Positions 1 through 64,000 of a DNA stretch of 64,000 nt are shown piece after piece. Below the pieces are notes generated by a model. That model had not been told where the DNA came from. It did not search any database and saw only the letters and a list, made by a program, of their open reading frames with translations. A program made the position numbers and the translations under genes. The stretch covers positions 15,445 through 79,444 of the forward strand of contig PLZG01000093.1 in NCBI GenBank assembly GCA_003152075.1, in the 5' to 3' direction. Numbering within the stretch: the stretch's first letter is position 1; each line of letters opens with the position of its first letter. Origin of the DNA: a candidate division FCPU426 bacterium (GTDB lineage: Bacteria > Oederibacteriota > Muellerivitia > Muellerivitales > Muellerivitaceae).

Positions 1-270
1 ATAATACTCGTCCTCGTGCATGGTCAAGACCACAACCGCCAAGTGGGGCCGGTCCTTGAAGACCTCCACGGCCACGCGGGGCCCGGGAATATCAGGAAGG
101 CTGATATCCAGCAAAAGCACGTCCAGGGGCATTTGGGCGGCGGCCTTGATGGTTTCCAGGCCCGTGCCCGTTTCCCCAACGACGATAATATCAGTTTCCT
201 TCTCAAGCAAAACCTTAAGGCCGCTGCGAAACACGGCGTGGTCGTCGGCGATCAGGACGCGGATAGACAT
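1..270 (-). CDS. NarL/FixJ-family response regulator, receiver domain only (C-terminal HTH lies beyond the window start; partial)
   Basis: Reverse translation from the ATG at 268-270 reads MSIRVLIADDHAVFRSGLKVLLEKETDIIVVGETGTGLETIKAAAQMPLDVLLLDISLPDIPGPRVAVEV..., a typical REC domain with acidic pocket. It sits immediately downstream of, and overlaps the stop of, the HisKA_3 kinase, which is the classic NarXL-type pairing. It runs off the window edge, so no ORF was called in the track. Confidence 0.7.
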   Translation of the reverse strand, partial: MSIRVLIADDHAVFRSGLKVLLEKETDIIVVGETGTGLETIKAAAQMPLDVLLLDISLPDIPGPRVAVEVFKDRPHLAVVVLTMHEDEYY

Positions 271-1850
271 GAACCCACCTCCTGTACCAGGGGTATTTGA
301 ATTCTTACCACCGTTCCCTTCCCGGGTTCGGACTCCACGATGCAGGTTCCACCCACCAACCCGGCCCGTTCCTTCATTCCGGTGATCCCTAGGAAATGGA
401 ATCCGCCTTGGTTGACGCCGGCCGTGTTGAAACCACGGCCGTTGTCCTCAACTAAAAGCGTCATGTTGTCCGGCTGGTAAATGATGACGATGCTGGCCCG
501 GGTGGCGGTCGCGTGTCTCACGACGTTGGTGACGGCTTCCTGGGCAATACGGTAAAAGGTGGTTTCCACCTGTCCTGGAAGCCTGGGGCGCCCGGGCGGC
601 CCCAGGTACTGATAGTCGATGCTGACCCCCGATTGCAGTGACATTTCCTCCGCGTAGCGGGCCAGCGCCGAATCCAGCCCGTAGTCGTCCAAGATGGAGG
701 GCCGCATGTTCCAAGCCAACCGGCGCACCTGATCGATCAGTTCCCGGAGTTTCCCTTCCAAGAGCTGGCACCGGCTTCGGGGTTTCGACCTATAAAGGCA
801 ATCCGATTGGAGGTTCAGAAGGATTGCCGAGAGGGATTGGCCCATTTGATCATGAAGTTCCCGGGAAATGCTCCGGCGTTCCTCCTCCTGAGCCCGAACG
901 ATTTTGTCCAATAAAGAAAGGCGACTTTTTTCCTTCTCCAGAATTTCCTGTCGGTACTTTTGAAGATTGGCGGTCATTTGGTTGAATGTGGCGGCCAAGC
1001 GCCCGATTTCGTCCTCATAAAACACTTCCGCTTTGGCGGATAATTCCCCCTCACTCACCGTTTGGGCGGCCTTGTCCAATAAATGGATGGGATAGGTCAA
1101 GAAGTGCGCCAGAACCCAAGCCAAGCCTGTTCCCACTACCGCGCAAAAAAGAAGAATCCAAATAACGGAACGACTCAAAACAGATAATTCCCCCACCACC
1201 GTTTGGTTCGCGAGCGCCAATTCTACTTGGCCCCCCCGGCTTCCCAGAATGGGATAGACCGCGTCGAACAAAAGACCTCCTTGAGTAGGGAAAACCCGCA
1301 GGAGACCCCCTTGCCCGACGGTAACAGAATCGGTCCCGCGAAGGTTTTCCGGAAAGGACTCGTTGAAGGTATCGCCTGCCACCCGGCCCTTTGAATTCCT
1401 GACCACGATATACCGAAGATCGGGGAAGATTTTCAAATAACGGGCTAACAGCTGGTCGAGGGACGACCGGGAGTCCATCGAAGGGGTTCGTTCCAGTTGG
1501 AGGGAAAGGGAATGGGCCAATTCAAGAGTCCGTTGTTCGAGGTTACGGTGAAGGATACGGGCCGTGATGGTTTGAGTTTGCCAAAGGGTTACTGTCCCGA
1601 ATAAAACTGCCACAAGGACCCCGATCCCCAATACCTTCCAAAAAATGGGGACGGACAAAAGCCTGCGAAAAAATCGATGCATTGGGCGGCTTTTACCGGA
1701 AGGAATGAAAAACGCGGTTAGGCGGGCCAAATCTGGAAAAAAAGCTTTGGTGCCGACCGGAAAATCGGATGCCGATAACTTCACTGGTGGGGCGGATGGT
1801 TTCATTTTCACCGGCTTTTTTGGTATTCGGTAAGCGAATGATTCATGCAA
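252..1850 (-). CDS. Sensor histidine kinase (2 TM, periplasmic sensor, HAMP, HisKA_3, HATPase_c)
   Basis: The translation contains ELHDQMGQSLSAILLNLQ (HisKA_3 H-box) and N/G1/G2 ATPase boxes (EAVTNVVRHA, DNGRGF, GLGITGMKERAGLVGG). Hydrophobic segments flank a periplasmic domain of about 150 aa. The true start may be the internal Met MHRFFRR at about 1682. Confidence 0.8.
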   Translation of the reverse strand: MHESFAYRIPKKPVKMKPSAPPVKLSASDFPVGTKAFFPDLARLTAFFIPSGKSRPMHRFFRRLLSVPIFWKVLGIGVLVAVLFGTVTLWQTQTITARILHRNLEQRTLELAHSLSLQLERTPSMDSRSSLDQLLARYLKIFPDLRYIVVRNSKGRVAGDTFNESFPENLRGTDSVTVGQGGLLRVFPTQGGLLFDAVYPILGSRGGQVELALANQTVVGELSVLSRSVIWILLFCAVVGTGLAWVLAHFLTYPIHLLDKAAQTVSEGELSAKAEVFYEDEIGRLAATFNQMTANLQKYRQEILEKEKSRLSLLDKIVRAQEEERRSISRELHDQMGQSLSAILLNLQSDCLYRSKPRSRCQLLEGKLRELIDQVRRLAWNMRPSILDDYGLDSALARYAEEMSLQSGVSIDYQYLGPPGRPRLPGQVETTFYRIAQEAVTNVVRHATATRASIVIIYQPDNMTLLVEDNGRGFNTAGVNQGGFHFLGITGMKERAGLVGGTCIVESEPGKGTVVRIQIPLVQEVGSCLSAS

Positions 1851-1984
1851 AATCGCATTTCGAGAAGTTCCGTGGGCATGACGTCATCCGGAAACCGGGT
1901 AGTTCCCACTGGCAATTTTCCGAGGCCTTTTTTCATATATAACGAGCCTTGCAGCTATAGGAAACCACAATTCCCCGGCTGTTA

Positions 1985-2002
1985 TTATGACAAGGATCAT
2001 AA
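1985..2002. promoter_or_regulatory. CRP/FNR-type palindrome TTATGAC-aagg-ATCATAA about 215 bp upstream of the cyc2-like gene
   Basis: Near-perfect inverted repeat with 5-N4-5 architecture (TGAC-N4-ATCA core). It is closely related to the site upstream of the cox operon (TTATGAG-ataa-ATCATAA). Confidence 0.35.
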
Positions 2003-2218
2003 AAAGATTTTGACCAATGAAAAGAGGGCGTTTTCGAGTGGGGGCGAGGTGATTTTTGATCCCTCCGTATTTTTTACTGATCCTCCCGTCATTAAATCGG
2101 CATTTCCCACGGACGAATTCTTTTTTCTACGTAAGTAAAATCCTCCTGAAATTGCGAAAAGCTTCTCAACTGAGCGGATCGCATATTTTGTCGAAGAAAT
2201 CTTGGGAGGAGAGAATCG

Positions 2219-3487
2219 ATGATGAAAACCCTGAAGTGGCTGGCCTTAGGAATCGTTTTAACTCTGTTTTGTTCGCAGGGGGCAATGGCCGTACCGATGT
2301 TCGCGAGGATGTACAGTTACAATTGCACCATGTGCCACGATCCGGGTTATGGCCAATTGAATAAGTTCGGGTACAATTTCCGCGCGGCCGGTTACCGAAT
2401 CCCCGCTGACATAGGGAAGGACATGAACGGCGGGAAGTTCGACATGACCAATTACATCGCCGCCCGATATTCCGCCGGTGGCAGCCTTAAAACCACTTCT
2501 AACGCCAATGGTGCTCCCACACCCGACAACGCCAGTTTCACCTTGGGGGGTGCCAGCATCTTTCTCGGAGGGGGAATCAGCAAGAATTTTTTCTCCTACA
2601 GTGAATTGGGCTTGGGAAACGGAACCAACATTTTCTCGGGAACAGCCCCCAATTTAAACAACGCTAAGATTGGATTTGTCACCGGAAGCGAAAACCAATT
2701 CTTTACGGTGAGAATCGGTAAATTCGGCGCCGATGGTTTCGGCGGATCGGACAGAGGTCCAGTGGGAAACTCGACCATCTCTTCTGCGATAAAGCCCACC
2801 GGAACCGGCTTGGAGTTGGGATATACCTACCAGGATACCCGAATCACGTTGGGTTTCTTTGACGGGATTCAAAATCCTCAAGTCACCGGTCTCGTGACTA
2901 GCAATTCAAAAGCGGTTACTTCCAGCAGCGTCCAAGGCCCCACCGCCGACTCCAATAACTCGAAGGACATCCAGCTGTTCGTCAATCAATTCATCGGTGA
3001 TGACGGGCTGGCTGTGAACGCAGTTTATTACAATGGGTTCAACGCCTCGGTTGGCGCGACCGCCGCGGCGGGCGGAACCGGTGACGCGGTTGGCCAAGAG
3101 TACTTCAACACGGCCATCTTCATCTCTTCTCCCATCGTTAAGAAGCTGGGCATCAAGGTAGGCGCGGAAATGGGCGCGACCAATATAGGAATTTTCCCAA
3201 CCACCGGAATTGTCGGCCCCACTAACGGCGGCTTTTTCGGCGAATTGGATTACGCGATGGACGACCTTACCCCCTTGGTCTTCCGTTACGACTATACAAC
3301 AACCGACTTCAACACTTTGTACACGGACACGCAGAAATTCACCCTGGGTGCCCTTTTACCCTTCGTCGAACAGGTTTACATGAACCCAACCTTCGCTTTG
3401 ACGATGAACAACGCCGGGTTAGTCAACGGTGCAGATGCTTACAACAACATCTATACGTTTACTGATTCATTAGCCGTATTCTTTTAA
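2219..3487 (+). CDS. cyc2: Cyc2-like fused monohaem c-type cytochrome / outer-membrane beta-barrel porin
   Basis: Signal peptide (MMKTLKWLALGIVLTLFCSQGAMA). A single CxxCH (CTMCH) lies within 20 aa of the mature N-terminus. The remaining ~380 aa is G/T/N/Y/F-rich with alternating amphipathic strands and ends in an aromatic residue (..AVFF), which is typical of beta-barrel OMPs. The N-terminal motif is paralogous to ORF 47633..49012. Acidithiobacillus Cyc2 and Leptospirillum Cyt572 have this architecture. Confidence 0.6.
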   Translation: MMKTLKWLALGIVLTLFCSQGAMAVPMFARMYSYNCTMCHDPGYGQLNKFGYNFRAAGYRIPADIGKDMNGGKFDMTNYIAARYSAGGSLKTTSNANGAPTPDNASFTLGGASIFLGGGISKNFFSYSELGLGNGTNIFSGTAPNLNNAKIGFVTGSENQFFTVRIGKFGADGFGGSDRGPVGNSTISSAIKPTGTGLELGYTYQDTRITLGFFDGIQNPQVTGLVTSNSKAVTSSSVQGPTADSNNSKDIQLFVNQFIGDDGLAVNAVYYNGFNASVGATAAAGGTGDAVGQEYFNTAIFISSPIVKKLGIKVGAEMGATNIGIFPTTGIVGPTNGGFFGELDYAMDDLTPLVFRYDYTTTDFNTLYTDTQKFTLGALLPFVEQVYMNPTFALTMNNAGLVNGADAYNNIYTFTDSLAVFF

Positions 3488-3564
3488 GAAGAGGGCATAC
3501 GGTGAGCCACTATAAAAGTGGCCCACTAAAAAATCTTAGATTCAAACTAACCAAGGAGTCGTTT

Positions 3565-3957
3565 ATGAAAAATCATCTCAGAGAACATGCAGGATTCGCC
3601 GCGATATTCTTTTCGCTGGCCCTATTCCTCCTGGCCTTTTCTGTGGCCCGGAGCGAGGATTTGGCCGCCGGCAAGAAAATCTTCGAGGGAAAATGTGCCC
3701 AATGCCATGGCAAGGACGCCAAGGGCGTGGTCAAAATGGCCAAGGTTCTAAAAGTGGAACCTGTGCTGATTGACCTTACCCGTGACGAGGCGGTCAAGCT
3801 ATCCAATGCGGACAAGGTAAAAACCGTAACCGAAGGCAATAAAAAGATGCCGAAATACAAAGGAAAACTCACAGATGAACAGATTGGACAGGTAGTCCAA
3901 TATCTGGAATCATTGCAAGGGGCTGGAAAAAAAACTAATAAAACAAAAGCTCGATAA
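3565..3957 (+). CDS. Periplasmic monohaem class-I cytochrome c (paralogue 1 of 3)
   Basis: RBS AAGGAG precedes the ATG at 3565. Signal peptide is followed by CAQCHGKDAKG (CxxCH) and a downstream Met ligand (KKMPKY). It is about 60% identical to ORF 4247..4603. An intrinsic terminator follows. Confidence 0.85.
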   Translation: MKNHLREHAGFAAIFFSLALFLLAFSVARSEDLAAGKKIFEGKCAQCHGKDAKGVVKMAKVLKVEPVLIDLTRDEAVKLSNADKVKTVTEGNKKMPKYKGKLTDEQIGQVVQYLESLQGAGKKTNKTKAR

Positions 3958-4016
3958 GGGCGGAGAAAAGAAAAAATAATAGGGGTTCACTCATCTCTCT
4001 CCTTAAAGCTTCACGA

Positions 4017-4048
4017 AAAGGGTCGGCCCCAAACCGGCCCTTTTCTTA
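4017..4048 (+). terminator. Rho-independent terminator after cytochrome c paralogue 1
   Basis: aaaaGGGTCGGCCCCaaaCCGGCCCttttctt: a GC hairpin followed by a T-run. Confidence 0.6.
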
Positions 4049-4246
4049 ATCGGGAGGTCATTTTTAGCAAGTATTCCAACAGGAGCGGATCACCCCAAGG
4101 CCAGGAAAAAGGGGTTTTGTTTAGTGTCAAGGAAAAGGCGGAGATTTAATTCCACTTTTTCTTAGGTTAAATGGGCAGAGTCTTGAAAATCCATGGGCAT
4201 CAAGCGATGATGACCCAGATTTTGAAAAGACAAACAGGGAGGACTT

Positions 4247-4603
4247 ATGCGCTGGTTTTTATTACTGGTTGGCGGCTTGATTCTTATTGCAGGAAACAAT
4301 GTTTGGGGCGCGGAAACCGCTGATCCCGGCAAGAAGCTTTTCGAGTCCAAGTGCGCCCAGTGTCACGGGAAAGACGCAAAAGGCCAACCCAAGATGGCAC
4401 CCGTCCTCATGGTAGAGCCGGCATTGATCGACTTAACGAGGGCCGACGCAGCCAAACTTTCCTTTGCCGAAAAAGTCAAAATTGTGACCAACGGGAAAAA
4501 TAAAATGTTGAAGTTCAAGAAAAAACTGACGGACGAACAGATTCAACAAGTGGTTAAATACGTGGAATCACTTCAAGGAGTTAGTGCCGGAAAGAAAAAA
4601 TAA
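4247..4603 (+). CDS. Periplasmic monohaem cytochrome c (paralogue 2)
   Basis: Signal peptide, CAQCHGKDAKG, Met ligand (NKMLKF). RBS GGGAGG sits upstream and a terminator downstream. Confidence 0.85.
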   Translation: MRWFLLLVGGLILIAGNNVWGAETADPGKKLFESKCAQCHGKDAKGQPKMAPVLMVEPALIDLTRADAAKLSFAEKVKIVTNGKNKMLKFKKKLTDEQIQQVVKYVESLQGVSAGKKK

Positions 4604-4633
4604 TTTTTTCGCCAACCTCTTTCCATCCAACAG

Positions 4634-4666
4634 AAAGACCGGTCCCGGACCGGCTTTTTGTTTTTA
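4634..4666 (+). terminator. Rho-independent terminator after cytochrome c paralogue 2
   Basis: GACCGGTCCcGGACCGGC hairpin followed by TTTTTGTTTTT. Confidence 0.6.
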
Positions 4667-4836
4667 GCCAACCGTTTAAAATATTGTTTAGTTCGTCGTT
4701 TATATGTGCTGCGTCATATTGAACATCTGGTGGACATTTTAAAATTTCTTAACTTAGGCGGGGTTTCGACCCGTTTGATTTTAAACACAACGAGCGGAAA
4801 ATTTTATTCTGTTCGGCCATTATCAAGGAGGTTCGC

Positions 4837-5229
4837 GTGATGAATTTCAGGATAAAACACGCTTGTGTTTTTTCAGTTTTCACTCTCTTGTCTTTTTTAA
4901 TCCCCGCCCTTTCCCGGGCTCAGGGAAGCAACATGGAGTTTGGAAAAAAATATTTCGATGGGAAATGCGCCCGTTGCCATGGAAAAGACGGGGCAGGAAA
5001 CCCCAAGATGACCCAATTATTAAATACCGATTTGAAAAAAATAAATCTTCATCGAGACGAGATCCGCCATATGTCTGTCATCCAAATCGAGGCGATAATC
5101 GACAGCGGCAAGCATCGGATGCCGAAATACGGTGGAAAATTAACGGATTCACAAATCCATGATATAGCCTCCTACGTTAAATTTTTGATCAGAAACGAAG
5201 CCAAGAAGGAAGAAAAGACATCTAACTAA
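4837..5229 (+). CDS. Periplasmic monohaem cytochrome c (paralogue 3, more divergent)
   Basis: Signal peptide, CARCHGKDGAG, Met ligand (HRMPKY). It has its own AT-rich promoter region and RBS AAGGAGG. It is followed after 10 bp by the Rieske gene, so it is probably co-transcribed with the bc complex. Confidence 0.8.
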   Translation: MMNFRIKHACVFSVFTLLSFLIPALSRAQGSNMEFGKKYFDGKCARCHGKDGAGNPKMTQLLNTDLKKINLHRDEIRHMSVIQIEAIIDSGKHRMPKYGGKLTDSQIHDIASYVKFLIRNEAKKEEKTSN

Positions 5230-5239
5230 GGAGAGATTA

Positions 5240-5743
5240 ATGTGCCCGTCCGATAATAAACCGAATCAACCCGAAAACCCCCAACGCCGGACGTTTCTCA
5301 TCGCCCTCATCACGGCTATGGGTGGATTCATCAGCTTTGTTTTGGGCGGTTCCGGCCTTTTTTATTTCCTCTCCCCCGCCTGGCGGAGCAAAAAGGAAGA
5401 TTGGGTGGAAGTAGGTCCGGTGGACAGCGTAAAAGAGGGCGACCCGGTTAAACTGGATTACGTCAAACGCAAGATGGACGGCTGGAATGTTATCGAGAGC
5501 CCCAGTTCCGTATGGGTAGTCCAACAAAAAGGAGAGTGGGTTGCCTATGACCCCCACTGCACCCATTTGGGCTGTCCTTACCGCTGGGATGCTTCCAAAC
5601 AGGCTTTTCTCTGCCCCTGTCACGGTGGGGTTTTCACTAAAGATGGCAATGTAGTCTCCGGGCCCCCTCCCAAACCCCTGAATCGCTTCCCCGTGAAGGT
5701 CGAGGGCGGGACCATTTACGTCCTGCCGGAGGGGATCGCCTAA
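5240..5743 (+). CDS. Rieske [2Fe-2S] iron-sulfur subunit of a cytochrome bc/b6f-type complex
   Basis: N-terminal TM anchor. Rieske boxes CTHLGCP and CPCHGGVF. RBS AAGGAGAG. The stop overlaps the start of the cytochrome b gene (ATGA). Confidence 0.85.
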   Translation: MCPSDNKPNQPENPQRRTFLIALITAMGGFISFVLGGSGLFYFLSPAWRSKKEDWVEVGPVDSVKEGDPVKLDYVKRKMDGWNVIESPSSVWVVQQKGEWVAYDPHCTHLGCPYRWDASKQAFLCPCHGGVFTKDGNVVSGPPPKPLNRFPVKVEGGTIYVLPEGIA

Positions 5744-7374
5744 TGAAAACTATTCTCGATTGGCTCGACGAACGCACCGGCTGGCGCAAAATCAAGGAAG
5801 TCATCCTGGACCGGCATATCCCCAAGGGTGTGGACTGGCGTTACACCCTAGGAAGCGTCACTCTTTTCTTCTTCGTTCTACAAGTAGTCACCGGCATCCT
5901 TTTGGCCATGCATTACTCCCCCTCCCCCGATCATGCCTATGACTCGGTAAAGTACCTTTCGAAGGAAGTCCCAATGGGGGGCTTCTTGAGGAGTTTACAC
6001 AAATGGGGCGCCACAGGAATGGTGGTGACGGTGTTCCTGCATATGCTTCGGGTGTTTTTCATGGGGGCCTATAAGTATCCCCGGGAAGTCACATGGCTCT
6101 CCGGAATCCTTCTCTTTTTCTTTGTGATCGGTTTTGGGTTTACCGGTTATCTTCTCCCCTGGGACCAGAAAGCCTATTGGGCCACCACCGTGGGCGCCCA
6201 TATGGTGGAACAAGTTCCTTATTTTGGCGCTGGCCTGGCGAAAATCATGAAAGGCGGCCAGGATTTGGGCGCCGTCACCTTGGCGCGGTTTTATGCCATC
6301 CACGTGCTGGTTTTCCCCGCCTTGACTCTCCTCTTCATGGTTATCCATCTTTTCCTGGTGGTTTGGCACGGAATCTCCGCTCCACCGGAGCGCGAAACTC
6401 CTTCGACCGATCGCAGGGATCCGAACTGGAAAACCCGCCTTCAGGCCCGCTACCTGGAACTCAAGTCCCAGGGAAAATCTTTCTGGCCCTATATCATCTT
6501 TAAGGACACCGTGGCGGTTACCTTGGTCTTCCTCATTGTCCTAGGCGTAGCCCTGTGGAAAGGTGCGGAGCTGGAGGATTTGGCCAACCCCACCGACACT
6601 ACCTATAACCCCCGGCCCGAGTGGTATTTCCTTTCGGTATTCCAATTGCTGAAATATTTCCCCGGCAAACTGGAAGCTTTCGCCATCGTCCTGTTGCCGC
6701 TGATTGTCGTCACACTATTGTTCGCCCTCCCCTTCCTGGATAAAGGGCCCCGGAGGCACCCGGCCGACCGCAAATGGCTGGTGGCGGCCGGTTGGATGGC
6801 CGTATTGGGTTTAATCGTTTTGACAGTCCAAGGCGCCTACACGCCCTTGACCAATCCCGTCGGCGAAAAAAACCCAATGGTCATGGAAGGAAAGCGTCTT
6901 TACGGAGACCTCCACTGCGAGTATTGCCACACCTTGCACGGCCACGGAGGAACAGTTGGCCCGGTCCTGGATGAAGTCGGCATACGCCGCAACCAGGATT
7001 GGCTGGCCAACCACTTCCGAAACCCCAAAAAAGTAACGCCTGGAACCAAGATGCCCAACTTCAATCTTTTGGATGGCGAGGTGGAATCCCTGGTGGCTTA
7101 CATGAGCACCTTGGGGGCGGGAACATTCACGGCGAAGGCCCCAGGGCTCTTCGAGGAAAACTGCGCTACCTGTCATAAATTCCATGGGGTAGGCGAGGAA
7201 ATCGCTACCGATTTGACCCATATCGCGGGAGTTCGGGACGCCGATTACATCGCGGCTTATATCAAGGATCCTATCAAGTTGAATCCCGATGCCGCCATGC
7301 AGGGCTTTTCCGACCAATTGACCGCGGACCAGATTAAGGACTTGGCCAATTACCTGTACCAGCAGGGTAAATAA
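5743..7374 (+). CDS. Cytochrome b (b6 plus subunit-IV-like) with fused C-terminal dihaem cytochrome c domain
   Basis: Eight predicted TM helices with paired His ligands in helices B/D (..HYSP.., ..LHMLRVFF.., ..HVLVFPAL.., ..HLFLVVWHG). The C-terminal ~170 aa carries two CxxCH motifs (CEYCH, CATCH). This domain is paralogous to the stand-alone dihaem cytochrome 49136..49798. Confidence 0.85.
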   Translation: MKTILDWLDERTGWRKIKEVILDRHIPKGVDWRYTLGSVTLFFFVLQVVTGILLAMHYSPSPDHAYDSVKYLSKEVPMGGFLRSLHKWGATGMVVTVFLHMLRVFFMGAYKYPREVTWLSGILLFFFVIGFGFTGYLLPWDQKAYWATTVGAHMVEQVPYFGAGLAKIMKGGQDLGAVTLARFYAIHVLVFPALTLLFMVIHLFLVVWHGISAPPERETPSTDRRDPNWKTRLQARYLELKSQGKSFWPYIIFKDTVAVTLVFLIVLGVALWKGAELEDLANPTDTTYNPRPEWYFLSVFQLLKYFPGKLEAFAIVLLPLIVVTLLFALPFLDKGPRRHPADRKWLVAAGWMAVLGLIVLTVQGAYTPLTNPVGEKNPMVMEGKRLYGDLHCEYCHTLHGHGGTVGPVLDEVGIRRNQDWLANHFRNPKKVTPGTKMPNFNLLDGEVESLVAYMSTLGAGTFTAKAPGLFEENCATCHKFHGVGEEIATDLTHIAGVRDADYIAAYIKDPIKLNPDAAMQGFSDQLTADQIKDLANYLYQQGK

Positions 7375-7429
7375 ACCAGGCCGTTTTCAAAATTCAGCCC
7401 AAGAGATTAAATTGCCTTACAATGGGCTT

Positions 7430-8014
7430 ATGGGAAAACACCTTACCATCTTTTTGCTTGGCGCGGCCTTCATGGCCTGTATCCCACTTTCCTCTTTCGC
7501 CGGCCAGGGTGGCGACCCCGTCACCCTAACCTTCCAGGAAAAACAGGGACATTTCGATATCATTGGCCATTTTAGTGTCCAAGCCGATTCAAAAGTGGTT
7601 TGGGATACCCTTACCGATTTTGAAAATTATCCCCATTTCTCACATGAGTTGAAAAAAGTAAACGTAACCAATCCGTCCCCAAATCATCTAACCGCGGAAG
7701 AAATGGCGGAAAGCGGAGTGTTGTTTTTTACTCAAAAGGTTTATTTCACTTTAGACATCCATTTGGAACCTGAAAAATCTATCCTTTCGAAGGACACAGG
7801 CCATAAAAGTTTCGTTTCCTACCAAAGCGAATGGAATCTCGAACCCGGCAATGGCAGAAAAACCATGGAATTGACTTATCATTTATTAGCGGAAGGGCAC
7901 TTCGGTGGACCCGCCTTCATGGTCAACGACACTTTCAAAGGTGGCATCAAGAACTTCCTGGAATCCATGCGCAAGGAAATCCTGCGGCGTCAGGAGAATA
8001 AATTTCAGAAATAG
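7430..8014 (+). CDS. Secreted SRPBCC (polyketide-cyclase/Bet v1-like) superfamily protein, hypothetical
   Basis: Signal peptide; mixed alpha/beta ~170 aa mature domain. Clear paralogue of 57293..57943 (shared ..W..LTD[FY].[NH][FY]..F.. core). Fold assignment is tentative. Confidence 0.45.
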   Translation: MGKHLTIFLLGAAFMACIPLSSFAGQGGDPVTLTFQEKQGHFDIIGHFSVQADSKVVWDTLTDFENYPHFSHELKKVNVTNPSPNHLTAEEMAESGVLFFTQKVYFTLDIHLEPEKSILSKDTGHKSFVSYQSEWNLEPGNGRKTMELTYHLLAEGHFGGPAFMVNDTFKGGIKNFLESMRKEILRRQENKFQK

Positions 8015-8066
8015 TTATTCTGGAGTTTTAATTTTATTCCACGATTTTGATTTCGGGATTTTCATT

Positions 8067-8249
8067 TCACGAAAAAATACGGATGACCCTTTTCGAATCA
8101 GGTCCCTCCCCCATGTATTTCCTGATTGTCGACCACGCAATGGCCCAAGCCCGCTTCCGGGCATAACCTTTCTTCTCATAAGTCTGTTCGATATGTTCCG
8201 CCATACGGTGCTGTTTCGGAGTGTATCTCGCCTTGCTTTTCGTTGTCAT
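8067..8249 (-). CDS. Small basic hypothetical protein (60 aa)
   Basis: ORF only. No recognisable motif; Lys/Arg-rich. Confidence 0.3.
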   Translation of the reverse strand: MTTKSKARYTPKQHRMAEHIEQTYEKKGYARKRAWAIAWSTIRKYMGEGPDSKRVIRIFS

Positions 8250-8434
8250 TTTCCCTCCTGAAAAACAGGGGATTCTCTTAATTTATTATCCCTTTTGAAC
8301 TAAAAGCTCATTATGAGTTGAGTCATAAAAAAGACCTCGGCCCTGCCCTATGATGAAAATGAACGGAAGAAAGATTGGATTCGAAACGAATTGAAATCGC
8401 TTGCAGCCTTCCGGATTTTTTCAACAAGGAGCAC

Positions 8435-8941
8435 AACATGACCCTGTCACAGCCCAAAAGCCTTTTGGAATTGAACGAGATTCACCGCGAAATTGAGGAT
8501 ATGTTTTATTGGCACCAAGCTGCCCTGTTGAAGGCCGACTTTACCGCCGCAAAAAATCTCTTGAAGGAGTATGAAGAAGTCGTCCTCAACCACATGAAAG
8601 AGGAGGAGGATATCTTACTTCCTCTCTACCGGGAGCGCGCCGGCAATATCCGGGGAGGGGACGCCGATATTTTTGTGCTGGAGCATAAAAAAATCTTGGA
8701 ATGGTTGGGCCGGTTGAAATTACGCCTCTCACGTTTAAACCCACCCAACGTGGACACGAAAAACCTGATCGCCCTGCTGGACGACGAAGCCCATTTTAAG
8801 AAATTCATCGAACACCATACGTTACGGGAGAATCGGATTTTTTATCCCGAGATTGAAAGAATTGTAAACGAAAAAGAGAAGGGTTATCTTTTGCGGCTTT
8901 TAACTTTCTCCCCGGAGGAAAAACCGCCCACCAAAGCATGA
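8435..8941 (+). CDS. Hemerythrin HHE cation-binding domain protein
   Basis: Spaced His/Glu ligand pattern (H..E, HxxxE, FIEHH..E) typical of hemerythrin-like O2/NO-binding domains. The start was moved to the Met 6 nt after RBS AAGGAG. Confidence 0.6.
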   Translation, partial: NMTLSQPKSLLELNEIHREIEDMFYWHQAALLKADFTAAKNLLKEYEEVVLNHMKEEEDILLPLYRERAGNIRGGDADIFVLEHKKILEWLGRLKLRLSRLNPPNVDTKNLIALLDDEAHFKKFIEHHTLRENRIFYPEIERIVNEKEKGYLLRLLTFSPEEKPPTKA

Positions 8942-9010
8942 AAAGCGCCTCTTCCCCCGGTCCCATTTCCTCTTTCGGCTCTCGGGACATAGAATGGGAA
9001 GGGAGGGTTT

Positions 9011-9802
9011 ATGAAAAAGTCTTATTTCTTCGCCCTAGTCGGCCTGGCCCTCGGGGCCGGCGCCCCCGTTGGTGCCTTTTTATTGCGGTGCGTCACCCCT
9101 ACTTTTCCTTTTTCCCTTTTCTACCGTCAGGAGATGGTGGAACATGGTTTCTTTTACATCTATATGCTGGTGGGCACTTGCCTGGTTTTCTCCATTTTCG
9201 GTTTTTTCATCGGTCGCAGCGAGGATTTGCTTATCCACAAGGACGTAATTCTATCCAAAGAGGTATTGACCGATCCCTTGACGGGCCTGGGCAACCACCG
9301 TTTTCTCCACGATACCTTCAAAGTCGAATTCCGCCGGCATGTCACCAGCCGCCAGCCTATTTCCTGCCTAATGTTGGACCTGGATCACTTCAAAGTAATC
9401 AATGACACCTACGGCCATCCCTTCGGTGATTATGTGCTGAAACAATTCGCCGGTCTGGTGAAAAGATCCATTCGGGTGGACGACGTGGCGGCCAGGTACG
9501 GCGGCGAGGAATTCTTATGTATCCTGCCCAATTGCGACCAGGACCAGGCCAGGACGGTGGCGGAAAGGATTCGCCGGGAGACGGAAAGACATTCCTTTTC
9601 CCATGGAGGGAAGAAGGTGAAAGTGACCGTCAGTCTTGGCGCCGTTACCAGTTACGAGAGCTCGGGGTTGAATTACCGCCAGCTCATCGCCTTGTCAGAC
9701 CAGGCCCTCTACGAGGCAAAGAAAAAAGGCCGAAACCAGGTGGTTCAAACAACCCTTCAGATGATGAAAAAATACGCGAGGCGTAAATCTTCAAAAAGCT
9801 GA
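9011..9802 (+). CDS. Membrane-anchored GGDEF diguanylate cyclase
   Basis: Two N-terminal TM helices. GGDEF domain with active-site RYGGEEF and an upstream I-site-like RxxD. Confidence 0.8.
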   Translation: MKKSYFFALVGLALGAGAPVGAFLLRCVTPTFPFSLFYRQEMVEHGFFYIYMLVGTCLVFSIFGFFIGRSEDLLIHKDVILSKEVLTDPLTGLGNHRFLHDTFKVEFRRHVTSRQPISCLMLDLDHFKVINDTYGHPFGDYVLKQFAGLVKRSIRVDDVAARYGGEEFLCILPNCDQDQARTVAERIRRETERHSFSHGGKKVKVTVSLGAVTSYESSGLNYRQLIALSDQALYEAKKKGRNQVVQTTLQMMKKYARRKSSKS

Positions 9803-11071
9803 GGCCAGCCGGTTCCGGACATCGGAAAGGATCGCTTCCACGTTCAAGGATTGGAAGCACCCCCCCGCGTCACAAACCTTGGCCATCTTATGCATGCAGG
9901 TGATGTTCCGGCAGGAACTTTCGGATTGATGGACACGGGCCCAGGCCTTTTGCTCGGCCTCCAGGAAATCCCACCGGAACGAATCATAGCCCGACAACCG
10001 GGGTGGGGTTGCCCCAAAAACCCCTAGAACGGAGGTCCGGTTTCGAAAGGCGCGCTTTCCCATTCGGTCTTTTTTCCATGCCGCGGCCAAATGAAGGGGT
10101 CCCGTATCGCCGGAAATGAAAACATCACTTCGGTCGATGAGTGCCGCGTAGGCGTCAAGGGACAAAGACGAGGGCACCAAAACAACTCGGTCCCGCTTCC
10201 ACAATGGAATTGTAAACAGAAGTCTTTCAGCCAACTCCTTATCCGCCCTCGCTTCGCCCAGCCAGACACGGCAAGGCAACTTCACCAAGCGGTTCAATAT
10301 TTCCGCCTGGTACTGAAAGGGTATTTGGGTAAAGGGCGAGGCCGTTTCAGGGTTGAGGAAAACTACGGGCTCACTTCCCTGTCGGAATCTTTCCTCAAAC
10401 CGGCGCGCCTCCTCGGTGGCTTCCGGAGAAAGGATCAAACAAGGGCCCTCGAAGACGCGGGATCTTCGGACAGGAAAAAAAGGATGCAAAATATCATATA
10501 TGAACCTGTGGGCCTGGTAAGAAATATGATTTAGAGTGTTTCCTTTCCACTCGTTGCGGGCGAAGGCAGATGTTTGGGTCATGATATTAAATACCTTTTC
10601 AGGTTCCGGAAACTGATCGGTTTTTATAAACGGACAAAGGTTGAATATAGCGTCATATTTGGTCGACACTTCCATGACGCTTAAGATATCACGCTCGTTA
10701 GGAAATTGGCCGCCCGTGAAGGCAGGCAAAAGCTTTGAAACGTCTTGGTGCCCCTCCAACAAACAGGCAACAGATTTTTTTACCATGTAATCGATCTGCG
10801 CTTCCGGAAAAAAATCCCGGATGGCCGACACCGCTGTCTGCGCGAGTACCGCGTCGCCGATATGGATGTCCGAAATGACGAGAATGTTTTTGAAGTCCAA
10901 AAGCCGCTTTATTTTCCGGTAGTTCCATTCCCGGAAAAAGTTCACCAGAAACTGGTTTCCCAAAAGGGGATAAAAAAAACCGTCCATCGCCTTCGCCCCT
11001 GCCTTGGGAAACAAACGCGTAACCCCACTGGTAAACTTAAAAAATCCTTCAAAAAACCGGTCAGATTCCAT
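9791..11071 (-). CDS. Glycosyltransferase family 9 (ADP-heptose:LPS heptosyltransferase-like) with Cys-containing C-terminal extension
   Basis: N-terminal ILVISDIHIGDAVLAQTAV and C-terminal SGDTGPLHLAAA motifs match the GT9 fold. The start is set at the internal Met so that it does not overlap the desaturase. Confidence 0.5.
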   Translation of the reverse strand: MESDRFFEGFFKFTSGVTRLFPKAGAKAMDGFFYPLLGNQFLVNFFREWNYRKIKRLLDFKNILVISDIHIGDAVLAQTAVSAIRDFFPEAQIDYMVKKSVACLLEGHQDVSKLLPAFTGGQFPNERDILSVMEVSTKYDAIFNLCPFIKTDQFPEPEKVFNIMTQTSAFARNEWKGNTLNHISYQAHRFIYDILHPFFPVRRSRVFEGPCLILSPEATEEARRFEERFRQGSEPVVFLNPETASPFTQIPFQYQAEILNRLVKLPCRVWLGEARADKELAERLLFTIPLWKRDRVVLVPSSLSLDAYAALIDRSDVFISGDTGPLHLAAAWKKDRMGKRAFRNRTSVLGVFGATPPRLSGYDSFRWDFLEAEQKAWARVHQSESSCRNITCMHKMAKVCDAGGCFQSLNVEAILSDVRNRLASAF

Positions 11072-12002
11072 CAGTCCCTCCGCGGCTTGCCGATTCAAGC
11101 GCTTCCGGGGAAATCGTTTGAATGTCCCAAACAATTCCCAACCAGGACAAGAATTTCAATAAATAATGTGAGCCATCCACCTCCCACCAATAGATGCCCT
11201 GTGGCTCGGCGTAAGGGAAGCGGTGATGGTTGTTGTGCCAGCCCTCCCCCATTGTGATGAGCGCCAGGATAAAACTGTTCTTGCTGTAATCGTTGGTCCT
11301 GAACCTTTGACGGCCGACCATATGAGTCAAGGAATTGATGAGGAATGTCCCGTGATAAAGCAGAACGGTGCTGGTGAAGAAACCCCATGCGATCATTTGA
11401 ATGCCGTTGGTATGAAGGCCGGGAGCGTATAGCCGAAGCACCTCGCCGAACCCAAAGATGGCCGCGGCCAGGAGGAATGGAGCCAAACCATAATGCTTGT
11501 TCAGCCAGCGCAATTCGGGATAGACGGCCAAATCCTTCACGCTTTCCTCCCTTGTGGCCTGGTATTTTTGACAAACCACCCAACCCATATGGGCCCACCA
11601 AAAGCCCCTAAGAATAGGGGAATGGATGTCATCCTTCGTGTCGGAGTATTTATGATGATGCCGGTGGTGGGCGGCCCACCAAAGGATTCCCTTCTGGCCA
11701 CTGGAGGAAGCCCAAAGGGCCAGGACGAGTTGAAAAAACCGGCTGGTTTTGAAACTGCGATGGGAAAAATAGCGGTGGTACCCAGCGGTCACGGCGAACA
11801 TGCGAAAAAAATACATGAAAAAGCACATGGCAAGGGCTGTCCAGCTAAAACCCGTCAAAAAAGCGAACAGGCCCGCCAAGTGAACTAGGAAAAAGCCAGC
11901 GCTTTTGACCCAGTCTATCTTTTCATCTTGGGCCATACCGTGAATCCGTTCCAAAGCTGGTGGGCCAATCGGTTCCCTTTTATTCTCGGCCTTTAAAAGC
12001 AC
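11061..12002 (-). CDS. Membrane acyl-CoA (stearoyl-CoA-type) delta-9 fatty acid desaturase
   Basis: Three His boxes HRYFSH, HHRHHHKYSDT and HNNHH in a 4-TM protein, the hallmark of delta-9 acyl-CoA desaturases. Confidence 0.85.
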   Translation of the reverse strand: MLLKAENKREPIGPPALERIHGMAQDEKIDWVKSAGFFLVHLAGLFAFLTGFSWTALAMCFFMYFFRMFAVTAGYHRYFSHRSFKTSRFFQLVLALWASSSGQKGILWWAAHHRHHHKYSDTKDDIHSPILRGFWWAHMGWVVCQKYQATREESVKDLAVYPELRWLNKHYGLAPFLLAAAIFGFGEVLRLYAPGLHTNGIQMIAWGFFTSTVLLYHGTFLINSLTHMVGRQRFRTNDYSKNSFILALITMGEGWHNNHHRFPYAEPQGIYWWEVDGSHYLLKFLSWLGIVWDIQTISPEALESASRGGTDGI

Positions 12003-12003
12003 G

Positions 12004-12837
12004 TTATTCCTTCTCCGCCAAAAAAAACCGGGCTAGATCAAAATCGAGGAACTTTTGTTTGAATTCCCCCATCTCGGCCATCTTGGCAAAAGACTTTCGG
12101 AGGATATATTCGGGGTCCATTCCTACCTGATCCCCATAAGGTTTCAAGTTACGAACTTCACGCACGGCCAATTTCACGAATAATTTCCACCAGGCTTTCA
12201 GTATCCACGTCTTTACCGGCCCGCAATGGTCCATCAAGGTCTGGATGCCTAGCTTGGTACCGGCGATGTGGCGGGATTCGTCCTTCAACTGCCAACGGAT
12301 CATTTCTTTTCCAGTGGGGTCGATGGCGGGGAGCTCCAGGGTCTTCTGGAAAATGGCGCCGGCCATGGTCTCCGTGAAAAAAGTTCCTAAAATCCATCGT
12401 TCCACCGGCATGGGCCCTGTGGTGGCCAGCCAAACCAACGGATCAAAAACCTTTTGCTTGGAGGGAGGCGAGTTGAGCTTGTTCAAATAGCGCCGGAAGA
12501 CAAACAGATGCTTGGCCTCGTCACTGCACTGGGTGGAATAATAGGTCACCATCTCAGGATTCTTGAACAAATGGGCGGCCTTGTTCATGAGGCGTTGGAT
12601 GATCTCCAGTCCTTGCCATTCCCCCTCGTAAAAATAATGTAGGATGTTGATCCAACCCTCCCTCACTTGGCCCAGTTCGATAGGCAGGTTCCAATTAATG
12701 GCCCCTTCCGGGTCCCAGTTAGCGGCGAAAGCCATGCGTGAAAGCCCGTCCCAAGTTTTGGCGCTGGCCTTTTCCAGCTCGTCATTGTTGTCTTTAGTTT
12801 TACTCGGCGCTACTTTTGCCTTTGGGGCTATCATCAC
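12004..12837 (-). CDS. Ferritin-like diiron-carboxylate protein of unknown function
   Basis: Two E...ExxH half-sites (..EGEWQGLE..CSDEAKH.. and ..TETMAG..DESRHIAG..). The stop abuts the desaturase start, so the two are probably co-transcribed. Confidence 0.5.
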   Translation of the reverse strand: MMIAPKAKVAPSKTKDNNDELEKASAKTWDGLSRMAFAANWDPEGAINWNLPIELGQVREGWINILHYFYEGEWQGLEIIQRLMNKAAHLFKNPEMVTYYSTQCSDEAKHLFVFRRYLNKLNSPPSKQKVFDPLVWLATTGPMPVERWILGTFFTETMAGAIFQKTLELPAIDPTGKEMIRWQLKDESRHIAGTKLGIQTLMDHCGPVKTWILKAWWKLFVKLAVREVRNLKPYGDQVGMDPEYILRKSFAKMAEMGEFKQKFLDFDLARFFLAEKE

Positions 12838-12924
12838 GACTCCTTTTTAATAGTTAATGGGCAGCTATGGCGCCACCCTTTTAGAAATTCAGACCGAACA
12901 AAATTATTTTTCTTTGTTGGTTTT

Positions 12925-13224
12925 TCAAAAAACCCGCGGGAAATAAACTTTTACATGGGCGACGTCGGGCATCAACAGGATCACCATAATGGCGAACAGA
13001 ACCAAGGGGAAGACGAAGATGATAATCACCACGGGCCCCTCCATTCGAAGACCCATATATTGGGCGACCACCAGTCCCGCCAGGACGAAAGCGACCCCAA
13101 AAATCACTAGGTTGTTCCACAAGGCCGGAAGGTGAAGTAACGCCTTTTCGACCGAGAAAAGCGCCAGGATAACCAAAAGGGTAAAAACCATCCCATGCTT
13201 CATGGAGACGGTTTTCGATTCCAT
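12925..13224 (-). CDS. Cytochrome c oxidase subunit IV (prokaryotic COX4 family), paralogue 2
   Basis: Three-TM small protein, paralogous to 14312..14614 (shared ..LHLP...NN..IF..AFV.AGLV..QYM.L..EG.. pattern). It is the last gene of the cox operon. Confidence 0.6.
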   Translation of the reverse strand: MESKTVSMKHGMVFTLLVILALFSVEKALLHLPALWNNLVIFGVAFVLAGLVVAQYMGLRMEGPVVIIIFVFPLVLFAIMVILLMPDVAHVKVYFPRVF

Positions 13225-13451
13225 TTTCCATCCTTTTAAAGCTGGTTTTAAAGGGCCTCTCCACCCCCAGGTTGAGGCCAAGCAACCACAGTATAAAAAC
13301 AGGGGAATAGGCCCAATATGACGCGGCTCATATAAGGGGGAACGGCAAATTTCACATTTAAGGGTTTTCGGGGGAAAGGCGGAACTAAAAGGAAAGAACG
13401 AGGATCGGCGAAAGAGAATTTTCAGGGTGGACGGGGTTTAAAAAATCTGGG

Positions 13452-13691
13452 TTATTCCTGATCCGACGGTAAATGACGGCGGACCCACCAGATCAAAGTT
13501 CCCGCCAAGACAAAAGGAACAGGCAAGAGAAACGCGACTGCCCACTGCAAACCATGCTTATAAGGTGTGGAATCCACGCACAAGGGACAAGCCCCCGCCA
13601 CCTTTGGCAGCAACAGCGCGATCATCCCTAAAGCGGGAAGGAGAGCGAGTTTAATTTTCCCGGTTTTTTTCAATTCAATCGTTGTTTTCAT
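13452..13691 (-). CDS. Small two-TM membrane protein with CPLC motif (possible Cu/haem assembly factor), hypothetical
   Basis: 79 aa. TM, CPLCVD, TM. Embedded between coxC2 and coxD2. Confidence 0.4.
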   Translation of the reverse strand: MKTTIELKKTGKIKLALLPALGMIALLLPKVAGACPLCVDSTPYKHGLQWAVAFLLPVPFVLAGTLIWWVRRHLPSDQE

Positions 13692-13707
13692 CAGATTCCA
13701 ATTTTCC

Positions 13708-14310
13708 TTAAATTAAATAGACCAAAAAGAAAAGAATGGGCCAAAGGCCGACCACGAAAAACCAATACATCCGGCAAAGCTCCACTCCCAGCGTGTTTTG
13801 GGCACTGTACTTCTCCTTCCATGCCTTATTCAAGACCCAAAGCAAGGCGATAAGGCCGCCCGTCACATGGACCGCGTGGATTCCCACCAGGCAATAGAAA
13901 AAACCGCCGAAGATGCTGGCGTGGACGGTGAGCCCGAAATGAAGAAGGCGGACCCATTCCGCCCCTTGGACAGCCAGGAAGATAAATCCCAAAACCGCCG
14001 TGGCTGTCAACAACCCCTTGAACAATTGGCTATTGGAGGCCTTGAGGGGTTTGAGGGCCAGAAAAAACGTGAGCCCGCTTAAAAGAAGGATCAATGTGTT
14101 CGCGGAGGTGACTTCCAGGGGGAGGCGAGGTTGGCCCGGTGGGGGCCAGGGCACGGGGCTGAAACGGAACATCACAAAGGAACTGATGAGCCCTGAGAAG
14201 AACATGATTTCGGCGATGATAAATAGGATGATTCCAAGCCTGGCTGGTTCCATGCGGCGATCGGAGGCTGGCCCGGCGGAAGGCCCCGAGCCGGAAACCG
14301 GCCCGTCCAT
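13708..14310 (-). CDS. Cytochrome c oxidase subunit III, paralogue 2
   Basis: Five or more TM segments. Subunit III signatures (..FF..GIHAVHVT.GLIALL..). The start was moved to an internal Met to avoid overlapping the upstream coxD. Confidence 0.75.
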   Translation of the reverse strand: MDGPVSGSGPSAGPASDRRMEPARLGIILFIIAEIMFFSGLISSFVMFRFSPVPWPPPGQPRLPLEVTSANTLILLLSGLTFFLALKPLKASNSQLFKGLLTATAVLGFIFLAVQGAEWVRLLHFGLTVHASIFGGFFYCLVGIHAVHVTGGLIALLWVLNKAWKEKYSAQNTLGVELCRMYWFFVVGLWPILFFLVYLI

Positions 14311-14311
14311 A

Positions 14312-14614
14312 TTAGAAGAACCTTCGAAGGAAATTGATCGAGAAGTGACAGACGTCGGGAATAAACAAGACAAGAAGGATGCCGAACAAGATGAAGGGGA
14401 TGATCATAATCCAATAGATGAGTTTTCCCTCCGATTTCAGGTCCATGTACTGGAAAAAGACCAGCCCAGCCATCACGAAGGCAATTGCGAAGATAGCAAC
14501 GTTGTTGGTCACGATGGGCAAATGGAGGAAAGTCACCCCTACCGCCGAAAGAGCCATCACCACAAGCACTGAAAATATCATCGTATGGTTATTGGAAGCC
14601 GTGGTTGAGTTCAT
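14312..14614 (-). CDS. Cytochrome c oxidase subunit IV, paralogue 1
   Basis: Three-TM 100-aa protein, paralogous to 12925..13224. Confidence 0.65.
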   Translation of the reverse strand: MNSTTASNNHTMIFSVLVVMALSAVGVTFLHLPIVTNNVAIFAIAFVMAGLVFFQYMDLKSEGKLIYWIMIIPFILFGILLVLFIPDVCHFSINFLRRFF

Positions 14615-14629
14615 TGATTCCTCCTGGGG

Positions 14630-15256
14630 TTAAGCTAAAAGATAAAGCATCGGGAACAGGAAAATCCAGACTACTTCAACGAAAGACCAGTAAATACCCG
14701 TAATGGCCACCCGGCCTTTCCAATTCCCCATCGATCCCGTTAAAGCCCTATTCAAGAGCAGGCCCAGAGCAACCAATCCACCCAGAATGTGGGTAGCGTG
14801 GATTCCTGTCATCAGGAAATAAAAGGACCAGAAACCACCGCTAGTGGGAAATTCACCATGAGCGAACTCAGCTGTGTACTCGAAAGCCTTAACGCCTAGA
14901 AAAAGCACACCCATGGCCATGGTCAGGACTAGGTACTTCTTGACGTTATCGTTGTTTTCCGCCCCTGCCGCACCAGAGGCTTTCATCATGAAAAAATTGC
15001 TGACGAGAAGAACCAACGAGTTAAGAGTGCCGGCGACCAGGTTCAGGTGTCGAGCCTCTTCGGACCACTCGGGATGAATCATGCGCATGAGGATGAAGGA
15101 ACCAAAGAGCCCCGCGAAAAGGACAATTTCGGAGGCGATCAGTGCCCAAATACCCAGCCGGCCCGCGGTCAATCCCGCCGGCGCCGAATTGTAACCTTCA
15201 GGACCCTCATTCTCGGGATAGTGGGGTGTCAATGGCAGGTTGGCGCTTTTATCCAT
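14630..15256 (-). CDS. Cytochrome c oxidase subunit III, paralogue 1
   Basis: Subunit III signatures (..FFMTGIHATHILGGLVAL..). Start set at MDKSANLP (ATG 15254-15256), just after the coxA stop. Confidence 0.8.
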   Translation of the reverse strand: MDKSANLPLTPHYPENEGPEGYNSAPAGLTAGRLGIWALIASEIVLFAGLFGSFILMRMIHPEWSEEARHLNLVAGTLNSLVLLVSNFFMMKASGAAGAENNDNVKKYLVLTMAMGVLFLGVKAFEYTAEFAHGEFPTSGGFWSFYFLMTGIHATHILGGLVALGLLLNRALTGSMGNWKGRVAITGIYWSFVEVVWIFLFPMLYLLA

Positions 15257-16943
15257 GGACCGTTTCTCCTTTGATGTTACTAGCTTGGGAATGCCAATCC
15301 TCGGATTCCCCGGGCTTGCTGTACTCGTAAGGACCACTCGTCACCACCGGAAGAACCGGTCCCCAGTTGCCATGGGGCGGGGGCGAATCGGCAAGCCATT
15401 CCAGGGTGTTGGATTGGTAGGGATTTTTCCCCGCTTTCGGACCGTGGTTCATGCTGAGGACGAGGTTCCAAAGGAAGACGGATTGCGAGGCAATCAGTGA
15501 AATGGCGCAAATCGTGGCGAATATATTCCAATTGGCGAACTGGTGGTACTGGGGATAAAAGGACGGATCAGCTATACGGCGGATCATGCCGCCGATACCC
15601 ACCCTGAATAAAGGCCAGAATGTGCCGTTGAAGAAGATGAAAGTAAGCGCCAAGTGCAACAGGCCCAGCTTCTCGTTGAGCTTGCGGCCGTACATCTTGG
15701 GGAACCAATAGTAAACCGCCGAAAAGCCCCCGAAGAAAACCGAGGGGAATAGGGTGTAGTGGAAGTGAGCCACCACGAAATAGGTGCCATGAAGGTAGAT
15801 ATCGACGGAGGCCGAACCCAAGAAGATGCCGGTCAATCCCCCGACCAGGAAGGTGGCAAGGAACCCTAGCATCCAAAGCATGGGCACCTCCAGGCGGATG
15901 GACCCGTGCCGAAGAGTGGCTAACATACAGAAAATGATGATGGCGAAGGGAATTGAAATGAGGATAGTGGTGATCGAGAAGGGCGTGGCCAGGATCGGGT
16001 TCAAGCCCGACAGGAACATATGATGGGCCCAAACGATGAAGCTCAGAAGGATGGCAGAAACCGTGCTCCACAGGATGAGTTTATAGCCAAAAATGGGCTT
16101 GCGGGTGAAGGTGGCCATTATGTCCAACCCCATCCCCAGGGCCGGGAAGAAAAGTACGTAAACCTCCGGATGGCCGAAGAACCAGAAAAGATGTTCCCAC
16201 AACATCGGCTCACCACCTTTGGCGGGCAGGAAGAAACCGGTGCCGAACATGTTGTCCATGATGAGCATAAAATCGCCAGCGATGAGCGGTCCCACCGAGA
16301 AAAAGAAAGTTACGGCGGAGGCTAGGAGAAACCAAACAGTCATGGGAATACGGGAATAGGTCATGCCCTTCGCGCGAAGGGTAATGGCCGTAACCAGGTA
16401 GTTCAAGCCGCCCAGGCTCGAGGAGAAAAAGGCCATAGCAAGAGCAAGCAGCCACAGGCACGCCCCCCACTTGACACCGGCGAATTCGGAGCTGGCGGAC
16501 AAGGGCGGATAACCTACCCAGCCTCCGGCCACCGGACCGCCCGGGACGAAAAAGGATGCAACCAATAACACGGCTCCGGCGAAAGTTAACCAGAAAGAAG
16601 CCATGTTCAGCTTCGGAAAAGCCATATCCCGCGCACCGATCATCAAGGGAATAAAAAAATTGGAGGGAAATGCCGACAAGAAAGGCATTCCCACGAAGAA
16701 GATCATAATGGTACCGTGCAAGGTGATGATGGCGTTGAACTTGTCCGGCGAAACCAGCCCAAAGAAAGGCGCCGGGACGTTGGGAAATGCCACTTCCCAA
16801 CGGATCAGGTAGGCCATGAACCCGCCCAAACAGGCCATGATAGTGGAGAGCAAAAGAAACTGCTTGCCGATCATCTTATGGTCGGTCGAAAAAATATAGT
16901 GGCTGATGAAACTCTGCTTGTGTTCGTGGGCGTCTTGGCTCAT
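15249..16943 (-). CDS. ctaD: Cytochrome c oxidase subunit I (haem-copper oxidase, A-family)
   Basis: 564 aa, 12 TM. Conserved WFFGHPEVY, the HH pair and other haem a / CuB ligand motifs. The start overlaps the coxB stop (ATGA). Confidence 0.95.
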   Translation of the reverse strand: MSQDAHEHKQSFISHYIFSTDHKMIGKQFLLLSTIMACLGGFMAYLIRWEVAFPNVPAPFFGLVSPDKFNAIITLHGTIMIFFVGMPFLSAFPSNFFIPLMIGARDMAFPKLNMASFWLTFAGAVLLVASFFVPGGPVAGGWVGYPPLSASSEFAGVKWGACLWLLALAMAFFSSSLGGLNYLVTAITLRAKGMTYSRIPMTVWFLLASAVTFFFSVGPLIAGDFMLIMDNMFGTGFFLPAKGGEPMLWEHLFWFFGHPEVYVLFFPALGMGLDIMATFTRKPIFGYKLILWSTVSAILLSFIVWAHHMFLSGLNPILATPFSITTILISIPFAIIIFCMLATLRHGSIRLEVPMLWMLGFLATFLVGGLTGIFLGSASVDIYLHGTYFVVAHFHYTLFPSVFFGGFSAVYYWFPKMYGRKLNEKLGLLHLALTFIFFNGTFWPLFRVGIGGMIRRIADPSFYPQYHQFANWNIFATICAISLIASQSVFLWNLVLSMNHGPKAGKNPYQSNTLEWLADSPPPHGNWGPVLPVVTSGPYEYSKPGESEDWHSQASNIKGETVHG

Positions 16944-17626
16944 TGGGCTCCTCCATGTTCTTCTTTATCTTTTGCGGCAAGCCAATCATCAAAAGTTTTT
17001 TGGTCGTCCACCTGCAAAACTCCTGTCATACGGGTATGGCCGAAACCACAGATTTCGTCGCAAACCAAATGAAAAGTTCCCACTTGGTTTGTGTCAAACC
17101 AGCCATTGATCAGCCGAAGGGGCATGACATCCTGCTTCAAGCGCACCTCGGGCAGGAAAAAATCATGAATGACATCCAGGGAAGTCATGATGATGTGGAT
17201 TTTCTTACCGACCGGCACATGCAATTCGCGGTAGGAGGAAATCGCCGCAGGAGTATCGAACTTACCATCCTTATCGGGATAAAAGAAAGTCCAGTCAAAC
17301 TGCTTGGCTTGCACCTTTACCGTAATATCACAGGGCGGCAGGTCTTCTTTAACATCAGCCCAAGTCTTGCCTCCCCGGAAGTCGAGGAACAGATCAATTC
17401 CCAGGATGATGACGGAAAAAACGATGATCCATTGGATTTGGACCCAAGTATCACCCGTCTCATACTTAGCGGTTGTCCCCTTCTTTTGGCGGTATCTGAC
17501 CACCAAGAAAACAAGATAACCTTCCATTACAACGAAGAAGAACCCAGTGATGTAATAAATCAGTTTTAGCATATTGTCGATATCAGGAGCGAATGACGAG
17601 AGTGACAGGGGCAGGGCATCAAGCAT
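16940..17626 (-). CDS. ctaC: Cytochrome c oxidase subunit II (CuA, no fused cytochrome c)
   Basis: Two N-terminal TM helices. Cupredoxin domain with CuA motif H...CDEICGFGHTRM (C-x3-C-G-x2-H-x2-M). First gene of the operon coxB-coxA-coxC-coxD-coxC'-orf-coxD'. Confidence 0.9.
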   Translation of the reverse strand: MLDALPLSLSSFAPDIDNMLKLIYYITGFFFVVMEGYLVFLVVRYRQKKGTTAKYETGDTWVQIQWIIVFSVIILGIDLFLDFRGGKTWADVKEDLPPCDITVKVQAKQFDWTFFYPDKDGKFDTPAAISSYRELHVPVGKKIHIIMTSLDVIHDFFLPEVRLKQDVMPLRLINGWFDTNQVGTFHLVCDEICGFGHTRMTGVLQVDDQKTFDDWLAAKDKEEHGGAQ

Positions 17627-17774
17627 GGAAAATTTCCTTTCAATGTTTTAAAAGAACGGAAAAGGGGCCCGGACCCGCAGGCCATTCAGCAGTAGGTGTC
17701 GAAATCACTCGAAGCCTTGATAGCCTCGATTCGTTTTAAGGCAGCGGAAAGCCGGGCTCAGAAACCGGGGTATT

Positions 17775-17792
17775 TTATGAGATAAATCATAA
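17775..17792. promoter_or_regulatory. CRP/FNR-type palindrome TTATGAG-ataa-ATCATAA upstream of the cox operon
   Basis: Inverted repeat about 150 bp upstream of the coxB start in an AT-rich promoter region. Same architecture as the sites at 1985 and 43213. Confidence 0.35.
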
Positions 17793-18026
17793 AAGAACCA
17801 TAATAAAAAATAATCCCCGCCAACCAATAATTGGTTCGGTTTATTTATCGCGGAGAGTTAAGTCACATCTTTCTTGGCCTTTTAAGGGCAATATAAAGTT
17901 GTTGATCACCCGAAGGATGGTCAAGAACAACTATTAAATTTATAAAGGAATTTGATGATTAGGTGGTTCGGCTCCCGGCCAGGAATCTTTCAGGGCCGCT
18001 TTAGCGAAAAACCAAAGCCTGCCGAA

Positions 18027-19478
18027 TTAAGCGAGGCCCGGCGCTGGAAAGCTCAGGGTATTTAAAAGGTAGTTTATGACATCCGCCGCGGAATAGGAAA
18101 GCTTGCTTCCTTTAAGAAAGGAAACGATCCGGGCCAAGTCATCGCCTGAAGTGACGAGGGGTTTTTCCAAGTAGCCGTTTTTTTGAGCTTGGGCCAATTT
18201 AATGCTCGCCATAAGCCCATTGCAAACGCATTTACGTCCTATGGTATCCTCCAACTTGCCTTCCTTTTGTAGATAGGACTCCACAGGCTCACCGGGGCAG
18301 CGGTAACCCACCGAACCGCCTTTTCTTTTAAAAGCGGTGCGCAGGTAACCTAAATCGCAAAGGCGTGGCCGGTCTTTATATTCCTGTGATTCGGACTGGG
18401 TGCCCTCCAAGCGCACGACCTTAAAGGGAAAGCCGGTGGGCGAGGCCACGGGGTCGGTGAAAACCTCTTCTCTTCCCCTGAGAGCTTTGGCGAAAACCCT
18501 TCGCTTGATCCGGTCCATCAGTCCAGATTCCTCGCAATAAGCAAACACGGTTCCTACTTGGATTCCCGTCGCGCCTTCGGCAAGCGCTTCTTTTAGTTTA
18601 TTTGGATCGGCATAGGAACCCGCAAGCCAGAAAGGCAATCCTAATTTCCGGAAAGCCGCCGTATCCACCTTATCTTTGGGGCCATAAACCGGCTCCCCTT
18701 TTTCATTAACGTGAAGCGGGCCTCTTGGCGGGGCATTGTGCCCTCCGGCGGTGGGGCCCTCGATGACGAACCCGTCCACGTGCCCAGCGGATTTTCGGGC
18801 CAGCGTGATCGCCAAAACTTCGGAAGAAACAATGGCGATGAACTTGGGGCGCCGCAAGGGGGGCAAGGTTTTTTCCAGGATATCCCTTGGATTAAAAGTC
18901 ATTTGAAAATCGTCCTCCGGCGCGGCTCCATGGACATTGAGCTTCAGCGAGACCTTCTGGTGCAACACCAGATGATCCAGTACCGAGGGAATGGCGCGGG
19001 GAATACCGGCTCCCATGAGGACATAATCAACCCCCGCCAACAGGGCACCGTAAAACGAAGGAAGGGTGGGAAGCTGGATTTTCTCCAGGTAATTGATCCC
19101 TACCAGCCCATCGTTTCCTTCTTTGGCAAGGAAAACCTCCACGAAATTAGCGGCAACGGTCAGTTCCAAAAGTTCCCGTGGTGGGTTCAAGGAAAACATG
19201 GGCGGATTCTTGAAGGGGATTTGTGAGGCTTTTCCACCGGGAATGTAGTAACGGTCTAAAATTCTCCCAACAATGGACGGATCGGGAAAATGCTCTAGGG
19301 CCCGCCGGACGGAGCCATCCAAGTCTCCCGCTTGTAGGCGCCGGGACATGACATTGTCCAGCGCTGTTCCCGAAACGACTCCCAATTGCCCTGTTTGGGC
19401 GACAGCCTTAGCCAGCTTCCAATTGGAAACGGCCACTCCCATTCCACCCTGTATGATGACGGGTTCGATCATATTCAC
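18027..19478 (-). CDS. Nitronate monooxygenase (NMO/2-nitropropane dioxygenase, FabK-like) family flavoprotein, long form
   Basis: N-terminal IIQGGMGVAVSNWKLAKAV (TIM-barrel FMN motif). 483 aa. Paralogous to 40735..42210. Confidence 0.75.
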   Translation of the reverse strand: MNMIEPVIIQGGMGVAVSNWKLAKAVAQTGQLGVVSGTALDNVMSRRLQAGDLDGSVRRALEHFPDPSIVGRILDRYYIPGGKASQIPFKNPPMFSLNPPRELLELTVAANFVEVFLAKEGNDGLVGINYLEKIQLPTLPSFYGALLAGVDYVLMGAGIPRAIPSVLDHLVLHQKVSLKLNVHGAAPEDDFQMTFNPRDILEKTLPPLRRPKFIAIVSSEVLAITLARKSAGHVDGFVIEGPTAGGHNAPPRGPLHVNEKGEPVYGPKDKVDTAAFRKLGLPFWLAGSYADPNKLKEALAEGATGIQVGTVFAYCEESGLMDRIKRRVFAKALRGREEVFTDPVASPTGFPFKVVRLEGTQSESQEYKDRPRLCDLGYLRTAFKRKGGSVGYRCPGEPVESYLQKEGKLEDTIGRKCVCNGLMASIKLAQAQKNGYLEKPLVTSGDDLARIVSFLKGSKLSYSAADVINYLLNTLSFPAPGLA

Positions 19479-19534
19479 TTCCCCTTGAACTGATAAATTG
19501 CTTTAACGTTACCATTTTTAAACTTCGTCCCTCT

Positions 19535-19548
19535 ATGATCCACATCAT
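19535..19548. promoter_or_regulatory. FNR-box-like palindrome ATGAT-ccac-ATCAT upstream of the nitronate-monooxygenase-family gene
   Basis: TGAT-N4-ATCA core about 70 bp upstream of the start at 19478. Confidence 0.35.
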
Positions 19549-19677
19549 GTTGGACTCGCAATCAACCAGGAGGGTTGTGGTGGAACCCCCCCGGGTAAGG
19601 CTGTGGATTTCAAATCGACGACTTTAAAACCCGGTAGTGGGACAATTTGGTCGTCCAATGATTAGGACCTTAAATCA

Positions 19678-19824
19678 CCCCTCACCCTACCCTCTCCCGC
19701 AAGGGACGAGGGTGTTTAGAAAAGGCCTTTTCTAGATTCCCCTCTCCCTTTGCGTCGTGGTTTTGATGGGTACATAGGGGTTATTCCCTATGAGTGCTTT
19801 TGGGGAGAGGGTAGGGTGAGGGGG
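19678..19824. repeat. 147-bp intergenic element with perfect 21-bp terminal inverted repeats (CCCCTCACCCTACCCTCTCCC) and nested internal palindromes
   Basis: Left end at 19678-19698; the reverse complement sits at 19803-19824. There is an internal 18-bp perfect palindrome TAGAAAAGGCCTTTTCTA (19717-19734). A GGGTAGGGTGAGGGG motif is shared with 27927-27941. Confidence 0.6.
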
Positions 19825-19854
19825 AAACAAAAATCATTCAAATTGACCCACTGC

Positions 19855-20523
19855 CTAAAACCCGTATCCCATCCCCACATGGCCATGTAACGCCAAATTG
19901 GTGACTTCCGAATAACCCCCGGCCGTAGGCGCCCACCAGGCCCAACCCGCCGTGGCCGCAACTTCCAAGACGACAAATAGGTTTGGGTTAAGAGGAAGGT
20001 TCTTACCAACCGCTCCCTGGATCCCGATCCCTGAAACGTAATAGCCCGCGTCAAAAAGTCCACCATGGTCCGAATCCTGGACTTGGCCCCTTATGATGGA
20101 TTGGGGGTGGGTGACAATGGGTCCTATTCCCAAGTGAAAAACGAGTTCCGCCCTTTTCCATGCGTGTCCAAGAAAAAAATAGTTAAACCCATGACACATC
20201 TCCAAATCCTGAATTTCCGCCGTTGTATTGGAAAGGTAAAGCTTGTGATGGATATGCTGGATTTCCCACGCCTCATCGCCATTCCAAAGCCCAACCCTCC
20301 AAGAGTAATAAGGGGCCTCGTCACCAAAGGGATTGGTGTCGTAATTAGCCGTTAATTGAAGGTCGGGCTGTCCGGATTGATGGACTGTAAGGCCGGTCGG
20401 AAAGTTAAAGGCGGTTCCTGTCATCAGCTCAACCGAAACGGTTTGGGCCTCGGCGGCGATTCCTCCTCCAAGCGCCAATGCCCCTAAGACGAAAATAACG
20501 ATTTTGAGTTTGTTAAAAAGCAA
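19855..20523 (-). CDS. Outer-membrane beta-barrel protein (OmpA-like 8-strand barrel?), hypothetical
   Basis: Probable TTG start giving signal peptide LFNKLKIVIFVLGALALGGGIAAEAQ. The mature part has alternating aromatic/glycine strands and ends ..GMGYGF. Confidence 0.45.
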   Translation of the reverse strand: MLFNKLKIVIFVLGALALGGGIAAEAQTVSVELMTGTAFNFPTGLTVHQSGQPDLQLTANYDTNPFGDEAPYYSWRVGLWNGDEAWEIQHIHHKLYLSNTTAEIQDLEMCHGFNYFFLGHAWKRAELVFHLGIGPIVTHPQSIIRGQVQDSDHGGLFDAGYYVSGIGIQGAVGKNLPLNPNLFVVLEVAATAGWAWWAPTAGGYSEVTNLALHGHVGMGYGF

Positions 20524-20542
20524 TGGATTCCCCTTTACAATT

Positions 20543-20731
20543 TTATTTTTCGGGCCAGGGTGTGTTCTTATCCCTCCCGCTTTCCCGCGATGGATTGGAA
20601 AGGCTTTCCTCGTCGTCGGCAAAACGAACTTTTCCCCGTAGGACGCACCCTTTCATTCCGGGGACACAATCCCTGTTTGCCCTTTGGCAAAAATAATCCC
20701 CCGTTTGATAGGGGCATGACCAACTGGACAT
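20543..20731 (-). CDS. Small Cys4 protein (62 aa), paralogue A
   Basis: WSCPYQTGDYFCQRANRDCVPGMKGCVLRGKVRF: a C-x8-C-x6-C-x5-C core conserved with 53834..54043 (WSCRYQSGESYCDRVRVGCIPGMLGCALRGKVRF). Divergent from the Crp/Fnr gene. Confidence 0.45.
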   Translation of the reverse strand: MSSWSCPYQTGDYFCQRANRDCVPGMKGCVLRGKVRFADDEESLSNPSRESGRDKNTPWPEK

Positions 20732-20805
20732 GGATTCCGTTCCTTAAGCGCGGGCTTTTAAGTCACCCGACAGTGACATTCTTGAGCGAATCGGTTTCGG
20801 CCTAT

Positions 20806-21486
20806 ATGATGGGCATCATGAACAAGATCGATGCCCTGAGAAAAACGGAGATGTTCGGCTCCCTTTCGGGCGAGGAATTAAAAGTTGTCGCCAAATCCTG
20901 TGTGGAAAAACCCTTGAAAAAGGGCGAAACACTCTTTTGCGCGGGGGACGAGGCCCGGGGCCTTTACGTGATCGCGAAAGGTTCCTTGCGGGCTTTCCGG
21001 ACAAACGAGGACGGCCGGGAACAAGTCATCCACGTGGAGCGGGCCGGCACCACCATGGCCGAGGTCCCCGTTTTCGATGACCGGCCCTATCCCTCCACGG
21101 TGGTGGCGGAGGAGGACAGCGACGTCCTTTTCATTTCAAAAGCGGACGTGAAACGGCTATGCCTCCAACACCCGGCCATCGCCTTGTCGGCTTTGAAACT
21201 CCTGGCAGCTCGCCTCAGAAAAACGGCTGCCCTGGTTGAATCACTCTCCCTTCGTGAAGTCGACCAACGCCTGGCTGCTTTCCTCCTCCAGGAATTCAAG
21301 GAAAAGCGTTTGAAAAAACTCCAACTGCCGACCAATTCGGACATCGCAACCCGCCTAGGCTCGGTTCGGGAAGTGGTTTCCCGCGCCTTCGCCAAACTGG
21401 AATCCGAAAAACTGATCTCGGTCGACAAGCACCGCAACGCCGAACTGTTGAACGAGAAAGGTCTAGGCAGTTACTCCGGAAGTTGA
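20806..21486 (+). CDS. Crp/Fnr-family transcriptional regulator (no N-terminal Fe-S Cys cluster; Dnr/NnrR-like)
   Basis: cNMP-binding beta-roll (..GETLFCAGDEARGLYVIAKGSLRAF..) and C-terminal HTH (..TNSDIATRLGSVREVVSRAFAKL..). The start was chosen at MMGIMNK because the upstream GTG-initiated extension of the track ORF overlaps gene 20543..20731. Confidence 0.85.
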   Translation: MMGIMNKIDALRKTEMFGSLSGEELKVVAKSCVEKPLKKGETLFCAGDEARGLYVIAKGSLRAFRTNEDGREQVIHVERAGTTMAEVPVFDDRPYPSTVVAEEDSDVLFISKADVKRLCLQHPAIALSALKLLAARLRKTAALVESLSLREVDQRLAAFLLQEFKEKRLKKLQLPTNSDIATRLGSVREVVSRAFAKLESEKLISVDKHRNAELLNEKGLGSYSGS

Positions 21487-22206
21487 CCTTTCCCCAGCCA
21501 ATTTTTCCGCCATCGGAAAAAGTACGTTGTTTTCCAAATGGATGTGGTGATGCAGGTCCTCTTCCAGTTCAATGAAAGCCTGGTAAAAAGACCGGAAAGT
21601 GACGCAAGCGTCATCGGGCGGTGTAAAGTTCCCTGTCAATCGGCGCGCTTCCCTCAATTGTTCCCCTACCGTCTCGTGGTCAGCCATGAGAACAGCCCGG
21701 GGCCCCGCTTGGAATCCCTCAAAGGGGAAGAAAAGGCCTTCGTCACCTTCACCTTTTACCGATTTCTCCAAGGCCAAAAGATAGGGGAAGGCGATCTGTT
21801 CTTCTTTTAACATGTGGTGTTCCAATTCGTCGGCCATTTGGATGAAAACCTTTCGAACCGCCAAGAGGTCAGGATGGTTTTGTCCGTGAACCCGGGCCAC
21901 CTTTTCGGACAGTTTGTCGAGTAGGGCCAATTGCTTGCGGGTATAAACATGATGTTTTTCCAGAAGAAACTCCACCAACTCGGAAAGTTTTCGCTCGCTC
22001 CAGTCTTGTTCTCTCGAAGGGGATACAGGAAGACTCTCCAAGGAACGGACCACCTTTTCCACCGAAGCCCCCGCCTTGTCGCAAGCGTCCTTTAACGTCT
22101 TATTCCCCCCACAGCAGTAATCGATTTTCAAGCCTTCGAACAAAGGAATGGCGGACGGGTACTGAATCACGATACTGGCCACTGTTTGGTTGACTTCAGC
22201 TTTCAT
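21463..22206 (-). CDS. ytfE: Iron-sulfur cluster repair di-iron protein (RIC / YtfE / ScdA family)
   Basis: N-terminal ScdA_N motif (..FEGLKIDYCCGG..) followed by a hemerythrin-like di-iron domain (H..E/HxxxE ligands). Paralogous to 50710..51444. Convergent with the Crp/Fnr gene. Confidence 0.8.
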   Translation of the reverse strand: MKAEVNQTVASIVIQYPSAIPLFEGLKIDYCCGGNKTLKDACDKAGASVEKVVRSLESLPVSPSREQDWSERKLSELVEFLLEKHHVYTRKQLALLDKLSEKVARVHGQNHPDLLAVRKVFIQMADELEHHMLKEEQIAFPYLLALEKSVKGEGDEGLFFPFEGFQAGPRAVLMADHETVGEQLREARRLTGNFTPPDDACVTFRSFYQAFIELEEDLHHHIHLENNVLFPMAEKLAGERSTSGVTA

Positions 22207-22268
22207 AAAAGCCTCCTAAGGGATTTCTTTAGCTGGTTTCAGCTTATGAGGAAGGGCCAGGGAATGCC

Positions 22269-22282
22269 GTGACTTAAGTCAC
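22269..22282. promoter_or_regulatory. Perfect 14-bp palindrome GTGAC-ttaa-GTCAC about 65 bp upstream of ytfE-like gene A
   Basis: 5-N4-5 inverted repeat. The same TGAC-N4-GTCA core recurs upstream of RIC paralogue B (51520), pirin (55372) and the cupredoxin operon (43213). Confidence 0.45.
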
Positions 22283-22565
22283 CTTTCAGGTGATTGTCCC
22301 AACCTTCTAAGGGCGGGTCATTTGACAAAGGAAAGAACGCCCCACTATCCTTCATAAGGGGTAAAATCGAGTCAATTTCAGGAAATGATTTGTCCACGAC
22401 GGGGACCGTCGTGGACAGTTGACTGTTGAGACAGCCGCTCGGTTTTACCAGATTTAGAAAAAACCGTCCTGGTCCTTTCTCAAAATTTTATTAAACCCCA
22501 AAAACTGGCCTCTTGGAATCGTGATAAGCTATTGCCGTATTGGCTTTCCAATCACCCGTCCATCC

Positions 22566-24125
22566 ATGGGGAATATTTTGAAGAATCTAACGATCGTATT
22601 AGGGGCTCTTTTCCTCCTGGATTCCGCGCCCAGTGTGGTTCTTTCCCAATCCTGTTGCGTAGACCGTAATTCCATCATCAACACCTTCGCAGGAACAGGA
22701 GTCAGCGGTTATACGGGGGATGGGGGGCCCGCCACTTCAGCCACCTTGGGCCAGGTTTTCGGCGTTTGCTCGGACGCGGTAGGAAACGTCTATATCTGCG
22801 TCAGCGACCCGGGAAACTCGGTCATCCGCAAAGTTTCCATCTCGGGCATCATCACCACCTACGCCGGAAACGGGACCGCCGGTTATTCGGGGGATGGGGG
22901 GCCCGCGACCTTGGCCCAGATGAACCGGCCCAGCCACGCGGCTCTGGACGCCGCGGGAAACCTTTACGTCACCGAATTCCAAAATAATGTCGTTCGAAAA
23001 ATCACCCCGGGTGGGATCATCAGCACCTTCGCCGGAACGGGCACCGCCGGTTACAGCGGGGACGGCGGTCCCGCCAACCTGGCTACCTTGAACGAACCCT
23101 TCGGCGTGACGGTGGATTTTTCGGGAAACGTCATTGTCGCCGATACCTGGAACAGTGTGCTGCGCAAAATCAACATTTCAGGAATCATCAGTACCATTGC
23201 CGGAAATGGGACCGTTGGTTATTCCGGGGATGGAGGTCCCGCCACTTCGGCGTTGATTGGTTTCCCAGAGGCCGTATCGGTGGATCCCTACACGGGGGCC
23301 ATTTATTTCTTCGACGACGGCTATGGAAGGATCCGCATGATCGATACCTGCGGCATCATTACGACGGTGGCGGGAAACGGGGCGCTCGGGGGGACCGGTA
23401 ATGGCGGGCCCGCGACCTTGGCCGAGTTGGATGACGTCCATGGATTTGCTTTTTGCGGGAACAACATTTATTTCAATGACCTCAACAATGGTCTCCGGGA
23501 AATCGATAACTGTGGCATCGTCCATCTTCTCGCGGGACCGAGCAGCAGTACGGGTGACGGGGGGCCGGTGACTCTGGCTGCCGTCAATTTTCCCGTGGGA
23601 TTGACCACGGATGGGCAGGGAAATCTCTATGTGGGGGAACAGGGCGGTTATCGAGTGCGTAAAATCAGTTATGACTGTTCACCCACGCCCACCCCTGCCT
23701 GCAATACCCCGACCCCAGCTTGCACAGTACCTCCGACGTCCACCTTCACCTTCACGCCGACCGCCACTTTCACCCCAACCCCGACATTTACGGCAACCTC
23801 AACCCCCACCATCACCAACACCCCGACCGTGACTTTTACCCCGACCCCTCTTTGTGCCGTCCAGGTTTGGCCTGATCCTTATAATCCAAATTACGCGAAT
23901 GGTGGATTTCTCAAAGTGGATTGCCTGCCGCCGCGGGCCGTAGTTTCCCTCTATACAGTTTCAGGGGAATTGGTCCGAATCCTGTACGAAAATGGCGGGC
24001 TGGCGCAATGGGATGGCCACAACCAATCGAGCGCCTGGGTTTCCCCGGGCATTTACTATTACGTGATCCAGCAAGACACCCGGGTTTTGGGAACGGGGAA
24101 GTTCCTCGTGATTAACAACCGCTGA
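22566..24125 (+). CDS. Secreted NHL-repeat beta-propeller protein with Pro/Thr-rich linker and T9SS-type (Por_Secre_tail / FlgD-Ig-like) C-terminal domain
   Basis: At least eight tandem repeats of AGxGxxGYSGDGGPAT...N.P.GV..D..GN.Y..D..N..IRKI (NHL). A (TPTP/TFTP)n linker. The C-terminal 85 aa reads VWPDPYNPNYANGGFLKV....VVSLYTVSGELV....GLAQWDGHNQSSAWVSPGIYYYVIQ...LGTGKFLV, matching the T9SS C-terminal sorting-domain pattern. Confidence 0.7.
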   Translation: MGNILKNLTIVLGALFLLDSAPSVVLSQSCCVDRNSIINTFAGTGVSGYTGDGGPATSATLGQVFGVCSDAVGNVYICVSDPGNSVIRKVSISGIITTYAGNGTAGYSGDGGPATLAQMNRPSHAALDAAGNLYVTEFQNNVVRKITPGGIISTFAGTGTAGYSGDGGPANLATLNEPFGVTVDFSGNVIVADTWNSVLRKINISGIISTIAGNGTVGYSGDGGPATSALIGFPEAVSVDPYTGAIYFFDDGYGRIRMIDTCGIITTVAGNGALGGTGNGGPATLAELDDVHGFAFCGNNIYFNDLNNGLREIDNCGIVHLLAGPSSSTGDGGPVTLAAVNFPVGLTTDGQGNLYVGEQGGYRVRKISYDCSPTPTPACNTPTPACTVPPTSTFTFTPTATFTPTPTFTATSTPTITNTPTVTFTPTPLCAVQVWPDPYNPNYANGGFLKVDCLPPRAVVSLYTVSGELVRILYENGGLAQWDGHNQSSAWVSPGIYYYVIQQDTRVLGTGKFLVINNR

Positions 24126-24218
24126 GGTGTGGAAAAAGCGACGAATGAAAATACTTGTCCACGACGGGGACCCACATTGGACAAAGGCGGAAACGAGAAA
24201 GAAGCCGGTGTAGCTTCC

Positions 24219-27200
24219 TTAACCTTTTTCTATCACTGAGGGCGGGGCGGTTTGGGCCACGGCGGCAACGCCCGCGGTAAAGGCTTTGGGGTCCAGCTTG
24301 GAGAGGTACTGGTAATAGTTCCACCGTTGTTGGGCCTCAGCCTGGGCCTGCTCGAAATACTTTTGGGCCTCCTCGGGCTTGGTTAATGTGAGCGATTTGA
24401 AACGGTTTTCCTGCATTTCGTATTCCTTCACCGAAATCTTCAGGGGGCCCGAATCAACCGTAAGGGGATTAACCCCAACTGCCATCTTTTCTGGGTTATA
24501 TCGATAGAGAACCCACTGGCCCGAATCCACGGCGCCTTTCTGTTGTTTAAGGCCATTCACCAAATCATACCCGTGGGCAATGCAATGGGAATAGGCGATC
24601 ACGATGGAAGGTCCGTCGAAAGCTTCCGCCTCCCTCAGGGCCTTAAGGACTTGGCCGTCGTTGGCGCCCAAAGCTACCCGGGCCACATAAACATTGCCAT
24701 AGGTCATGGCCATGAGCCCCAAGTCCTTTTTAGCCTGGGCCTTTCCCCCGGCGGCGAATTTGGCTACCGCTCCCTTGGGGGTTGACTTGGAAGCCTGTCC
24801 CCCCGTGTTTGAATAGACCTCCGTGTCCAGCACCAGGATATTCACATTGCGCCCGGTAGAAATCACATGGTCCAACCCGCCATAGCCGATGTCGTAAGCC
24901 CATCCGTCGCCGCCCATGATCCAAACCGATTTTTTTACCAGGTTGTCGGCAAGGCGAAGCAGCTCCATCGCCTCGGGCTTAGGAATCCCCTTGAGAATTT
25001 CCTTCAACTGGGAAACCCGGGCCCTCTGGGCCTCGATGTCCGCGTCTGTCTTTTGAACGGCCTTTAGGAGTGATTCCACCAATTCCTTCCCCACTTCCTT
25101 TTCCAGCCGATTCAGGAGAGAGGTCGCGGTCTTTGTCTGGTGGTCCAGGGAAATTCGGAAACCCAACCCAAACTCGGCGTTGTCCTCGAAAAGGGAGTTG
25201 CACCAGGTGGGTCCCCTTCCCTGCCCGTTCACGGCCCAGGGGGTGGTGGGCAGGTTGCCGCCATAGATAGAGGAACAACCCGTGGCGTTGGCCACCAGCA
25301 TTCGGTCCCCGAATAACTGGGAGACTATCTTGATGTAGGGCGTCTCACCGCAACCAGCGCAGGCCCCAGAAAACTCGAAGAGGGGCTGTTGGAACTGTTG
25401 TTGGCTAAGCATGTCCAGGTTGATCTTGGACCGGTCCACCTCAGGCAGGGTCAGGAAGAAATCCCAATTCTTGATTTCCTTCTCCACCAAAGAAGCCTGG
25501 ACCTTCATGTTGACGGCCTTATGGGTGGAATCGGTCTTGGATTTAACCGGGCAGACGTCCACGCAAAGCGCGCATCCCGTGCAATCCTCCGGGGCCACCT
25601 GCAGGGTATAGTTCATGCCCTTCCAATCCCGATGCTTGGCCACGGCCGTCTTGAAGCTCTCTGGAGCCTGGGCCAAAAGGGAGGGTTCGTAAACTTTGGG
25701 ACGAATGACGGCGTGGGGGCAGACCGCCACGCACTTGTTGCATTGGATGCAGATTTGCTCGTCCCAAACGGGAATCTCCAGGGCGATGTCGCGCTTCTCG
25801 AAATGGGCTGTTGCCGTGGGATAGGTGCCATCCTCAGGGAAAGCCGAGACGGGCAAGCTGTCACCCTCGCCCCGGATGATGGCAGCCACAACCTTTTGCA
25901 CGAAACTGGGGGCGTTGTCTGGAACGGCTTTGCGGAAAGGCGTGACGCCCGCTTTGCGGCCTGCCAGGCTGACCTCGTGAAGATGGGCCAGGGTGGTGTC
26001 CACGGCCTGGAGGTTGGCGTTAACAATTTTTTCTCCCTTGCGCTTGTAAGTCTTCTCGATGGATTTCTTGATGGCCTTGATGGCCTCTTCCCGGGGCAGA
26101 ACCCCCGACAGGGCGAAATAACAGACCTGCATGATGGTATTGATCCGGTTCCCCATACCCGCCTGCTTGGCCACCGTATCGGCGTCGATCACGAAGAACT
26201 TGGCCTTTTTGGCCAACAGGTGTCCCTGGACAATTTGGGGCAGGGATTCCCAAACCGCTTCAAAGGGAGAGGCACTGTTCAAAAGAAAGGACCCGCCCGG
26301 CTGCAAATCCTTGAGCATATCGATGCGGTTGAGAAACACGGGCTGGTGGCAGGCTACGAAGTCTGCCTGCTGAACCAGGTAGGTGGAGCGGATGGATTTT
26401 GGACCGAACCTCAGATGGGAGGTGGTCATAGAGCCGGATTTTTTCGAGTCATACACGAAAAATCCCTGGGCCCACAGATCGGTGTTCTCGCCGATGATCT
26501 TGATGGTGTTTTTGTTGGCGCCCACCGTGCCGTCCGAACCCAGACCGAAGAAGAGGGCCCGTTTCACTTCCGGTGGCTCGATCGAAAGATGTTCGTCGTA
26601 GGGCAGGCTGGTGTGGGTTACGTCGTCATTGATCCCCAGGGTGAAGTGGCCTTTCAGGGACTTCTCTTTGAGATGATCGAAGAGTCCCAGGACCATGGCC
26701 GGAGTAAATTCCTTTGAGGAAAGGCCGTACCGGCCCCCGATAATGCGGGGCATGGACTTCATCGGGGCTTTGCCCGCCGTGATGGTTTCGCTTAAGGCCG
26801 TCAGGACATCCAAGTAAAGGGGCTCACCCATGCTTCCCGATTCCTTGGTGCGGTCCAGCACGGCGATGGATTTCACGCCCAGCGGCAGGGCCGAGACGAA
26901 ACTCAAGGCGTCAAAGGGCCGGTAAAGCCGCACCTTCAGCAAACCCACCTTTTCGCCCTCAGCCTGAAGATAATCCACCGTCTCATGGGCCGTCTCCGCG
27001 CCCGATCCCATCATGACAATCACCCGCTCGGCGTCAGGGGCTCCGTGGTACTCATAAATTTTATAGGCCCGCCCGGTCAACCGGGCGAATTGGTCCATGG
27101 CCTTTTGGATGATGCCGGGAACTGCCAGGTAAAAGGAATTGGCCCTCTCCCGGCCCTGGAAAAAAACGTCCGGGTTCTGGGTGGAACCGCGAAGGACGGG

Positions 27201-27839
27201 GTGGTCCGGATTCATCGCCCTTAAGCGGGAGGGAGCTGTTCTTTCTGGACCCACCATGGCCTGTAGAACCTCATCTCCAATAAGCTTCACTTTTGTTACT
27301 TCGTGGGAAGTGCGAAAACCATCGAAGAAATGGATGAAAGGAAGGCGTGACTCCAGGGTGGCGGCCTGGGCGATCAGCGCGAAGTCCCCGGCCTCCTGGC
27401 CTGAATTGGAACAAAGCATGCCGAATCCCGTGCCCCGGCAGGCCATGACATCGCTATGGTCGCCAAAAATGGAAAGGGCCTGGTAGGCCAGGGACCGGGC
27501 CGTGACGTGGAAAACCGCGGGGGTCAACTCGGCGGCAATCTTGAAAAGGTTTGGGATCATCAGGAGCAGGCCCTGGGAAGCCGTAAAGGTGGTGGTAAAG
27601 GCCCCGGTTTGAAGGGCCCCATGGGCGGCGCCCGCCGCGCCTCCCTCGGATTGCATTTCCATGATCGTCGGGACAACGCCCCAAAAGTTCAAACGGCCCC
27701 CGGCGGCCCATTCATCGCAATATTCCGCCATGCCCGAGGAAGGGGTGATAGGATAGATGGATATCACTTCGTTCAAGCGGTAAGCCACATTGGCCACAGC
27801 CTCGTTTCCATCGATCGTCGTGAATAAGGAATCCTCCAT
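24219..27839 (-). CDS. nifJ: Pyruvate:ferredoxin (flavodoxin) oxidoreductase, single-polypeptide form
   Basis: About 1200 aa. Two ferredoxin-type CxxCxxCxxxCP motifs (CIQCNKCVAVCPHAV, CTGCALCVDVCPVKS). C-terminal TPP-binding GGDGWAYDIG. RBS AGGAGA sits before the Met at 27839, and the start was trimmed from the track ORF accordingly. Confidence 0.95.
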   Translation of the reverse strand: MEDSLFTTIDGNEAVANVAYRLNEVISIYPITPSSGMAEYCDEWAAGGRLNFWGVVPTIMEMQSEGGAAGAAHGALQTGAFTTTFTASQGLLLMIPNLFKIAAELTPAVFHVTARSLAYQALSIFGDHSDVMACRGTGFGMLCSNSGQEAGDFALIAQAATLESRLPFIHFFDGFRTSHEVTKVKLIGDEVLQAMVGPERTAPSRLRAMNPDHPVLRGSTQNPDVFFQGRERANSFYLAVPGIIQKAMDQFARLTGRAYKIYEYHGAPDAERVIVMMGSGAETAHETVDYLQAEGEKVGLLKVRLYRPFDALSFVSALPLGVKSIAVLDRTKESGSMGEPLYLDVLTALSETITAGKAPMKSMPRIIGGRYGLSSKEFTPAMVLGLFDHLKEKSLKGHFTLGINDDVTHTSLPYDEHLSIEPPEVKRALFFGLGSDGTVGANKNTIKIIGENTDLWAQGFFVYDSKKSGSMTTSHLRFGPKSIRSTYLVQQADFVACHQPVFLNRIDMLKDLQPGGSFLLNSASPFEAVWESLPQIVQGHLLAKKAKFFVIDADTVAKQAGMGNRINTIMQVCYFALSGVLPREEAIKAIKKSIEKTYKRKGEKIVNANLQAVDTTLAHLHEVSLAGRKAGVTPFRKAVPDNAPSFVQKVVAAIIRGEGDSLPVSAFPEDGTYPTATAHFEKRDIALEIPVWDEQICIQCNKCVAVCPHAVIRPKVYEPSLLAQAPESFKTAVAKHRDWKGMNYTLQVAPEDCTGCALCVDVCPVKSKTDSTHKAVNMKVQASLVEKEIKNWDFFLTLPEVDRSKINLDMLSQQQFQQPLFEFSGACAGCGETPYIKIVSQLFGDRMLVANATGCSSIYGGNLPTTPWAVNGQGRGPTWCNSLFEDNAEFGLGFRISLDHQTKTATSLLNRLEKEVGKELVESLLKAVQKTDADIEAQRARVSQLKEILKGIPKPEAMELLRLADNLVKKSVWIMGGDGWAYDIGYGGLDHVISTGRNVNILVLDTEVYSNTGGQASKSTPKGAVAKFAAGGKAQAKKDLGLMAMTYGNVYVARVALGANDGQVLKALREAEAFDGPSIVIAYSHCIAHGYDLVNGLKQQKGAVDSGQWVLYRYNPEKMAVGVNPLTVDSGPLKISVKEYEMQENRFKSLTLTKPEEAQKYFEQAQAEAQQRWNYYQYLSKLDPKAFTAGVAAVAQTAPPSVIEKG

Positions 27840-27884
27840 GAACTCTCCTAAAAATAAACCCTCGCCCATTGGCCTTGGTTTTGC

Positions 27885-28000
27885 GGGTACACAGGGGATT
27901 TTCCCTGTGAGAGCCGTTGGGGCGATGGGTAGGGTGAGGGGTGTGACTTCTCGCTATTTCCACCCTCATACCATCCTTCTCCCGTCAAGGGAGAAGGTGA
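27885..28000. repeat. Three consecutive hairpins, including a copy of the GGGTAGGGTGAGGGG repeat family
   Basis: Perfect hairpins CACAGGGGAtttTCCCTGTG (27889-27908) and CTTCTCCCgtcaAGGGAGAAG (27976-27996). Between them GGGTAGGGTGAGGGG ... CCACCCTCATACCATCC can pair imperfectly. The segment is related to both ends of the 19678-19824 element. It lies between the hppA 3' end and the PFOR promoter. Confidence 0.5.
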
Positions 28001-28009
28001 AAACACCAA

Positions 28010-30343
28010 TCAATAACTTTCCGCTTCCTTGCCCAACCTGGCCGAAACAGGCTTCTTGCTTTGACGGTAGCTCCAGATGAGGGCCGCGACCAATAAAACC
28101 ACTATCGACCAACCGACCATTCCCAAAGTTGGATACTGCACCACAATGGGCGCGATGATGACCGAGATCAGGTTGACCACTTTGATCATGGGGTTCAAGG
28201 CTGGACCGGCCGTATCCTTCAAGGGATCCCCTACCGTATCGCCCACCACGCTGGCTTTGTGACGGTCCGAGCCCTTGCCGGTATTACGGGCCGGGTTTCT
28301 CGCCTCATCCTCGATAGCTTTCTTGGCATTGTCCCAGGCCCCGCCCGCGTTTGACATGAAGACCGCTAAAAGCTGGCCGGACAAGATGACGCCCGCCAGG
28401 AATCCGCCTAGGGCTTCCACCTGCAGGAGTAACCCCACCAAAATAGGGGTCAACACACCGAGCAATGCCATGCTGATCAACTCATGCTGGGCCGCGTAGG
28501 TACAAATGGTAACCACATGGTGATAATTGGGCTTCACCTTGCGGGTGAGAACTCCCGCTTTAAACTGTTTACGGACCTCATCCACGATCAAGGCCGCCGC
28601 CCGGCCAACGGCTTTAAGGGCAAAAGCGGAAAAGAGCCAGGGCAGTCCCCCGCCGATGAGCATCCCGATCAAAACCTGCGGATTGGAAACCCGAATACCG
28701 ATCGACACCAATTGTTCCGAGAGGGGCACCTTCATCATTTCCTGGACCGCGCTGACGTTCACGATAAAAGAACCGAAAAGCGCAACCGCCGCGATGACGG
28801 CCGACCCGATGGCCACCCCCTTGGTAACGGCCTTGGTGGAATTGCCTGCCTGATCTAAACCCGTCAAGACCTTGCGGGCTTCCACGGTGACCTTGTCCTT
28901 GCGGTCGCCCCAGGCCATTTCGCCGATGCCGCTGGCGTTATCCGAGATGGGCCCGAAGGAATCCATGGCCACGTTATCGCCGGTGAGGGTCAACATGCCG
29001 ATACCGGTGAGGGCCACACCATATAAGATATAAGTTAGGCGTTCGGCCGCCAGCATTCCCGGGATGGTACCAAAGATGGCCACCGAAACCATGAGGGTGA
29101 CGGCGATAAGGATAATGGCCCAAAAGGTGGATTCAAAACCCACCGACAACCCCGTAATAATTGTCGTCGCCGCTCCGGTATGGGTGGCATCCTTGATCTC
29201 GTTGACCGGGCCCCGCTCCACCTCGGTGAAATAGCTGGTCAGGAAGAAAAGACCAACAGCCAAAGCCACACCCAGGGCGGTCGCCAGCACCGGCCTCCAC
29301 CAGCCGAAGGGCACACTTTGAAGATAGAAGTAGCCAATCAAGCCAAAAAAGAAGACCGAGTTCACGGCGGATATCAGGAAGCCCCGAAGGATAGGGATCA
29401 TGGCGTTGCCCTTGTCCGAGGGACTCGCCTTGACCAAATAGGTTCCTAAAATGGAGGACATGACGCCTACGGCCCGCACCATCAGGGGGAATACCACCCA
29501 CTCCATGCGGCCCGTCAACTGATACAGCGCCAGCCCCAAGATCAATCCTGAAACAATGGTCACCTCATAAGACTCAAAAATATCAGCCGCCATACCGGCG
29601 CAGTCTCCCACATTGTCCCCCACCAGGTCGGCGATAACCGCTGGGTTTCTTGGATCGTCCTCGGGTATACCCGCCTCGATTTTACCCACCAAGTCCGCCC
29701 CAACGTCAGCGGCCTTCGTATAGATACCCCCGCCCACCCTCATGAAAAGGGCAATCAGCGTGCCGCCGAACCCAAAACCCAAAAGCGCGTCAGGGGCCGC
29801 CACTCCCAAAACCATGAAAATAACCGTGCCGCCCAAGAGGCCCAAACCATCGGTGAGCATTCCCGTGAAGGTCCCAGCCCGATAGGCGATGCGCAACGCT
29901 CCGGGAAAGCCTTTGCGGGAAGCCTCGGCCACCCGGACGTTGGCCTGCACCGCCATGCGCATACCCAACTGGCCCACCGCCAGGGAAAAGCCGGCGCCTA
30001 GGAGGAAAGCGAAGGCGCGGGCCAGTCCGATATAAAGCCGGATGTCCTCGGGACTCAAATGGGGAAAACGTAAGAGGGCGTCCTTGGAGGGGGGAACGAT
30101 ATAGACGGAATAAAAAAGGGCAAAAGTTAAGAGGACCATCAAGGGGAGGATGCTTTTCAATTGGCGGCTCAAATAAGCCTTTGCTCCCTCCTCGATAGCC
30201 GCCCAGACTTTCCGCATATCCCCGTCACCCGTGGGTTCCAAAAGAACGTGGCTTCGAAGGTAATAGGCGTAGGCAAGGCCTAAGAGGGAAACCCCCAGGA
30301 TGATCCAAAGGGAGTACTGCTCGAGAAGTGTAAGGCCTTGCAT
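28010..30343 (-). CDS. hppA: Membrane-bound proton (or sodium)-translocating pyrophosphatase
   Basis: 777 aa, about 16 TM. Conserved [20 protein letters not shown] and [11 protein letters not shown] motifs of V-type H+-PPases. Confidence 0.95.
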
Positions 30344-30476
30344 GGAACCGCTCCTTAAAGTAATGATATGAGGCAGAGTCCAGTCGCGAATTTATGGTAC
30401 GGTTTTTCGTTGCCTCATTCTCAAGACAATGGAGAAAGGCGAGCATGACGGCAATCATATTGTTAGCAGGTTGTTG

Positions 30477-30503
30477 AAAAAGTCCGAGAAACGGACTTTT
30501 TCC
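30477..30503. terminator. Bidirectional intrinsic terminator between radical SAM gene and hppA
   Basis: aaaaaGTCCGagaaaCGGACttttt: a GC stem flanked by an A-run and a T-run. Two further hairpins lie at 30510-30552 and 30571-30601. Confidence 0.5.
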
Positions 30504-30656
30504 CATTTACGAACGAGCCACGGATAAAAAATCCAGTTTTAGCGGCTCGTTCTATCCCATGGCTGTCGACAAGGAGCTGAAAAAAATTTCAGCTCCTTGT
30601 TAAGAAGATTCGGTTCTTAAGCGGTGATCCTATTTCACTTAGAAAATCTTTATGGA

Positions 30657-32291
30657 TTAATGAATCGGCGTTGGGCTTAAGAAAGGAAACAAGGCTGGCG
30701 TTTGGCTGAGACGGTGGCGCGGATCCCCTTCCTTTTCTAAGACTGACATCTCATTATCCAACCGATCCAAGACAAAATCCCGGAACGTCCCGAAGTGAAG
30801 ATAAAGGGCCATCAGGGAAACGGCGTTCCGCAAGGCCCGGGGATTCCGGAACAGACAGGTGATCAGCACTTTCCAGAATTGAACCCGGGTTTCTTTGGCC
30901 ATACCAAGTTTAAGAATTAAGCGGTAGAGTGAACGAATATCCCGCAAATGATGGCGCAACGGAATTTTTAACCGTTTTTTGGAGCAGTCCTGCATCAGAG
31001 CCAACCGCAAGACCCTTCCAAAATATTTCTCAGGAAGCAGTGCTTCCTTCACGACCCGCCGGAAATCCTTGAGGATGTTGAACCTGGGCCGTAGGGTGGT
31101 GAAGTTCAACCCCGCAACGCATTGGCAGGCGGTTTTATCAGGTGGGACTTCGAAATCCGCGTCCAATCTGCCTTCCCTTTCAAGCCGCCGGGTGAGCTGG
31201 GTTTTAGGGAGCGCGAAAAGAAGGCCCACCATGTTGACGGGTATGGAAGTGGCTTCGATATTGTCCAGGATGGCCTGGGCCACATCGCCCTTTTCCCCGT
31301 CGAACCCCATGATGTAGCCGGCGTTCACGATCATGCCGTGCCGCATGATCTTGTGGATACTGCCGGCGATGGACCGGTGGGTGTTCTGCCTTTTCTGGGT
31401 GGCCTTCAGGGTCTCCTCGTCCGGGTTCTCGATACCTACAAACAACCAGTTGAACCCCGCCTCCTGCATGAGGTTCATCAACTCCTCGTCGTCGGCCAGG
31501 TTCATGGAGGCCTCGGTGCTGAACTCAAAGGGCCAGTCGTGGTCCTTGAGCCACTGGATGATCTGGGGCAATAGAAGTTTCACTTCTTTTTTATTGCCGA
31601 TGAAATTGTCGTCCACGATGTCAATATGTCCCCGGTAGCCCAGGTCATAAAGGTTTTGAAGTTCGGCCATGACTTGATGGGCGGGTTTGCCCCGGGGAAC
31701 CCGGCCGAAAAGCTCAATGATGTCGCAGAACTCGCACATAAAGGGACATCCCCGGTTCCATTGAATGCCGACGTGCAAATAGTTATCGAACTTGAGCAGG
31801 TCGAATCGCGGCGTGGGACTCTCAGCCATGGCGGCCCTTGTTTCCCCCGCTTTGTAAAGATGCTGGGCTTCACCCTTGGCAAAATCGCTGAGGAACTGGG
31901 GCATGGTCACTTCGGCCTCGCCGAGAATCAGATAGTCGGCTTTGTCGTAAAGATGGGGGCTGGAAGTGGCGTCCGGGCCACCCACAACAACGGTCTTTCC
32001 TTGTGAATGAAAATAGTCAATGAGATGCAAATGGTCCGGCTGTTGGGCGATCATCCCTCCCAGGAATATCATGTCGGCCCATTCCACGTCCCGGCCGTCC
32101 AGTTCCTCGGCGTTAAGGTCGGCCAGCCTGACTTCCCATTCGGGCGGAAGCATGGCGGCAACGGTTATAAGGCCCAGGGGGGCGGCCGGATATTTGGCTC
32201 CCACCACCTCGCAGGTGGCCCGGTAATTCCAGAAGGATTGGGAAGTGAAATGGGGATAAACAAACAAGCATCGGGGCGGACTTCTCATCAT
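30657..32291 (-). CDS. Class B (B12-binding) radical SAM protein with DUF4070-like C-terminal region
   Basis: N-terminal cobalamin-binding Rossmann region. CxxxCxxC radical SAM motif (CPFMCEFC). The length is typical of HpnP/BchE-like methyltransferases, but the specific function cannot be assigned. Confidence 0.75.
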   Translation of the reverse strand: MMRSPPRCLFVYPHFTSQSFWNYRATCEVVGAKYPAAPLGLITVAAMLPPEWEVRLADLNAEELDGRDVEWADMIFLGGMIAQQPDHLHLIDYFHSQGKTVVVGGPDATSSPHLYDKADYLILGEAEVTMPQFLSDFAKGEAQHLYKAGETRAAMAESPTPRFDLLKFDNYLHVGIQWNRGCPFMCEFCDIIELFGRVPRGKPAHQVMAELQNLYDLGYRGHIDIVDDNFIGNKKEVKLLLPQIIQWLKDHDWPFEFSTEASMNLADDEELMNLMQEAGFNWLFVGIENPDEETLKATQKRQNTHRSIAGSIHKIMRHGMIVNAGYIMGFDGEKGDVAQAILDNIEATSIPVNMVGLLFALPKTQLTRRLEREGRLDADFEVPPDKTACQCVAGLNFTTLRPRFNILKDFRRVVKEALLPEKYFGRVLRLALMQDCSKKRLKIPLRHHLRDIRSLYRLILKLGMAKETRVQFWKVLITCLFRNPRALRNAVSLMALYLHFGTFRDFVLDRLDNEMSVLEKEGDPRHRLSQTPALFPFLSPTPIH

Positions 32292-32425
32292 AACGTTTCC
32301 TTTCAAATCTCGGGCATAACTTTGGAAAAACACAATGTCCGCGGATATTGAAACACGATCGGACGATCATCGAACATGATATGAATCACTTACGCTATTT
32401 TGCACAGGGTGGGGCGGTCGGAATT

Positions 32426-33088
32426 TCAGGCTTTTTCCGGTAACACGTAAACCAATATAGCGAAATAATGAAAAAGACTTCCCGCCAGGACGAACAGGTG
32501 CCAAATAGCGTGGCTGTAATAAAACCTTTCCCGGTGGTAAAAGACAGTTCCGAAGGTGTAACTGATTCCCCCTAAAACCAGCAGGACCATTCCCCCCAAT
32601 GGAAGGTTTGCCACGAGGGGCTTGAAAGCCAACAGCGCCATCCAACCCAGCCCGATATAGAGAAAGGTGGAAAATATCCGGTGGCGTCCGGTAAAAAATA
32701 ATTTGTAAACAATTCCAAGTATCCCCAGTCCCCATACCACACCAAAGAGGGACCATCCCCAGGGGCCCCTTAAAGTCACCAGAGTAAAGGGGGTATAGGT
32801 TCCCGCAATGAGAAGGAAAATAGCCGAATGGTCCAGAGTCTCAAAAAACCGCTTGGCCCCAGGCGACCGGAAACTGTGGTAAAGGGTGGCAATCAAATAC
32901 AGAAAAAAAAGCGTCCCACCGTAAACGCTGAAACTGACAATGTGCCAGGCATTCCCTTTGAGGCAGGCCAGGACGATCAACAAGGCAGTTCCAACCCCCA
33001 CCAAGACCGCACCCGCGCCCGCCGTTAAGCGATTAGCCATCTCCTGCTTGCGTGTATATATGTGAGTAAAAGCAGTCGCGGTCGTCAT
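32426..33088 (-). CDS. Hemolysin III / PAQR family 7-TM membrane protein
   Basis: Seven TM helices. HSAIFLLIAGTYTPF and C-terminal HxxxH (..HAIWHLFV..) motifs of the HlyIII/YqfA family. Confidence 0.8.
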   Translation of the reverse strand: MTTATAFTHIYTRKQEMANRLTAGAGAVLVGVGTALLIVLACLKGNAWHIVSFSVYGGTLFFLYLIATLYHSFRSPGAKRFFETLDHSAIFLLIAGTYTPFTLVTLRGPWGWSLFGVVWGLGILGIVYKLFFTGRHRIFSTFLYIGLGWMALLAFKPLVANLPLGGMVLLVLGGISYTFGTVFYHRERFYYSHAIWHLFVLAGSLFHYFAILVYVLPEKA

Positions 33089-33103
33089 GAGTGGTTTTTA
33101 TCC

Positions 33104-34471
33104 TTATTCCTTCGGGGTTAGCCGGACAATAACGCCCGACTTATAGGGCGTGATCGTGTGCTTATTGGGGATGGAGGCATAGTTGGTCCAGACGTTGCCC
33201 TTCCCGTCAAAGACCATGGTTCGGGTATAAGCTCCGGCCCTGGGGAGACGGAAAACAGTGAATTTGTAGGTCTTAGGATCGATGCGGTAAAGACTGTCCG
33301 AACCACAGCCGGTGGCCCAAAGATTGCCAGTGAACCGGTCTCGGCGGATGCAATAAACGTAATCCCCCGGAATGGGCAATGGCAGCTGTTTCACTATTTT
33401 CTTTTGATGGGTGTCGTAGAGGGTAATTTCACCCGAGCCCAATTGGGGAATCCAAAGGCGATCCTCCTCGTCAATGGCCAAACGTTTGGGACCGGCCCAG
33501 GGTTCGAAGATGTCGAGCAATTCGGATTTGCCGGTCTGGGGGTCCAACCAACCCAGGCGGTTGCCGTGGGTTTCGGTAAACCAAATCAACCCGGTTGAAT
33601 CAGCCACAGCCGCGTAGGTATGGACGGCAGCCTCCTCCATCCCCTCCCGGTGCTGAACCGGGAAAACCGTGACCTTTCCGGTTTTGGGGTTGGTTCGGCA
33701 GAGGATTTCCTTATTAAAGTGCGTGGTCCAGAAGCATCCGTCCTTGTCGTGGTAAATGAACCGGTTTTTATCCAACACGAAATACTGGACGCTTCCCCCC
33801 TTGGGATATCCGGAAAAAATCTTAAAGGTTTTTTTTGCGGGGTCAAACCGCGCGACCTTTTCGGCTTTGGTCAGGCAGATCCAAAGCATTCCTTCCTCAT
33901 CCACGTCAATGGCGTGGGCTCCGGCAGGTTTGCCCTTGGCCACACCGGCAGGTATGGGGTATTGCTCAATGGCCCCCGTTTCGGGGTCTATTCCGTAGAG
34001 AATATTGCCGAAGTAATCGGCAATCCAGGCCCTTCCCCCAGCCAGGGCCATGTCATGGTAAAAACCCTCGAAGGCGCCCAAGGGATATTCCTTAATATCC
34101 GCCTTGGCGGTGTGGATTCGAAAACCCTCCTCAGGAAGCTTGGAATGTTCCCCCAACCAATTGGGTAATTCCATGTCGTAGTTGAAGGGGATTAGTTTCA
34201 GTTCCAAATCATCGTCGAGTTTTTTCATCTTTAGATAGGCTTGGTTCCAAGCCTCGGCAGTCGGGGCATAGGCCGCGGGAAGGCCCAAGGGGTGGCAGGC
34301 GGTACAACAGACCACCACTTTACGCCTCATTTCGGTGTTAGGAATACTGGCGATCCAGTCACAGGAACGGGGAATTTCTCTCATGCCACAGCCGGATGTA
34401 AACAGGAATAAGAGGCTTATCAACCCCAATAATCCAACTCCGCCTCGCCCCAACCGCTGTCCCTGGATCAA
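33104..34471 (-). CDS. Lipoprotein with N-terminal monohaem cytochrome c motif fused to a Vgb/NHL-like beta-propeller
   Basis: Signal peptide with lipobox (LFLFTSGC). CxxCH (CTACH) about 30 aa into the mature protein. The remaining ~380 aa has repeated ..G.IW.T.....L.R.DP.TG.. blades resembling virginiamycin-B-lyase / streptogramin-lyase-type propellers. Confidence 0.55.
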   Translation of the reverse strand: MIQGQRLGRGGVGLLGLISLLFLFTSGCGMREIPRSCDWIASIPNTEMRRKVVVCCTACHPLGLPAAYAPTAEAWNQAYLKMKKLDDDLELKLIPFNYDMELPNWLGEHSKLPEEGFRIHTAKADIKEYPLGAFEGFYHDMALAGGRAWIADYFGNILYGIDPETGAIEQYPIPAGVAKGKPAGAHAIDVDEEGMLWICLTKAEKVARFDPAKKTFKIFSGYPKGGSVQYFVLDKNRFIYHDKDGCFWTTHFNKEILCRTNPKTGKVTVFPVQHREGMEEAAVHTYAAVADSTGLIWFTETHGNRLGWLDPQTGKSELLDIFEPWAGPKRLAIDEEDRLWIPQLGSGEITLYDTHQKKIVKQLPLPIPGDYVYCIRRDRFTGNLWATGCGSDSLYRIDPKTYKFTVFRLPRAGAYTRTMVFDGKGNVWTNYASIPNKHTITPYKSGVIVRLTPKE

Positions 34472-34728
34472 AAAAGCCTCCTGTTTGCGGGCCGCAAAAA
34501 TAAATTAAGCTTCAAAGCGGCCCTGCGACCCCTAAAATTCCGCAGGAATTTGGGGATTACTTTGAATGTTTTCGGAAAAAGCCCAACGCGGTTGGACTTT
34601 TTCAATTTACAAATAGACCCCCCAGGCTGATATACATCATATTTCTCGGGAGCCATTTAACCTTTAATACGGCAGGGTTAATTGTCCTTGGAAGGGGACG
34701 GGCCCACAATCAACCCCGGGGGTGGAAA

Positions 34729-35235
34729 ATGATCACTTGGTTCCAGGAAGCATTGAGGAAAAGTCACACCAGCATTTGTTTGCTGAGGAAGGGCAACAAG
34801 GTCTTCTATCAAAATTCAGTTTGTAAAAAACTTTGTGGGAATTTTTCAGGAAAGGATTGCCCCCAAACTTGCGTCTCCTCTTGCGAGAAAAGTCTGGGAC
34901 GGCCCTTGGGCGAGGATGGCATCGAACACTTCTCCAACAACAAGGTCGGCAACGAGTTTTTTGACGCTCTTTTCTTCAATGCTCTTCCCTATCGAATGGT
35001 CCTTTTGTATCCTCTTCAGCAAAAATACGACGCTTGGCTCAAACGGTTCAAAGACAAGAACCTAAGCCGGAGGGAATTGGAAATCGCGAACCTTTGCATT
35101 CAGGGATTCACCAACTCCCGGATTATCAAAAGACTTTCGATTTCAAAAGCCACGTTGAAAACCCACTTGAACAACATCTACAAAAAAATGCCCGAGGCCC
35201 GTTCTGAATCCTGGCGCAGGTATACAGCGGCCTGA
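34729..35235 (+). CDS. LuxR/GerE-family transcriptional regulator with Cys-rich N-terminal domain
   Basis: C-terminal HTH (..LSRRELEIANLCIQGFTNSRIIKRLSISKATLKTHLNNIYKKM..). N-terminal C-x14-C-x3-C-x7-C-x3-C-x3-C cluster (CLL..CKKLCGNFSGKDCPQTCVSSC). Confidence 0.65.
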   Translation: MITWFQEALRKSHTSICLLRKGNKVFYQNSVCKKLCGNFSGKDCPQTCVSSCEKSLGRPLGEDGIEHFSNNKVGNEFFDALFFNALPYRMVLLYPLQQKYDAWLKRFKDKNLSRRELEIANLCIQGFTNSRIIKRLSISKATLKTHLNNIYKKMPEARSESWRRYTAA

Positions 35236-35259
35236 CAGCGAAAAATTAAGGGAGGTTGT

Positions 35260-36303
35260 TTGAAAGAGACCGTAATCACCGTGCTACCCATGGCCACGGC
35301 CAAAAGGATTGTGCAAGACCTGTTCAAGCCGAATCCGCTCCTCTATTGGTCGGATTTTTTATTCTTCGACCTTTTGGGTTGGGCCGCTTTCATCTTAGCC
35401 GTAAGGGCGAATAACTTTTCCCCTTTACAGTTGTCCGCCTTGATCGTGGCGGGCTTTGCCTTCTATCGGTCCGTCCTTTTCGTGCATGAGTTGTCCCATT
35501 TTAAAAAGGGGACGTTCCGGCTTTTCCATTTCGTTTGGAACCTCCTTTGTGGTTTCCCGCTCACGATTCCATCTTTTATTTACATAGGAGTCCACACCGA
35601 GCATCACAAACAGTCGGTTTATGGGACGAAGGACGATCCCGAGTATTTCGCCTTCGCTTTGGCGAAGCCCTACCGGATTCCCCTCTTCCCCCTGACCATG
35701 TTGGTGGCACCCGCTTTCTTTCTCCTCCGGTTCCTGATCCTGACCCCGCTCTCCTATGTTTTCTATCCCCTCCGTAAGCCCCTATGGGTTTTTGCTTCCC
35801 ACCTAGCGGCGGGAGGCACTTACCGGCGGCCCCTACCCAACCCAAAGGAAAAATGGGAAGCTGCCATCCAGGAATTCATGACTTTCGCCTACCTGGCCAC
35901 TGCTTTCACTTTGATGGTGAAGGGAATCCTTCCCTGGAAGGTGCTGGGCGTTTGGTACTTCATGGCTGGATTCATATTGGTCTTCAACTCCCTGAGAAGC
36001 CTTGCCGCCCATTGCGACAGGAACCCCCCCGACCATGTGATGACTTTCGAAGAGCAAATCCGGGATTCCACCGATATTCCCGGCAATCCCCTCACCACGC
36101 CCCTTTGGGCTCCGGTGGGACTTCGGTTCCATGCAACCCATCACCTGTTCACCGGTATTCCTTATCATTCCCTTGGCGAGGCCCATCGGAGGTTGATGCG
36201 GGAGCTTCCCAAAAACAGCGTCTATTCCCAGACCTTCCGTAAAAGTTTATGGAGTGCCGTGGGTCAATTGTGGAAGGAAGCCAGCCTAAACAGCGTGAAA
36301 TAA
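35260..36303 (+). CDS. Membrane fatty-acid desaturase / hydroxylase family di-iron enzyme
   Basis: His boxes HELSH, HTEHH and HATHH with 4-6 TM helices. Distinct from the delta-9 enzyme at 11061. Confidence 0.75.
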   Translation: MKETVITVLPMATAKRIVQDLFKPNPLLYWSDFLFFDLLGWAAFILAVRANNFSPLQLSALIVAGFAFYRSVLFVHELSHFKKGTFRLFHFVWNLLCGFPLTIPSFIYIGVHTEHHKQSVYGTKDDPEYFAFALAKPYRIPLFPLTMLVAPAFFLLRFLILTPLSYVFYPLRKPLWVFASHLAAGGTYRRPLPNPKEKWEAAIQEFMTFAYLATAFTLMVKGILPWKVLGVWYFMAGFILVFNSLRSLAAHCDRNPPDHVMTFEEQIRDSTDIPGNPLTTPLWAPVGLRFHATHHLFTGIPYHSLGEAHRRLMRELPKNSVYSQTFRKSLWSAVGQLWKEASLNSVK

Positions 36304-36316
36304 ACTTCGGTTGTTT

Positions 36317-37231
36317 TCAGCCTTTGAAGAACCGGCTCGCCTCATCCAGTTCCTCGACTTGGGCTTGTGCCAAACGCCAGCCCATCGCGCCAGCGTTTTC
36401 CCTTACCTGGGCGGCCGTCTTGGCGCCGGGTATGGGAAGTGCCCCCTTGCATAAGAGCCAGTTCAGGGCGACCTGATTCACCGTTTTTCCACCGTGGGTC
36501 GCCCCCAATGCATTAAGTTTCCCGACCAGGGTTTGGATTCGACCCAATTGGCCGAAGTAAAAAAGCCGCCGGGGACCCGAAGGCGGATTTTGGGGCGAGT
36601 ACTTACCCGAAAGCATTCCCATCCCCAAGGGGCTGTAGGCAATGAAGCGCACATTGGTTTTTTTACATTCTTCCAATAGGCCATTCAGCTCATTCTTACG
36701 GCGAACCAAACTGTATTGCATTTGGTTGGAGGCCAGGGGCACACCGTGGGCCGCTAAAGCCTCCTGGGCCCGCAACATCTGTCCTCGGGTGAAATTGGAA
36801 ACGCCCACTTCCTTCGCTAACCCTTCCTTGACCGCTTCGGCCATGGGCTCCATCCAGGACTTAACGGTACGAGGAGGGCTTGCCCAGTGCATCTGATATA
36901 GGTCCACGGATTTCAAACCCAGGCGGGTCAGGCTGGCCTTCAAGGCTTTCAACAATTGGGACGTGGAAACCCGCCAGGGATAGGGCGCGAACTTAGTGGC
37001 AACGTAACTTTTCTTGGGCTTTATCTCCTTGAGAAATTGGCCCAGAAAGCTTTCCGATTCGCCCTCGCCGTAAACTTCCGCCGTGTCAAACAGTTGGATG
37101 CCCGAATCCAAGGCCGCCCGGAAGGTTTCCCTCAGATCCTGGTCGTTGTAACCTTTGCCGTACCCCCAAACCTGGCCCTTGCCCCATGCCCAGGTGCCAA
37201 GTCCCATCTCACATTCGGTTAAAAAGCTCAT
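36317..37231 (-). CDS. Aldo/keto reductase
   Basis: AKR (beta/alpha)8 signature (..GTWAWG.., ..FDTAEVYG.., ..LDLYQMHW.., C-terminal ..GAMGW..). Paralogous to 56262..57248. Confidence 0.9.
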   Translation of the reverse strand: MSFLTECEMGLGTWAWGKGQVWGYGKGYNDQDLRETFRAALDSGIQLFDTAEVYGEGESESFLGQFLKEIKPKKSYVATKFAPYPWRVSTSQLLKALKASLTRLGLKSVDLYQMHWASPPRTVKSWMEPMAEAVKEGLAKEVGVSNFTRGQMLRAQEALAAHGVPLASNQMQYSLVRRKNELNGLLEECKKTNVRFIAYSPLGMGMLSGKYSPQNPPSGPRRLFYFGQLGRIQTLVGKLNALGATHGGKTVNQVALNWLLCKGALPIPGAKTAAQVRENAGAMGWRLAQAQVEELDEASRFFKG

Positions 37232-37277
37232 GACAGTTCCTTTCGCAATTCATTACTTATAAAAAATCTGTCTTTGT

Positions 37278-37441
37278 GTTGTCATTGCGAGGAACGAATT
37301 TTGTGACGAAGCAACCCCAGTTCACGGCTTGTTTTCGTCTTAAAAGGAACAGGCAGACGAACTTCAAAGTCGTATTAATACCCAAAAACTGTGGTTGCTT
37401 CGTCGCTGAAACTAAGGAATGACGCTCTTCGCAATGACAAC
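37278..37441. repeat. Low-GC (~42%) 164-bp element with ~40-bp imperfect terminal inverted repeats and internal hairpin (MITE-like or structured RNA)
   Basis: Left arm GTTGTCATTGCGA...GACGAAGCAACC (37278-37316). Right arm GGTTGCTTCGTC...TCGCAATGACAAC (37393-37441). Internal hairpin CGTCTtaaaaggaacaggcAGACG. The GC content is well below that of the flanking genes. Confidence 0.5.
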
Positions 37442-37492
37442 TTCCGACATTCACTATATATCATTTCTCTATTCGAAATTTAATGCGCCGAA

Positions 37493-38542
37493 TCATAAAG
37501 GAGGCTCTTCCGCTTGAGCCTTTAAGAATGACCTAATGGTATCTAAATATAGGGCGGTGGAAATCGCCAGGGGAATCAGAAAAAAAACAAGCCGGTAGAT
37601 CAGGGCCGCCACCAGGGTTTTCTCAAAACTCACTCCCATGTTCTTGAAGGTAAGAGCTACCAAGGACTCGCTGACTCCCAGCCCGGCGGGCACCGGATTG
37701 ACATTGGACGAAAGAAACATCACCGCGAAACCCACCAGCAGAAGACCCAGGGGCAAGTCCACCCCCACGGCGTGAAAACAGAAATAAAAGGTCAAAGGCA
37801 TCAGGCACCAATCCAGGGCAATCCAGAAAAAGACCAGCAGGAGATAAACCCGGCCCTTATGCAAAAGGGCCACGGTGGTTTCCAACTTAGCGCGGATTAT
37901 CACCAATCCCCGGGGGTCCTTTTTCCTACGCAGAATTTTATGACTGATCCAATGGCTCGTGCGAAGGATTTGGCGCAAAACCCAGCGGCGAAAGGCGCGG
38001 TGGAGAAAGATCATCATCATCGCCCCCATGACAACCAAAAGCCCCGCCATAAAAACCAAGACCAAGGCTTGTTTTGGTCCGCCTGTGAATTCGGGGTGTC
38101 CATGAAGATAAAACAGGGCCCCAAAGCAGACGCAGGACAGTACCAGGTTGAAAATCATGTTTTGGGCCAGCGACAGCGGAATCGTGACCGAAAAGGGAAC
38201 TTTTTCATGTTTGAGGAGGAAAGCCCGGTTCGCGATACTGGACATGCCGCCGGAAGAAACGATGATGTTGATCGTGTCGGAGATGAACATGATGGAAAAA
38301 AATTTAGGGAAGGGGACCCGGTAGGGTGTCATTTTAAAAAGCGCGTTAAAGGAGAGCGCGGAGGCCAAATAGGCACCCACGGTGGAAAAGAGCGCGAAAG
38401 CCAAGGGGCCGATGGCCAAATGGCGAAAGACGTCCTTGAGCTTGGAAAAGTCGCTCGTGAGGGCAGTGGCCAAGGCCAACACCATAAGGCCCGCCACGAT
38501 CAGGAAAACAACCATGAGTGATTTAGGTTTGGATGGATTCAC
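37493..38542 (-). CDS. UPF0104 (lysylphosphatidylglycerol-synthase TM-region-like / flippase-like) integral membrane protein
   Basis: Eight TM helices. The N-terminal region matches the family pattern by eye. The gene is flanked by ~50-bp direct repeats (37449-37500 and 38736-38790). Confidence 0.55.
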   Translation of the reverse strand: MNPSKPKSLMVVFLIVAGLMVLALATALTSDFSKLKDVFRHLAIGPLAFALFSTVGAYLASALSFNALFKMTPYRVPFPKFFSIMFISDTINIIVSSGGMSSIANRAFLLKHEKVPFSVTIPLSLAQNMIFNLVLSCVCFGALFYLHGHPEFTGGPKQALVLVFMAGLLVVMGAMMMIFLHRAFRRWVLRQILRTSHWISHKILRRKKDPRGLVIIRAKLETTVALLHKGRVYLLLVFFWIALDWCLMPLTFYFCFHAVGVDLPLGLLLVGFAVMFLSSNVNPVPAGLGVSESLVALTFKNMGVSFEKTLVAALIYRLVFFLIPLAISTALYLDTIRSFLKAQAEEPPL

Positions 38543-38636
38543 AAAACTTTCTTTGGGAAACCGGGTTTTATCCCAGCCTTAGCCGGGAAAGACAAACTGT
38601 AACCTCTGAAAACTCATCAATCCGTGTTTTTTGCGG

Positions 38637-38716
38637 TTGTAGGAGCGGGATTCATCCCGCCCGGCCTTTGTTTTCATTCGTTTCCGCCTCGGACGCGATA
38701 AATCGCGCCCCTACAA
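38637..38716. other. Structured palindromic element (outer stem TTGTAGG/CCTACAA enclosing two hairpins) in a divergent promoter region
   Basis: Hairpins GCGGGAttcaTCCCGC (38645-38660) and GCGCGATaaATCGCGC (38694-38709), enclosed by a 7-bp outer stem. It lies between the divergent genes 38542(-) and 38817(+). Confidence 0.4.
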
Positions 38717-38816
38717 AAACCAGTTATTCAGAAGTTACAAACTATATCATTTCCCTATTCGGCCCTAAGTGACCCGGATCATAAAACCCTATGTTATTCC
38801 ACCCTAGTATCACCCG

Positions 38817-39761
38817 ATGAAATCCAACCACCTAAAATTCAAAAAATTTATCCTTGGATTGGACATCGGCGGGACCAAATGCGCGGTCGTCCTGGGCGAT
38901 AAAAAGATGAGGATTTACGACCGACTTTCCTTTTCCACCCGACCCCAAAGGGGTTGGAAACGGATATGGAAACAATTGTTCGCATCCATCGATGAAATCA
39001 TCCTCCGCAACCACCTCAAGCCTGCTTCTATTTACAAAGCGGGCATCAGCTGCGGCGGTCCCTTGGATAGCCGCCGGGGGCTCATCCTCTCACCACCGAA
39101 CCTACCGGGTTGGGATAAAGTCCCTATCGTCAAAATGCTCCAAAAGAAGCTCCACTGCCCTGTCCGTCTCGAAAACGACGCTAACGCTTGCGCGGTAGCG
39201 GAGTGGAAATTTGGGGCGGGCCGGGGATGCCGCAACCTCGTTTTTCTCACCTTTGGCACGGGCTTGGGCGCGGGCCTTATCCTCAATGGCCGTCTTTACC
39301 GTGGCGCCAATGACATGGCGGGTGAAGCCGGTCATATCCGCCTGGCGATGGACGGGCCGATGGGTTATGGGAAAAAAGGATCTTTCGAGGGTTTCTGCAG
39401 CGGGGGCGGCATTGCCCGTATGGCTAAAAGGGATGGGGGCCAGACCATTTCGGCCAAAGAACTTTTCGAAGCCGCAAGCAGGGGAGATAAAGTTTCGCGC
39501 CGAATCCTCGAGAAAAGCGTTGGTTACCTGGGACTAGGCCTATCCATCCTCATAGACCTCTTAAATCCAGAACGGATCATCTTGGGCGGTATCTATTACA
39601 GGAACGAGAAATTTTTCCGCTCGGCTGCCCTTAAAGTTATCCGACAGGAGGCCCTTGCTCGCTCCCGGTCCGTTTGCCAGATTCTTCCTTCGGGCCTGGG
39701 CGAGAAAATAGGCGACATCGCTAGCCTTTCGGTCGCGCTCATGGATGAGCTGGATGTTTAA
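38817..39761 (+). CDS. ROK-family sugar kinase (glucokinase / N-acetylglucosamine kinase-like)
   Basis: N-terminal LGLDIGGTKCAVVLG phosphate-1 motif. ROK signature region with CGGPLD and a Cys/His zinc motif (..GH..C..G..C..G..). Confidence 0.85.
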   Translation: MKSNHLKFKKFILGLDIGGTKCAVVLGDKKMRIYDRLSFSTRPQRGWKRIWKQLFASIDEIILRNHLKPASIYKAGISCGGPLDSRRGLILSPPNLPGWDKVPIVKMLQKKLHCPVRLENDANACAVAEWKFGAGRGCRNLVFLTFGTGLGAGLILNGRLYRGANDMAGEAGHIRLAMDGPMGYGKKGSFEGFCSGGGIARMAKRDGGQTISAKELFEAASRGDKVSRRILEKSVGYLGLGLSILIDLLNPERIILGGIYYRNEKFFRSAALKVIRQEALARSRSVCQILPSGLGEKIGDIASLSVALMDELDV

Positions 39762-39805
39762 TTAAAAATATCCACAATCTAGCCCGCCCAACTCAGAATC
39801 TTCTG

Positions 39806-40723
39806 TTAGAAAGTTTGCTCGATTTGGAAAATAACCAAAGCTGGCCCAGAAAAATCCGACCGACCGTTCAAGGTGCCATTCAGGGAAAGGCGTGTTTGTT
39901 TGGCCACCCAGTAATTGATCCCAGCTCCCAATAGCTGATAATTTTGCGAAGCACCCATCAGCCCCAACTCACCCCAAGCCAAGGGCTCCAGATCCCCGGA
40001 CCGGTAAGAGGTCTGAACCAAATAAGCGTTCTTGCCCAAGGGAGCCCATATCCCTTCCGCCCGGGCATCAAAACCTCCCGAGGAATAACGGGCATGGGCG
40101 CCAAACCAACTTTGATAGGTGATGAACCCGGTGGTGTTTCCCGTCCCTCCATAATAAGAACCACCAATCAACCATTCACCCGTTTTCCATTCTAACCGGG
40201 TGGAGATATCCTTGAAGTTGTCATTGTCTTTCAAGACATTTGGCCCGGCGCCTTGGATTACATCGGCCAAAACCGTGAAATCGCCAAAAACTTTTTTAAC
40301 CTTGAAGCCCATGTCCCAGGGATTGCCTGGAAAGGCGAACTTATCCATCTTGGCGTAATCCACCCGCTTCAACTGGTCAGGAAAAAGGACGCGGTCGTCG
40401 CCAAAGGCAAACTTAAATTGTCCTCCCGTGAGCGTCCAATCGTTACCCAAGTCCCTTTGGACAAAAGCATCTAATAAAGTGAAATTGGTGTTGGTGCCCA
40501 GAACCGGCATGACCAAAACTTTCGTTTGTGGATCGACGAGGGCGGTCGCTTTTAACCGGACATAATGGAAGGTCTGGTCCCATTTATTATCCGAGACCTG
40601 GTTCCAAAATTGGAGCAATCCACTCCATTTCACCGCGGGGATGAACGTTTCTTCGGCCACCGGGGCGGCGTCTTTTCCCTCCGCAGACCTCAGCGCCAAT
40701 ACCGACAGGATGAACAAGACAAT
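39806..40723 (-). CDS. Outer-membrane porin-like beta-barrel protein, hypothetical (start codon uncertain)
   Basis: Signal-peptide-like RLKIRKRWIVLFILSVLALRSAEG, then an amphipathic strand pattern ending ..VIFQIEQTF. The track ORF's 5' extension to 40936 overlaps the upstream nitronate-monooxygenase-like gene. No canonical ATG/GTG is present in frame near the signal peptide. Confidence 0.4.
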   Translation of the reverse strand: MVLFILSVLALRSAEGKDAAPVAEETFIPAVKWSGLLQFWNQVSDNKWDQTFHYVRLKATALVDPQTKVLVMPVLGTNTNFTLLDAFVQRDLGNDWTLTGGQFKFAFGDDRVLFPDQLKRVDYAKMDKFAFPGNPWDMGFKVKKVFGDFTVLADVIQGAGPNVLKDNDNFKDISTRLEWKTGEWLIGGSYYGGTGNTTGFITYQSWFGAHARYSSGGFDARAEGIWAPLGKNAYLVQTSYRSGDLEPLAWGELGLMGASQNYQLLGAGINYWVAKQTRLSLNGTLNGRSDFSGPALVIFQIEQTF

Positions 40724-40734
40724 CCATCGTTTTC

Positions 40735-42210
40735 TTATTTTGAGCCTAACCCCGCCGGGAATGCCCCCAAAAGATATTGAATGACATCCGCCGCGGAGTA
40801 CGAACTTTTGCCGCCCTTTAGAAACAAGGCGATTCGAGGCAGGTCGTCGCCTGAAGTAACCAGGGACTTTTCCGTATATCCACCCTTTTGTTCCTGTTCC
40901 AATCCCACAGCGGCCACCAGGCCGTTGCAAATGCATTTCTTCCCCTTTGTCTCTTCCTCTTTCCCTTCTTTTTGGAGGAAAACCTCCAAGGGTTCACCGC
41001 CACAACGATAACCTACCGAACCGTCTTTTCTTTTAAAGGTGGTCCTTAACAATCCCAGGTCGCAGGTGCGGGGTCGCGCCTGATATTCCTCCGCCTCGGA
41101 CAGGGTTCCTTCGAGTTGGGCCACCTTGAAGGGAAAACCCGTGGGCGAAGCGAGCGGGTCGGTAAATACCTCCGCGTGACCAGCCAAGGCCGCCTTAAAC
41201 GCTTTCTGTTTGACGCTGTCGGTAAAACCAGATTCCTCGCAATAAGCGAAGATGGTTCCCACCTGAACACCCGTCGCGCCCTGAGCCAGGGCCTCTTTTA
41301 ATTTATGGGGTTCGCCATATTGGCCGGCCAGCCAGAAAGGCAGTCCCAACTCACGGAAGGCGCCCAAATCCACCTCGTCCTTGGGGCCGTAAATCGGTTC
41401 GCCCTTTTCATTCAACTGTTGAGGACCCCGGGGTGGGGCGTTATGGCCCCCCGCAGTGGGAGCTTCGATGACGAATCCGTCCACGTGGCCGGAGGCTTTT
41501 TTAGCCAAGTTGACCGCCAAAATTTCCGATGAAACAATGGCAAGGAATTTGGGCCTTTTTAATTTAAAGGGACTTGGATTGAGAATGCTGAGCGGATTAA
41601 AGGATGTGTGGAAATCATCCTCCGAGGCGGCTCCGCGCACGTTGAGTTTGAGCGAAACTTCCTCATGTAAGGCGAGCTTGTCGAGGATCGCGGGGATGGC
41701 CCGTGGGATGCCCGCCCCCATGAGAACGTAATCTACCCCCGCCAGGAGAGCCCCATAAATGGAAGGCAAGGTGGGAAGCTGGATCTTTTCCAAATAGTTG
41801 ATCCCCACCAGGCCAGGGTGGCCTTCCTTGGCCAGGTACACCTCAACGAAATTGGCCGCCACCGTCAGTTCTAAAAGCTCCTGGGGAGGATTGGTCGAGT
41901 ACATCGTCACACTCTTAAAGGGGACACCCTTGGGCTTGCCGCCCGGGATGAAATAACGGTTTAAAATTCGTTGGGCGATATCGGGATTGGGGAAATGGGC
42001 CAGCGCCCGCCGCATATGGCCTTCCGGGTCCCCCTGTTGAAGGCGCCTGGCCAGTATGGTTTCCAGTATGGTTCCCGATACCACGCCCAATTGCCCTGCG
42101 AGGGATACGGCCCGGGCCAGCCTCCAATTGGAAACCGCGATTCCCATGCCTCCTTGAATAATTACCGGTTCAGTCATCCCACACTCCTTGTTTTTTTCGG
42201 GGCATTCCAC
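40735..42210 (-). CDS. Nitronate monooxygenase family flavoprotein, long form (paralogue 2)
   Basis: 491 aa. N-terminal MTEPVIIQGGMGIAVSNWRLARAV. Collinear similarity to 18027..19478 over the full length. Confidence 0.75.
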   Translation of the reverse strand: MECPEKNKECGMTEPVIIQGGMGIAVSNWRLARAVSLAGQLGVVSGTILETILARRLQQGDPEGHMRRALAHFPNPDIAQRILNRYFIPGGKPKGVPFKSVTMYSTNPPQELLELTVAANFVEVYLAKEGHPGLVGINYLEKIQLPTLPSIYGALLAGVDYVLMGAGIPRAIPAILDKLALHEEVSLKLNVRGAASEDDFHTSFNPLSILNPSPFKLKRPKFLAIVSSEILAVNLAKKASGHVDGFVIEAPTAGGHNAPPRGPQQLNEKGEPIYGPKDEVDLGAFRELGLPFWLAGQYGEPHKLKEALAQGATGVQVGTIFAYCEESGFTDSVKQKAFKAALAGHAEVFTDPLASPTGFPFKVAQLEGTLSEAEEYQARPRTCDLGLLRTTFKRKDGSVGYRCGGEPLEVFLQKEGKEEETKGKKCICNGLVAAVGLEQEQKGGYTEKSLVTSGDDLPRIALFLKGGKSSYSAADVIQYLLGAFPAGLGSK

Positions 42211-42407
42211 CCCCTCGGTCGATACTGATTGATCGTATTAAATGTACCAACAAGGAAAGATGTTCCCGGTCATATTCAATCCAAGTCATGGCATTTCCAC
42301 CCGAGGGGTTGATGGCGGCCCTTTTTCCCTTCAACAACAATGTTGCGCGCGGCAAATGCCGCTCATAGGATTCGTCTTCCAACCAAAACTTCCCCAGGGA
42401 CTCCACC

Positions 42408-43025
42408 ATGGCTTCCTTTCCGAAAATCCGTTTCCTCACCACCTGGTTCGTCAACCTCTATTGGCGCACGAAAGTTTATGGAATTGAAAACATCCCCCCG
42501 ACCGGGCCCTTCGTTGTCGTGGCCAACCATGCCAGCATTCTCGACCCCTATTTAATTGATTGGGCCAGCAAGGAAAGGGAACTTTACTTTTTGGCCAAGG
42601 AAGAACTCTTTCGAAACCCCTTCATTGGTTATTTCTTGGCCCAATGCAATGCCATTCCGGTCAGGAGGGGTGTTATCGACGAGGCGGCCATTAACAAATT
42701 TCATGAAATTCTAGGCAGTGGTAAACCTATGGGTATTTTCCCAGAGGGAACAAGGACCTTAACCGGTGAAATCCAGCAGGGGAAAAAAGGCGCCGGAATG
42801 CTGGTTTATAACGCCGGAGTGCCGGTCTTGGCGGCCTACATCGCGGGTACCTTCGAGTGTTTTCCCAAGGGAAAAACCTGGCCCCGGCCCGGCAAAACAT
42901 CCATCACTTTTGGTCCGGTCATTCCAATGGAGGATCTTTACGGGGAAAAAGCGGAGAAAGCCACTTACCGAAAAATCACCGACCGGTTAATGGAAAATAT
43001 TGCCCGGCTCCGGCCGAAAGTCTGA
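42408..43025 (+). CDS. plsC: 1-acyl-sn-glycerol-3-phosphate acyltransferase
   Basis: HX4D motif (VANHASILDP) and FPEGTR motif of lysophospholipid acyltransferases. Confidence 0.85.
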   Translation: MASFPKIRFLTTWFVNLYWRTKVYGIENIPPTGPFVVVANHASILDPYLIDWASKERELYFLAKEELFRNPFIGYFLAQCNAIPVRRGVIDEAAINKFHEILGSGKPMGIFPEGTRTLTGEIQQGKKGAGMLVYNAGVPVLAAYIAGTFECFPKGKTWPRPGKTSITFGPVIPMEDLYGEKAEKATYRKITDRLMENIARLRPKV

Positions 43026-43089
43026 CGGACACCATCAAAGTTGCTTGGCTTTGTCCGTCCCACCCCGCTATGGCGTCCACGCCATAGCG
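43024..43089 (+). terminator. Two hairpins downstream of plsC, including the perfect palindrome CGCTATGGCG-tcca-CGCCATAGCG
   Basis: GACGGACAC...GTCCGTC (43024-43059) and the 10-bp perfect stem at 43066-43089. No strong T-run, so this is a weak terminator or a protein-binding site. Confidence 0.35.
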
Positions 43090-43212
43090 CCCAAACCCCA
43101 TTTCTGTTTTCCTCCCCCTTCTTCCATTCCCAAAAATGCTTTTTCAAAGCTTTTTTCATTGGCACTTCCCTTGCTTTAACCAATGACGACTGTCCAAAGA
43201 CCCCGCGCCTTG

Positions 43213-43232
43213 TATATGACATCTGTCATATA
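43213..43232. promoter_or_regulatory. Perfect 20-bp palindrome TATATGAC-atct-GTCATATA about 67 bp upstream of the cupredoxin operon
   Basis: 8-N4-8 inverted repeat with TGAC-N4-GTCA core. It is the best-conserved instance of the motif found upstream of both RIC genes and pirin. Confidence 0.5.
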
Positions 43233-43298
43233 GAGATAAATGAAGCGGGGATATCTTTCTGGCAGCCGAACTCAGTTTTTAATAAAAGGAGATTTCCA

Positions 43299-43997
43299 AT
43301 GAAGCTTAAAAAAAGTTTAATAAAAGCCGGAAGCAAAAAAACTCTTCGGACTTTATTCGGCGAGCTGTCCATCGGATTGGGGCTGAGCCTCTTCCTGGCC
43401 TCTTTCGCTTTCGCTGGGGAAGGTGCCACAGTATCCGGAAACATCCAAGTGAAGAAAGCCTACGTGGAAACCACCGGGGCCAAGAGCGACAAGGACGTGG
43501 TGGTTTACCTGGTGTCGGCTGAGAAAGGCGCTTCAGCGGCCCCCGTCGAACACGCCAAAATGAACCAAAAAAACCTCGTTTTCGTACCTCACGTTCTGGC
43601 AGTTCAAAAGGGCACCACCGTCGATTTCCTCAACGAGGACGCCGTCAACCATAACGTCTCTTCCCCCGCCGCCTGCTGTTCCTTCGACCTGGGCCAATGG
43701 GGCAAGGGAGTGACAAAAAGCTATAAGTTCGACTCGACGGGCGTGGCTCCCCTCCTTTGCAGCCTGCATCCAGAAATGGCCGCCTCGGTAGTGGTTGTCG
43801 ACACCCCCTATTACACGACGGCCTCCCTTATCACCAACAACGCGGAAAAAAAGCAATCGGCCAAGTACTCCATCAAGGGCGTTCCAGCGGGTGATTACAC
43901 CTTGAAGGTATGGAATGGCAAGTTGGTAGCCGCCGATCAAAAGGTGACCGTCACCGCGACCGGCGCCAAGGCTGATATCGACATCCACAAGAAGTAA
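43299..43997 (+). CDS. Periplasmic type-1 (blue) copper cupredoxin with C-terminal carboxypeptidase-regulatory-like (Ig-like) domain
   Basis: RBS AAAGGAG 7 nt before the ATG. Signal peptide. T1Cu ligand set: His (..NEDAVNHNV..) then C-x2-H-x2-M (CSLHPEM, amicyanin/pseudoazurin-like spacing). The C-terminus has a GDYTLKVWNG beta-sandwich motif. Confidence 0.6.
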   Translation: MKLKKSLIKAGSKKTLRTLFGELSIGLGLSLFLASFAFAGEGATVSGNIQVKKAYVETTGAKSDKDVVVYLVSAEKGASAAPVEHAKMNQKNLVFVPHVLAVQKGTTVDFLNEDAVNHNVSSPAACCSFDLGQWGKGVTKSYKFDSTGVAPLLCSLHPEMAASVVVVDTPYYTTASLITNNAEKKQSAKYSIKGVPAGDYTLKVWNGKLVAADQKVTVTATGAKADIDIHKK

Positions 43998-44024
43998 TCG
44001 GGAAAACCGTAAAGGAGAGCGGCC

Positions 44025-44564
44025 ATGGACTTCACGAATAAAGGCAAATGGATTTCGGCGGTGCTGGTGGTGGTGGCAGGGCTGACCCTGCCGGCCTTCA
44101 CCACGCCGGCCGCTCCCAAACCCGAGCGCCGCGACTTCAGCATCGTGGCCCGCAAGTACGCCTACGACCCCCCGATCATCAAGGTCAACCAGGGGGACGA
44201 GGTGCACGTAAAATTCGCTTCTCGGGACGTGACCCACGGATTTTTCATGGAAGGCTACGATGTCGAAGCCCTTTCCGAGGCCGGCAAATCCACCATCCTC
44301 TTCCGGCACCCTTCGATGACGGGTAACTTCACCCCCGCCGACGAGATCATCTTCACTGCCGATAAGCGCGGTAAATTTCGTTATCGCTGTTCCATGACTT
44401 GCGGCTATATGCACCCCTTCATGTTGGGAGTAATGATCGTGCAGCCCAATTCCCTTTTCGGCCAGGCCCTGGGGCTCATGACCGGAATCCTGCTGGCTGG
44501 CTTCATCCTGGTTTGGCCCGCGGGTAAGATCACCCCGAAAGCGCCGGAAGGAGCCCGCTCATGA
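44025..44564 (+). CDS. Membrane-anchored stand-alone CuA-type cupredoxin (COX2-like copper centre, no haem)
   Basis: N-terminal TM. Cupredoxin domain with His (VTHGF) and CSMTCGYMHPFM, which matches the binuclear CuA signature C-x3-C-G-x2-H-x2-M exactly. C-terminal TM. The stop overlaps the next start (ATGA). Confidence 0.55.
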   Translation: MDFTNKGKWISAVLVVVAGLTLPAFTTPAAPKPERRDFSIVARKYAYDPPIIKVNQGDEVHVKFASRDVTHGFFMEGYDVEALSEAGKSTILFRHPSMTGNFTPADEIIFTADKRGKFRYRCSMTCGYMHPFMLGVMIVQPNSLFGQALGLMTGILLAGFILVWPAGKITPKAPEGARS

Positions 44565-45028
44565 CCCGCAAACTTGAGGAACTCTCCCCTAAGGAAATGC
44601 TGGCCCTGGCCATTTCCATCGAGCAGTCCAACCAAAAGGCCCTGCATAACTTCTCCGAGATGTTCAACGGATATGACGATCAGGTTTCCAAGAATTTCGC
44701 GGAAATGTCCGTGGAGGAAGGCCGCCACGAGCAGATCTTACTGGAAAAATTCAAGAACATGTTCAAGGGGCCTGTTCCGGAAATAAGTAACTTCGACGTT
44801 GAGGAAGTGGTTGAAGCCATTGACTTTGACGACTCCGAGCACTTGATCTTCGACAGCTTGAAGGCCAAGCAAGTTTACCAATTGGCTTACGAGGCCGAAA
44901 AAAGGGCCAAGAGTTTTTACGAGAAGGCCATGAAAACCGTGAAAAACAAGGAATTGGCAGTGCTATTCAAGGAACTGGCCGCAATGGAAGGCGATCACGC
45001 GAATTGGCTGGAAAACAAAATCAAGTAG
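44561..45028 (+). CDS. Rubrerythrin/ferritin-like diiron protein (cytoplasmic)
   Basis: Two E...ExxH half-sites (..IEQ..EEGRH.. and ..EAEKRAK..EGDH..) in a ~150-aa four-helix-bundle-sized protein. No signal peptide. Confidence 0.6.
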   Translation: MTRKLEELSPKEMLALAISIEQSNQKALHNFSEMFNGYDDQVSKNFAEMSVEEGRHEQILLEKFKNMFKGPVPEISNFDVEEVVEAIDFDDSEHLIFDSLKAKQVYQLAYEAEKRAKSFYEKAMKTVKNKELAVLFKELAAMEGDHANWLENKIK

Positions 45029-45038
45029 GAGTGAAACC

Positions 45039-46568
45039 ATGAGTGAAGCCATCAACCCCAATCTAACTCCCCAATCCGTTCCAAGCCCGGTTCCCATACC
45101 CGCTGTCGTCCGGTCGGCCCCAACGCCGCTGACCCCTCCACCCGCCCGAGAGGGTTGGCGCATTGACCTTTTAAAGATGTTCCCCTTGCTCAAGTGGGTG
45201 GTGAAACAACGCTGGTTCCAGTTCGTGGTAATCCTTCCCAACCTATTCCTTTTCCTGGTCTTCTTGGCCGCCGGAATTTGGGGCACCCCGGTGGGCAACC
45301 GTAATATCTTGATCGTCTTCGTTTGGATTTTTTGGTGGTTCCTCCTCATCAGTGCCATGGTGCCCTTCCTTTCTCGCATTTGGTGCACCGTTTGTCCCTT
45401 CCCCTTCTTTGGAGAATGGATCCAACGTGGTTCCCTAACCACCCCCAAAATGGCCACTCCCGGCGCCAAAGGCACCAAGATTGGTATCAATCGCTATTTC
45501 GGTCTGAACCTGCGGTGGCCCAAGGCTCTTTCCAATATTTGGATGCAGAACATCGGTTTCCTCGGCCTTTGCACCTTCAGCGCCTTTTATCTCACCCGGC
45601 CCATCGTCAGCGTGATCGTCCTGGGCAGCTTGATCGTGGTGGCTACCGTGCTCCACGTGATTTATCGCCAAAGGGCCTTCTGCAATTACGTCTGTCCTGT
45701 CAGCGGTTTCTTAAGCCTTTATGCCATGAGTTCCATGACCGAGGTTCGTTCCAAGGATGCCGATGTCTGCCTGAAGTGCCACGACAAGAGCTGTCTGGTG
45801 GGAAGCGAGAGGGGTTGGGGATGTCCCTGGTTCAACTTCCCCAGCAAGATGGAACGAAATAACTATTGCGGCATGTGCATGGAATGCATTAAGTCCTGTC
45901 CCCATGACAACATGACTGTGAATCTGCGGCCCTTCGCCGCCGACACCAAACTCAAAGGCTACGATGAGGCCTGGAAGGCCTTTATCATGCTGGCCCTAGC
46001 CCTGGCCTACAGCGTCATTTACCTGGGCCCTTGGGCTTTTTTCAAAAACCTGGCCAACTACACCGAAAGCGGTGTGGGTCTTCCCGCCTTTATCGGCTAC
46101 GCCCTGGCCCTTTGGGCATTGCCTATGGTAATCATTCCGAGCATCTTCTCGGCATTCCACTGGATCGCGCGCAAGGTTGCTGGAGCCGAGCCGAAACCTT
46201 GGAAAGAATCTTTCCTACTCATGGCCTATCCCCTGGTTCCGCTGGGACTCTTGGCTTGGATCGCCTTCAGCGTACCCCTCATCTTTATCAACGGCAGCTA
46301 CATCCTGGTCACCATGTCCGATCCCTTTGGCTGGGGCTGGGACCTTTTCCATACAGCTCACACGGCCTGGTCGCCCGTCGTGCCTCAGTTGATGCCCACC
46401 ATCCAGGTCTTCATTATGGCCCTGGGGCTGATCCTCACCTTGAAATCGACTTTCAAACAAGCCGGGAAGGTTTATGAGGACGCCAAAGCCAAGGTGCGGT
46501 TCGCCGCCCCCATGGCGATTTTTTACACCGCCATCGTGCTGTTATTCATCCAGCTTTACGTGAACTGA
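45039..46568 (+). CDS. NapH/MauN/CcoG/NosR-C-like polytopic membrane protein with two [4Fe-4S] ferredoxin motifs
   Basis: Two membrane CxxCP motifs (IWCTVCPFP, FCNYVCPVSG), the hallmark of the NapH family. A soluble loop carries CLKCHDKSC...CPW and CGMCMECIKSCP cluster-binding motifs. About 10 TM helices. Pro-rich N-terminus. Confidence 0.65.
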   Translation: MSEAINPNLTPQSVPSPVPIPAVVRSAPTPLTPPPAREGWRIDLLKMFPLLKWVVKQRWFQFVVILPNLFLFLVFLAAGIWGTPVGNRNILIVFVWIFWWFLLISAMVPFLSRIWCTVCPFPFFGEWIQRGSLTTPKMATPGAKGTKIGINRYFGLNLRWPKALSNIWMQNIGFLGLCTFSAFYLTRPIVSVIVLGSLIVVATVLHVIYRQRAFCNYVCPVSGFLSLYAMSSMTEVRSKDADVCLKCHDKSCLVGSERGWGCPWFNFPSKMERNNYCGMCMECIKSCPHDNMTVNLRPFAADTKLKGYDEAWKAFIMLALALAYSVIYLGPWAFFKNLANYTESGVGLPAFIGYALALWALPMVIIPSIFSAFHWIARKVAGAEPKPWKESFLLMAYPLVPLGLLAWIAFSVPLIFINGSYILVTMSDPFGWGWDLFHTAHTAWSPVVPQLMPTIQVFIMALGLILTLKSTFKQAGKVYEDAKAKVRFAAPMAIFYTAIVLLFIQLYVN

Positions 46569-46583
46569 AAAGGGAGGATCAAC

Positions 46584-47552
46584 ATGAAATTCAGGGAAAT
46601 TATCTCCAGCGTCCTCGCGGTAGTGGCCGTGGTCGGGGCCTTCGCCATCCCCTTTGCTTACCAGAAGCAAAGAATGACCAGTGACCATAATGTGCGGACA
46701 ATCACCTTGACCGGTTTGGCCCCGCAAGGCATTTGGACCCAGGATGAGGTTAACGGCGGCAACTATTGGAAAGCCCATTTCAAACCCGCCGAGCTCAACC
46801 TTAAGGCGGGCGAACAGATCCGTCTGATCCTTCGCAGTGCCGACGTAGTCCACCGCTTTTACATGCCCCAATTGGGAATCGGCCCTATTGAGCTTGTTCC
46901 CGGCCATACCGAGGTGGTCAATTTCAAAGCCGACAAGGAGGGAATCTATCCTTACTACTGTACAGCTGTCTGCGGAGATTGCCATTTCCACATGCTAAAC
47001 ATGAGGGGATTGGTTGCCATCGGGAAAGAGATCGACACCAAAACCGCCCCCATCATCAATGAGCCTCTTTGCATGGTGAATATTACTTCGGACCTGCCTT
47101 CCTTCACGGACATCACCCAAAAGGGACATTTCCTGTTCCAAACCAGGGGTTGCGTCACTTGCCACGGGGTCGATGGCGCGGGAGGAATCCCCAACTTCAA
47201 TTACGTACGTGGTACCGTTCCGGCTTTGAACACCTTGGCCTCCAAGATGTCCCTGGGTAGCAAGGATGAAGTGGAGGCCTTTACTAAAGCCCTGGAAATA
47301 AAAGAAGGGCCCGCGAAGGACAAACCCGAACCAGGGCTCTCCAATTGGCCGCTTTCTTTCGCCCAGTATCAGTCGGTTGTAAAAACCATTGAGGGTGGCA
47401 GTCCGCCCTTGAAGGCTGACCCGAATGGGCCCGAACCTCCCCTTTTTATGCCGAGCTGGAAGGAAAACCTCGACCACGAACAGATCAATTCGATAATCGC
47501 CTTTCTTATCTCAGAGCAGAAGTTCGAGGAACACACGGGCTGGGGAAACTAG
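46584..47552 (+). CDS. Cytochrome oxidase subunit II-like CuA protein with fused C-terminal monohaem cytochrome c (caa3-type subunit II architecture, orphan)
   Basis: Single N-terminal TM. CuA signature H(RFYMP)...CTAVCGDCHFHM. C-terminal CVTCH plus Met ligand (LFMPSW). No subunit I gene is adjacent. Confidence 0.7.
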   Translation: MKFREIISSVLAVVAVVGAFAIPFAYQKQRMTSDHNVRTITLTGLAPQGIWTQDEVNGGNYWKAHFKPAELNLKAGEQIRLILRSADVVHRFYMPQLGIGPIELVPGHTEVVNFKADKEGIYPYYCTAVCGDCHFHMLNMRGLVAIGKEIDTKTAPIINEPLCMVNITSDLPSFTDITQKGHFLFQTRGCVTCHGVDGAGGIPNFNYVRGTVPALNTLASKMSLGSKDEVEAFTKALEIKEGPAKDKPEPGLSNWPLSFAQYQSVVKTIEGGSPPLKADPNGPEPPLFMPSWKENLDHEQINSIIAFLISEQKFEEHTGWGN

Positions 47553-47632
47553 TAGAATCTCGTCGGTAACCGGGCGCGGGTGGCGCGCTAATTAAAGCTG
47601 AACAGTAAATTTGTAACCTTGGGAGGGTGTAA

Positions 47633-49012
47633 ATGAGTAATCGTTCAATAAAAGCGATCCTGATCGGGATTTTAGGATGTATTGGTTTGATTGTCTGCGC
47701 GGCTCCCGCCCAGGCATTGCCAACCTTTGCCCGGCAGACAGGCATGTCCTGCGCGGCCTGCCACACGGTTTATCCCGAACTGACGACTTACGGGAGAACC
47801 TTCAAGCTCAACGGCTACACCACCAACAATTCCGATTCACTCAAGGACGGTGCGGATGAGACGGGGTACCGGTTGAATATCAGCAACACTCCCCCGATCG
47901 CGGCCATGCTTCAGGTTGCCGACGTATTTACCCATGCTCCTCAAACAGGCGGTTTAGTGGCCGCCAACTCGGATAACAACGGCACTTTGGAGTTTCCCAG
48001 TCAGTTCAGTCTTTTCTACGCGGGAGCCATCTCCCCGAAGATGGGGGCCTTCGTCCAGTTTACTTACGACTCTGGCTCAGGCTCTTTTGGCATGGACAAT
48101 ACGGACATCCGTATTGCCGACCGTTTTCAAGTGGCCAACACCGATCTGGTCTTGGGCTTAACCCTCAATAACAATCCCACCGTACAGGATATTTTTAACA
48201 ACATTCCGGCTTGGGGCTTCCCCTATGCGACAGGCAAATCGGCCATTACTCCCGCAACCGCCAGCATGATCGAGAGTCTGGGTGGTAGTGTCGGAGGATT
48301 GGGTCTTTACGCCTTTTGGAACCAGCTTTTATACGCTGAAATTTCAGCATACCGCACGGCTCCCCAAGGCATGGAAGCCGTGGGTGCCCCAGACATCCAG
48401 GGTTACGCTCCTTATTGGAGGGTGGCTTTGACCAAGGATTTCGAGACCAATTCCTTTGAAATCGGCGCTTTCGGGATGAACGCTAATACTTATCCAAACA
48501 GCGGGGATCCCACTCTGTTCACTCAAAATAATGTGGACGATATTGGGGTAGACGGTCAGTTCCAGTTCGTGGGCAAGGAACATCAATTGACGGTCAAAGG
48601 AAGTTGCATTTGGGAAAACCAGAAATTGGGCTATTCCAGTCCTGTAACGGTTATCGACCCCAGCGGACCGACGACCACCATCAGCTCAGTCGCGGCCAAT
48701 GCTACCGACACCTTCACGACCGCCAAGGCGGATATCACCTATTATTACGACCGTAAAGTCGGGGCAACGGTGGGCTATTTCACCAACTATGGTTCCGGCG
48801 ACACGGGCCTTTATTCCACCGCCAGCGGAACACCCGATAGCGCCGGCTGGGTGATCGAGGTGAATTACGTGCCTTGGTATAACACGAAATTCTCCTTGCA
48901 ATACACTATGTACGATAAGTTCAACGGTTCCGTGAATAATTACGATACCGTCCCTGGCCGTAACGCTTCGGATAACAACACCCTAATGGCAATGGCTTGG
49001 TTGATGTACTAA
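47633..49012 (+). CDS. cyc2: Cyc2-like fused monohaem cytochrome / outer-membrane beta-barrel porin (paralogue 2)
   Basis: Signal peptide. CxxCH (CAACH) within ~15 aa of the mature N-terminus. The N-terminal motif LPTFARQTGMSCAACH..TYGRTFKLNGY parallels VPMFARMYSYNCTMCH..KFGYNFRAAGY of the gene at 2219. The ~400-aa G/T/N/Y-rich barrel ends ..AWLMY. Confidence 0.6.
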   Translation: MSNRSIKAILIGILGCIGLIVCAAPAQALPTFARQTGMSCAACHTVYPELTTYGRTFKLNGYTTNNSDSLKDGADETGYRLNISNTPPIAAMLQVADVFTHAPQTGGLVAANSDNNGTLEFPSQFSLFYAGAISPKMGAFVQFTYDSGSGSFGMDNTDIRIADRFQVANTDLVLGLTLNNNPTVQDIFNNIPAWGFPYATGKSAITPATASMIESLGGSVGGLGLYAFWNQLLYAEISAYRTAPQGMEAVGAPDIQGYAPYWRVALTKDFETNSFEIGAFGMNANTYPNSGDPTLFTQNNVDDIGVDGQFQFVGKEHQLTVKGSCIWENQKLGYSSPVTVIDPSGPTTTISSVAANATDTFTTAKADITYYYDRKVGATVGYFTNYGSGDTGLYSTASGTPDSAGWVIEVNYVPWYNTKFSLQYTMYDKFNGSVNNYDTVPGRNASDNNTLMAMAWLMY

Positions 49013-49037
49013 TCTCTCTTTCAATTTTTCAGGAGAG

Positions 49038-49072
49038 AAGGCCGGGTTCCATTGGAATCCGGCCTTTTTTAT
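49038..49072 (+). terminator. Rho-independent terminator after cyc2-like paralogue 2
   Basis: AAGGCCGGGTTCCattgGGAATCCGGCCTTTTTT. Confidence 0.65.
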
Positions 49073-49135
49073 TATGACCGCTATCATCTTTTCCCTTACC
49101 TTTCAGACTAAAATGGATCTATCAGGGAGAGTTCA

Positions 49136-49798
49136 ATGGCACTAAACAAGATGACTGTCCCAAATGAAAAAAAGCGGTTCTTCACACCCTTATTAATAGA
49201 ATGGCTGGGGGCCTTGGTTTTATTCTCCTTACTCGCCCCTTCCTTAGCCTTGCCCCCGGCCCAAACTACCCCGGTAAATTCAGTCCACAAAAAAGACCCC
49301 CTTGTCTTGAAAGGCAAACAGCTTTACGCCGACTTGAGGTGCTTTTACTGCCACAAACTCAAGGGTCGGGGTGGTACGGTCGGCCCAGCCCTGGACAACG
49401 TGGGTTTCAGGCGCACCCAGGAATGGATGGCCCACCACTTCCGTGATCCCAAGGAAGTCTCTCAGGGAACCAAAATGATCAACCTCAAGCTGAAAGACAG
49501 CCAGGTTCAGGCCCTGGTGGCTTACATGAATAGCCTGGGAGGCTATACCTTCACCCCCCAAGCTCCGGATCTTTATAAAGCTAACTGTGCCGCTTGTCAT
49601 TCCCTCAACGGCGAGAGCGCGAATGCCACCGACTTGTCCAAGGAAGGAAAATTCCGGGATGTGGACTTCCTCATGGATTACATCCGGGATCCCGCCAACG
49701 TGAACTCGGAGGCCAAAATGATAAAATTTGAGGGTGTTTTGACCGAAGCCCAAATCAAGGATATCGCCGCTTACCTTTACAAGCAGAGCCGCAAATAA
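49136..49798 (+). CDS. Periplasmic dihaem cytochrome c (c4-like)
   Basis: Signal peptide; CFYCH and CAACH. About 45% identical over its length to the C-terminal domain of the cytochrome b at 5743..7374 (shared ..KGRGGTVGPALDNVGFRRTQEWMAHHFRDPKEVSQGTKM..). Confidence 0.8.
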   Translation: MALNKMTVPNEKKRFFTPLLIEWLGALVLFSLLAPSLALPPAQTTPVNSVHKKDPLVLKGKQLYADLRCFYCHKLKGRGGTVGPALDNVGFRRTQEWMAHHFRDPKEVSQGTKMINLKLKDSQVQALVAYMNSLGGYTFTPQAPDLYKANCAACHSLNGESANATDLSKEGKFRDVDFLMDYIRDPANVNSEAKMIKFEGVLTEAQIKDIAAYLYKQSRK

Positions 49799-49974
49799 AG
49801 GCGGTTTTCAATCCGCTAAATGATCTGGATCATATTCCCCTTTTCCGCGAAACATTAGGATACAACCTGTATTGCAGTTCGGGACCAAAACCCCGAGCTT
49901 GAACGGCGGAAAAGTATCAAATAAAAAAGGAGGCGGTCTTAACCAAAGTTAAAATCGACTCTGTTGGAATTTGG

Positions 49975-50015
49975 AAAACAAGGCCGGACCTGGCAAGGCT
50001 CCGGCCTTTTCTTTT
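49975..50015. terminator. Bidirectional intrinsic terminator
   Basis: aaaacaAGGCCGGAcctggcaaggcTCCGGCCttttctttt, flanked by an A-run upstream and a T-run downstream. Confidence 0.6.
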
Positions 50016-50121
50016 AAGGAGCCTTTCTTTTACTTTTATACCTTTTGGGAAGCCTTGGAATTTTTCAATATTTGAATCACTTCCCAATCACTGACCGGTC
50101 GGAAGTCCTCGAAGAATTCCC

Positions 50122-50700
50122 CTACCGCGCCGAAGTTGGATTCAACCCTGAGGACGGCCACCTCATCGGCTTCCTTGTGGAGGGATCCATGGCTTCCGGG
50201 GGTGCCACAGCGGCGACCACTACCACCTTCAGGGGCCCTTTTCGGCGAACCTCCCGGATAGCCGCCATCATGGTGGAAGCCGTGGCGATCCCGTCATCCA
50301 CCAGGATGACGATTCTCTTATCGACGCGCGACTTGGCGCCTAACCCGTAAAGCTTGCGTTTCTCCTTCAAGGCCTTTACCTGCCGCTGGATTTCGGTTTG
50401 TATCTTTTCCTCGGGATAACCCATTGAACGGGCATAGTGTCCCTCGTAATATTCACCGCTCTCGTTCACCGCTCCCAGGGCCAACTCAAGATTGCCGGGC
50501 GCGCCCACCTTGTGCACCAGGACCACATCCAGCTCCCCCTTCAGCTCGTCAGCGATAATCCTCCCTATGGGAACGGCCCCGTGGGGAATGGCCAGCACCA
50601 GTGGGTTTTCCCCCTTGTAGTCCACCAGCCTGCCAGCCAGCAATTGGGCCGCTTCCTCACGGTTTTTAAAAAAAGGTTTTTCCCAAGCGAAATGGTCCAC
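50122..50700 (-). CDS. Phosphoribosyltransferase-domain protein
   Basis: PRPP-binding motif VILVDDGIATASTM in a ~190-aa protein. Confidence 0.7.
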   Translation of the reverse strand: MDHFAWEKPFFKNREEAAQLLAGRLVDYKGENPLVLAIPHGAVPIGRIIADELKGELDVVLVHKVGAPGNLELALGAVNESGEYYEGHYARSMGYPEEKIQTEIQRQVKALKEKRKLYGLGAKSRVDKRIVILVDDGIATASTMMAAIREVRRKGPLKVVVVAAVAPPEAMDPSTRKPMRWPSSGLNPTSAR

Positions 50701-50709
50701 AGCATCCTC

Positions 50710-51444
50710 CTAATCTAAAAAACCCATCTGATTGGCCCGCTTCAAGAGAATGTTATTCTCCAAGTGGAGATGTTGAATGTTGTCTTTTTCCAGTTCCAGG
50801 AGGGCATCATAAAGGGGCTGGAGCATCATCCGCCTGGATTCGGGCGCGCGAAAATGGTCGGTGAGCCGGTCGATTTCCTTCCATTCCCTGTCCGTCATTC
50901 CATGCTCCCACTCCAACACGCGCAAGGGATGGTTGAAGGAGTCGTATTTACTGAAAGTTTGGGGAAGGGGCCGGTCGTGCAGAAGGCACTGTTCTGCTTC
51001 AATTAAGTAAGGAAAGACCACCTCTTCTTCGCGCCTCAAGTGGTTCTCCATTTCATCGGCCATAGTGTTGAAAAGACTATGGATGGTGGCTAGTTCGGGG
51101 GGCGGCCCCCCGGGACCCGTAACCACCTTATACATCAGACCTTTGACACGCCTCATTTGGGACCGAGCGTAGGTGTGGTGTTTCTTGAGGATGTAACCGA
51201 TCAGCTCAGCTAGTGGTTCCTGTCGCCAGTCCCGCTCCTTATACCATTCCTTTGGGGCAGGCTCGATTTTTTCCAGGGCCTCGGTAACCTCCTCCAATGG
51301 GATGCCGACGTAATAACAAGCGTCTTTCAAAGTCCGACCGCCCTCACAGCAATAGTCGATCCCGAATTTCTCGAATAGGGGGATGGACTCCTTCATTTCC
51401 ACCGCAATTTCAGCGACGCTTTGGGATGGATTAATCTTCGCCAT
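50710..51444 (-). CDS. ytfE: Iron-sulfur cluster repair di-iron protein (RIC/YtfE family), paralogue B
   Basis: N-terminal ..FEKFGIDYCCEGG.. ScdA_N motif plus a hemerythrin-like domain. Collinear with 21463..22206. Confidence 0.8.
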   Translation of the reverse strand: MAKINPSQSVAEIAVEMKESIPLFEKFGIDYCCEGGRTLKDACYYVGIPLEEVTEALEKIEPAPKEWYKERDWRQEPLAELIGYILKKHHTYARSQMRRVKGLMYKVVTGPGGPPPELATIHSLFNTMADEMENHLRREEEVVFPYLIEAEQCLLHDRPLPQTFSKYDSFNHPLRVLEWEHGMTDREWKEIDRLTDHFRAPESRRMMLQPLYDALLELEKDNIQHLHLENNILLKRANQMGFLD

Positions 51445-51519
51445 TTTGTGCCCCCGATGGTGGATTTGATTTTCTCTCTCTTGGAGTTTTTTTCACATGA
51501 CATGGATCACATTCAACTT

Positions 51520-51533
51520 ATGACTTTGGTCAT
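51520..51533. promoter_or_regulatory. Palindrome ATGAC-tttg-GTCAT about 80 bp upstream of RIC paralogue B
   Basis: TGAC-N4-GTCA core. Same architecture and distance as the site upstream of RIC paralogue A. Confidence 0.4.
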
Positions 51534-51611
51534 AAGTACTTAACCACCCACGCCGTAAACTTAAATAACGTTCCTCCGGACTATAAAGGATGAGCGAAAA
51601 AGGGGAATAAT

Positions 51612-51989
51612 ATGAAACACCATAAAAAAATTTTAGTGGGAACTGTCGTGTTGGGCATCTTTTCTTTGTCCATGTGGGCTTTTGAAAACAACAACACTCA
51701 ACTACAAAAGGATGTCGAAACCAAGGTGGCCGACCTTCACCAGGTTTACAACCAGTTCTCCGGGGATCGCAGGGATATGGCCGCGGCCCAAGAAAACTTG
51801 AAATCACCCACACTCACCCTTGACCAAAGGCAGGCCCTTCGGGAAAAGATCGATAAAGACCGGGATGTCATCCAGGCGGAAAGCTCGACCATTCTGGGGG
51901 ACATTAGTTATCTTCAAAACAATTGGGGGGTCTTAACCCAGGCGGAAAAGGATTTTGTGGGTCAGGTGCAAAAGGACCTGCAAACCTAA
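51612..51989 (+). CDS. Periplasmic LTXXQ-motif protein (Spy/CpxP/ZraP-like chaperone family), hypothetical
   Basis: Signal peptide. Predicted all-helical. LTLDQRQALREK matches the LTxxQ motif of the CpxP/Spy family. Confidence 0.45.
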   Translation: MKHHKKILVGTVVLGIFSLSMWAFENNNTQLQKDVETKVADLHQVYNQFSGDRRDMAAAQENLKSPTLTLDQRQALREKIDKDRDVIQAESSTILGDISYLQNNWGVLTQAEKDFVGQVQKDLQT

Positions 51990-52111
51990 CCGAGGGGCAA
52001 AGGTAACCAAAAGTTAACGTTCAAAAAAACCAGTTTCCTTCCCTTGATATCCGTCCCCTCTTTTCACATGATGTGCCCCTATTCAAGCAATCCAAAAACA
52101 AGGGGTTCACG

Positions 52112-52966
52112 ATGATCCTGGTGATTGGCGGCACGGGAAAAGTTGGAATTGAAGTAGTCAAACAACTCGCGGAAAAGAAAGTGAACGCCCGGATTTTGGT
52201 TCGCAACGCCCAAAAGGAAGCCGAGATCAAAAAACTGGGTTTTGAGACGGCCTTGGGCGACGTCACCCAAATCGGCACTATCGAGCCGGCCTTGAAGGGC
52301 GTGAACAAACTTTTCCTCCTTACCCTCGCCAGCCCCCAGCAGTCATCTCAGGAAATCGCCATCATGGACGCGGCCAAGAAGTCGGGGGTAAAGCAGGTGG
52401 TTCTGGTTTCAGCAATGGGCGTTAACTCCGCTTCCCCTCTCACCTTGGCCCGCAACCATGGCCAGAGCGAGGACTACCTGAAAAAATCCGGTCTCTCCTG
52501 GACCATCCTCCAGCCCCATTCCTTCATGCAGAACATCCTGAACCAGGCTGGGGCCATTAAAAGCCAAGGCGCGATTTACGGCAATTTCAAGGACGGCAAG
52601 ATCGCCATGGTGGATGTCCGGGATATCGCGGCTGTAGCCGTGACAGCACTGACCGAACCGGGCCACGAGGGAAAAACCTACGTCATCACCGGGGGCGAAG
52701 CGGTCACTTACACACAGGTGGCGGACAAGCTTTCGGCGGTCGCGGGCAAAAAAGTGAATTACGTGGACGTTCCCTCCGCCGGACTCGTTCAATCCATGAC
52801 TTCCATGGGCTTGCCCGATTGGCTGGCGAGCGACCTAGCCAAACTGGGCGAGGTCTTCGCGGCTGGCCATGGCGCCGCAACAACGGAAGTGGTGGAAAAG
52901 GTAGCGAAGAAAAAGCCCGTGACGGTGGACCAGTTCCTGAAGGATAATGCCTCAGCTTTTAAATAA
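52112..52966 (+). CDS. NmrA-like / atypical SDR NAD(P)-binding protein
   Basis: N-terminal Rossmann motif MILVIGGTGKVG. ~285 aa with the NmrA-family layout. The start was trimmed from the track ORF. Confidence 0.75.
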   Translation: MILVIGGTGKVGIEVVKQLAEKKVNARILVRNAQKEAEIKKLGFETALGDVTQIGTIEPALKGVNKLFLLTLASPQQSSQEIAIMDAAKKSGVKQVVLVSAMGVNSASPLTLARNHGQSEDYLKKSGLSWTILQPHSFMQNILNQAGAIKSQGAIYGNFKDGKIAMVDVRDIAAVAVTALTEPGHEGKTYVITGGEAVTYTQVADKLSAVAGKKVNYVDVPSAGLVQSMTSMGLPDWLASDLAKLGEVFAAGHGAATTEVVEKVAKKKPVTVDQFLKDNASAFK

Positions 52967-52977
52967 GGAGGGTAGGC

Positions 52978-53703
52978 ATGAAAAAGTTCTCAGGAATTTT
53001 GTGTTTAGTCTGTCTTTCCGCCATCGGTTTCGTCGCGACCGCGTACGCACAAGTCAATGTCGGGGTCCGGATCGGAGCCAATGGTGGCCTTGACGCCTTT
53101 CACGTGGCCATCGGGGATTATTTCAAGGTGTCCGACCAACAGGTGGAAACTTGCCAGGACAGCAATATCTCCGATGAGGATCAACCGGTGGTTTTTTTCA
53201 TGGCCCAGCGGGCCAACGTTCCCCCCGAATCGGTAATTCTGCTCCGTTCCCGCGGGTGGAGCTGGATGCAAATCGCCCTTCACTTCCGCCTCAATCCCCG
53301 CATTTTCTATACCCCCGGCACTTACGAGGGGACGCCCTATGAGAACGGCCACAGGGCCTTTCACGGAAGGGGCCGGATCCGGCTTTCCGACGCGGACATC
53401 GTCAATTTCGTTAACTTGAAATTCGCGTCCGAGCATTATGGGCATGACCCGCGGGAAATCGCCCAGATGCGGGCCCAAGGCCGGAGCTTCCGTGAAATCC
53501 ACGACGGCTTCGCTCAAAAAGAGGAAAGGATCGAGTGGGACGCCAAGGAAGAACCTCGCCACCGGGATAACAGGAGAATGAGACAGGATGACCGGCCTCA
53601 CCCGGACCAAAATGGGCGGAATAGGGATAATAATGGGGATCAAAACGGAAGGGGCGGGAACGACCACAAAGACCGTAACGACCGGCATGACGACAACCAA
53701 TAA
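52978..53703 (+). CDS. Secreted hypothetical protein with highly charged R/D/N/H-rich low-complexity C-terminal tail
   Basis: Classic signal peptide (MKKFSGILCLVCLSAIGFVATAYAQ). The tail reads RDNRRMRQDDRPHPDQNGRNRDNNGDQNGRGGNDHKDRNDRHDDNQ. The antisense ORF of similar length lacks any such features. Confidence 0.5.
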   Translation: MKKFSGILCLVCLSAIGFVATAYAQVNVGVRIGANGGLDAFHVAIGDYFKVSDQQVETCQDSNISDEDQPVVFFMAQRANVPPESVILLRSRGWSWMQIALHFRLNPRIFYTPGTYEGTPYENGHRAFHGRGRIRLSDADIVNFVNLKFASEHYGHDPREIAQMRAQGRSFREIHDGFAQKEERIEWDAKEEPRHRDNRRMRQDDRPHPDQNGRNRDNNGDQNGRGGNDHKDRNDRHDDNQ

Positions 53704-53742
53704 ACAAACTCAAGCCTAACCACACCAAGCCGATTAAAACAC

Positions 53743-53778
53743 AAAAGCCGGGAATCTTTGGTTCCCGGCTTTTTCATT
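53743..53778 (+). terminator. Rho-independent terminator
   Basis: aaaaGCCGGGAAtctttgGTTCCCGGCttttt. Confidence 0.65.
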
Positions 53779-53833
53779 TAATCCAAGCCTTGCGATGAAA
53801 CGATGACAGGGTGTGCTTTTGAGTTTCCGTGGA

Positions 53834-54043
53834 CTAAACCTGGCTTTTCCTGGCCCGCCGGGGACTGTCCTTTTTCCCCCCCCAATCCGACGGCGGGACT
53901 AGTTTTCCTTCTTCATCATAGGTAAAGCGCACTTTCCCGCGCAGGGCGCACCCTAACATGCCGGGGATACAACCCACTCTCACCCTATCGCAATAGGATT
54001 CCCCACTTTGATAACGGCAAGACCATCCGGGCATGAATCCCAC
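53834..54043 (-). CDS. Small Cys4 protein (69 aa), paralogue B (GTG start)
   Basis: WSCRYQSGESYCDRVRVGCIPGMLGCALRGKVRF core, about 60% identical to ORF 20543..20731 over 34 aa. Preceded by a long structured leader. Confidence 0.45.
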   Translation of the reverse strand: MGFMPGWSCRYQSGESYCDRVRVGCIPGMLGCALRGKVRFTYDEEGKLVPPSDWGGKKDSPRRARKSQV

Positions 54044-54080
54044 TCCTTGTCAGTTGAAGGTGGATATTGTAAAAGGGCTT

Positions 54081-54116
54081 AAAAAAAGCCCCGGACCGCT
54101 TGGTTCCGGGGCTTCC
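54081..54116 (-). terminator. Intrinsic terminator (minus strand) located 40 nt upstream of the small Cys4 ORF start
   Basis: On the minus strand: GAAGCCCCGGAAccaagcGGTCCGGGGCTTTTTTTAAG. It either ends a long pirin 3' UTR or an sRNA, or acts as an attenuator in the leader of the Cys4 ORF. Confidence 0.55.
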
Positions 54117-54326
54117 AGCAACATCTTCAGCAAGATTCATTGATGGTTATGGGCCTTTGCCCAGCGTCATTGAAACGCAACCCTTGAACCTTTCCAACGA
54201 TTGTACCGACCAACCTCCTACTAACATCTGAAGGACCCGACCTTCGGGGCCTCACCAACAACAACTCAGCAACAAACATCAACAACCTAACTGAACTCAC
54301 CGGCTTCGCCAGGCTGGATTCCTTGA

Positions 54327-54470
54327 CGGTTCGGGACCGCAGTCCCCGCAACACCCTTAAGGGCGCTTCAACCGGAACCCTTACCAGTTCCACCGCTCTC
54401 GACGGCCGTGTTCCTCATCGGTTTGGGACCTCAGTCCCCGCTGCACCTCTAAGGTGCCTTGATTTGGAAC
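54327..54470. repeat. Two ~52-bp imperfect direct repeats (about 80% identical), each containing a GGGAC-N4-GTCCC hairpin, in a 530-bp noncoding region
   Basis: R1 is at 54327-54378 and R2 at 54419-54470 (cggtTYgggaccKcagtccccgcWRcacc.YtaaggK.cc...). An AAC-rich tract lies at 54255-54292. No plausible ORF on either strand. Confidence 0.45.
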
Positions 54471-54577
54471 AGTTCCTACGGTTCTATTAATACAACTCTT
54501 TTTAATAAAACTTTATGATTTGAATCAGGTTGGTTTTTTTAAGGTAATTCATGCTGGGATGCTTTTTTACCCCGATT

Positions 54578-55279
54578 TTATCCAGGCAGGTCAAAGTAAA
54601 GAAAGTGGGAATCCTTCTCAGCTAGAACGTTAAAGGAGTTTTCCTCCCAAATGGCAAGTCCGTCACCTTCGGAAAGCTTCTGGTCGCCGACCTTCAATTC
54701 GCCGCTGGCCAATTGAATCCAGCCTTTGCGATCCCAATGCAGGGTCAGGTCCAGCTTCGTCCCGGCCGTGGGCCGAGCCAAGTATAAATTAGCGTCCTGA
54801 TTGAGGGTAATGGACCCTTCCCGACCGTCCTTGGAGGCCGCCAGAAAGAGATTTCCTGTAGCTAATTCCTTCGAAAAATCCTTTTGTGCGTAGCCGGGCT
54901 TCAGACCGTCCTCCGCCGGCATGATCCAAATCTGAAAAAAGTGCGTTTCCTGGTCCTTCAAGTGGTTATGCTCCGAATGCCTTACCCCCGTTCCGGCGCT
55001 CATGCGCTGTACTTCCCCAGGCAAAATGGTTGATGCCGTTCCCATGGAATCCTTGTGATCCAGGGCCCCGTTTAAGACGTAAGAGATGATTTCCATGTCC
55101 CGATGACCGTGGGTGGGGAAGCCCGTCCCCCCCTGGATACGGTCCTCATTGATCACCCGCAAATCGCCGAATCCCATTTCGGTTTTGTCAAAGTACTCGC
55201 CAAATGAAAAGGTATGCCGGGACTTGAGCCATCCCATGTCGGTCAAACCGCGTTTGTCGGACTGCCTGAGTGTCATCAT
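54578..55279 (-). CDS. Pirin-family bicupin protein
   Basis: N-terminal cupin metal site ..GFPTHGHRDMEIISYVLNGALDHKDSMG.. (HxH...E...H). Both cupin domains are present. Start set at MMTLRQ. Confidence 0.85.
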   Translation of the reverse strand: MMTLRQSDKRGLTDMGWLKSRHTFSFGEYFDKTEMGFGDLRVINEDRIQGGTGFPTHGHRDMEIISYVLNGALDHKDSMGTASTILPGEVQRMSAGTGVRHSEHNHLKDQETHFFQIWIMPAEDGLKPGYAQKDFSKELATGNLFLAASKDGREGSITLNQDANLYLARPTAGTKLDLTLHWDRKGWIQLASGELKVGDQKLSEGDGLAIWEENSFNVLAEKDSHFLYFDLPG

Positions 55280-55371
55280 ATCGGTCTCCTTTGGCCCTAG
55301 GATTAAGGAGCAGGCCACCCTATTGCAAGCCCTGGAACAGAATGAAGGCGATGATAAATAATGACCTCCCC

Positions 55372-55385
55372 ATGACAGCCGTCAT
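55372..55385. promoter_or_regulatory. Palindrome ATGAC-agcc-GTCAT about 90 bp upstream of pirin
   Basis: TGAC-N4-GTCA core. An extra half-site ATGAC lies 11 nt upstream. Confidence 0.4.
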
Positions 55386-55498
55386 AGAGCCAATGCCTTC
55401 CCTAAAGCAATATAAACCTAAGGCTCTTGGAGTACCTTGAATAGGGGCATAAGGTTTCCTAGATTCCCCTTAACAAGTACCTACACAGGAGGTGGGCC

Positions 55499-55684
55499 AT
55501 GACGAATACAATCGAAACCGCAACCACTGTCCTTTTTGACGACAAAAGTGCCGTCGAGGCCTTTATCAAGAATGGCTGGCTGAAGAAGGTCGCAGACGGG
55601 AAGAAACCGGATGAATTCTTGTGCCGTTACACCCCCAAAGGGATGGAATTCCGTAGGATCATCAGCCGCTTCGAAGCTAACTAA
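55499..55684 (+). CDS. Small hypothetical protein (61 aa)
   Basis: ORF with a plausible RBS (ACAGGAGG) 7 nt before the ATG. No recognisable motif. Confidence 0.35.
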   Translation: MTNTIETATTVLFDDKSAVEAFIKNGWLKKVADGKKPDEFLCRYTPKGMEFRRIISRFEAN

Positions 55685-55727
55685 TCACAAAGTAATTCAC
55701 ATTTTAGTATTTACTATTCCACGGTGA

Positions 55728-55811
55728 CCATTTTCGCCATCATTTCCACATAGCCGGCACCTGCCACGCGGAACCTCGACGGGATATGGTTGATCTCCGC
55801 CTAATCATTGA
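55728..55811 (-). pseudogene. 3'-terminal remnant (~28 codons) of an aldo/keto reductase paralogue
   Basis: The minus-strand translation EINHIPSRFRVAGAGYVEMMAKMVTVE* aligns with the C-terminus of the AKR at 56262 (EITHILSKFRVAGNRYSEAMAKMVSAE*). DNA identity is about 75% over ~85 bp. It begins immediately after the DoxX stop. Confidence 0.5.
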
Positions 55812-55814
55812 AGT

Positions 55815-56237
55815 TTACCCGCGTTTGCGTCCGACCAGCGCGTCCAAACTCCAATCACCGGCTCCCTGCGCGGCCATAAACAGGAAAATGAAACAAAAAA
55901 GGACCGCGGGCTCGCCGCGGTTCAGGATGGGCCAAGCGCCATGCGGCGCGTGAAACTGCCAATAGGCCACCGCCATCTCACCGGACAAGATAAATGCGAC
56001 GGGTCGGGTGAAGAGGCCCAGTATGATCAAAGCCCCACCAAAGGTTTCGAGCATGCCGCCAATCCAGAGTTGGGACATAAAAGGCATTGCCGTATTCCCC
56101 ATTCCACCGAACCACCCGAACAACTTAATCGTCCCCACTTGAAAGAACATCCATCCCGGCACGACTCGAAGCAAAAAGTAGGATACCTGCAAGGCCCTTT
56201 TCCTGTTCATCCACAGCCTCCCGTATTTAGTATCCAT
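55815..56237 (-). CDS. DoxX-family membrane protein
   Basis: Four-TM ~140-aa protein with the DoxX pattern (..LLRVVPGWMFFQVGTIKLFGWFGG..). Confidence 0.75.
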   Translation of the reverse strand: MDTKYGRLWMNRKRALQVSYFLLRVVPGWMFFQVGTIKLFGWFGGMGNTAMPFMSQLWIGGMLETFGGALIILGLFTRPVAFILSGEMAVAYWQFHAPHGAWPILNRGEPAVLFCFIFLFMAAQGAGDWSLDALVGRKRG

Positions 56238-56261
56238 AGCAAGACTTCCAACAAAGATAAT

Positions 56262-57248
<987 letters not shown>

Positions 57249-57292
57249 AAGAGACCTCCGCCTTAAGAACTAATTATTGGTGTGAGGAAATA

Positions 57293-57943
57293 CTAACGAG
57301 CAGCCAACCCACTTGCTTGAACCATGGAACCGACCGGCTCTTTTTTCCCCCGTGGGACAGCAGCCCGAATTTTCGCTTCTCGACGCTCAATTTCCTTTTT
57401 CATCTCGACCATCAGGTCTTCCGAGCTCTGGCGGAAAAGGTCCGCTGTAACGAAATGGGGCGTGCGGAGGTTCTTCTGCGCCTCAAGGTCATAGGTGATT
57501 TTCATGGTTTTCGCGGTGGGGTCGGGTTGGATTTTCCAAACCCCCTGGTAAACCTGGAAGTGCTTTTGGCTGACTTCCCGGAGGGAAAGGACGCTCAAGG
57601 GTTCCTCATGGACCTTTAAAAGCCCTTTGACTTCCTCCCGGATGAAAAGAAACCCTCCCCCCACAGTCTGTTCCACCAGAAGGTCGTTGCCATCCTGCTG
57701 GCGGACATGGCAGTTCATATTGGAGATGAATTTCGAGAAATGGTTGTAATCGGTCAAAACGTTCCAGGCGGTTTGTTGGTCCGAGTCTACGGCGAAGGTT
57801 CCATTGAAGTTATATTGGTCGCCTTCCTGGCGAAAGGTGAATTGGACCTTGTCGCGGGGATGGCTAATTCCGTTGGATGGAAGGGCCATTAACCCGGCGA
57901 GGAAAAAAACGGCCAACAATGAGTTGAAAAAATATTTTTTCAC
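57293..57943 (-). CDS. Secreted SRPBCC-like protein, paralogue of 7430..8014
   Basis: Signal peptide. Shared core with 7430..8014 (..F.GTFAVDSDQQTAWNVLTDYNHFSKFISN..). Confidence 0.45.
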   Translation of the reverse strand: MKKYFFNSLLAVFFLAGLMALPSNGISHPRDKVQFTFRQEGDQYNFNGTFAVDSDQQTAWNVLTDYNHFSKFISNMNCHVRQQDGNDLLVEQTVGGGFLFIREEVKGLLKVHEEPLSVLSLREVSQKHFQVYQGVWKIQPDPTAKTMKITYDLEAQKNLRTPHFVTADLFRQSSEDLMVEMKKEIERREAKIRAAVPRGKKEPVGSMVQASGLAAR

Positions 57944-57992
57944 GTATTTAGTTTAAGCCTCGTTCTTGCCCAAATCCAGGTCCGAACTCCCT

Positions 57993-58688
57993 TTAATATC
58001 GCTGTTTCTTTTTGGAAAATAGGCGTGTCAAAAACCCCAAAATGAAACTTCTAAAAAAAGCGCCTAAACCAACAAGAACTATCCCCGCAAGAATCAGGTA
58101 AAGCGCCGTTGGGCCCAACCAAGCTTGCAGAAGCAGCCACTTCTTCCCGAAAAAATAACCGATCAGGATATAACTGCAGGAATAAACCACCGAACCCGTG
58201 AGATCGTAAAAAAGAAAGACCCGCCAGGGCATTTTCGCCATGCCCGCCAATAAATTCGCCAGGATGGGCGGAAGCAGGGCGATGAACCGCGCGATAAAGA
58301 CCGCCTTGGGACCATGGCGTTTGAAAAAGCCTTCAACCCTTCCCACCCTTTCGGGCGTGAGATGGAGCCATCGGATTTTCTTCAACCCGCTATTGCCCAA
58401 CCGCCTCCCCAGCCAAAAAGCCACAATGCCGCCCAGGAAACAGGCCGCCGTCCCTGCGATCATGGGTGGCCACAACGAAAACCCGTGTTTTCCTAGGATG
58501 AATCCCGCCGCTAAAAGGGTCGTGTCACCCGGCAGGGGAATCCCAATGTTGTTCAAAAACTCGATGAGAAAGACGAGCACATACCCGTAATGGGGGAAAT
58601 GAGGCAGTAAAGAATGGAGCCATTGGACCATAGTCCCCCCAGGATAAGCCCATCGGCGGTTAAAAACATGACCAGAGTCATAAGTCAT
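57993..58688 (-). CDS. DedA / SNARE-associated-domain family membrane protein
   Basis: ..FLIEFLNNIGIPLPGDTTLLAAGFILGKHG.. re-entrant loop motif typical of DedA. Confidence 0.8.
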   Translation of the reverse strand: MTYDSGHVFNRRWAYPGGTMVQWLHSLLPHFPHYGYVLVFLIEFLNNIGIPLPGDTTLLAAGFILGKHGFSLWPPMIAGTAACFLGGIVAFWLGRRLGNSGLKKIRWLHLTPERVGRVEGFFKRHGPKAVFIARFIALLPPILANLLAGMAKMPWRVFLFYDLTGSVVYSCSYILIGYFFGKKWLLLQAWLGPTALYLILAGIVLVGLGAFFRSFILGFLTRLFSKKKQRY

Positions 58689-58696
58689 CCCTGGGC

Positions 58697-61414
58697 TTGA
58701 ACCTATCCTCGCTTTCGGGGAAGATCGTTCCGGAAACGCGGGTCCAATCTATGCCATTTTTAAAAAACCATTTTTACCGTCTGCTCCAACCGGAAAGGCC
58801 GAAGGGCGAAACCGTCAAGGCTCAGGCGGCCGCTTCCCTCGCCTCCTTGTTGGAAATGGCCAAGGCCGACACCCCCACGCTGCTCAAGCAGCTGCACAGC
58901 TCCCCGGAAGGCCTTACCGAAAGCCAGGCCCGCCATCGACTCACGCTGCACGGGCCCAACCTTGTCGTGCACGAAAAACCCGACTCCTGGTACCAGCAGC
59001 TATTTCGTAATTTCCGCACCCCCTTCACCTTGCTTTTGGGTGTCCTTTCCCTTATTTCTTTTCTCACCCACGATGTCGCGGGAGGGACAGTAATCACCGC
59101 AATGGCCCTTATCAGCGTGACCCTCGGCTTTTTCCAGGAATACCGCTCCAGCCAGGCCGCCGAAAAACTCAAGGCCATGGTGACCAACCGGGCCACGGTC
59201 ATGCGCCGCAAAGAGGGTGCCCCACCTGAATATCTTGAGGAACCCATGCAGAACCTGGTGCCGGGCGACATCCTCCACCTGGCCGCCGGGGACATGGTTC
59301 CCGCCGACCTTCGCCTGCTTTCGGCCAAGGACCTTTTCGTGAGCCAAGCGGCCCTCACGGGAGAATCCCTGCCCGTGGAAAAATTAGCGGTCCCACCCGA
59401 ATCCGCAGCCGCCAATCCCTTGGAGATGCCCATTCTATGCTTCATGGGAAGCAACGTCTTGAGCGGCACCGCCACCGCCGTGGTACTGCGCACCGGCGCG
59501 GGAACTTACCTGGGCACATTGGCCGAAACCGTGGTGGGCCGCAGGGTCCTGACTTCATTCGAGCAGGGAGTAAACCGCTTCACCCTGCTCATGTTGTACT
59601 TCATGCTGGTAATGGTTCCCCTTGTCTTCCTGATCAACGGTTTGCTCAAGCATAACTGGTTCGAGGCCTTCATGTTCGCCATCGCGGTGGCGGTAGGGCT
59701 GACCCCCGAGATGCTCCCCATGATCGTGACCGTCAACCTGGCAAAAGGGGCCCTCATGATGTCCCGCAAGAAGGTCATCGTGAAGCGCCTCAATTCCATA
59801 CAGAACTTCGGCGCCATGGACGTTCTTTGCACGGACAAGACCGGTACCCTGACCCAGAACAAGGTGGCCCTGCTGAAATACGAGGACGCGCACGGCTCCA
59901 AGAGCCCCAAAACCCTGGAGTATGCCTACCTGAATAGCTTTTACCAGACCGGCTTGAAGAACCTCCTGGACGTAGCGGTTCTAGCCTTCGCGGACTTGGA
60001 AAAAACCTTGAAACCCCAAGCCAACTACAAGAAAGTCGATGAGATCCCATTTGATTTCGTCCGGCGGCGCATGTCGGTGGTGGTGGAGGAGGAAGGTAAA
60101 AGGGACCTCCTTATCTGCAAGGGAGCCCAGGAAGAGATTTTCAGCGCCTGTGACCAGGTGGAAATTGACGGTGCCCGGACACCCCTGAACGAGGAAACGA
60201 GAAAGGGCCTCACGGGGGTGCTGGAGAATTTGAACGGGGATGGACTACGGGTCATCGCCGTGGCTTATAAGGAAATGCCCACCGACCACGCCGGATATTC
60301 GGTAAAGGACGAATGTAACCTGGTTTTATTGGGATACCTGGCGTTCCTAGACCCGCCGAAGGAAAGCACCAAGCAGGCCGTGGCTCTTTTGAAGGATCAC
60401 GGTGTGACCGTAAAAGTCCTGACCGGGGACAACGATACGGTAACCCGGATGGTTTGCAACCAGGTAGGCATCAGCACGGAAAAAATATTATTGGGCGGGC
60501 AAATCGAAACCATGAGCGACGGGGACCTGGCCGGGGCCGTCGAGGGCTGTCACGTGTTCGCCAAGCTTTCCCCCTCTCAAAAAGAACGTATTATCAAAGC
60601 CCTGCACCAGAAAAATCACGTAGTGGGCTTTTTGGGCGACGGTATCAACGACGCCCCGGCCCTTCGGTCCGCCGACGTGGGCATCTCGGTGGATAACGCC
60701 GTAGACATCGCCAAGGAATCTGCCGATATCATCCTGCTGGAACAAAGCCTGCTGGTGCTGGCAGACGGAGTGCTGGAAGGCCGCAAGGTTTTCGGCAATA
60801 TCATCAAATACATCAAGATGGGCGCAAGTTCCAACTTCGGCAACATGTTCTCAGTGCTGGGGGCCAGCGCCATGCTGCCTTTCCTGCCTATGAAGCCGGT
60901 ACAGATCCTCATCCAGAACCTTTTATACGATATCTCCCAAACCGCCATTCCCCTGGACCGGGTGGACGATGAATACCTGGCCCTTCCCCGCAAATGGGAG
61001 ATCGCCGATATCGCGCGCTTCATGCTTTTCATCGGCCCCATCAGCTCTATTTTCGATTACACCACCTTCGCTTTGATGTGGTTTTTTTTCCACGCTAACA
61101 ACCCCAATCACCAGGGACTGTTCCAGTCCGGCTGGTTCGTGGAGGGGCTCCTGACCCAGACTCTCATCGTCCACGTGATACGGACCAACAAGATTCCTTT
61201 CATTCAAAGCATGGCGGCTCCGGCCCTGGTATTAACCACCCTGTGTGTCATGGCCATAGGAATCTATATCCCCTTCTCCCCCCTGGCTTCCCATGTTGGC
61301 TTCTCGCGCCTGCCCCTTTCCTATTTCGGCTATCTCGCCCTGACCCTATTGAGTTACTGCGTCTTGACCCAGCTGATGAAGGCCTGGTTTATTAAGAAAT
61401 TCGGAATTAAATAA
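58697..61414 (+). CDS. mgtA: Magnesium-importing P-type ATPase (MgtA/MgtB type)
   Basis: P-type motifs CTDKTGTLT, TGES, GDGINDAPAL. Ten TM helices. N-terminal ..SPEGLTESQARHRLTLHGPN.. is typical of MgtA. The true start may be an internal Met (58751 or 58856), because the annotated start lies 8 bp from the divergent DedA gene. Confidence 0.9.
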   Translation: MNLSSLSGKIVPETRVQSMPFLKNHFYRLLQPERPKGETVKAQAAASLASLLEMAKADTPTLLKQLHSSPEGLTESQARHRLTLHGPNLVVHEKPDSWYQQLFRNFRTPFTLLLGVLSLISFLTHDVAGGTVITAMALISVTLGFFQEYRSSQAAEKLKAMVTNRATVMRRKEGAPPEYLEEPMQNLVPGDILHLAAGDMVPADLRLLSAKDLFVSQAALTGESLPVEKLAVPPESAAANPLEMPILCFMGSNVLSGTATAVVLRTGAGTYLGTLAETVVGRRVLTSFEQGVNRFTLLMLYFMLVMVPLVFLINGLLKHNWFEAFMFAIAVAVGLTPEMLPMIVTVNLAKGALMMSRKKVIVKRLNSIQNFGAMDVLCTDKTGTLTQNKVALLKYEDAHGSKSPKTLEYAYLNSFYQTGLKNLLDVAVLAFADLEKTLKPQANYKKVDEIPFDFVRRRMSVVVEEEGKRDLLICKGAQEEIFSACDQVEIDGARTPLNEETRKGLTGVLENLNGDGLRVIAVAYKEMPTDHAGYSVKDECNLVLLGYLAFLDPPKESTKQAVALLKDHGVTVKVLTGDNDTVTRMVCNQVGISTEKILLGGQIETMSDGDLAGAVEGCHVFAKLSPSQKERIIKALHQKNHVVGFLGDGINDAPALRSADVGISVDNAVDIAKESADIILLEQSLLVLADGVLEGRKVFGNIIKYIKMGASSNFGNMFSVLGASAMLPFLPMKPVQILIQNLLYDISQTAIPLDRVDDEYLALPRKWEIADIARFMLFIGPISSIFDYTTFALMWFFFHANNPNHQGLFQSGWFVEGLLTQTLIVHVIRTNKIPFIQSMAAPALVLTTLCVMAIGIYIPFSPLASHVGFSRLPLSYFGYLALTLLSYCVLTQLMKAWFIKKFGIK

Positions 61415-61439
61415 GGGAAGGGATTTCTCTTTTCGGAGA

Positions 61440-63299
61440 CTAGGGATCGTAAGGCTCGAAGTCGGGAGTACCTTCCGGCTCCCACCGTTCAGGGGATTTC
61501 CAAAGGGCCGATAGCATCAGTTCCCGCATCAGGAAAAGTTCCCGGGGCAATCGGTCATACAGCTTCTCGAAGTGGGATTCCTGGGAAAGCAATTCGGCCT
61601 TCCATTCCTCCCGGTGCACTTGTGTCATTTCCGAAAAATGGGCCGGTGTCACCGATTCCAGCCCCTTCCAATCCATATCCTCGTAGCGGGGCGTCCAGCC
61701 AACTGGGCTTTCGATGGCGAAGGCCCGGCCATGCACCCGGGCCAGAATCCACTTCAGAACCCGGGCGTTCTGGCTAAAACCGGGCCAGAGGTATTTCTTG
61801 TCCGCGCTTTTCCGGAACCAGTTCACCCCGAAAATGCGGGGGGGGTTCTTGAGCCGCCGCCCGATTTCCAGCCAATGCTTAAAATAGTCCCCCATGTGGT
61901 AACCGCAGAAGGGCAACATGGCGAAGGGATCACGCCGCACCTGCCCCACCGCCCCCTCCGCCGCCGCAGTGGTTTCCGAGCCCAAGGTGGCGGCCAGGAA
62001 AACCCCAAAGTTCCAGTTGAAGGCCTGGTACACAAGTGGTACGGTTGTGGGACGCCTTCCCCCGAAAATGAAAGCGCTAATAGGCACTCCAGCCGGGTTT
62101 TCCGCGTTGGCGTCCAAGCTGGGAACCTGGGACAGGGGAGCGGTGAAGCGGGCATTTGCGTGAGCGGCAGGTCGGCCCGAGGTGGGCGTCCAATCCTTTC
62201 CCTGCCAGTCGGTGAGCTTTTGGGGTGGAATGGCTGTCATGCCTTCCCACCAGACGTCTCCCTCAATGGTCAGGGCTACGTTAGTAAAAATGGTGTTTTG
62301 CCTGATCGCCGCCATGGCGTTGGGATTGGTTTCCTCGGAAGTGCCCGGCGCAACGCCGAAGAGTCCCGCTTCCGGGTTAATGGCGTAAAGCCGCCCGTCC
62401 TCACTGGGTTTTAACCAAGCGATGTCGTCTCCCAAGGTGGTCAGTTTGAGGCCTTCCAGGCCTGCCGGGGCGGACATCATGGCGAAGTTAGTCTTCCCGC
62501 ATTGGCTGGGGAAGGCCGCGCAGACGTAGGTTTTGGCCATGTCAGGCCCCTCGGCCCCCAGAATCAGCATGTGTTCCGCCAGCCATCCCTCATCCCGGCC
62601 CTGCACTGAGGCGATACGAAGGGCGAAGCACTTCTTCCCCAACAAGGCATTCCCGCCATAGCCGCTTCCGTAGGACCAGATAGCCCTCTCCTCGGGGAAA
62701 TGCACGATGTACCTATCCTTCGGATTGCAGGGCCAGGAGCCGTCCTTCTCGCCCGGCACCAGGGGCTTCCCCACCGAATGGAGGCATTTGACGAAATCGC
62801 CATGGCCCAGGACTTCCCAGGCCCGGCGCCCCATCCGTGTCATGATCCTCATGCTGGCGGTGACATAGGGGGAGTCGGTAAGCTCGATGCCGATCTTGGA
62901 AAGGGGCGACCCCAAGGGGCCCATAGAGAAGGCGACCACGAAAAGCTTCCGCCCTGTCATACAACCGGTAAAAAGTTTTTCCAGTTTTCCCTTCATTTCC
63001 GTCGGGCTCATCCAGTTGTTGGTGGGTCCCGCCTCTTCCCTCCGGGTACTACAGATAAAGGTGCGTTCCTCGGTACGGGCAACATCCTGGGGGTCCGACA
63101 GGGCCAGGTAGCTTCCAGGGCGCAACCGGGGGTTCAACTTACGCAGCATTCCCGATTCCACCATTTGGGCGCAAAGGCTTTCGTATTCCTCTTGCGACCC
63201 GTCGCACCAATGGATGTCCTCGGCGTCGCACATTTTGGCGACCTCGTGAACCCAGTCGATGGCGGGCTGGTGAGTAACGAAGGCGGGTATCTTTTTCAT
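61440..63299 (-). CDS. pckG: Phosphoenolpyruvate carboxykinase (GTP)
   Basis: 619 aa. Conserved PEPCK-GTP kinase-1a/P-loop regions (..[31 protein letters not shown].., ..[13 protein letters not shown]..) and the C-terminal nucleotide-binding region. Confidence 0.95.
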
Positions 63300-63376
63300 C
63301 AGCGAACTCCTTGATGATTTCTTCCATCACGGTACCTTTTGAACCAAGGTGTCCATATGAGGATAGTCATAGAAAC

Positions 63377-64000
63377 CTATTCGTACCGGAGGGCCAGGAT
63401 AGGGCTTAGCTTGGAGGCCTTAATGGCCGGCCAGAGACCGAAAGCGATTCCAACAAAAGCCGAGAAAAGTGAGGATAGAATCACGGAAAAGGGCGTGATG
63501 ATGGTCTGCCATCCGGCGAAGAAAGAAATGGCAAGGGAAACGCCCCAACCCATCAGGATTCCCGCCAGTCCCCCCATCAGGCTAATCGTCATGGCTTCGA
63601 TCAGGAATTGGGAAAGGATGTCCAGTCGCCGTGCTCCGATAGCCTTGCGCAGGCCGATTTCCTTGGTCCGTTCCGTTACCGAGACCAGCATGATGTTCAT
63701 GATACCGATGCCGCCCACCAGGAGGGAAATGGCCGCCACCGAGCCCAGAAGCAGGGTCATGAGCCGGGTTATGCTGTTGAAGGTGGCCTGGATGTCGGCC
63801 ATGTTGCGCACCATGTAGGCGTTCTCGTTGCCCTGGGTGTTGGGGACACGCATTTGCTTCCTCATGAAGGCCTGCACCGAGTTCGTCACCAGGTCGGTGT
63901 CGCCGGGGTCCTCCACCTCGATGTCCACCATGTTCACATACTCACGGCCGAAGAGCCGGTACATGGCGGTGGTGACGGGCACGATAATCCGGTCATCCCG
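63377..64000 (-). CDS. ABC transporter permease, FtsX/MacB-LolE family (C-terminal 4-TM domain; N-terminus beyond window end)
   Basis: FtsX-domain pattern ..TERTKEIGLRKAIGARRLDILSQFLIEAM... The ORF is open to the window edge, so it is partial. Confidence 0.75.
   Translation of the reverse strand, partial: RDDRIIVPVTTAMYRLFGREYVNMVDIEVEDPGDTDLVTNSVQAFMRKQMRVPNTQGNENAYMVRNMADIQATFNSITRLMTLLLGSVAAISLLVGGIGIMNIMLVSVTERTKEIGLRKAIGARRLDILSQFLIEAMTISLMGGLAGILMGWGVSLAISFFAGWQTIITPFSVILSSLFSAFVGIAFGLWPAIKASKLSPILALRYE

Follow-up and report, generated by a model that had tools for sequence, protein, structure and literature searches.

What does a cell gain from an operon that combines copper proteins, a membrane polyferredoxin, a diiron protein and an outer-membrane cytochrome-porin? 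The question is raised by six closely spaced genes (g1 to g6, 43299-49012) in a 64,000-nucleotide stretch of contig PLZG01000093.1, from a candidate division FCPU426 bacterium, that was analyzed here as a whole (the window). A first-pass annotation, made from the letters alone, had proposed an undescribed combination of genes acting in iron oxidation or extracellular electron transfer. No description of the module or of this gene combination was found in the literature searched, in agreement with the claim of novelty. We consider it likely that g1-g6 form a single electron-transfer chain spanning the cell envelope, with g4 as its hub and the CuA domain of g2 as the periplasmic head of g4. Its probable function is electron transfer through the entire envelope with no haem-copper oxidase involved.

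Gene organization and promoter

The six genes lie downstream of an FNR-like palindrome and are followed by a strong terminator, a dihaem cytochrome c gene (g7) and a second terminator (Table 1). All seven genes start with ATG, preceded at 6-9 nt by a Shine-Dalgarno sequence of the AGGAG or GGGAG type, and the intergenic gaps from g1 to g7 are, in order, 27, -4 (an ATGA overlap), 10, 15, 80 and 123 nt. These features bear out the first-pass description of g1-g6 as translationally tight, and both terminators that it listed were found as a hairpin with a T-run. On the other hand, the promoter element, described there as a perfect 20-bp palindrome, is symmetric at 18 positions only. An RNA-library contig of a relative spans g1-g2, a weak hint of co-transcription.

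The core of the palindrome, ATGAC-N4-GTCAT, has the 5-4-5 geometry of FNR/CRP-type sites and begins 83 bp upstream of the g1 start codon. It occurs 27 times in the 4.1-Mb genome, compared to a median of 4 over all 5-4-5 palindromes (rank 19, the motifs ranked above it being mainly A/T runs). About 18 of the sites are intergenic, mostly 70-95 bp upstream of a start codon, and the motif was also found at class-II-like distances in the promoters of RIC/ScdA, pirin, nitroreductase, dehydrogenase and DnaK genes. The genome encodes six or seven CRP/FNR-family regulators, and an activator of this type may turn the operon on along with hypoxia or stress genes.

Table 1. Features of the g1-g7 region (positions in the window)
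Feature	Coordinates	Strand	Description
Palindrome TATATGACA-TC-TGTCATATA	43213..43232		Regulatory; 9-2-9, 18/20 positions symmetric
g1	43299..43997	+	Secreted type-1 (blue) cupredoxin, 232 aa; Pfam Copper-bind 27.7 bits (cut-off 21.2)
g2	44025..44564	+	CuA cupredoxin domain between N- and C-terminal membrane helices, 179 aa; CuA signature
g3	44561..45028	+	Cytoplasmic ferritin-like diiron protein, 155 aa; Pfam Rubrerythrin 53.7 bits; start overlaps g2 stop
g4	45039..46568	+	NapH-like membrane polyferredoxin, 509 aa; Pfam Fer4_5 23.2 bits (cut-off 22)
g5	46584..47552	+	Membrane-anchored CuA domain plus monohaem cytochrome c, 322 aa; Pfam COX2 and Cytochrom_C matches
g6	47633..49012	+	Cyc2-type fused monohaem cytochrome-porin, outer membrane, 459 aa; Cyc2 sequence and fold criteria
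Intrinsic terminator	49037..49075	+	Downstream of g6; 12-bp G+C-rich stem, then T6; region z = -3.7
g7	49136..49798	+	Dihaem c4-like cytochrome c, 220 aa; two CxxCH, two Cytochrom_C domains
Second terminator	49980..50015	+	Downstream of g7; terminator-like hairpin and T-run, from sequence

The encoded proteins

Pfam and NCBIfam searches concurred with the first-pass domain assignments for g1-g7. The g1 protein ends in an Ig-like (CarboxypepD_reg/fn3_3-like) domain, and its type-1 Cu ligands follow the pattern H...C-x2-H-x2-M, with H, C, H and M each at least 90% conserved among 56 homologues. The CuA signature of g2 is CSMTCGYMHPFM, and its ligands are conserved among homologues; the best solved relatives are Thermus ba3 CuA domains. 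The g5 protein combines a second CuA motif, CTAVCGDCHFHM, with a CVTCH haem motif and resembles caa3 subunit II (best solved relative 2yev_B), scoring 63 bits with the CoxB model against a cut-off of 148. It has a single transmembrane helix, not two, and in many loci occurs as a short form lacking the cytochrome c domain.

The polyferredoxin g4 consists of four transmembrane helices, a cytoplasmic domain with two Fe-S motifs and five more helices. Its motifs are CTVCP, CNYVCP, C244-x2-C-x4-C...C262P and CGMCMECIKSCP; the first two are one CxxCP and one CxxxCP rather than the two CxxCP originally reported. The NCBIfam/Pfam scan gave no family-level CcoG or NapH match (NapH 27.9 bits, cut-off 213), no solved homologue was found, and the AF2 model was poor (pLDDT 54.7). 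No quinone site was identified, nor a cofactor that could connect the Fe-S clusters on the cytoplasmic side with the CuA in the periplasm, which counts against the path proposed below. Across phyla the protein is 47-65% identical, with about 130 invariant columns, and its family comprises 348 representative clusters (E<=1e-30).

Sequence lengths and domain matches suggest frequent fusion of the CuA protein to the polyferredoxin. The two form a single in-frame g2-g4 ORF in Desulfoluna limicola, and an 818-aa family member (P0270) has a clear cupredoxin/COX2 head. Many 50%-identity representatives are 610-680 aa long, with the g4 match beginning at residue 160-200; two of these were scanned, one giving a weak cupredoxin match under the Pfam cut-off and the other none. 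Further variants carry haem b, multihaem or thioredoxin-like heads, and an AhpC/TSA-headed form exists in which a cupredoxin domain was not detected. In some variants a GltD-like NAD(P)H flavoprotein domain is inserted in the Fe-S domain, at the predicted docking site of g3, and a CuA-g4-GltD triple fusion also exists. In others a NarGHJ-like Mo enzyme, under an Rrf2 regulator, contributes its EB_dh haem-b subunit as a fusion partner or neighbour of g4. Since g3 has no signal peptide and a NAD(P)H flavoprotein can be inserted in the Fe-S domain of g4, this domain is placed in the cytoplasm.

The g3 protein is of the rubrerythrin/erythrin type, and residues E21, E52/E53, H56, E113, E143 and H146 are invariant among 23 homologues. 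Among NCBIfam models it best matches the ferritin-like domain of MbfA, an iron exporter (E = 9e-18, far under the cut-off). Complex prediction docked g3 on the Fe-S domain of g4 with a score of 0.76, against 0.01 for the best control. Because own alignments were used, the reference counts are approximate: 58 of 80 solved complexes and 2 of 110 mismatched pairs scored this high. Contacts agreed between runs by at least 81%, with a partner pLDDT of at least 81. The predicted interface comprises the Fe-S motifs of g4 (residues 242-254 and 264-276) and residues 77-99 of g3, including the invariant V83, E85, E93 and F97. As in rubrerythrin and erythrin, including the N-terminal domain of MbfA, g3 has a four-helix ferritin-like fold with E / ExxH / E / ExxH ligands, but it lacks the rubredoxin domain and contains the conserved acidic loop that forms this predicted contact.

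The Cyc2-like identity of g6 was upheld by the published sequence and fold criteria for Cyc2 (PMC8406198). The protein contains the motif ALPTFARQT-GMS-CAACH-TVY-PEL with only one CxxCH (CAACH, residue 40) and ends in an aromatic residue. Its AF2 model (pLDDT 82.5) has 16 long strands, and Foldseek matched it to 16-strand porins including OprP (2o4v). Its identity to the module's Cyc2-like proteins from other phyla is only 14-20%, and to stand-alone Cyc2-like proteins 43-72%, indicating that the module took up a different Cyc2 gene here. The g7 protein resembles the dihaem c tail of cytochrome b fusion proteins in relatives (48-54% identity), and no homologue was found beside the module at loci L001 and L002. 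By its gene neighbourhood, g7 is a loosely attached extra gene, unconserved with the module.

Distribution of the module

The order g1-g6 is identical in relatives whose flanking genes are unrelated, and peat metagenomes of at least four studies contain nearly identical DNA. The comparison covered 51 species-level loci, drawn from over 12 phyla, that had sufficient flanking sequence. All 51 contained g2, g4 and g5; g1 was found at 44 of them, a Cyc2-like gene at 31 and g3 at 21. The loci belong to Acidobacteriota, Planctomycetota, Myxococcota, Marinimicrobia/Fidelibacterota, Desulfobacterota, Binatia, Omnitrophota, Verrucomicrobiota, Ignavibacteria, Armatimonadota and others. Loci from other phyla have the Cyc2-like gene upstream, and in some of them g3 is joined to a small protein rich in Cys (8 Cys) or has one alongside. 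The conservation of gene order amid unrelated flanks, together with the core shared across phyla, places the arrangement beyond chance. The cross-phylum synteny, the CuA-polyferredoxin fusions and the presence of g1 wherever a Cyc2-like gene occurs (31/31) also support the first-pass view that the Cyc2-like protein is wired to copper proteins and a NapH-like protein. By gene content g2-g4-g5 is the invariant core, with Cyc2 as one among several exchangeable partners, and the window operon is a lineage-specific rearrangement of a widespread module, no peculiarity of one genome. The operon is one copy of an apparently undescribed module in which three copper proteins link an Fe-S protein of the inner membrane to a Cyc2-type cytochrome-porin of the outer membrane.

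Comparison with known systems

NapH-like systems (NapH/NapGH, NosR, NosH and PceC) were surveyed by Meheust et al. 2021 (PMC8238504). Like them, g4 crosses the membrane with several helices and has CxxxCP-type motifs, a pair of Fe-S motifs on the cytoplasmic side (PF12801) and an extracytosolic redox head, and it is equally modular, the NapH-like proteins being used with different periplasmic oxidoreductases (PMC8238504). Where they have an ApbE-flavinylated FMN domain, however, the g4 system has a CuA cupredoxin as its head, or in other loci a haem b, multihaem c or thioredoxin-like one. In addition, g4 has a highly conserved five-helix C-terminal half, always travels with a second CuA protein, has cytoplasmic partners (the diiron protein or the inserted NAD(P)H flavoprotein) and scores far under the NapH family cut-off. 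We read the system as a CuA-headed variant of NapH/NosR-type transmembrane electron transfer, here wired to Cyc2.

The rus operon of Acidithiobacillus ferrooxidans (cyc2-cyc1-orf-coxBACD-rus) likewise combines Cyc2 in the outer membrane with blue-copper and CuA proteins and c-type haem. The window operon differs in that it lacks CoxA, CoxC and CoxD, has the polyferredoxin and the diiron subunit in place of the haem-copper subunit, and encodes two CuA proteins and an amicyanin-like cupredoxin with an Ig-like domain instead of rusticyanin. As in ba3 and caa3 subunits II and the CuA domain of NosZ, g2 and g5 contain the full H...C-x3-C-G-x2-H-x2-M site, and Thermus ba3 and caa3 subunits II are their best solved relatives. 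Unlike these, they have no subunit I or NosZ propeller encoded near them, and the second, C-terminal helix of g2 runs on into g4 in fused forms.

Proposed path and direction of electron flow

The computations establish the gene structure, the conservation of domains and ligands, the synteny, the fusions, the predicted contact of g3 with g4, the hallmarks of Cyc2 and the regulon motif. How the cofactors are loaded, in which order the carriers act, where the electrons come from and which way they run is inferred, as follows. With two Fe-S clusters on the cytoplasmic side, g4 would be a NapH/NosR-type hub whose usual flavinylated FMN head is replaced by g2. Electrons would pass from g2 to g5 (second CuA and haem c), next to the soluble blue-copper protein g1 and finally to the haem of g6. 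The partner of g6 outside the cell would be a soluble redox species, with iron the most plausible, and g3 would sit as a cytoplasmic diiron subunit on the Fe-S domain of g4.

Outward flow is the direction we favour, at about even chances: electrons would run from quinol or a cytoplasmic reductant at g4 to a high-potential extracellular or periplasmic oxidant, for example organically complexed Fe(III) in acid peat; g3 would then be a built-in O2/H2O2-scavenging side branch that shields the Fe-S clusters. Counting against this reading, the usual potentials of CuA and type-1 Cu centres, around +250 to +350 mV, would leave only high-potential acceptors. Transfer from CuA (~+250 mV) to NAD(P)+ (-320 mV) against the membrane potential is infeasible, and the NAD(P)H-flavoprotein variants must therefore export electrons. 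The Nar-type reductase partners (EB_dh/NarGHJ-like) of some g4 variants point the same way, as does the presence of the module in strict anaerobes such as Desulfoluna. In A. ferrooxidans the Cyc2/rusticyanin chain is considered able to run both ways, reducing Fe(III) under anoxia, and NapH, NosR and PceC are described as modular transmembrane donors to extracytosolic reductases (PMC8238504); both precedents favour outward flow. The flavoprotein and Nar-type variants speak for electron export and against uptake; the iron oxidation suggested by the first-pass annotation is only a possible function.

Inward flow is possible, with lower probability. Here haem-copper-independent Fe(II) oxidation would feed electrons from g6 through g1, g5 and g2 to g4 and finally g3, which would reduce O2 or H2O2 in the cytoplasm and thereby build membrane potential. 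This is the path bypassing subunit I that the first-pass annotation had suggested; the operon indeed encodes no subunit I, but the inward direction is retained only as a rival. Fe(II) oxidation is the sole demonstrated activity of the Cyc2 family (PMC8406198), which counts against outward flow, and the gene content parallels the rus operon with g4 replacing CoxA. The predicted docking of g3 at the Fe-S motifs and its invariant diiron ligands would also fit a cytoplasmic terminal acceptor, and its small Cys-rich partner, if rubredoxin-like, would make the pair resemble a full rubrerythrin. An AioAB-like arsenite oxidase, an electron donor, adjoins the module in Planctomycetota, in loci that all bear g3, and bc-type complexes with an NAD(P)H subunit adjoin it in Marinimicrobia and Terriglobia, as in lithotrophs. 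The haem-copper oxidases of the genome (at least five subunit I genes) could accept the copper-borne electrons, a further point against the favoured reading. However, 21 of the 31 Cyc2-bearing modules have no g3 and the two genes are not associated, so g3 cannot be a general sink. The thermodynamic argument and the strict anaerobes also oppose inward flow. The genome has no RuBisCO and looks like that of a microaerophilic heterotroph with PFOR, and a classical cyc2/cytochrome c/bc set is already present at 2219-7374.

A role in iron or copper acquisition or homeostasis is improbable. In the FtrABCD system for ferrous-iron uptake of Bordetella and Brucella a periplasmic cupredoxin, FtrB, is paired with a membrane polyferredoxin, FtrD, a proposed electron partner in Fe(II) handling; NADPH-driven transmembrane metal reductases are also a known design (eukaryotic FRE/NOX). 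By comparison with these, the copper proteins and polyferredoxin would oxidize or reduce metal ions passing the Cyc2 porin, in an FtrABCD-like or ferric/cupric-reductase-like manner, with g3 as a ferritin-like iron handler. The window operon does share the pairing of cupredoxin and polyferredoxin, the top NCBIfam match of g3 is to MbfA, and FtrD-like, NosL, YtkA-like and YHS-domain proteins lie in or beside the module in other phyla. Yet no FTR1/EfeU-type permease or P19-like protein is encoded in the window operon or the fully scanned locus L054, g4 gives no FtrD-family match, and the operon differs from FtrABCD in having CuA, not mononuclear Cu alone, and an outer-membrane cytochrome-porin. 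NosL and YtkA are better explained as CuA-site chaperones, the palindrome has FNR-like geometry and is no Fur box, the Nar-type partners are respiratory, and two CuA centres plus haem c are elaborate for a simple metal reductase.

Quite unlikely, too, is a helper role in which the genes supply electrons to, or mature, a canonical haem-copper oxidase in trans, as the first-pass annotation had also considered, with g5 as an alternative subunit II and g4 as a cupric reductase or assembly factor like the polyferredoxin CcoG, a cupric reductase. The likeness of g5 to caa3 subunit II and the several subunit I genes of the genome would suit it, but this proposal found no support: no subunit I gene occurs in the window operon or in any locus with annotated genes, g5 has one helix instead of two and is often reduced to its CuA domain, the CuA sites of g2 and g5 are complete and of the electron-transfer kind, unlike chaperone motifs, g4 has no family-level CcoG or NapH match, and the haem-b and NAD(P)H fusions of the module indicate electron transfer.

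A routine nos or cox cluster variant, or a chance juxtaposition of unrelated redox genes, is hardly credible: although the CuA domains gave weak NosZ and CoxB matches and NosL adjoins the module in Desulfobacterota, the 99.97%-complete genome has no NosZ or NosL (its NosZ matches are CuA domains only, all under the cut-off), and the complete cox operon, correctly placed elsewhere in the window by the first-pass annotation, lies at ~13708-17626 with COX2, COX1 and two COX3, which already contradicts a nos/cox variant; chance is excluded by the gene fusions and by the synteny in 51 of 51 loci.

Organization of the operon

Genes for a type-1 cupredoxin (g1), a membrane CuA protein (g2), a rubrerythrin-like diiron protein (g3), a NapH-like membrane polyferredoxin (g4), a CuA-cytochrome c protein (g5) and a Cyc2-like cytochrome-porin (g6) follow one another with intergenic gaps of 27, -4, 10, 15 and 80 nt, and each has an ATG start codon and a good Shine-Dalgarno sequence. 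The two terminators claimed in the first-pass annotation were found as hairpins with T-runs, one after g6 and one after the dihaem cytochrome c gene g7; the former was missed by a consensus terminator scan and detected by folding. The ligand motifs quoted there were also confirmed in the sequence except in g4, where one of the two reported CxxCP motifs is indeed CxxCP and the other is CxxxCP, and the upstream palindrome, described as a perfect one of 20 bp, proved to be a 9-2-9 repeat.

Features of the window, with Pfam and NCBIfam domain calls for g1 to g7
Feature	Position	Strand	Description
Cyc2-like gene	2219-3487	+	divergent second Cyc2-like gene
cytochrome c	3502-3957
Rieske protein	5240-5743
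cytochrome b-dihaem c fusion	5743-7374	+
hemerythrin	8375-8941		stand-alone
cox operon	~13708-17626		includes coxA, coxC, coxD
CRP/FNR regulator	20560-21486	+	nearest to the operon
RIC/ScdA (hemerythrin)	21463-22206	-	second paralogue
pyruvate:ferredoxin oxidoreductase	24219-27869	-
H+-pyrophosphatase	28010-30343	-
upstream palindrome	43213-43232		TATATGACA-TC-TGTCATATA
g1	43299-43997	+	plastocyanin/azurin-type cupredoxin and Ig-like C-terminal domain
g2	44025-44564	+	cupredoxin; weak COX2/NosZ CuA matches
g3	44561-45028	+	rubrerythrin fold
g4	45039-46568	+	Fer4_5; NapH models far under their cut-offs
g5	46584-47552	+	COX2 and cytochrome c
g6	47633-49012	+	no family match
terminator hairpin after g6	49037-49075		12-bp G+C-rich stem and T-run
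g7	49136-49798	+	two cytochrome c domains
second hairpin, after g7	49980-50015		with T-run
RIC/ScdA	50710-51444		TATGAC-N4-GTCATA at 51520
pirin	54578-55318		TATGAC-N4-GTCATA at 55372
VTT/DedA	57993-58688		TATGAC-N4-GTCATA at 58668; divergent from a 905-aa ORF

The Cyc2-type porin

Cyc2 proteins have been defined by a signal peptide, one CXXCH near the N-terminus, AXPXFAR[Q/K][T/Y] ahead of the haem site, PXL four residues past it, a minimum length of 365 aa and a porin of 16 strands (Keffer et al. 2021, PMC8406198). The g6 product is 459 aa long with an aromatic C-terminal residue, its N-terminal hydrophobic h-region ends in AQA (judged by eye), its single CxxCH is at residue 40, and its hallmark region, ALPTFARQT-GMS-CAACH-TVY-PEL, contains both the upstream motif and the PXL. 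An AF2 model built from 44 homologues (pLDDT 82.5, pTM 0.81) combines 16 long strands with a small, helical domain at the N-terminus, and Foldseek matched it to the 16-strand porins OmpF, OmpT and OprP (2o4v) with E values of about 1e-8 to 1e-7. OprP is the template class reported for Cyc2. In sequence and modelled fold g6 conforms to the published description and is a predicted Cyc2-type porin.

The first-pass annotation had allowed that g6 might be an ordinary porin whose CxxCH is not conserved in homologues. This was contradicted by the invariance of C40, C43 and H44, together with P30, F32, R34, P48 and L50, among 44 sequences, and a relaxed motif (FA[RK][QKR][TYF], spacer 2-4) was present in 104 of 120 database homologues. 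The family is very large (at least 3466 matches), and its distant members (44-49% identity) occur in classical contexts, adjoining cytochromes c and bc complexes. The second Cyc2-like gene of the window carries AVPMFARMY-SYN-CTMCH, without PXL at +4; the region that it opens (2219-7374) has the classical cyc2/cytochrome c/bc arrangement, also seen in the comparison locus L003.

The CuA proteins

The CuA ligands are H72 and CSMTCGYMHPFM in g2 and H89 and CTAVCGDCHFHM in g5, both proteins having the H...C-x3-C-G-x2-H-x2-M set. Every ligand of g2 was conserved in 54 homologues; among 56 homologues of g5 the His, the two Cys and the loop His were conserved, and the axial Met was found in less than 70% of the alignment. 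A second CxxCH of g5 (CGDCH, residues 130-134) overlaps the CuA loop and is probably not a haem site, since conservation among homologues does not extend to the extra Cys133.

The CuA site is common to g2, g5 and cytochrome oxidase subunit II, but the gene for a subunit I partner is not encoded with g2 and g5: no COX1 gene was found in the operon or at any locus with annotated genes. The CuA proteins scored 63 and 26 bits with the CoxB equivalog model, against a cut-off of 148. The possibility, raised in the first-pass annotation, of a routine nos or cox variant is excluded, since the genome (99.97% complete) has neither NosZ nor NosL and the cox operon, correctly reported as separate, lies elsewhere. 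A N2O reductase cluster or accessory set was also rejected on the NosZ model, which matched only the CuA domains and below its cut-off. A rus-type iron-oxidation operon was rejected because coxA, coxC and coxD are in the separate operon; whereas the rus operon comprises cyc2, cyc1, coxBACD and rusticyanin, the operon of the window has only the Cyc2-type gene, CoxB-like CuA proteins and a generic blue-copper protein.

The polyferredoxin and its variants

The g4 product matched Fer4_5 (PF12801) with 23.2 bits (cut-off 22) and has the membrane helices, CxxxCP-type motifs and two cytoplasmic 4Fe-4S motifs that mark NapH/NosR-type proteins. Its motifs are CTVCP, CNYVCP, one non-canonical Cys4 and one canonical, and all the cysteines are invariant. 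NapH proper was rejected (TIGR02163, 27.9 against 213; PRK09477, 27 against 234; no nap genes in the operon). A PDB profile search with g4 returned no relative, and the ESM Atlas gave nothing but PF12801 clusters that are unnamed or carry a wrong name. The AF2 model, from a 15-sequence alignment, had a pLDDT of 54.7 (under 50 in the N-terminal half), which is of too low a quality for fold searching.

A single ORF of 643 residues covers g2 and g4 in Desulfoluna limicola, the C-terminal helix of g2 continuing into the N-terminus of g4; in strain ASN36 the module lies at about 5.557-5.563 Mb of NZ_AP024488.1 (L054, 7108-12391). Many g4-family representatives have the length that such a fusion should have, 610-680 residues, and align with g4 from residue 160-200 onward; two of these were scanned, one giving a weak cupredoxin match below cut-off and the other none. 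The remaining N-terminal heads were two cupredoxins, AhpC/TSA with a cupredoxin, a cytochrome c554-like multihaem domain, a YHS domain, and an EB_dh haem-b domain with CuA, the last in a protein that ends a NarG-/NarH-/NarJ-like operon under an Rrf2 regulator (two metagenomic loci). About 20 proteins carry a GltD-like NAD(P)H/FAD/Fe-S domain inserted at about residue 235-240, within the first Fe-S motif, and keep both g4 halves. One of their genes, from Omnitrophota, follows a gene for a 446-residue protein without a Pfam family and has g1/g2 on one side and a short CuA gene on the other.

These variants and their neighbours indicate that the Fe-S domain is cytoplasmic, that CuA is periplasmic and that g2 is physically tied to g4, and they show g4 as a putative general transmembrane redox connector with exchangeable partners. 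NapH, NosR and PceC are NapH-like modular connectors with a flavinylated FMN head (PMC8238504); g4 matches them in modularity, but the g4 systems do not have this head.

The diiron protein

The g3 product has a rubrerythrin-type diiron domain with its ligands and no rubredoxin domain. Invariant residues are E21, E52/E53, H56, E113, E143 and H146, and V83, E85, E93 and F97 of an acidic loop. Prediction of a g3-g4 complex gave a score of 0.76 (best control, 0.01), a mark that 58 of 80 solved complexes attained, as did 2 of 110 mismatched pairs; these counts are a rough guide here, own alignments having been used. The runs had at least 81% of contacts in common and a partner pLDDT of at least 81. 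The predicted interface places g3 residues 22-39 and 77-99 against g4 residues 147-166, 242-254 and 264-276, which comprise both Fe-S motifs and the cytoplasmic loop; the NAD(P)H flavoprotein of other g4 variants is inserted at this site. As model confidence and not measurement, these values support binding of g3 to g4.

An eight-Cys protein of about 80 aa (CxxC...CxxCxxxCxxCxC) recurs within the module in other phyla (L008 9114-10025, L015 9138-10010, L082 9717-9971 and other loci) and either adjoins g3 or, at two loci, is fused to its C-terminus, which would give the full rubrerythrin-like architecture if the small protein is rubredoxin-like; it was not found in the genome of the window.

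Distribution of the module

The order g1-g6 is kept in two relatives (g6 70% and 56% identical), with unrelated flanks. The g4 family comprised 348 representative clusters (50% identity) at E<=1e-30; identity of g4 across phyla was 47-65%, and an alignment of 15 diverse sequences had about 130 invariant columns. The best 80 of 172 loci, from a scan of one genome per species, belonged to Acidobacteriota, Planctomycetota, Myxococcota, Marinimicrobia/Fidelibacterota, Desulfobacterota (including the isolate Desulfoluna limicola ASN36), Binatia, Gemmatimonadota, Omnitrophota, Verrucomicrobiota, Ignavibacteria, Armatimonadota and others.

For gene content, tblastn was run at the 51 loci whose flanks reached at least 4.5 kb on the upstream side and at least 2.5 kb on the downstream side. 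This was preferred over single-linkage clusters, in which g1, g2 and g5 merged as one cupredoxin cluster, and over crude ORF calls, which gave antisense artefacts at high-GC loci. Both g2 and g5 were present at all 51 loci, g1 at 44, g3 at 21 and a Cyc2-like gene at 31, upstream of g1 in 30 cases and downstream of g5 in one, a relative of the window. At these loci, the synteny in other genomes that the first-pass annotation had asked about is complete for the core g2-g4-g5 and partial for Cyc2. The module is widespread and not a local oddity. It is patchy in the window's own family (6 of 24 other genomes) and absent from all 15 more distant genomes of the phylum.

At every one of the 31 loci with a Cyc2-like gene g1 was present; g3 was not associated with Cyc2 among the 51 loci, two thirds of the Cyc2-bearing modules being without it. 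In the module-linked Cyc2-like proteins of this set the hallmark motif takes the FARKY form and the C-terminal residue is aromatic. Identity of g6 to them is 14-20%, against 43-72% to stand-alone Cyc2-like proteins, indicating that in the lineage of the window the upstream gene was swapped for a different Cyc2 at the 3' end. Such a swap argues that the module may require a Cyc2-type partner.

Regulation, expression and host

The core of the upstream repeat, ATGAC-N4-GTCAT, has 27 copies in the 4.1-Mb genome (median of all 5-4-5 palindromes, 4) and ranks 19 among 5-4-5 palindromes, the higher ranks being mostly A/T runs. About 18 of the sites are intergenic, mostly 70-95 bp ahead of start codons. 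Besides the three operator-like TATGAC-N4-GTCATA copies of the window there are 23 further genome sites, and the motif stands before genes for a nitroreductase, ADH/SDR dehydrogenases, TetR, a cytochrome c and DnaK. The set looks like a stress or hypoxia regulon of some CRP/FNR paralogue, of which the genome has 6-7. No CRP/FNR regulator adjoins the operon; the nearest is convergent with the second RIC/ScdA paralogue, their 3' ends overlapping by about 24 bp.

Contigs of a soil metatranscriptome (X20) that are 90-95% identical to parts of g1-g2, g4, g5 and g7, one bridging the g1-g2 junction, hint at expression of the operon, with the limits that they come from a relative, DNA carry-over is possible, a single transcript is not provable and the uncovered parts are uninformative. 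Near-identical DNA was present in peat metagenomes from at least four studies.

The genome encodes at least five haem-copper oxidase subunit I genes, pyruvate:ferredoxin oxidoreductase and H+-pyrophosphatase and has no RuBisCO, which together point to a heterotroph that is microaerophilic or facultatively anaerobic; autotrophy by the CBB cycle was rejected because RuBisCO is absent. Reduced ferredoxin could be a cytoplasmic donor to g4.

Direction of electron flow

It is quite probable that g1-g6 encode an envelope-spanning electron-transfer chain, in which the order of carriers would be g4 (with g3), g2, g5, g1 and g6. We favour outward flow, from the cytoplasm or quinol to a high-potential extracellular acceptor, and give it about an even chance of being correct. 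The Cu potentials to be expected would be compatible with complexed Fe(III), at the pH of peat, as the acceptor, and g3 would then form a protective O2/H2O2 side branch. The Cyc2/rusticyanin chain of A. ferrooxidans is already regarded as reversible. The NAD(P)H-inserted g4 variants can only export electrons, since on the way from CuA to NAD(P)+ electrons would have to climb more than 0.5 V and also work against the membrane potential. These variants, the Nar-type partners, the NapH and NosR precedents, the strict-anaerobe carriers, the lack of g3 in most Cyc2-bearing modules and the FNR-like regulon are the grounds for preferring the outward direction.

Inward flow, from Fe(II) to the cytoplasm, seems rather unlikely. 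Fe(II) oxidation is the only proven activity of Cyc2 (PMC8406198), the arsenite oxidases that neighbour the module in Planctomycetota are electron donors, and a docked diiron protein is the expected look of a cytoplasmic terminal reductase; on the other hand, the export-only NAD(P)H-inserted variants, the strict-anaerobe carriers and the many Cyc2-bearing modules without g3 speak against it.

That the module is a respiratory terminal enzyme of a new kind, needing no haem-copper or bd oxidase, is improbable. Extracellular Fe(II) via the Cyc2 porin, or periplasmic donors such as arsenite oxidase, would supply one blue-copper and two CuA centres, from which electrons would pass through g4 across the membrane to the docked cytoplasmic g3, reducing O2 or H2O2 and building membrane potential. 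In a related and likewise improbable scheme, g4 would send one electron of quinol into a high-potential Cu branch and the other into a low-potential Fe-S branch; such a quinol-based bifurcation, making NAD(P)H, would account for the NAD(P)H flavoprotein insertion. Metal acquisition and support of an oxidase are minor alternatives.

Relation to known systems

The component families and the modularity of NapH-like proteins are already known. A CuA/polyferredoxin/Cyc2 module was found described neither in the literature on iron oxidation that was searched, a review of November 2026 among it, nor in the survey of NapH-like proteins (PMC8238504). Apparently new, in that we could not find them described, are the CuA-headed subfamily, the constant second CuA protein, the cytoplasmic partners and the frequent wiring to a Cyc2-type porin; the function of the module is one that we infer.

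The cyc2 genes are widely used to mark microbial iron oxidation, and to our knowledge most Cyc2 carriers are not known iron oxidisers. With a Cyc2-type porin tied to this oxidase-free copper/iron-sulfur module at 31 of 51 loci, in over a dozen phyla, the module is a concrete, testable Cyc2 partner set outside the classical iron oxidisers, and it is possible that many cyc2 matches report electron export or other exchange and not lithotrophic iron oxidation. The CuA-headed polyferredoxin extends the NapH/NosR class. The natural fusions (CuA-g4, haem b-CuA-g4 and CuA-g4-NAD(P)H flavoprotein, the last as in P0261 and P0271) are ready constructs for biochemistry and cryo-EM, and genetics is possible in the cultured carrier D. 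limicola ASN36.

Neighbours of the module in other phyla

The neighbours vary by phylum and include a histidine kinase and sigma-54 activator upstream, YtkA-like or NosL copper chaperones and an ABC/FtsX system. Six Planctomycetota loci (L046, L053, L055, L064, L047 and L014) have g2-g3-g4-g5 without Cyc2 directly beside an AioB/AioA-like Rieske/molybdopterin pair, which lies up- or downstream, and also encode dihaem CCP/MauG-like peroxidases and a multicopper-oxidase/CCP fusion. At six loci from Marinimicrobia/Fidelibacterota and Terriglobia (L022, L024, L025, L039, L045 and L072) genes for a GltD-like NAD(P)H Fe-S flavoprotein, a Rieske protein and a split cytochrome b come after the module, together with those for a monohaem cytochrome c and for a larger cytochrome, about 660 aa long, that has four cytochrome c domains as well as c7/c3-type multihaem matches. 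These neighbours are a putative bc-type complex with an NAD(P)H subunit; such complexes have been proposed for anammox bacteria. Genes Tel_00495-00510 of Ca. Tenderia electrophaga, which encode a polyferredoxin and three hypothetical proteins and are syntenic with Mariprofundus (PMC5371394), both being organisms for which expression at defined electrode potentials has been recorded, could be related to the module.

Follow-up and report, generated by a model that had tools for sequence, protein, structure and literature searches.

A widespread CuA/iron–sulfur membrane module, found here with a Cyc2-family porin, as a candidate copper-wired electron path across the cell envelope

The rus operon of Acidithiobacillus ferrooxidans (cyc2-cyc1-orf-coxBACD-rus) places a Cyc2 protein, a dihaem c4-type cytochrome, a blue-copper protein and a CoxB-like CuA protein at one locus. 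MtrCAB and PioAB/MtoAB provide a dedicated path from inner membrane through periplasm to outer membrane, with multihaem cytochromes as carriers and a porin holding a redox cofactor. Polyferredoxin membrane proteins accompany copper enzymes (CcoG with cbb3, NosR/NosH with NosZ); the outer-face redox head is FMN in NosR and the NapG/NosG ferredoxin in the NosGH/NapGH modules. The ferrous iron system FtrABCD combines a cupredoxin (FtrB) with a polyferredoxin (FtrD), and the former reportedly hands Fe(II) electrons to the latter.

We analysed a window, meaning the whole 64,000-nucleotide stretch of DNA, from a candidate division FCPU426 bacterium; the stretch is present in peat metagenomes of several studies. 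The features of interest are as follows.

43213..43232, no strand: operator-like palindrome, TATATGACA-TC-TGTCATATA, perfect arms
43299-43997, + strand: g1, type-1 (blue) copper cupredoxin, secreted
44025-44564, + strand: g2, small CuA cupredoxin with a membrane helix at both ends
44561-45028, + strand: g3, rubrerythrin-like di-iron protein, cytoplasmic
45039-46568, + strand: g4, NapH-like Fe-S membrane protein with nine helices
46584-47552, + strand: g5, COX2-type CuA domain plus monohaem cytochrome c, membrane-anchored
47633-49012, + strand: g6, Cyc2-family cytochrome-porin of the outer membrane
49034..49070, + strand: intrinsic-terminator-like hairpin 3' of g6, followed by six U
49136-49798, + strand: g7, c4-like dihaem cytochrome 3' of the first terminator
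49980..50008, + strand: second, weaker terminator-like hairpin with a U-rich tail
2219-3487: second, divergent Cyc2-like gene
13708-17626, - strand: cox operon (COX2, COX1 and two COX3 genes)

The locus shares the four components named above with the rus operon; it differs in lacking haem-copper subunits I, III and IV, in gene order, in possessing a second CuA protein, an Fe-S membrane protein and a di-iron protein, and probably in an opposite direction of electron flow. With MtrCAB and PioAB/MtoAB it has in common the dedicated path and the redox-active porin, whereas the porin here is a barrel of 16 strands carrying one haem, and copper centres replace multihaem cytochromes as periplasmic and inner-membrane carriers. 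As in FtrABCD, a membrane polyferredoxin is the proposed electron partner of a cupredoxin, but the operon is without an Ftr1-type permease or P19, has CuA centres instead of a single cupredoxin and includes a Cyc2 porin. No curated family model names the unit, and no description of a CuA/Fe-S/CuA unit was found in the literature that could be searched, in line with an earlier account based on the DNA letters (the sequence-only reading), which had not recognised the combination as a described system.

Gene calls and spacing agree with that reading on six closely packed genes (43299-49012) downstream of the palindrome: g1 to g5 are tightly spaced and g6 follows only after 80 bp (gaps from g1 through g7 of 27, -4, 10, 15, 80 and 123 bp in order, the g2 stop and g3 start overlapping by 4 bp), with a ribosome-binding site of AGGAG or GGGAG type before every gene from g1 to g7. 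Folding against shuffles likewise recovered both proposed terminators, of which the hairpin after g6 is strong (-27.2 kcal/mol, z -5.8; 0 of 200 shuffles folded as well), whereas the one after g7 is weaker (centroid -20.9 kcal/mol; minimum free energy -22.7 with 61 nt folded, z -2.5) and may be shared with the convergent gene at 50122-50700. Domain and motif checks reproduced the described gene content and cofactor motifs, with g4 corrected in detail, and the canonical cox operon indeed lies elsewhere in the window.

The perfect 20-bp palindrome, also as previously described, has two 9-nt arms (43213-43221 and 43224-43232) around a 2-nt spacer (9+2+9), and is present as a full 20-mer in a single copy in the genome. 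Its core, ATGAC-N4-GTCAT, ends 69 bp 5' of the g1 start codon. There are four copies of this core in the window, where shuffles predict 0.04, and 27 in the 4.1-Mb genome, where base composition would give about 4; 18 of these 27 sites were called intergenic, most of them 15-80 bp 5' of a start codon. The proposed CRP/FNR-type label is plausible but unproven, the core being ATGAC-N4-GTCAT rather than TTGAT-N4-ATCAA. The operon has the motif in common with stress and repair genes (RIC, DnaK, pirin and a nitroreductase), and the putative regulon looks like a set of stress and redox genes, not one of anaerobic respiration.

At the centre of the operon, g4 belongs to the Fer4_5/NapH-like domain class. 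The NapH/CcoG/NosR-like assignment made earlier holds as a weak match to NapH models (27-28 bits against cut-offs of 213-234; 27.9 against 213 in one case), whereas g4 has nine helices to NapH's four and its conserved five-helix C-terminal half is without family assignment. In the NapH-like N-terminal half, helices 2 and 4 each bear a Cys pair at their cytoplasmic end; the remainder comprises a cytoplasmic ferredoxin-like domain, the five-helix half and an invariant periplasmic loop (S427-D435). One of the two CxxCP motifs ascribed to g4 is as described and the second is CxxxCP; the first of its two 4Fe-4S motifs is atypical (C244-x7-C252-x9-C262), C247 being conserved in just 54% of homologues. 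Eleven cysteines are invariant or nearly so. Positive-inside charges and the AlphaFold2 model (pLDDT 88, pTM 0.86) put both Cys pairs on the cytoplasmic side together with the ferredoxin domain, whose loop is confirmed as cytoplasmic by the NAD(P)H module that homologues carry inserted there. The homologue alignment revealed no conserved histidine in g4 and no conserved His, Met or Cys within its helices, and a transbilayer electron-carrying cofactor is not evident. A search of 1.84 billion representatives gave 238 clusters of homologues at E<=1e-30, and no relatives were found among solved structures by sequence or by fold.

The CuA proteins encoded on either side appear to be partners of g4. 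The exact binuclear CuA signature reported for g2 (C122-x3-C126-x3-H130-x2-M133) was corroborated in 63 homologues, where H71, C122, C126 and H130 never vary and 98% retain M133. Furthermore, g2 is fused to the g4 N-terminus in 15 of 67 locus homologues (Desulfobacterota, Verrucomicrobiota, Chloroflexota and Thorarchaeota) as well as in many database representatives, and we regard it as the periplasmic redox head of a g4 complex. g5 matches Pfam COX2 (36.7 bits, cut-off 22) and Cytochrom_C (38.5, cut-off 21.3), and its H90, C126, C130, H134, C190, C193, H194 and M289 are invariant in 28 of 28 homologues. Modelling of g4 with g2 and g5(1-165) gave an ipSAE of 0.79 against 0.00 for the best control, with partner pLDDT of at least 80 and runs sharing at least 97% of contacts; in calibration the mark was reached by 58 of 80 solved complexes and 2 of 110 mismatched pairs, counts that are only roughly valid for user-supplied alignments and three chains. 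The predicted complex brings the CuA loops into contact (g2 124-127 with g5 128-132), lets g5 also touch the invariant periplasmic g4 loop at 429-434 and packs the g5 helix on g4 helix 1, which supports binding among the three proteins. As in NosR and the NosGH/NapGH modules, a membrane protein that serves copper proteins combines two Cys-x-x(-x)-Cys-Pro motifs with Fe-S clusters on the cytoplasmic side and is paired with an outer-face redox head; the difference is that the head is a CuA cupredoxin, and neither NosZ nor NosD was found in the window's genome.

The trio of g2-, g4- and g5-type genes was located by tblastn in 445 stretches of species-representative genomes from both bacteria and archaea. 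Among the 80 best loci, a g2-like CuA gene adjoins g4 in nearly all whose contig extends far enough (it is absent in L005, L021 and L081, where the contig ends), and a second, g5-like CuA gene follows in most. Companions in double-membraned phyla are a blue-copper protein and a Cyc2-like gene; the latter lies within 7 kb in 19 of 33 rows of the double-membraned half of the g4 tree and in 0 of 21 rows of the single-membraned and archaeal half. The full PxFAR[QK][TY]...CxxCH motif is present in 12 of 17 Cyc2-like neighbours and near variants in four more, the last (L010) being cut by a contig end. This synteny and co-occurrence with cyc2 mark the genes as a conserved unit, not a chance neighbourhood. 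Its centre is the CuA/Fe-S/CuA membrane complex and not Cyc2, as had been supposed, and the trio also occurs without Cyc2 in archaea, Chloroflexota and Bacillota.

Two further contexts are informative. In L049, L052 and L056 the trio lies within clade II nosZ clusters (NosZ 732-920 bits against a cut-off of 625), a setting shared with the Nos modules; the caveat that the operon might be a routine nos or cox assembly variant is thus right about a nos link, in three lineages, yet the unit is no routine or annotated accessory. A GltD/NfnB-like NAD(P)H FAD/Fe-S module occupies the cytoplasmic loop of the g4 homologues P0243, P0250, P0259, P0265 and P0286, of which P0250 and P0259 carry the CuA motif as well and P0286 has two CuA genes upstream. 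The flavoprotein module is an adjacent gene in L034, L039 and L046, with cupredoxin and Cyc2 genes on the same strand in L034. As a working analogy, NOX, FRE and STEAP also join an NAD(P)H flavoprotein, a membrane domain and an outer-face redox site in one polypeptide, as P0250 and P0259 do; there is, however, no sequence relationship, Fe-S and CuA stand in place of two haems, and the window's own g4 is without the flavoprotein module. The nosZ-linked and most NAD(P)H-linked relatives are only about 40-45% identical to g4, and those placed in the g4 tree (L049, L052, L056 and L039) fall in the other half than the window; L034 is the exception, being Cyc2-linked, NAD(P)H-linked and in the window's half.

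The same neighbourhoods bear on an alternative in which g4 acts like CcoG or NosR in a machine for copper-centre maturation or maintenance. Its reducing power, sent to the periplasm, would reduce Cu(II) or site cysteines or keep copper centres active, and the CuA and blue-copper proteins would be clients that later work with oxidases encoded elsewhere. The precedents of CcoG and NosR/NosH in the superfamily are in keeping with this, as are Sco1/SenC, TlpA-like, PCYCGC and NosL genes near the trio, TlpA-like domains fused to trio proteins in P0249 and P0259, and the operator motif common to RIC, DnaK, pirin and nitroreductase. A NapH-superfamily polyferredoxin is also listed beside cox genes and a cupredoxin of Oxyplasma in one paper. 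Permanent CuA-g4 fusions in many lineages and a confident three-chain model with CuA loops face to face nevertheless fit fixed redox partners better than transient clients, and the dedicated chaperones have genes of their own. Moreover, FixG_C and Fer4_18, specific to CcoG/FixG, and the FMN_bind domain of NosR were not detected in g4 with a domain library that picks up the former two in a true CcoG. Like the CcoG/FixG cupric reductase of cbb3 assembly, g4 is a Fer4_5-type polyferredoxin membrane protein found with copper proteins, but it differs in domains and in being fused or bound to CuA domains; we consider a maturation role unlikely.

No family model matched g6 in the domain search. It contains one CxxCH, and the sequence ALPTFARQT, the subsequent C40-x2-C43-H44 and P48-x-L50 are all invariant in 53 of 53 homologues; its AlphaFold2 model (pTM 0.81) is a barrel of 16 long strands with Foldseek matches to OmpF, OprP and OprO. 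Judged by its sequence, g6 has every feature published as a criterion for Cyc2, and the invariant CxxCH assigns it to the genuine Cyc2 family rather than to ordinary porins; the proposal of an extracellular electron-transfer module bypassing haem-copper subunit I stands in the form of a conserved unit with such a protein. Because the window lineage has a different Cyc2 subtype in a downstream position, a Cyc2-type gene was, as the sequences suggest, recruited twice. The same differences, with the 80-bp gap, could mean that g6 and g7 are an independent cyc2-cyc1 unit beside an unrelated copper/Fe-S operon, which appears very improbable given that g6 also comes straight after g5 in L003, L004 and L105 (g6 identity 57-70%), that Cyc2-type genes stand beside the module in at least nine phyla and that no terminator was found between g5 and g6, against a strong one after g6. 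Whether g7 is part of the unit is uncertain: it has two cytochrome c domains and shares 52.5% identity with the dihaem part of a cytochrome b fusion encoded at 5743-7374, and no synteny was found in relatives, while a dihaem cytochrome like it often lies 3' of cyc2 genes elsewhere. The window also encodes, beside the second Cyc2-like gene, an addition to the sequence-only account of the operon, a cytochrome c, a Rieske/cytochrome b-c complex and an aa3 oxidase.

g1 combines a plastocyanin/azurin-type domain (Pfam Copper-bind, 27.7 bits against 21.2) with a C-terminal CarboxypepD_reg-like beta-sandwich; its N-terminus is signal-peptide-like, and its ligands H118, C154, H157 and M160 are conserved in 96-100% of 24 homologues. 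In the double-membraned half of the g4 tree, genes of this type share loci with Cyc2-like genes, and we propose g1 as a periplasmic shuttle. g3 matches Pfam Rubrerythrin (53.7 bits against 22.8), contains no cysteine in its sequence and therefore no rubredoxin part, and keeps E21, E53, H56, E113, E143 and H146 in 12 of 12 homologues. It is best described as an optional subunit or cytoplasmic partner; about 13 of the 80 loci have it, in each case flanked by g2 and g4.

Building on the observed gene content, ligand conservation, synteny, fusions and contexts, we infer donor, acceptor and direction of flow. Our preferred reading, at a probability of roughly 45%, is a copper-wired path across the cell envelope from the g4-g2-g5 core to Cyc2, most likely outward. 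The core is probably a NosR-like transmembrane electron module for export in which CuA replaces FMN. In the inner membrane, g4 would hold Fe-S clusters at the cytoplasmic face, g2 a CuA centre at the periplasmic face and g5 a second CuA centre plus haem c; soluble g1 would shuttle between this complex and g6 in the outer membrane. Electrons from a cytoplasmic donor or the quinone pool would run Fe-S -> CuA -> CuA/haem c -> blue copper -> Cyc2 haem to a high-potential oxidant at or beyond the outer membrane. Variants with the NAD(P)H module can run outward only, because NAD(P)H lies at about -320 mV and CuA at about +250 mV, so that the module in some relatives favours export over Fe(II) oxidation; the nosZ clusters count in the same direction, since NosZ consumes electrons. 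The copper-centre maturation genes near the trio also count in favour of the preferred reading.

The outward reading is weakened by the fact that all biochemically characterised Cyc2 proteins are Fe(II) oxidases taking electrons inward, and by g6 homologues (42-48% identity) in classic uptake contexts, in which cyc2 and a dihaem c adjoin cbb3 assembly genes, HiPIP or a Rieske/cytochrome b complex, just as g7 follows g6 here. It is weakened further by the window's g4 being without the NAD(P)H module, by the distance and mostly different tree half of the nosZ and NAD(P)H relatives, by the missing transbilayer cofactor and by g3, whose family normally accepts electrons. Inward oxidation of Fe(II) or another extracellular donor, the view first taken of this DNA, is accordingly a serious rival, possible though doubtful: Cyc2 would take electrons at the surface and pass them through g1, g5 and g2 to g4, and on to a cytoplasmic high-potential acceptor such as O2 or H2O2 at g3, or from the copper proteins to the aa3 oxidase, as a rus-operon analogue with CoxA swapped for an Fe-S/di-iron sink. 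The Cyc2 features of g6, the cyc2-cyc1-like g6-g7 pair, the conserved g3 ligands, the high potentials of rubrerythrin di-iron sites, the other respiratory genes in the window, the peat metagenomes and the published FtrABCD model speak for it, and electron entry outside with proton use inside would generate membrane potential. Yet this direction is impossible in those relatives whose g4 holds or adjoins an NAD(P)H flavoprotein, a nosZ cluster has to be supplied with electrons, most loci have no g3, passing electrons inward to quinone or NAD(P)+ would be uphill and opposed by the membrane potential, and many carriers, including sulfate-reducer lineages, are not known as iron oxidisers. The iron-oxidation proposal is supported only in part: it retains a real Cyc2 and its cofactor motifs, while the NAD(P)H modules of relatives favour export.

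Taken together, these data point to an inner-membrane CuA/Fe-S/CuA complex that is apparently undescribed yet widespread, and a cyc2 gene may not always signal iron oxidation.

Seven genes run in one direction from 43299 to 49798, each preceded by a Shine-Dalgarno-like AGGAG or GGGAG, with intergenic gaps measuring, in order from g1 to g7, 27, −4, 10, 15, 80 and 123 bp. The features of the locus are the following:

43213-43221 and 43224-43232: perfect inverted repeat, 9-nt arms with a 2-nt spacer, upstream of g1
43299-43997, + strand: g1, blue-copper protein
44025-44564, + strand: g2, small CuA protein
44561-45028, + strand: g3, di-iron protein
45039-46568, + strand: g4, Fe-S membrane protein
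46584-47552, + strand: g5, CuA/haem c protein
47633-49012, + strand: g6, Cyc2-type porin
After g6, + strand: hairpin of −27.2 kcal/mol (z −5.8), followed by six U
49136-49798, + strand: g7, dihaem cytochrome c
After g7: hairpin, weaker than that after g6

The two terminators claimed by the sequence-only reading were both recovered by folding; the strong hairpin after g6 had been overlooked by the consensus promoter and terminator scan, which found no sigma-70-like promoter upstream of g1. Public sequencing runs holding 43200-49100 were all of DNA type (20 of 20), mostly peat metagenomes from several studies.

The inverted repeat contains the core ATGAC-N4-GTCAT, which occurs four times in the window (43216, 51520, 55372 and 58668; 0.04 expected) and 23 more times elsewhere in the genome; the genome-wide count of 27 compares with ~4 expected from base composition, an enrichment of about sevenfold. 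Eighteen of the 27 sites were called intergenic, most of these lying 15-80 bp ahead of a translation start, and the sites share a longer consensus, TATGAC-N4-GTCATA. Among the genes preceded by the palindrome are those for the di-iron repair protein RIC/ScdA (50710-51444), a pirin, a P-type ATPase together with a DedA-type protein, DnaK, and a nitroreductase paired with a TetR protein; short-chain and zinc dehydrogenases, a MacB-type transporter and a cytochrome c are further members. The set looks like a stress and redox regulon. The window holds two ScdA/RIC-type di-iron Fe-S repair genes, at 21463-22206 and 50710-51444, the palindrome lying upstream of the second only. [quoted passage not shown] A CRP/FNR site has the 5-N4-5 palindromic form with the consensus TTGAT-N4-ATCAA, lies in front of the promoters it controls and is served by a cognate regulator; the repeat agrees with the earlier assignment in geometry and departs from the consensus, and 43213-43232 is a plausible candidate for a CRP/FNR-type site.

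Family scans bore out the domain calls made earlier for the operon genes. The first product, g1, combines a plastocyanin/azurin-type cupredoxin with a CarboxypepD_reg-like tail, and its blue-copper ligands (H118, C154, H157 and M160) are kept in 96-100% of the homologues from 80 related loci. The small cupredoxin g2 has a membrane helix at either end and exact CuA spacing (H...C-x3-C-x3-H-x2-M); across 63 homologues H71, C122, C126 and H130 are invariant and M133 is 98% conserved. In g5, which has one N-terminal helix and a COX2 domain fused to cytochrome c, the ligands H90, C126, C130 and H134 are 94-98% kept in homologues, and the haem motif and the distal M289 are conserved too; the Met at +3 is M137, and a three-residue insert aligns the conserved Met of homologues with M140. 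The proposed CuA signatures are therefore present and conserved in both proteins. CuA has so far been found mainly in haem-copper oxidases and N2O reductase, and is reported too in qCuA nitric oxide reductase and PmoD. Identification of g5 or g2 as CoxB of a haem-copper oxidase was rejected, since they score 63.1 and 25.8 bits, respectively, against the TIGR02866 cut-off of 147.7 and no subunit I is encoded alongside; no COX1 occurs in g1-g7, that of the genome lying in a separate cox operon, in agreement with the description of both as orphan CuA proteins. The cox operon and the genes downstream of it occupy 11061-17626 on the − strand (COX2, COX1 and two COX3-like genes, followed by an AurF-like di-iron oxygenase at 12004-12837 and a fatty-acid desaturase at 11061-12002). 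Two long paralogues with a nitronate-monooxygenase-like domain also lie in the window, at 18027-19478 (483 aa) and 40735-42210 (491 aa).

The third gene, g3, encodes a rubrerythrin-type di-iron domain (PF02915, 53.7 bits versus 22.8) with invariant ligands. A full rubrerythrin joins the di-iron four-helix bundle (E...ExxH twice) to a rubredoxin-like Cys4 domain at the C-terminus; g3 has no cysteine in the whole protein and so lacks the rubredoxin part, and the earlier label, rubrerythrin-like, is accurate for the di-iron domain alone. By its sequence g3 is an ‘erythrin'-type protein resembling the N-terminal domain of MbfA (64.8 bits versus an MbfA cut-off of 450). No NCBIfam curated model reached its cut-off for any of g1-g6, so that routine annotation would name none of them.

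Family scans and an AlphaFold2 model (pLDDT 88 and pTM 0.86 for the protein alone) describe g4 as Fer4_5/NapH-like with nine helices. Eleven cysteines (C116, C119, C215, C219, C244, C252, C262, C277, C280, C283 and C287) are invariant or nearly so, no histidine is conserved across homologues, and from the distribution of charges the ferredoxin domain and the two Cys pairs are predicted to lie on the cytoplasmic side. The helices carry many invariant tryptophans but no conserved ligand that could take electrons across the bilayer, the two Cys pairs sitting at the cytoplasmic helix ends. NapH/MauN proteins are recognized by a score above the curated cut-off and by having four helices, a pair of CxxCP motifs and a pair of 4Fe-4S motifs; g4 scores 27.9 bits versus 213 (TIGR02163) and 27.0 versus 234 (NF007013) and carries one CxxCP, one CxxxCP, one canonical Fe-S motif and one atypical one. 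The view of g4 as a NapH/CcoG/NosR-like protein thus survives as distant kinship within the NapH superfamily, and without the second CxxCP and the two regular 4Fe-4S motifs once ascribed to it. With nine helices and scores far under the cut-offs, g4 is a superfamily relative of NapH/MauN and not such a subunit. It was rejected as NosR because an FMN_bind match is absent, the FMN domain of NosR being replaced as the periplasmic head by the separate or fused CuA protein g2, and as CcoG/FixG because Fer4_18 and FixG_C are absent, both of which the same family library found in a true CcoG (locus L108). A NosH-NosB fusion was dropped, a separate NosB-like family (F76) being present in nos loci. Among solved chains g4 has no sequence match at E≤1, and among solved structures no Foldseek match at E≤0.001; a wide VIA search returned generic helical bundles only, over residues 320-509 (best Z 9.8 versus ~13 advised for helical proteins). 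This absence of a solved relative does not show a new fold. In the protein atlas g4 falls into unnamed Fer4_5 clusters only, one of them mislabelled ‘cyclic nucleotide-binding'.

The published hallmarks of Cyc2 are a signal peptide, AxPxFAR[Q/K][T/Y] just before a single CxxCH, PxL four residues past the His, and a 16-strand porin of at least 365 aa resembling OprO/OprP (Keffer et al., bioRxiv 10.1101/228056). The sixth product, g6, is 459 aa long with a hydrophobic, signal-peptide-like N-terminal leader and carries the motifs at the correct spacing (A28-L-P-T-F-A-R-Q-T36, C40-A-A-C-H44 and P48-E-L50). Its AlphaFold2 model (pTM 0.81) has 16 long strands and matches OmpF, OmpT, OprP (2o4v) and OprO (4rjw) by Foldseek at E values of ~1e-7 to 1e-8; Pfam/NCBIfam-type scans gave no family match. 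P30, F32, Q35, T36, C40, C43, H44, P48 and L50 are invariant across 53 homologues, which disposes of the proposal that g6 might be an ordinary porin with an unconserved CxxCH. The Cyc2-like identity suggested earlier is thereby confirmed in sequence motifs, length and predicted barrel: by sequence and model g6 is a true Cyc2-family protein, and possibly an Fe(II) oxidase. According to the published view many Cyc2 homologues, those of cluster 3 above all, are of uncertain function, and the haem potentials reported for Cyc2, from −130 to +560 mV, are too widely spread to decide the direction of flow.

The homologues of g6 at 42-48% identity occur with dihaem cytochrome c genes, beside cbb3 assembly genes, a HiPIP or a Rieske/cytochrome b complex. 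The dihaem cytochrome g7, directly downstream of the g6 terminator, shares 52.5% identity with the dihaem domain (6841-7371) at the C-terminus of a cytochrome b fusion in the window, which identifies it as a paralogue of a bc-complex subunit that has become detached. Its score against the NCBIfam SoxX model, made up of two half-matches, is marginally above the cut-off (69.2 versus 61). Downstream of a divergent second Cyc2-like gene (2219-3487, 422 aa, AVPMFARMY...CTMCH) come genes for a monohaem cytochrome c (3502-3957), for a Rieske protein (5240-5743) and for this cytochrome b/dihaem c fusion (5743-7374). A 48%-identical g6 homologue in another genome (L106) has a context like that of 2219-7374.

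To describe the spread of the locus, one genome per prokaryotic species was scanned with g4, and tblastn confirmed 445 g4-type stretches. Among the best 80 of these 445 loci, a g2-like CuA gene adjoins g4 in nearly all where the contig reaches that far (in L005, L021 and L081, where it is absent, the contig ends there), and a second, g5-like CuA gene follows downstream in most. Carriers include Planctomycetota, Acidobacteriota, Desulfobacterota, Myxococcota, Verrucomicrobiota, Gemmatimonadota, Armatimonadota, Chloroflexota, Bacillota and Actinomycetota among bacteria, and Thorarchaeota and Nitrososphaerota (Ca. Caldarchaeum) among archaea; its distribution within the host family is patchy, with 6 carriers among 24 genomes searched. 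Fusion of g2 onto the N-terminus of g4 occurs in 15 of 67 homologues. A search of 1.84 billion representatives gave 238 clusters matching g4 at E≤1e-30; of the 113 representatives that were listed with a length of at least 430 aa, 62 reach at least 590 aa, which suggests extra N-terminal or inserted domains, and 24 of the 62 carry the exact CuA motif. Two other fusions of the family, P0366 (850 aa) and P0248 (818 aa), differ in what precedes the g4 part: one has an N-terminal cytochrome c554-like multihaem domain, the other two cupredoxin domains and a COX2 domain.

A three-chain model of g4, g2 and residues 1-165 of g5 supports, but does not prove, the binding of the three proteins to one another: its ipSAE is 0.79, whereas the best-scoring of three controls gave 0.00, with partner pLDDT of at least 80 and at least 97% contact agreement between runs. 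In calibration, 58 of the 80 solved complexes reached the mark, as did 2 of the 110 mismatched pairs. In this model the g5 helix lies on helix 1 of g4, g5 rests against an invariant periplasmic loop of g4 (residues 429-434), and the CuA loops of g2 and g5 face each other.

The g4 tree has two well-supported halves (SH-aLRT 99). In the double-membraned half (33 rows) a Cyc2-like gene lies within the flank in 19 rows, with the canonical motif in most, and a blue-copper gene only in 7 more; in the single-membraned and archaeal half no Cyc2 gene was found (0 of 21 rows). In other phyla the Cyc2 gene stands upstream, beside the cupredoxin; in the lineage of the window (L003, L004 and L105) a different Cyc2 subtype stands downstream, and both placements join the module to a Cyc2-type porin. 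That the genes are mere neighbours forming no single system is very improbable. The g4 branching conflicts with the phyla (a Verrucomicrobiales sequence, for example, falls inside one of the Desulfobacterota groups), a sign that the unit may have spread horizontally.

At the start of many module loci stand genes for a histidine kinase and for a response regulator of the sigma-54 type, and the accessory genes nearby include ones for Sco1/SenC, NosL, DUF1573, a PCYCGC protein and a TlpA-like thioredoxin. In Desulfobacterota-type loci (L027, 9414-14588, from Desulfoluna limicola; L019, L020, L023, L025 and L032) the genes after the module encode an FtsX/MacB-like permease and an ABC ATPase, an FtrD-like membrane protein (PF10080), a pair of NosL copper chaperones, and a 332-aa protein with no family assignment. 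A role of the module in maturing or maintaining copper centres is nevertheless unlikely. The same downstream set recalls P19-type metal uptake clusters and contains no P19 or Ftr1; compared with FtrABCD, a ferrous iron uptake system that encodes both of these with a cupredoxin and a polyferredoxin, neither the Ftr1 permease nor P19 was found in g1-g7. In L049, L052 and L056 the genes for g2, g4 and g5 lie directly beside clade II nosZ (732-920 bits versus a cut-off of 625), with nosD and nosL. The host genome, 99.97% complete by marker genes, yielded no NosZ propeller and no NosD, tblastn with the L049 proteins matching only the CuA domains of g5 and g2. In the Thorarchaeota loci L063 and L076, a fused g2-g4 gene and a small CuA gene stand between repeated pairs of genes for a GlcD-like FAD dehydrogenase and a GlcF/HdrD-like CCG Fe-S protein.

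Among the listed representatives, P0243, P0250, P0259, P0265 and P0286 hold a GltD/NfnB-like NAD(P)H FAD/Fe-S module within the g4 cytoplasmic loop, just before the ferredoxin domain; P0250 and P0259 carry an N-terminal CuA motif as well, and two CuA genes stand ahead of P0286. In L034, L039 and L046 this flavoprotein module is encoded by the adjacent gene, and in L034 the genes for the blue-copper protein, Cyc2, g2, g3, g4, g5 and the GltD-like protein follow on one strand. As NAD(P)H lies near −320 mV and CuA near +250 mV, these variants can move electrons outward only. Electron bifurcation at the NfnB-like module was dropped as pure speculation. In our analysis the best-supported reading is that of a transmembrane electron module built like NosR but headed by CuA, in which g5 would extend the g4/CuA module and g1 would connect it to the porin g6, forming a copper-based route that begins on the cytoplasmic side of the inner membrane and ends at the cell surface. 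To outward flow through the module to Cyc2 we assign a probability of roughly 0.45. Oxidation of Fe(II) with inward flow, the electrons ending on g3 or on an oxidase whose genes lie elsewhere, is somewhat less likely but a serious rival: all characterized Cyc2 proteins are Fe(II) oxidases, g6 shares with its homologues the neighbourhood of a dihaem c gene, and the cytoplasmic neighbour of g4 in the window is the di-iron g3 and no flavoprotein, but the NAD(P)H-module relatives of g4 run outward only and the nosZ contexts, NosZ being a consumer of electrons, drain them.

Outward flow also enters a broader proposal, which we advance tentatively, that g2-g4-g5 represents a new class of transmembrane electron machine, with Cyc2 reversed and clade II NosZ as an acceptor. 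Cytoplasmic NAD(P)H, ferredoxin or quinol would supply the electrons, which would pass through Fe-S centres to two stacked external CuA centres with no membrane haem. In double-membraned bacteria Cyc2-type porins would be driven in reverse as electron outlets, making Cyc2 a two-way gate; in archaea, Bacillota and Sysuimicrobiota g2-g4-g5 would be the missing electron donor of clade II N2O reductase.

The system resembles NosR/NapH modules and porin-cytochrome conduits, and its parts all come from known superfamilies; the assembly itself is new, in that two CuA centres sit on a NapH-like protein with no catalytic subunit, and that the link to Cyc2 recurs. Neither the curated models nor the literature open to full-text search yielded a description of the module, consistent with the initial impression of an undescribed combination. 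A 2026 (November) review of iron-oxidation proteins mentions neither CuA, polyferredoxin nor NapH, and the ‘polyferredoxin plus three hypothetical proteins' set reported from Ca. Tenderia is a possible counterpart.

The gene cyc2 is a widely used marker of microbial iron oxidation, for example in FeGenie-type surveys, and a sizeable Cyc2-like set, from at least nine phyla, is wired to this conserved copper/Fe-S complex instead of a terminal oxidase. The other genomic contexts of the complex point to electron export; if that is true, some cyc2 counts misreport iron oxidation, and if the broader proposal holds, module-linked cyc2 genes are invalid as iron-oxidation markers. The complex itself, with two CuA centres, occurs in bacteria and archaea and has neither a solved structural relative nor a name; Desulfoluna limicola ASN36 is a cultivated carrier with a complete genome. 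In some lineages it may be the electron supply of clade II NosZ, a role that, if true, bears on N2O emissions.

Follow-up and report, generated by a model that had tools for sequence, protein, structure and literature searches.

Surveys of genomes and metagenomes use the outer-membrane cytochrome-porin Cyc2 as a marker for iron oxidation. In the rus operon of Acidithiobacillus ferrooxidans, cyc2 forms one unit with the genes for rusticyanin and Cyc1 and with coxB accompanied by coxA/C/D, and within the resulting Fe(II)-oxidising supercomplex electrons pass from Cyc2 through rusticyanin and Cyc1 to an aa3 oxidase. Neutrophilic iron oxidisers (Zetaproteobacteria, Gallionellaceae) relay electrons from Cyc2 through c-type cytochromes, and the Cyc2 homologue Cyc2PV-1 oxidises Fe(II) in vitro (PMC8406198).

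We examined a locus at positions 43213 to 50015 of the window (the whole stretch of DNA analysed, 64,000 nucleotides), where six genes, g1 to g6, look like a new copper-based electron route across the cell envelope. With the rus operon the module shares an outer-membrane Cyc2, a periplasmic blue-copper protein, a CuA protein of the subunit II type, a dihaem c4 nearby and a proposed reversible chain. It does not reproduce the rus unit, however. Subunits I and III are absent, the cupredoxin is amicyanin/pseudoazurin-like and not rusticyanin, the c4 gene lies beyond a terminator, and the locus additionally encodes another CuA protein, a polyferredoxin resembling NapH and a diiron protein of the cytoplasm; the module is moreover found in Bacteroidota, Acidobacteriota and Planctomycetota. 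The neutrophilic pathways have the Cyc2 family, its motif and its porin architecture in common with this locus, but the relay here would be made of copper proteins and the Cyc2 comes from a Bacteroidota clade. The mau cluster (amicyanin MauC, MauN/MauM ferredoxins) likewise combines a type-1 cupredoxin with a NapH/MauN-type membrane ferredoxin, whereas our module has no methylamine dehydrogenase and adds CuA proteins and Cyc2. The first-pass annotation had not recognised the combination as a described system, and a search of the literature for it also found no description.

Organization of the operon

The six genes are close-packed on the plus strand (Table 1), with intergenic gaps from g1 to g6 of 27, -4, 10, 15 and 80 bp. 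This layout and the two terminators agree with the first-pass annotation, which had placed the genes behind a CRP/FNR-type palindrome. The palindrome itself is real, a perfect 9-2-9 inverted repeat of 20 bp (TATATGACA-TC-TGTCATATA) with the core TGACA-N4-TGTCA. Its reading as a CRP/FNR operator was rejected, since the CRP consensus (TGTGA-N6-TCACA) does not fit it, nor does that of FNR (TTGAT-N4-ATCAA), since it is not conserved in relatives (no conserved palindrome was found upstream of the g1 homologues in L001 or L006) and since the genome holds a single copy, where chance alone should give about four matches to the 12-bp core. A TTG at 43041 proved to be the wrong start for g1; the true start is the ATG given in Table 1, which precedes a signal peptide. 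Tight spacing and the strong closing terminator count in favour of a single unit, and we hold with fair confidence that g1 to g6 are co-transcribed and make up one module for electron transfer across the envelope. A YtfE-like hemerythrin repair protein is encoded near the operon.

Table 1. Features of the locus and the canonical oxidase in the window
Feature	Position	Strand	Basis or remark
Canonical aa3 oxidase	13708-17626	-	
Perfect 20-bp inverted repeat	43213-43232	.	67 bp upstream of g1
g1, periplasmic type-1 cupredoxin, amicyanin/pseudoazurin-like	43299-43997	+	Pfam Copper-bind 1.6e-6
g2, C-tail-anchored periplasmic CuA-domain protein	44025-44564	+	Cupredoxin_1, NosZ/CoxB CuA matches
g3, cytoplasmic ferritin-like diiron protein	44561-45028	+	Pfam Rubrerythrin 3.7e-14; NCBIfam MbfA N-terminal domain 8.8e-18
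g4, NapH/MauN/CcoG-like membrane polyferredoxin	45039-46568	+	TIGR02163 27.9 bits, Fer4_5, hydropathy
g5, one-TM CuA and C-terminal haem c protein (CtaC-c-like)	46584-47552	+	Pfam COX2 4.4e-9, Cytochrom_C 2.9e-9
g6, Cyc2-family outer-membrane cytochrome-porin	47633-49012	+	Motif, AF2 model, Foldseek
Intrinsic terminator closing the six-gene operon	49029-49080	+	-28.5 kcal/mol, z -5.2, U-tract
g7, dihaem c4 (Cyc1-like), two CxxCH	49136-49798	+	Pfam/NCBIfam
Second terminator, 3' of g7	near 49980-50017	+	-21.6 kcal/mol, z -2.1

Copper, diiron and iron-sulfur proteins

The assignments made in the first-pass annotation to the first five products held when profile matches, motifs and predicted locations were considered together. 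The type-1 ligand loop of g1 (C-x2-H-x2-M) reads CSLHPEM and is followed by a C-terminal fn3-like beta-sandwich. PDB matches of g1 were to pseudoazurin, amicyanin and NirK domains, and a rusticyanin identity was not found among them. In g2 the exact CuA signature C-x3-C-G-x2-H-x2-M is present as CSMTCGYMHPFM and is kept in every homologue; the protein has an N-terminal signal peptide, a C-terminal anchor and no haem, and its PDB matches are COX2 CuA domains. Judged by its sequence hallmarks (a His followed by the loop C-x3-C-(G)-x2-H-x2-M within a cupredoxin fold), a CuA site is predicted in g2, in g5 and in all of their homologues. The diiron protein g3 carries no signal peptide, in keeping with its predicted cytoplasmic location. 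A full rubrerythrin joins a diiron domain to a C-terminal rubredoxin domain; g3 consists of the diiron domain only and contains no Cys.

Proteins of the NapH family are quinol dehydrogenases that usually oxidise quinol. Like the polyferredoxins NapGH, CcoG and MauN, g4 is a membrane protein with [4Fe-4S] motifs (ferredoxin Cys motifs at residues 215-287), but it has extra membrane helices (about nine TM segments by hydropathy in 509 aa), lacks a NapG partner and is paired instead with CuA proteins. We call it only NapH-like, because its score against the NapH profile TIGR02163 (27.9 bits) is far under the trusted cut-off of 213 bits. Its family comprises about 1082 proteins.

The arrangement of g5, with a c-haem domain (one CxxCH) behind its CuA domain, recalls the caa3 subunit II with fused cytochrome c (CtaC). 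In contrast to CtaC, it has a single N-terminal helix in place of the COX2_TM pair, lacks a subunit I partner, scores 63 bits against CoxB (TIGR02866, cut-off 148) and is about 26% identical to the caa3 CtaC-c of the same genome. Its CuA loop, C-x3-C-G-x-C-H-x2-M, contains an additional Cys that is conserved in the Bacteroidota lineage and absent in L075, L076 and L077, so that it is lineage-specific and not a general feature of this rare family (44 matches). The canonical cox operon lies elsewhere in the window, as had been noted earlier, and the accompanying suggestion that g5 might assemble or feed a subunit I in trans found no support in the genome. Its haem-copper subunit I genes (two caa3, one aa3) each have their own subunit II, and across the five or six subunit I genes in total each either has its own subunit II or is NorB-type; no orphan subunit I is left for which g5 could be the missing subunit II.

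The likeness of g4 to CcoG, a Cu(II) reductase in cbb3 oxidase biogenesis, and the many copper sites of the module would also fit a role in cuproprotein assembly, with g4 likewise reducing Cu(II) to load the CuA and type-1 sites. We regard this as very unlikely, given that the chaperones Sco, PCuAC and Cox11 are absent, that g5 pairs with no subunit I, and that the copper proteins are themselves carriers.

The Cyc2-like protein and its neighbour

Members of the Cyc2 family are defined by an N-terminal CXXCH, an AXPXFAR[Q/K][T/Y] motif and a PXL (Keffer et al. 2021, PMC8406198). All three elements are found in g6, as ALPTFARQT, then CAACH, then PEL; the protein has an aromatic C-terminal residue and is 459 aa long, above the family minimum of 365 aa. 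Its AF2 model (pTM 0.76) contains 16 long beta strands, the number expected of a Cyc2 porin, and a Foldseek search with the model retrieved general porins (E ~1e-8), while a PDB sequence search with g6 found no solved structure. By sequence motif and modelled fold, g6 is a member of the Cyc2 family, as first proposed. In a tree it falls within a Bacteroidota Cyc2 clade (3466 homologues of g6 were found), and the Cyc2 proteins of the module as a whole span at least two distant Cyc2 lineages, so the pairing of Cyc2 with the module arose or was retained more than once.

The c4-like cytochrome g7, reported earlier as following the first terminator, is where it was described. It is 51-55% identical to c4 cytochromes adjoining Cyc2 genes of Bacteroidota that lack the module. 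A c4 of this kind recurs as a partner at Cyc2 loci of Bacteroidota but stands outside the core module genes.

Synteny and the proposed electron route

A check of synteny in other genomes had been suggested. The gene set and its order are retained in eight Bacteroidota genomes. In Acidobacteriota, Planctomycetota and metagenome contigs the set is found in rearranged form, with Cyc2 present in L075 (an Acidobacteriota genome) and L078 (a metagenome contig). The retained order together with the rearranged versions in other phyla makes it very likely that the six genes form a functional unit. That they are chance neighbours would sit with the unconserved palindrome, but is scarcely credible against synteny maintained across phyla.

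Placement of the host in the Bacteroidota comes from its gene content, namely 37 proteins with a T9SS C-terminal domain. The genome encodes several terminal oxidases and bc complexes, and no multihaem cytochromes were found in it; the host looks like a heterotroph and is not a known iron oxidiser. Matches to the operon came from metagenomes of peat, permafrost and soil; all were DNA, with no RNA dataset among them.

We consider it quite possible, if still tentative, that the module is a periplasmic copper relay that passes electrons from Fe(II) oxidation at Cyc2 to the respiratory chain. Extracellular Fe(II) would reduce the haem of the outer-membrane Cyc2, which would hand electrons to the periplasmic copper carriers, that is, to g1 (the cupredoxin) and to the two CuA proteins anchored in the membrane, g2 and g5, the latter with its fused haem c. 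From the haem c domain of g5 they may enter the respiratory chain at the aa3/caa3 oxidases or, via g4, at the quinone pool. In such a scheme the copper proteins would replace the rusticyanin/Cyc1 or MtoD relay of other iron oxidisers, and g3, on the cytoplasmic side of the iron-sulfur clusters of g4, might be a partner that handles iron or peroxide. What we infer here is which way the electrons flow, that Fe(II) is the substrate and which proteins are the partners; the analogy with the Cyc2 pathways makes Fe(II) oxidation a plausible reading. Several observations are consistent with it: g6 has the testable hallmarks of Cyc2, homologues of which oxidise Fe(II) in vitro; the Bacteroidota loci retain one gene order, with rearranged Cyc2 versions in L075 and L078; the partners are known types of electron carrier, predicted to be periplasmic or in the membrane; the oxidases and bc complexes of the genome could accept the electrons; and the operon is present in metagenomes of peat, an iron-rich habitat where Cyc2-bearing iron oxidisers such as Sideroxydans CL21 live (PMC12442390). 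Counting against it are a heterotroph-like host without multihaem cytochromes, the occurrence of the core of the module without Cyc2, and that of Cyc2 without the module in close relatives (G073).

The usual oxidation of quinol by NapH-type proteins favours outward electron flow. Electrons could then run from quinol or NAD(P)H through g4, the CuA proteins and the cupredoxin to Cyc2, and on to Fe(III) or another high-potential acceptor, resembling the reverse use of the Cyc2-rusticyanin chain proposed for Fe(III) respiration in Acidithiobacillus (PMC8790237). Outward flow would be thermodynamically easier in acidic peat, from which the module is represented in metagenomes, and would suit a heterotrophic host in which other Fe-oxidation genes are absent. 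We nevertheless hold it to be unlikely, as the sole biochemically tested Cyc2 proteins are Fe(II) oxidases (PMC8406198) and the multihaem cytochromes that would conduct electrons to minerals are absent.

Distribution of the core module

The module is wider than Cyc2 wiring. Its conserved core is formed by the CuA proteins and the NapH-like polyferredoxin g4, and this widespread core turns up together with Cyc2 in some loci and with different surface partners in others. The co-occurrence with cyc2 that was to be checked holds in part: Cyc2 accompanies the core in the eight Bacteroidota genomes, in L075 and in L078, but the core is also found without Cyc2, beside TonB, porin, Cus efflux, MauG-like or multihaem partners. 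Cyc2 is accordingly one of several input modules and not an obligatory one. With about 1000 homologues, the core by itself represents an electron-transfer system that has yet to be characterised.

More speculatively, these loci may represent a widespread undescribed family of copper-based trans-envelope conduits. Each would combine a CuA-domain protein, a large NapH-like polyferredoxin and a second CuA protein (sometimes with fused haem c) with interchangeable outer-membrane or periplasmic inputs (Cyc2, standalone Cyc2-type haem domains, TonB/porin, MauG-like). In heterotrophic Bacteroidota, Acidobacteriota and Planctomycetota, such conduits would connect the oxidation of extracellular Fe(II) directly with both the quinone pool and a diiron protein of the cytoplasm. 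If true, this would be an unrecognised iron-oxidation pathway in groups not deemed iron oxidisers. In the Bacteroidota and Acidobacteriota loci Cyc2 is accompanied by a putative copper relay that stands in for the c-type cytochromes of previously described relays. Should the proposed function be right, lineages never regarded as iron oxidisers may be responsible for oxidising (or reducing) iron in peat and soil, and surveys based on Cyc2 would need to weigh a copper relay.

Cus efflux systems adjoin the core in L076, which together with the relation of g3 to rubrerythrin and to the ferritin domain of the iron exporter MbfA, and with the YtfE-like protein near the operon, would suit a role in metal stress or homeostasis. 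Surface and periplasmic oxidation or binding of Fe(II), and perhaps of Cu(I), would then limit Fenton chemistry and metal overload without conserving energy, while g3 handled cytoplasmic iron or peroxide. Such a role appears quite unlikely for the operon described here, which itself contains no metal transporters and whose dedicated electron-carrier architecture exceeds the needs of detoxification.

Operon structure and upstream region

The six genes g1-g6, closely packed on the + strand at 43041-50015, are interpreted as a conserved module that moves horizontally and would carry electrons across the cell envelope. Their identities were established by Pfam and NCBIfam profile matches together with hydropathy. 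The first-pass annotation had described a tight operon ending in two terminators, and this is supported by the packing and by a hairpin graded very strong that closes g1-g6; the second terminator lies after g7 (see table). The palindrome reported upstream of g1 is indeed a perfect repeat, but its description as CRP/FNR-type did not hold; neither consensus was matched and a CRP or FNR operator was rejected. The repeat occurs once in the genome, fewer than the approximately four chance matches expected for its core, and the sequences preceding g1 in relatives do not retain it. A promoter search of the operon found no notable consensus.

Features of the module, its genome and a related locus (window coordinates unless a contig or locus is named)
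Feature	Position	Strand	Description
Sensor histidine kinase	252-1850	-	HAMP/HisKA_3; upstream of P0122
P0122, second Cyc2-like cytochrome-porin	2219-3487	+	AVPMFARMY…CTMCH; 422 aa; aromatic C-terminus
Monohaem cytochrome c	3502-3957	+	follows P0122
aa3 oxidase	13708-17626		complete
Inverted repeat	43213-43232		upstream of g1; 20 bp, perfect 9-2-9; TATATGACA-TC-TGTCATATA
g1	true start ATG 43299	+	signal peptide at N-terminus
g5	46584-47552		loop CGDCH
Intrinsic terminator after g6	about 49029-49080	+	17-bp GC-rich stem, -28.5 kcal/mol, z -5.2, then U6AUU
g7, dihaem c4	49136-49798	+	own terminator near 49980-50017
ScdA_N + hemerythrin protein	50710-51444	-	YtfE-like, repair of iron centres; adjoins module
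caa3 oxidase	genome contig 12		COX1-COX3 fusion; CtaG
Second caa3 oxidase	genome contig C1, ~4060-7224		subunit I split into two ORFs; 1 TGA inside
Two NOR-like proteins	genome contigs C12 and C1		NorC-NorB fusions (cytochrome c + COX1-fold), 727 and 818 aa
Standalone Cyc2-type haem domain	locus L080, 4207-4524		105 aa; AVPSFARRYQ…CQTCH…PKL; no porin barrel; inside CuA/polyferredoxin module

Component proteins

The protein families first proposed were upheld. The periplasmic type-1 cupredoxin g1 (Copper-bind, 1.6e-6) has a C-terminal fn3-like domain and an amicyanin-like ligand loop, CSLHPEM. In the PDB it is related to pseudoazurin, amicyanin and NirK domains; rusticyanin was not among these relatives, and that identity was rejected. 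With a signal peptide at its N-terminus and an anchor at the other end, g2 carries a CuA domain related to those of COX2 in the PDB, and its loop CSMTCGYMHPFM keeps the expected C-x3-C-G-x2-H-x2-M signature in all homologues. The cytoplasmic g3 matches Rubrerythrin (3.7e-14) and the N-terminal domain of MbfA; it is a ferritin-like, rubrerythrin-like diiron protein with no rubredoxin domain. The 509-aa polyferredoxin g4, with ferredoxin Cys motifs and approximately nine membrane segments, is NapH/MauN-like, scoring 27.9 bits against TIGR02163 (NapH), far under the 213-bit equivalog cut-off.

The motifs by which Keffer et al. (PMC8406198) define Cyc2 are present in g6 as AxPxFARQT, a downstream CAACH and then PxL, within 459 aa ending in an aromatic C-terminus. 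An AF2 model (30-sequence alignment, pLDDT 75.8, pTM 0.76) shows a helical/haem region at the N-terminus together with 16 long beta strands, and Foldseek matched it to the general porins OmpF, OmpT and Omp-Pst (E about 1e-8), confirming a Cyc2-like cytochrome-porin. Since g7 matches the c4s adjoining non-module Bacteroidota Cyc2s (51-55%), it is a Cyc1-like Cyc2 partner and not a core member.

g5 and the oxidases of the genome

As annotated, g5 combines CuA (COX2, 4.4e-9) with a C-terminal haem c (Cytochrom_C, 2.9e-9) behind one N-terminal anchor; it is only about 26% identical to the genome's own caa3 CtaC-c subunits. The Bacteroidota g5 loop has an additional conserved Cys, C-x3-C-G-x-C-H-x2-M, which is missing from Acidobacteriota and other homologues. 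The resulting CGDCH of g5 and its Bacteroidota homologues doubles as a CxxCH. Besides its oxidases and NOR-like proteins, the genome encodes three bc-type cytochrome b genes. The split subunit I of the second caa3 may reflect either a pseudogene or an error in sequencing. Every subunit I in the genome has a partner, and therefore g5 as a missing subunit II was ruled out.

Distribution and novelty

The exact g1-g6 order was found in eight Bacteroidota genomes of a single family and on one MAG contig. This contig (JAJPJW010000039.1), labelled 'Proteobacteria bacterium' at NCBI, is identical to a contig of a GTDB genome placed in the window's own Bacteroidota family. Cyc2 is present in 21 of 99 Bacteroidota genomes, in some without the module or with rubrerythrin only. 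In the same set g5 (9/99) occurs only alongside g6. The module was absent around distant Proteobacteria and Campylobacterota Cyc2 homologues. Rearranged forms occur in an Acidobacteriota genome (cupredoxin, Cyc2, cupredoxin, CuA, NapH-like, COX2c) and on a metagenome scaffold (Cyc2, cupredoxin-fn3, CuA, NapH-like, COX2c). In the Cyc2 tree, a single supported clade unites the Cyc2s of the Bacteroidota modules, and those of these two loci fall in a distant long-branch group; thus the copper relay has been combined with more than one Cyc2 lineage.

With 44 proteins the g5 family is rare, and the g4 family is large (1082), with a CuA protein, g4 and a CuA/COX2 protein as the recurring core of g4-family neighbourhoods. 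In a Planctomycetota MAG (GCA_016190145.1), the core, here CuA, rubrerythrin, g4-like and CuA, adjoins two MauG-like dihaem peroxidases. A Rieske/molybdopterin enzyme also adjoins this core, and its CuA-only COX2 carries the additional loop Cys (CGPCH). Locus L080 pairs the core with cupredoxin, dihaem c and the standalone haem domain, and two further loci place it beside TonB and Cus efflux without Cyc2.

The Cyc2/CuA/polyferredoxin combination was not found described in the PMC or bioRxiv literature. The component families are already known; what appears not to have been described before is the module, together with its Cyc2-linked form in Bacteroidota. Among electron-transfer systems based on Cyc2 the module is a new variant, and the CuA/polyferredoxin relays are possibly a new family.

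Proposed wiring and direction

From the location of each component, electrons would pass between the g6 haem in the outer membrane, the periplasmic copper carriers g1 and C-anchored g2, the membrane-anchored g5 and the membrane protein g4, with g3 on the cytoplasmic side in Bacteroidota. The preferred direction is Fe(II) oxidation, in which Cyc2 would reduce the copper proteins and these the g5 haem c, leading to the oxidases or, via g4, to the quinone pool. This is favored by analogy with the Acidithiobacillus chain Cyc2-rusticyanin-Cyc1-aa3 and by the tested Fe(II)-oxidase activity of Cyc2 (PMC8406198). The opposite flow, in which electrons from quinol would leave through Cyc2 for Fe(III) outside the cell, is a serious rival: quinol is what NapH proteins oxidise, and acidic peat is among the places where the module occurs. 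A stress or homeostasis role and a copper-maturation role are weaker readings.

Genome and habitat

The genome (4.1 Mb, 114 contigs, 99.97% complete) encodes 37 T9SS C-terminal sorting domains, on which its assignment to Bacteroidota is based; a genome-wide search for multihaem cytochromes found none. P0122 is distant from g6, and its branch in the Cyc2 tree is long. Operon-bearing DNA was found in several peat metagenomes, and also in permafrost and soil.
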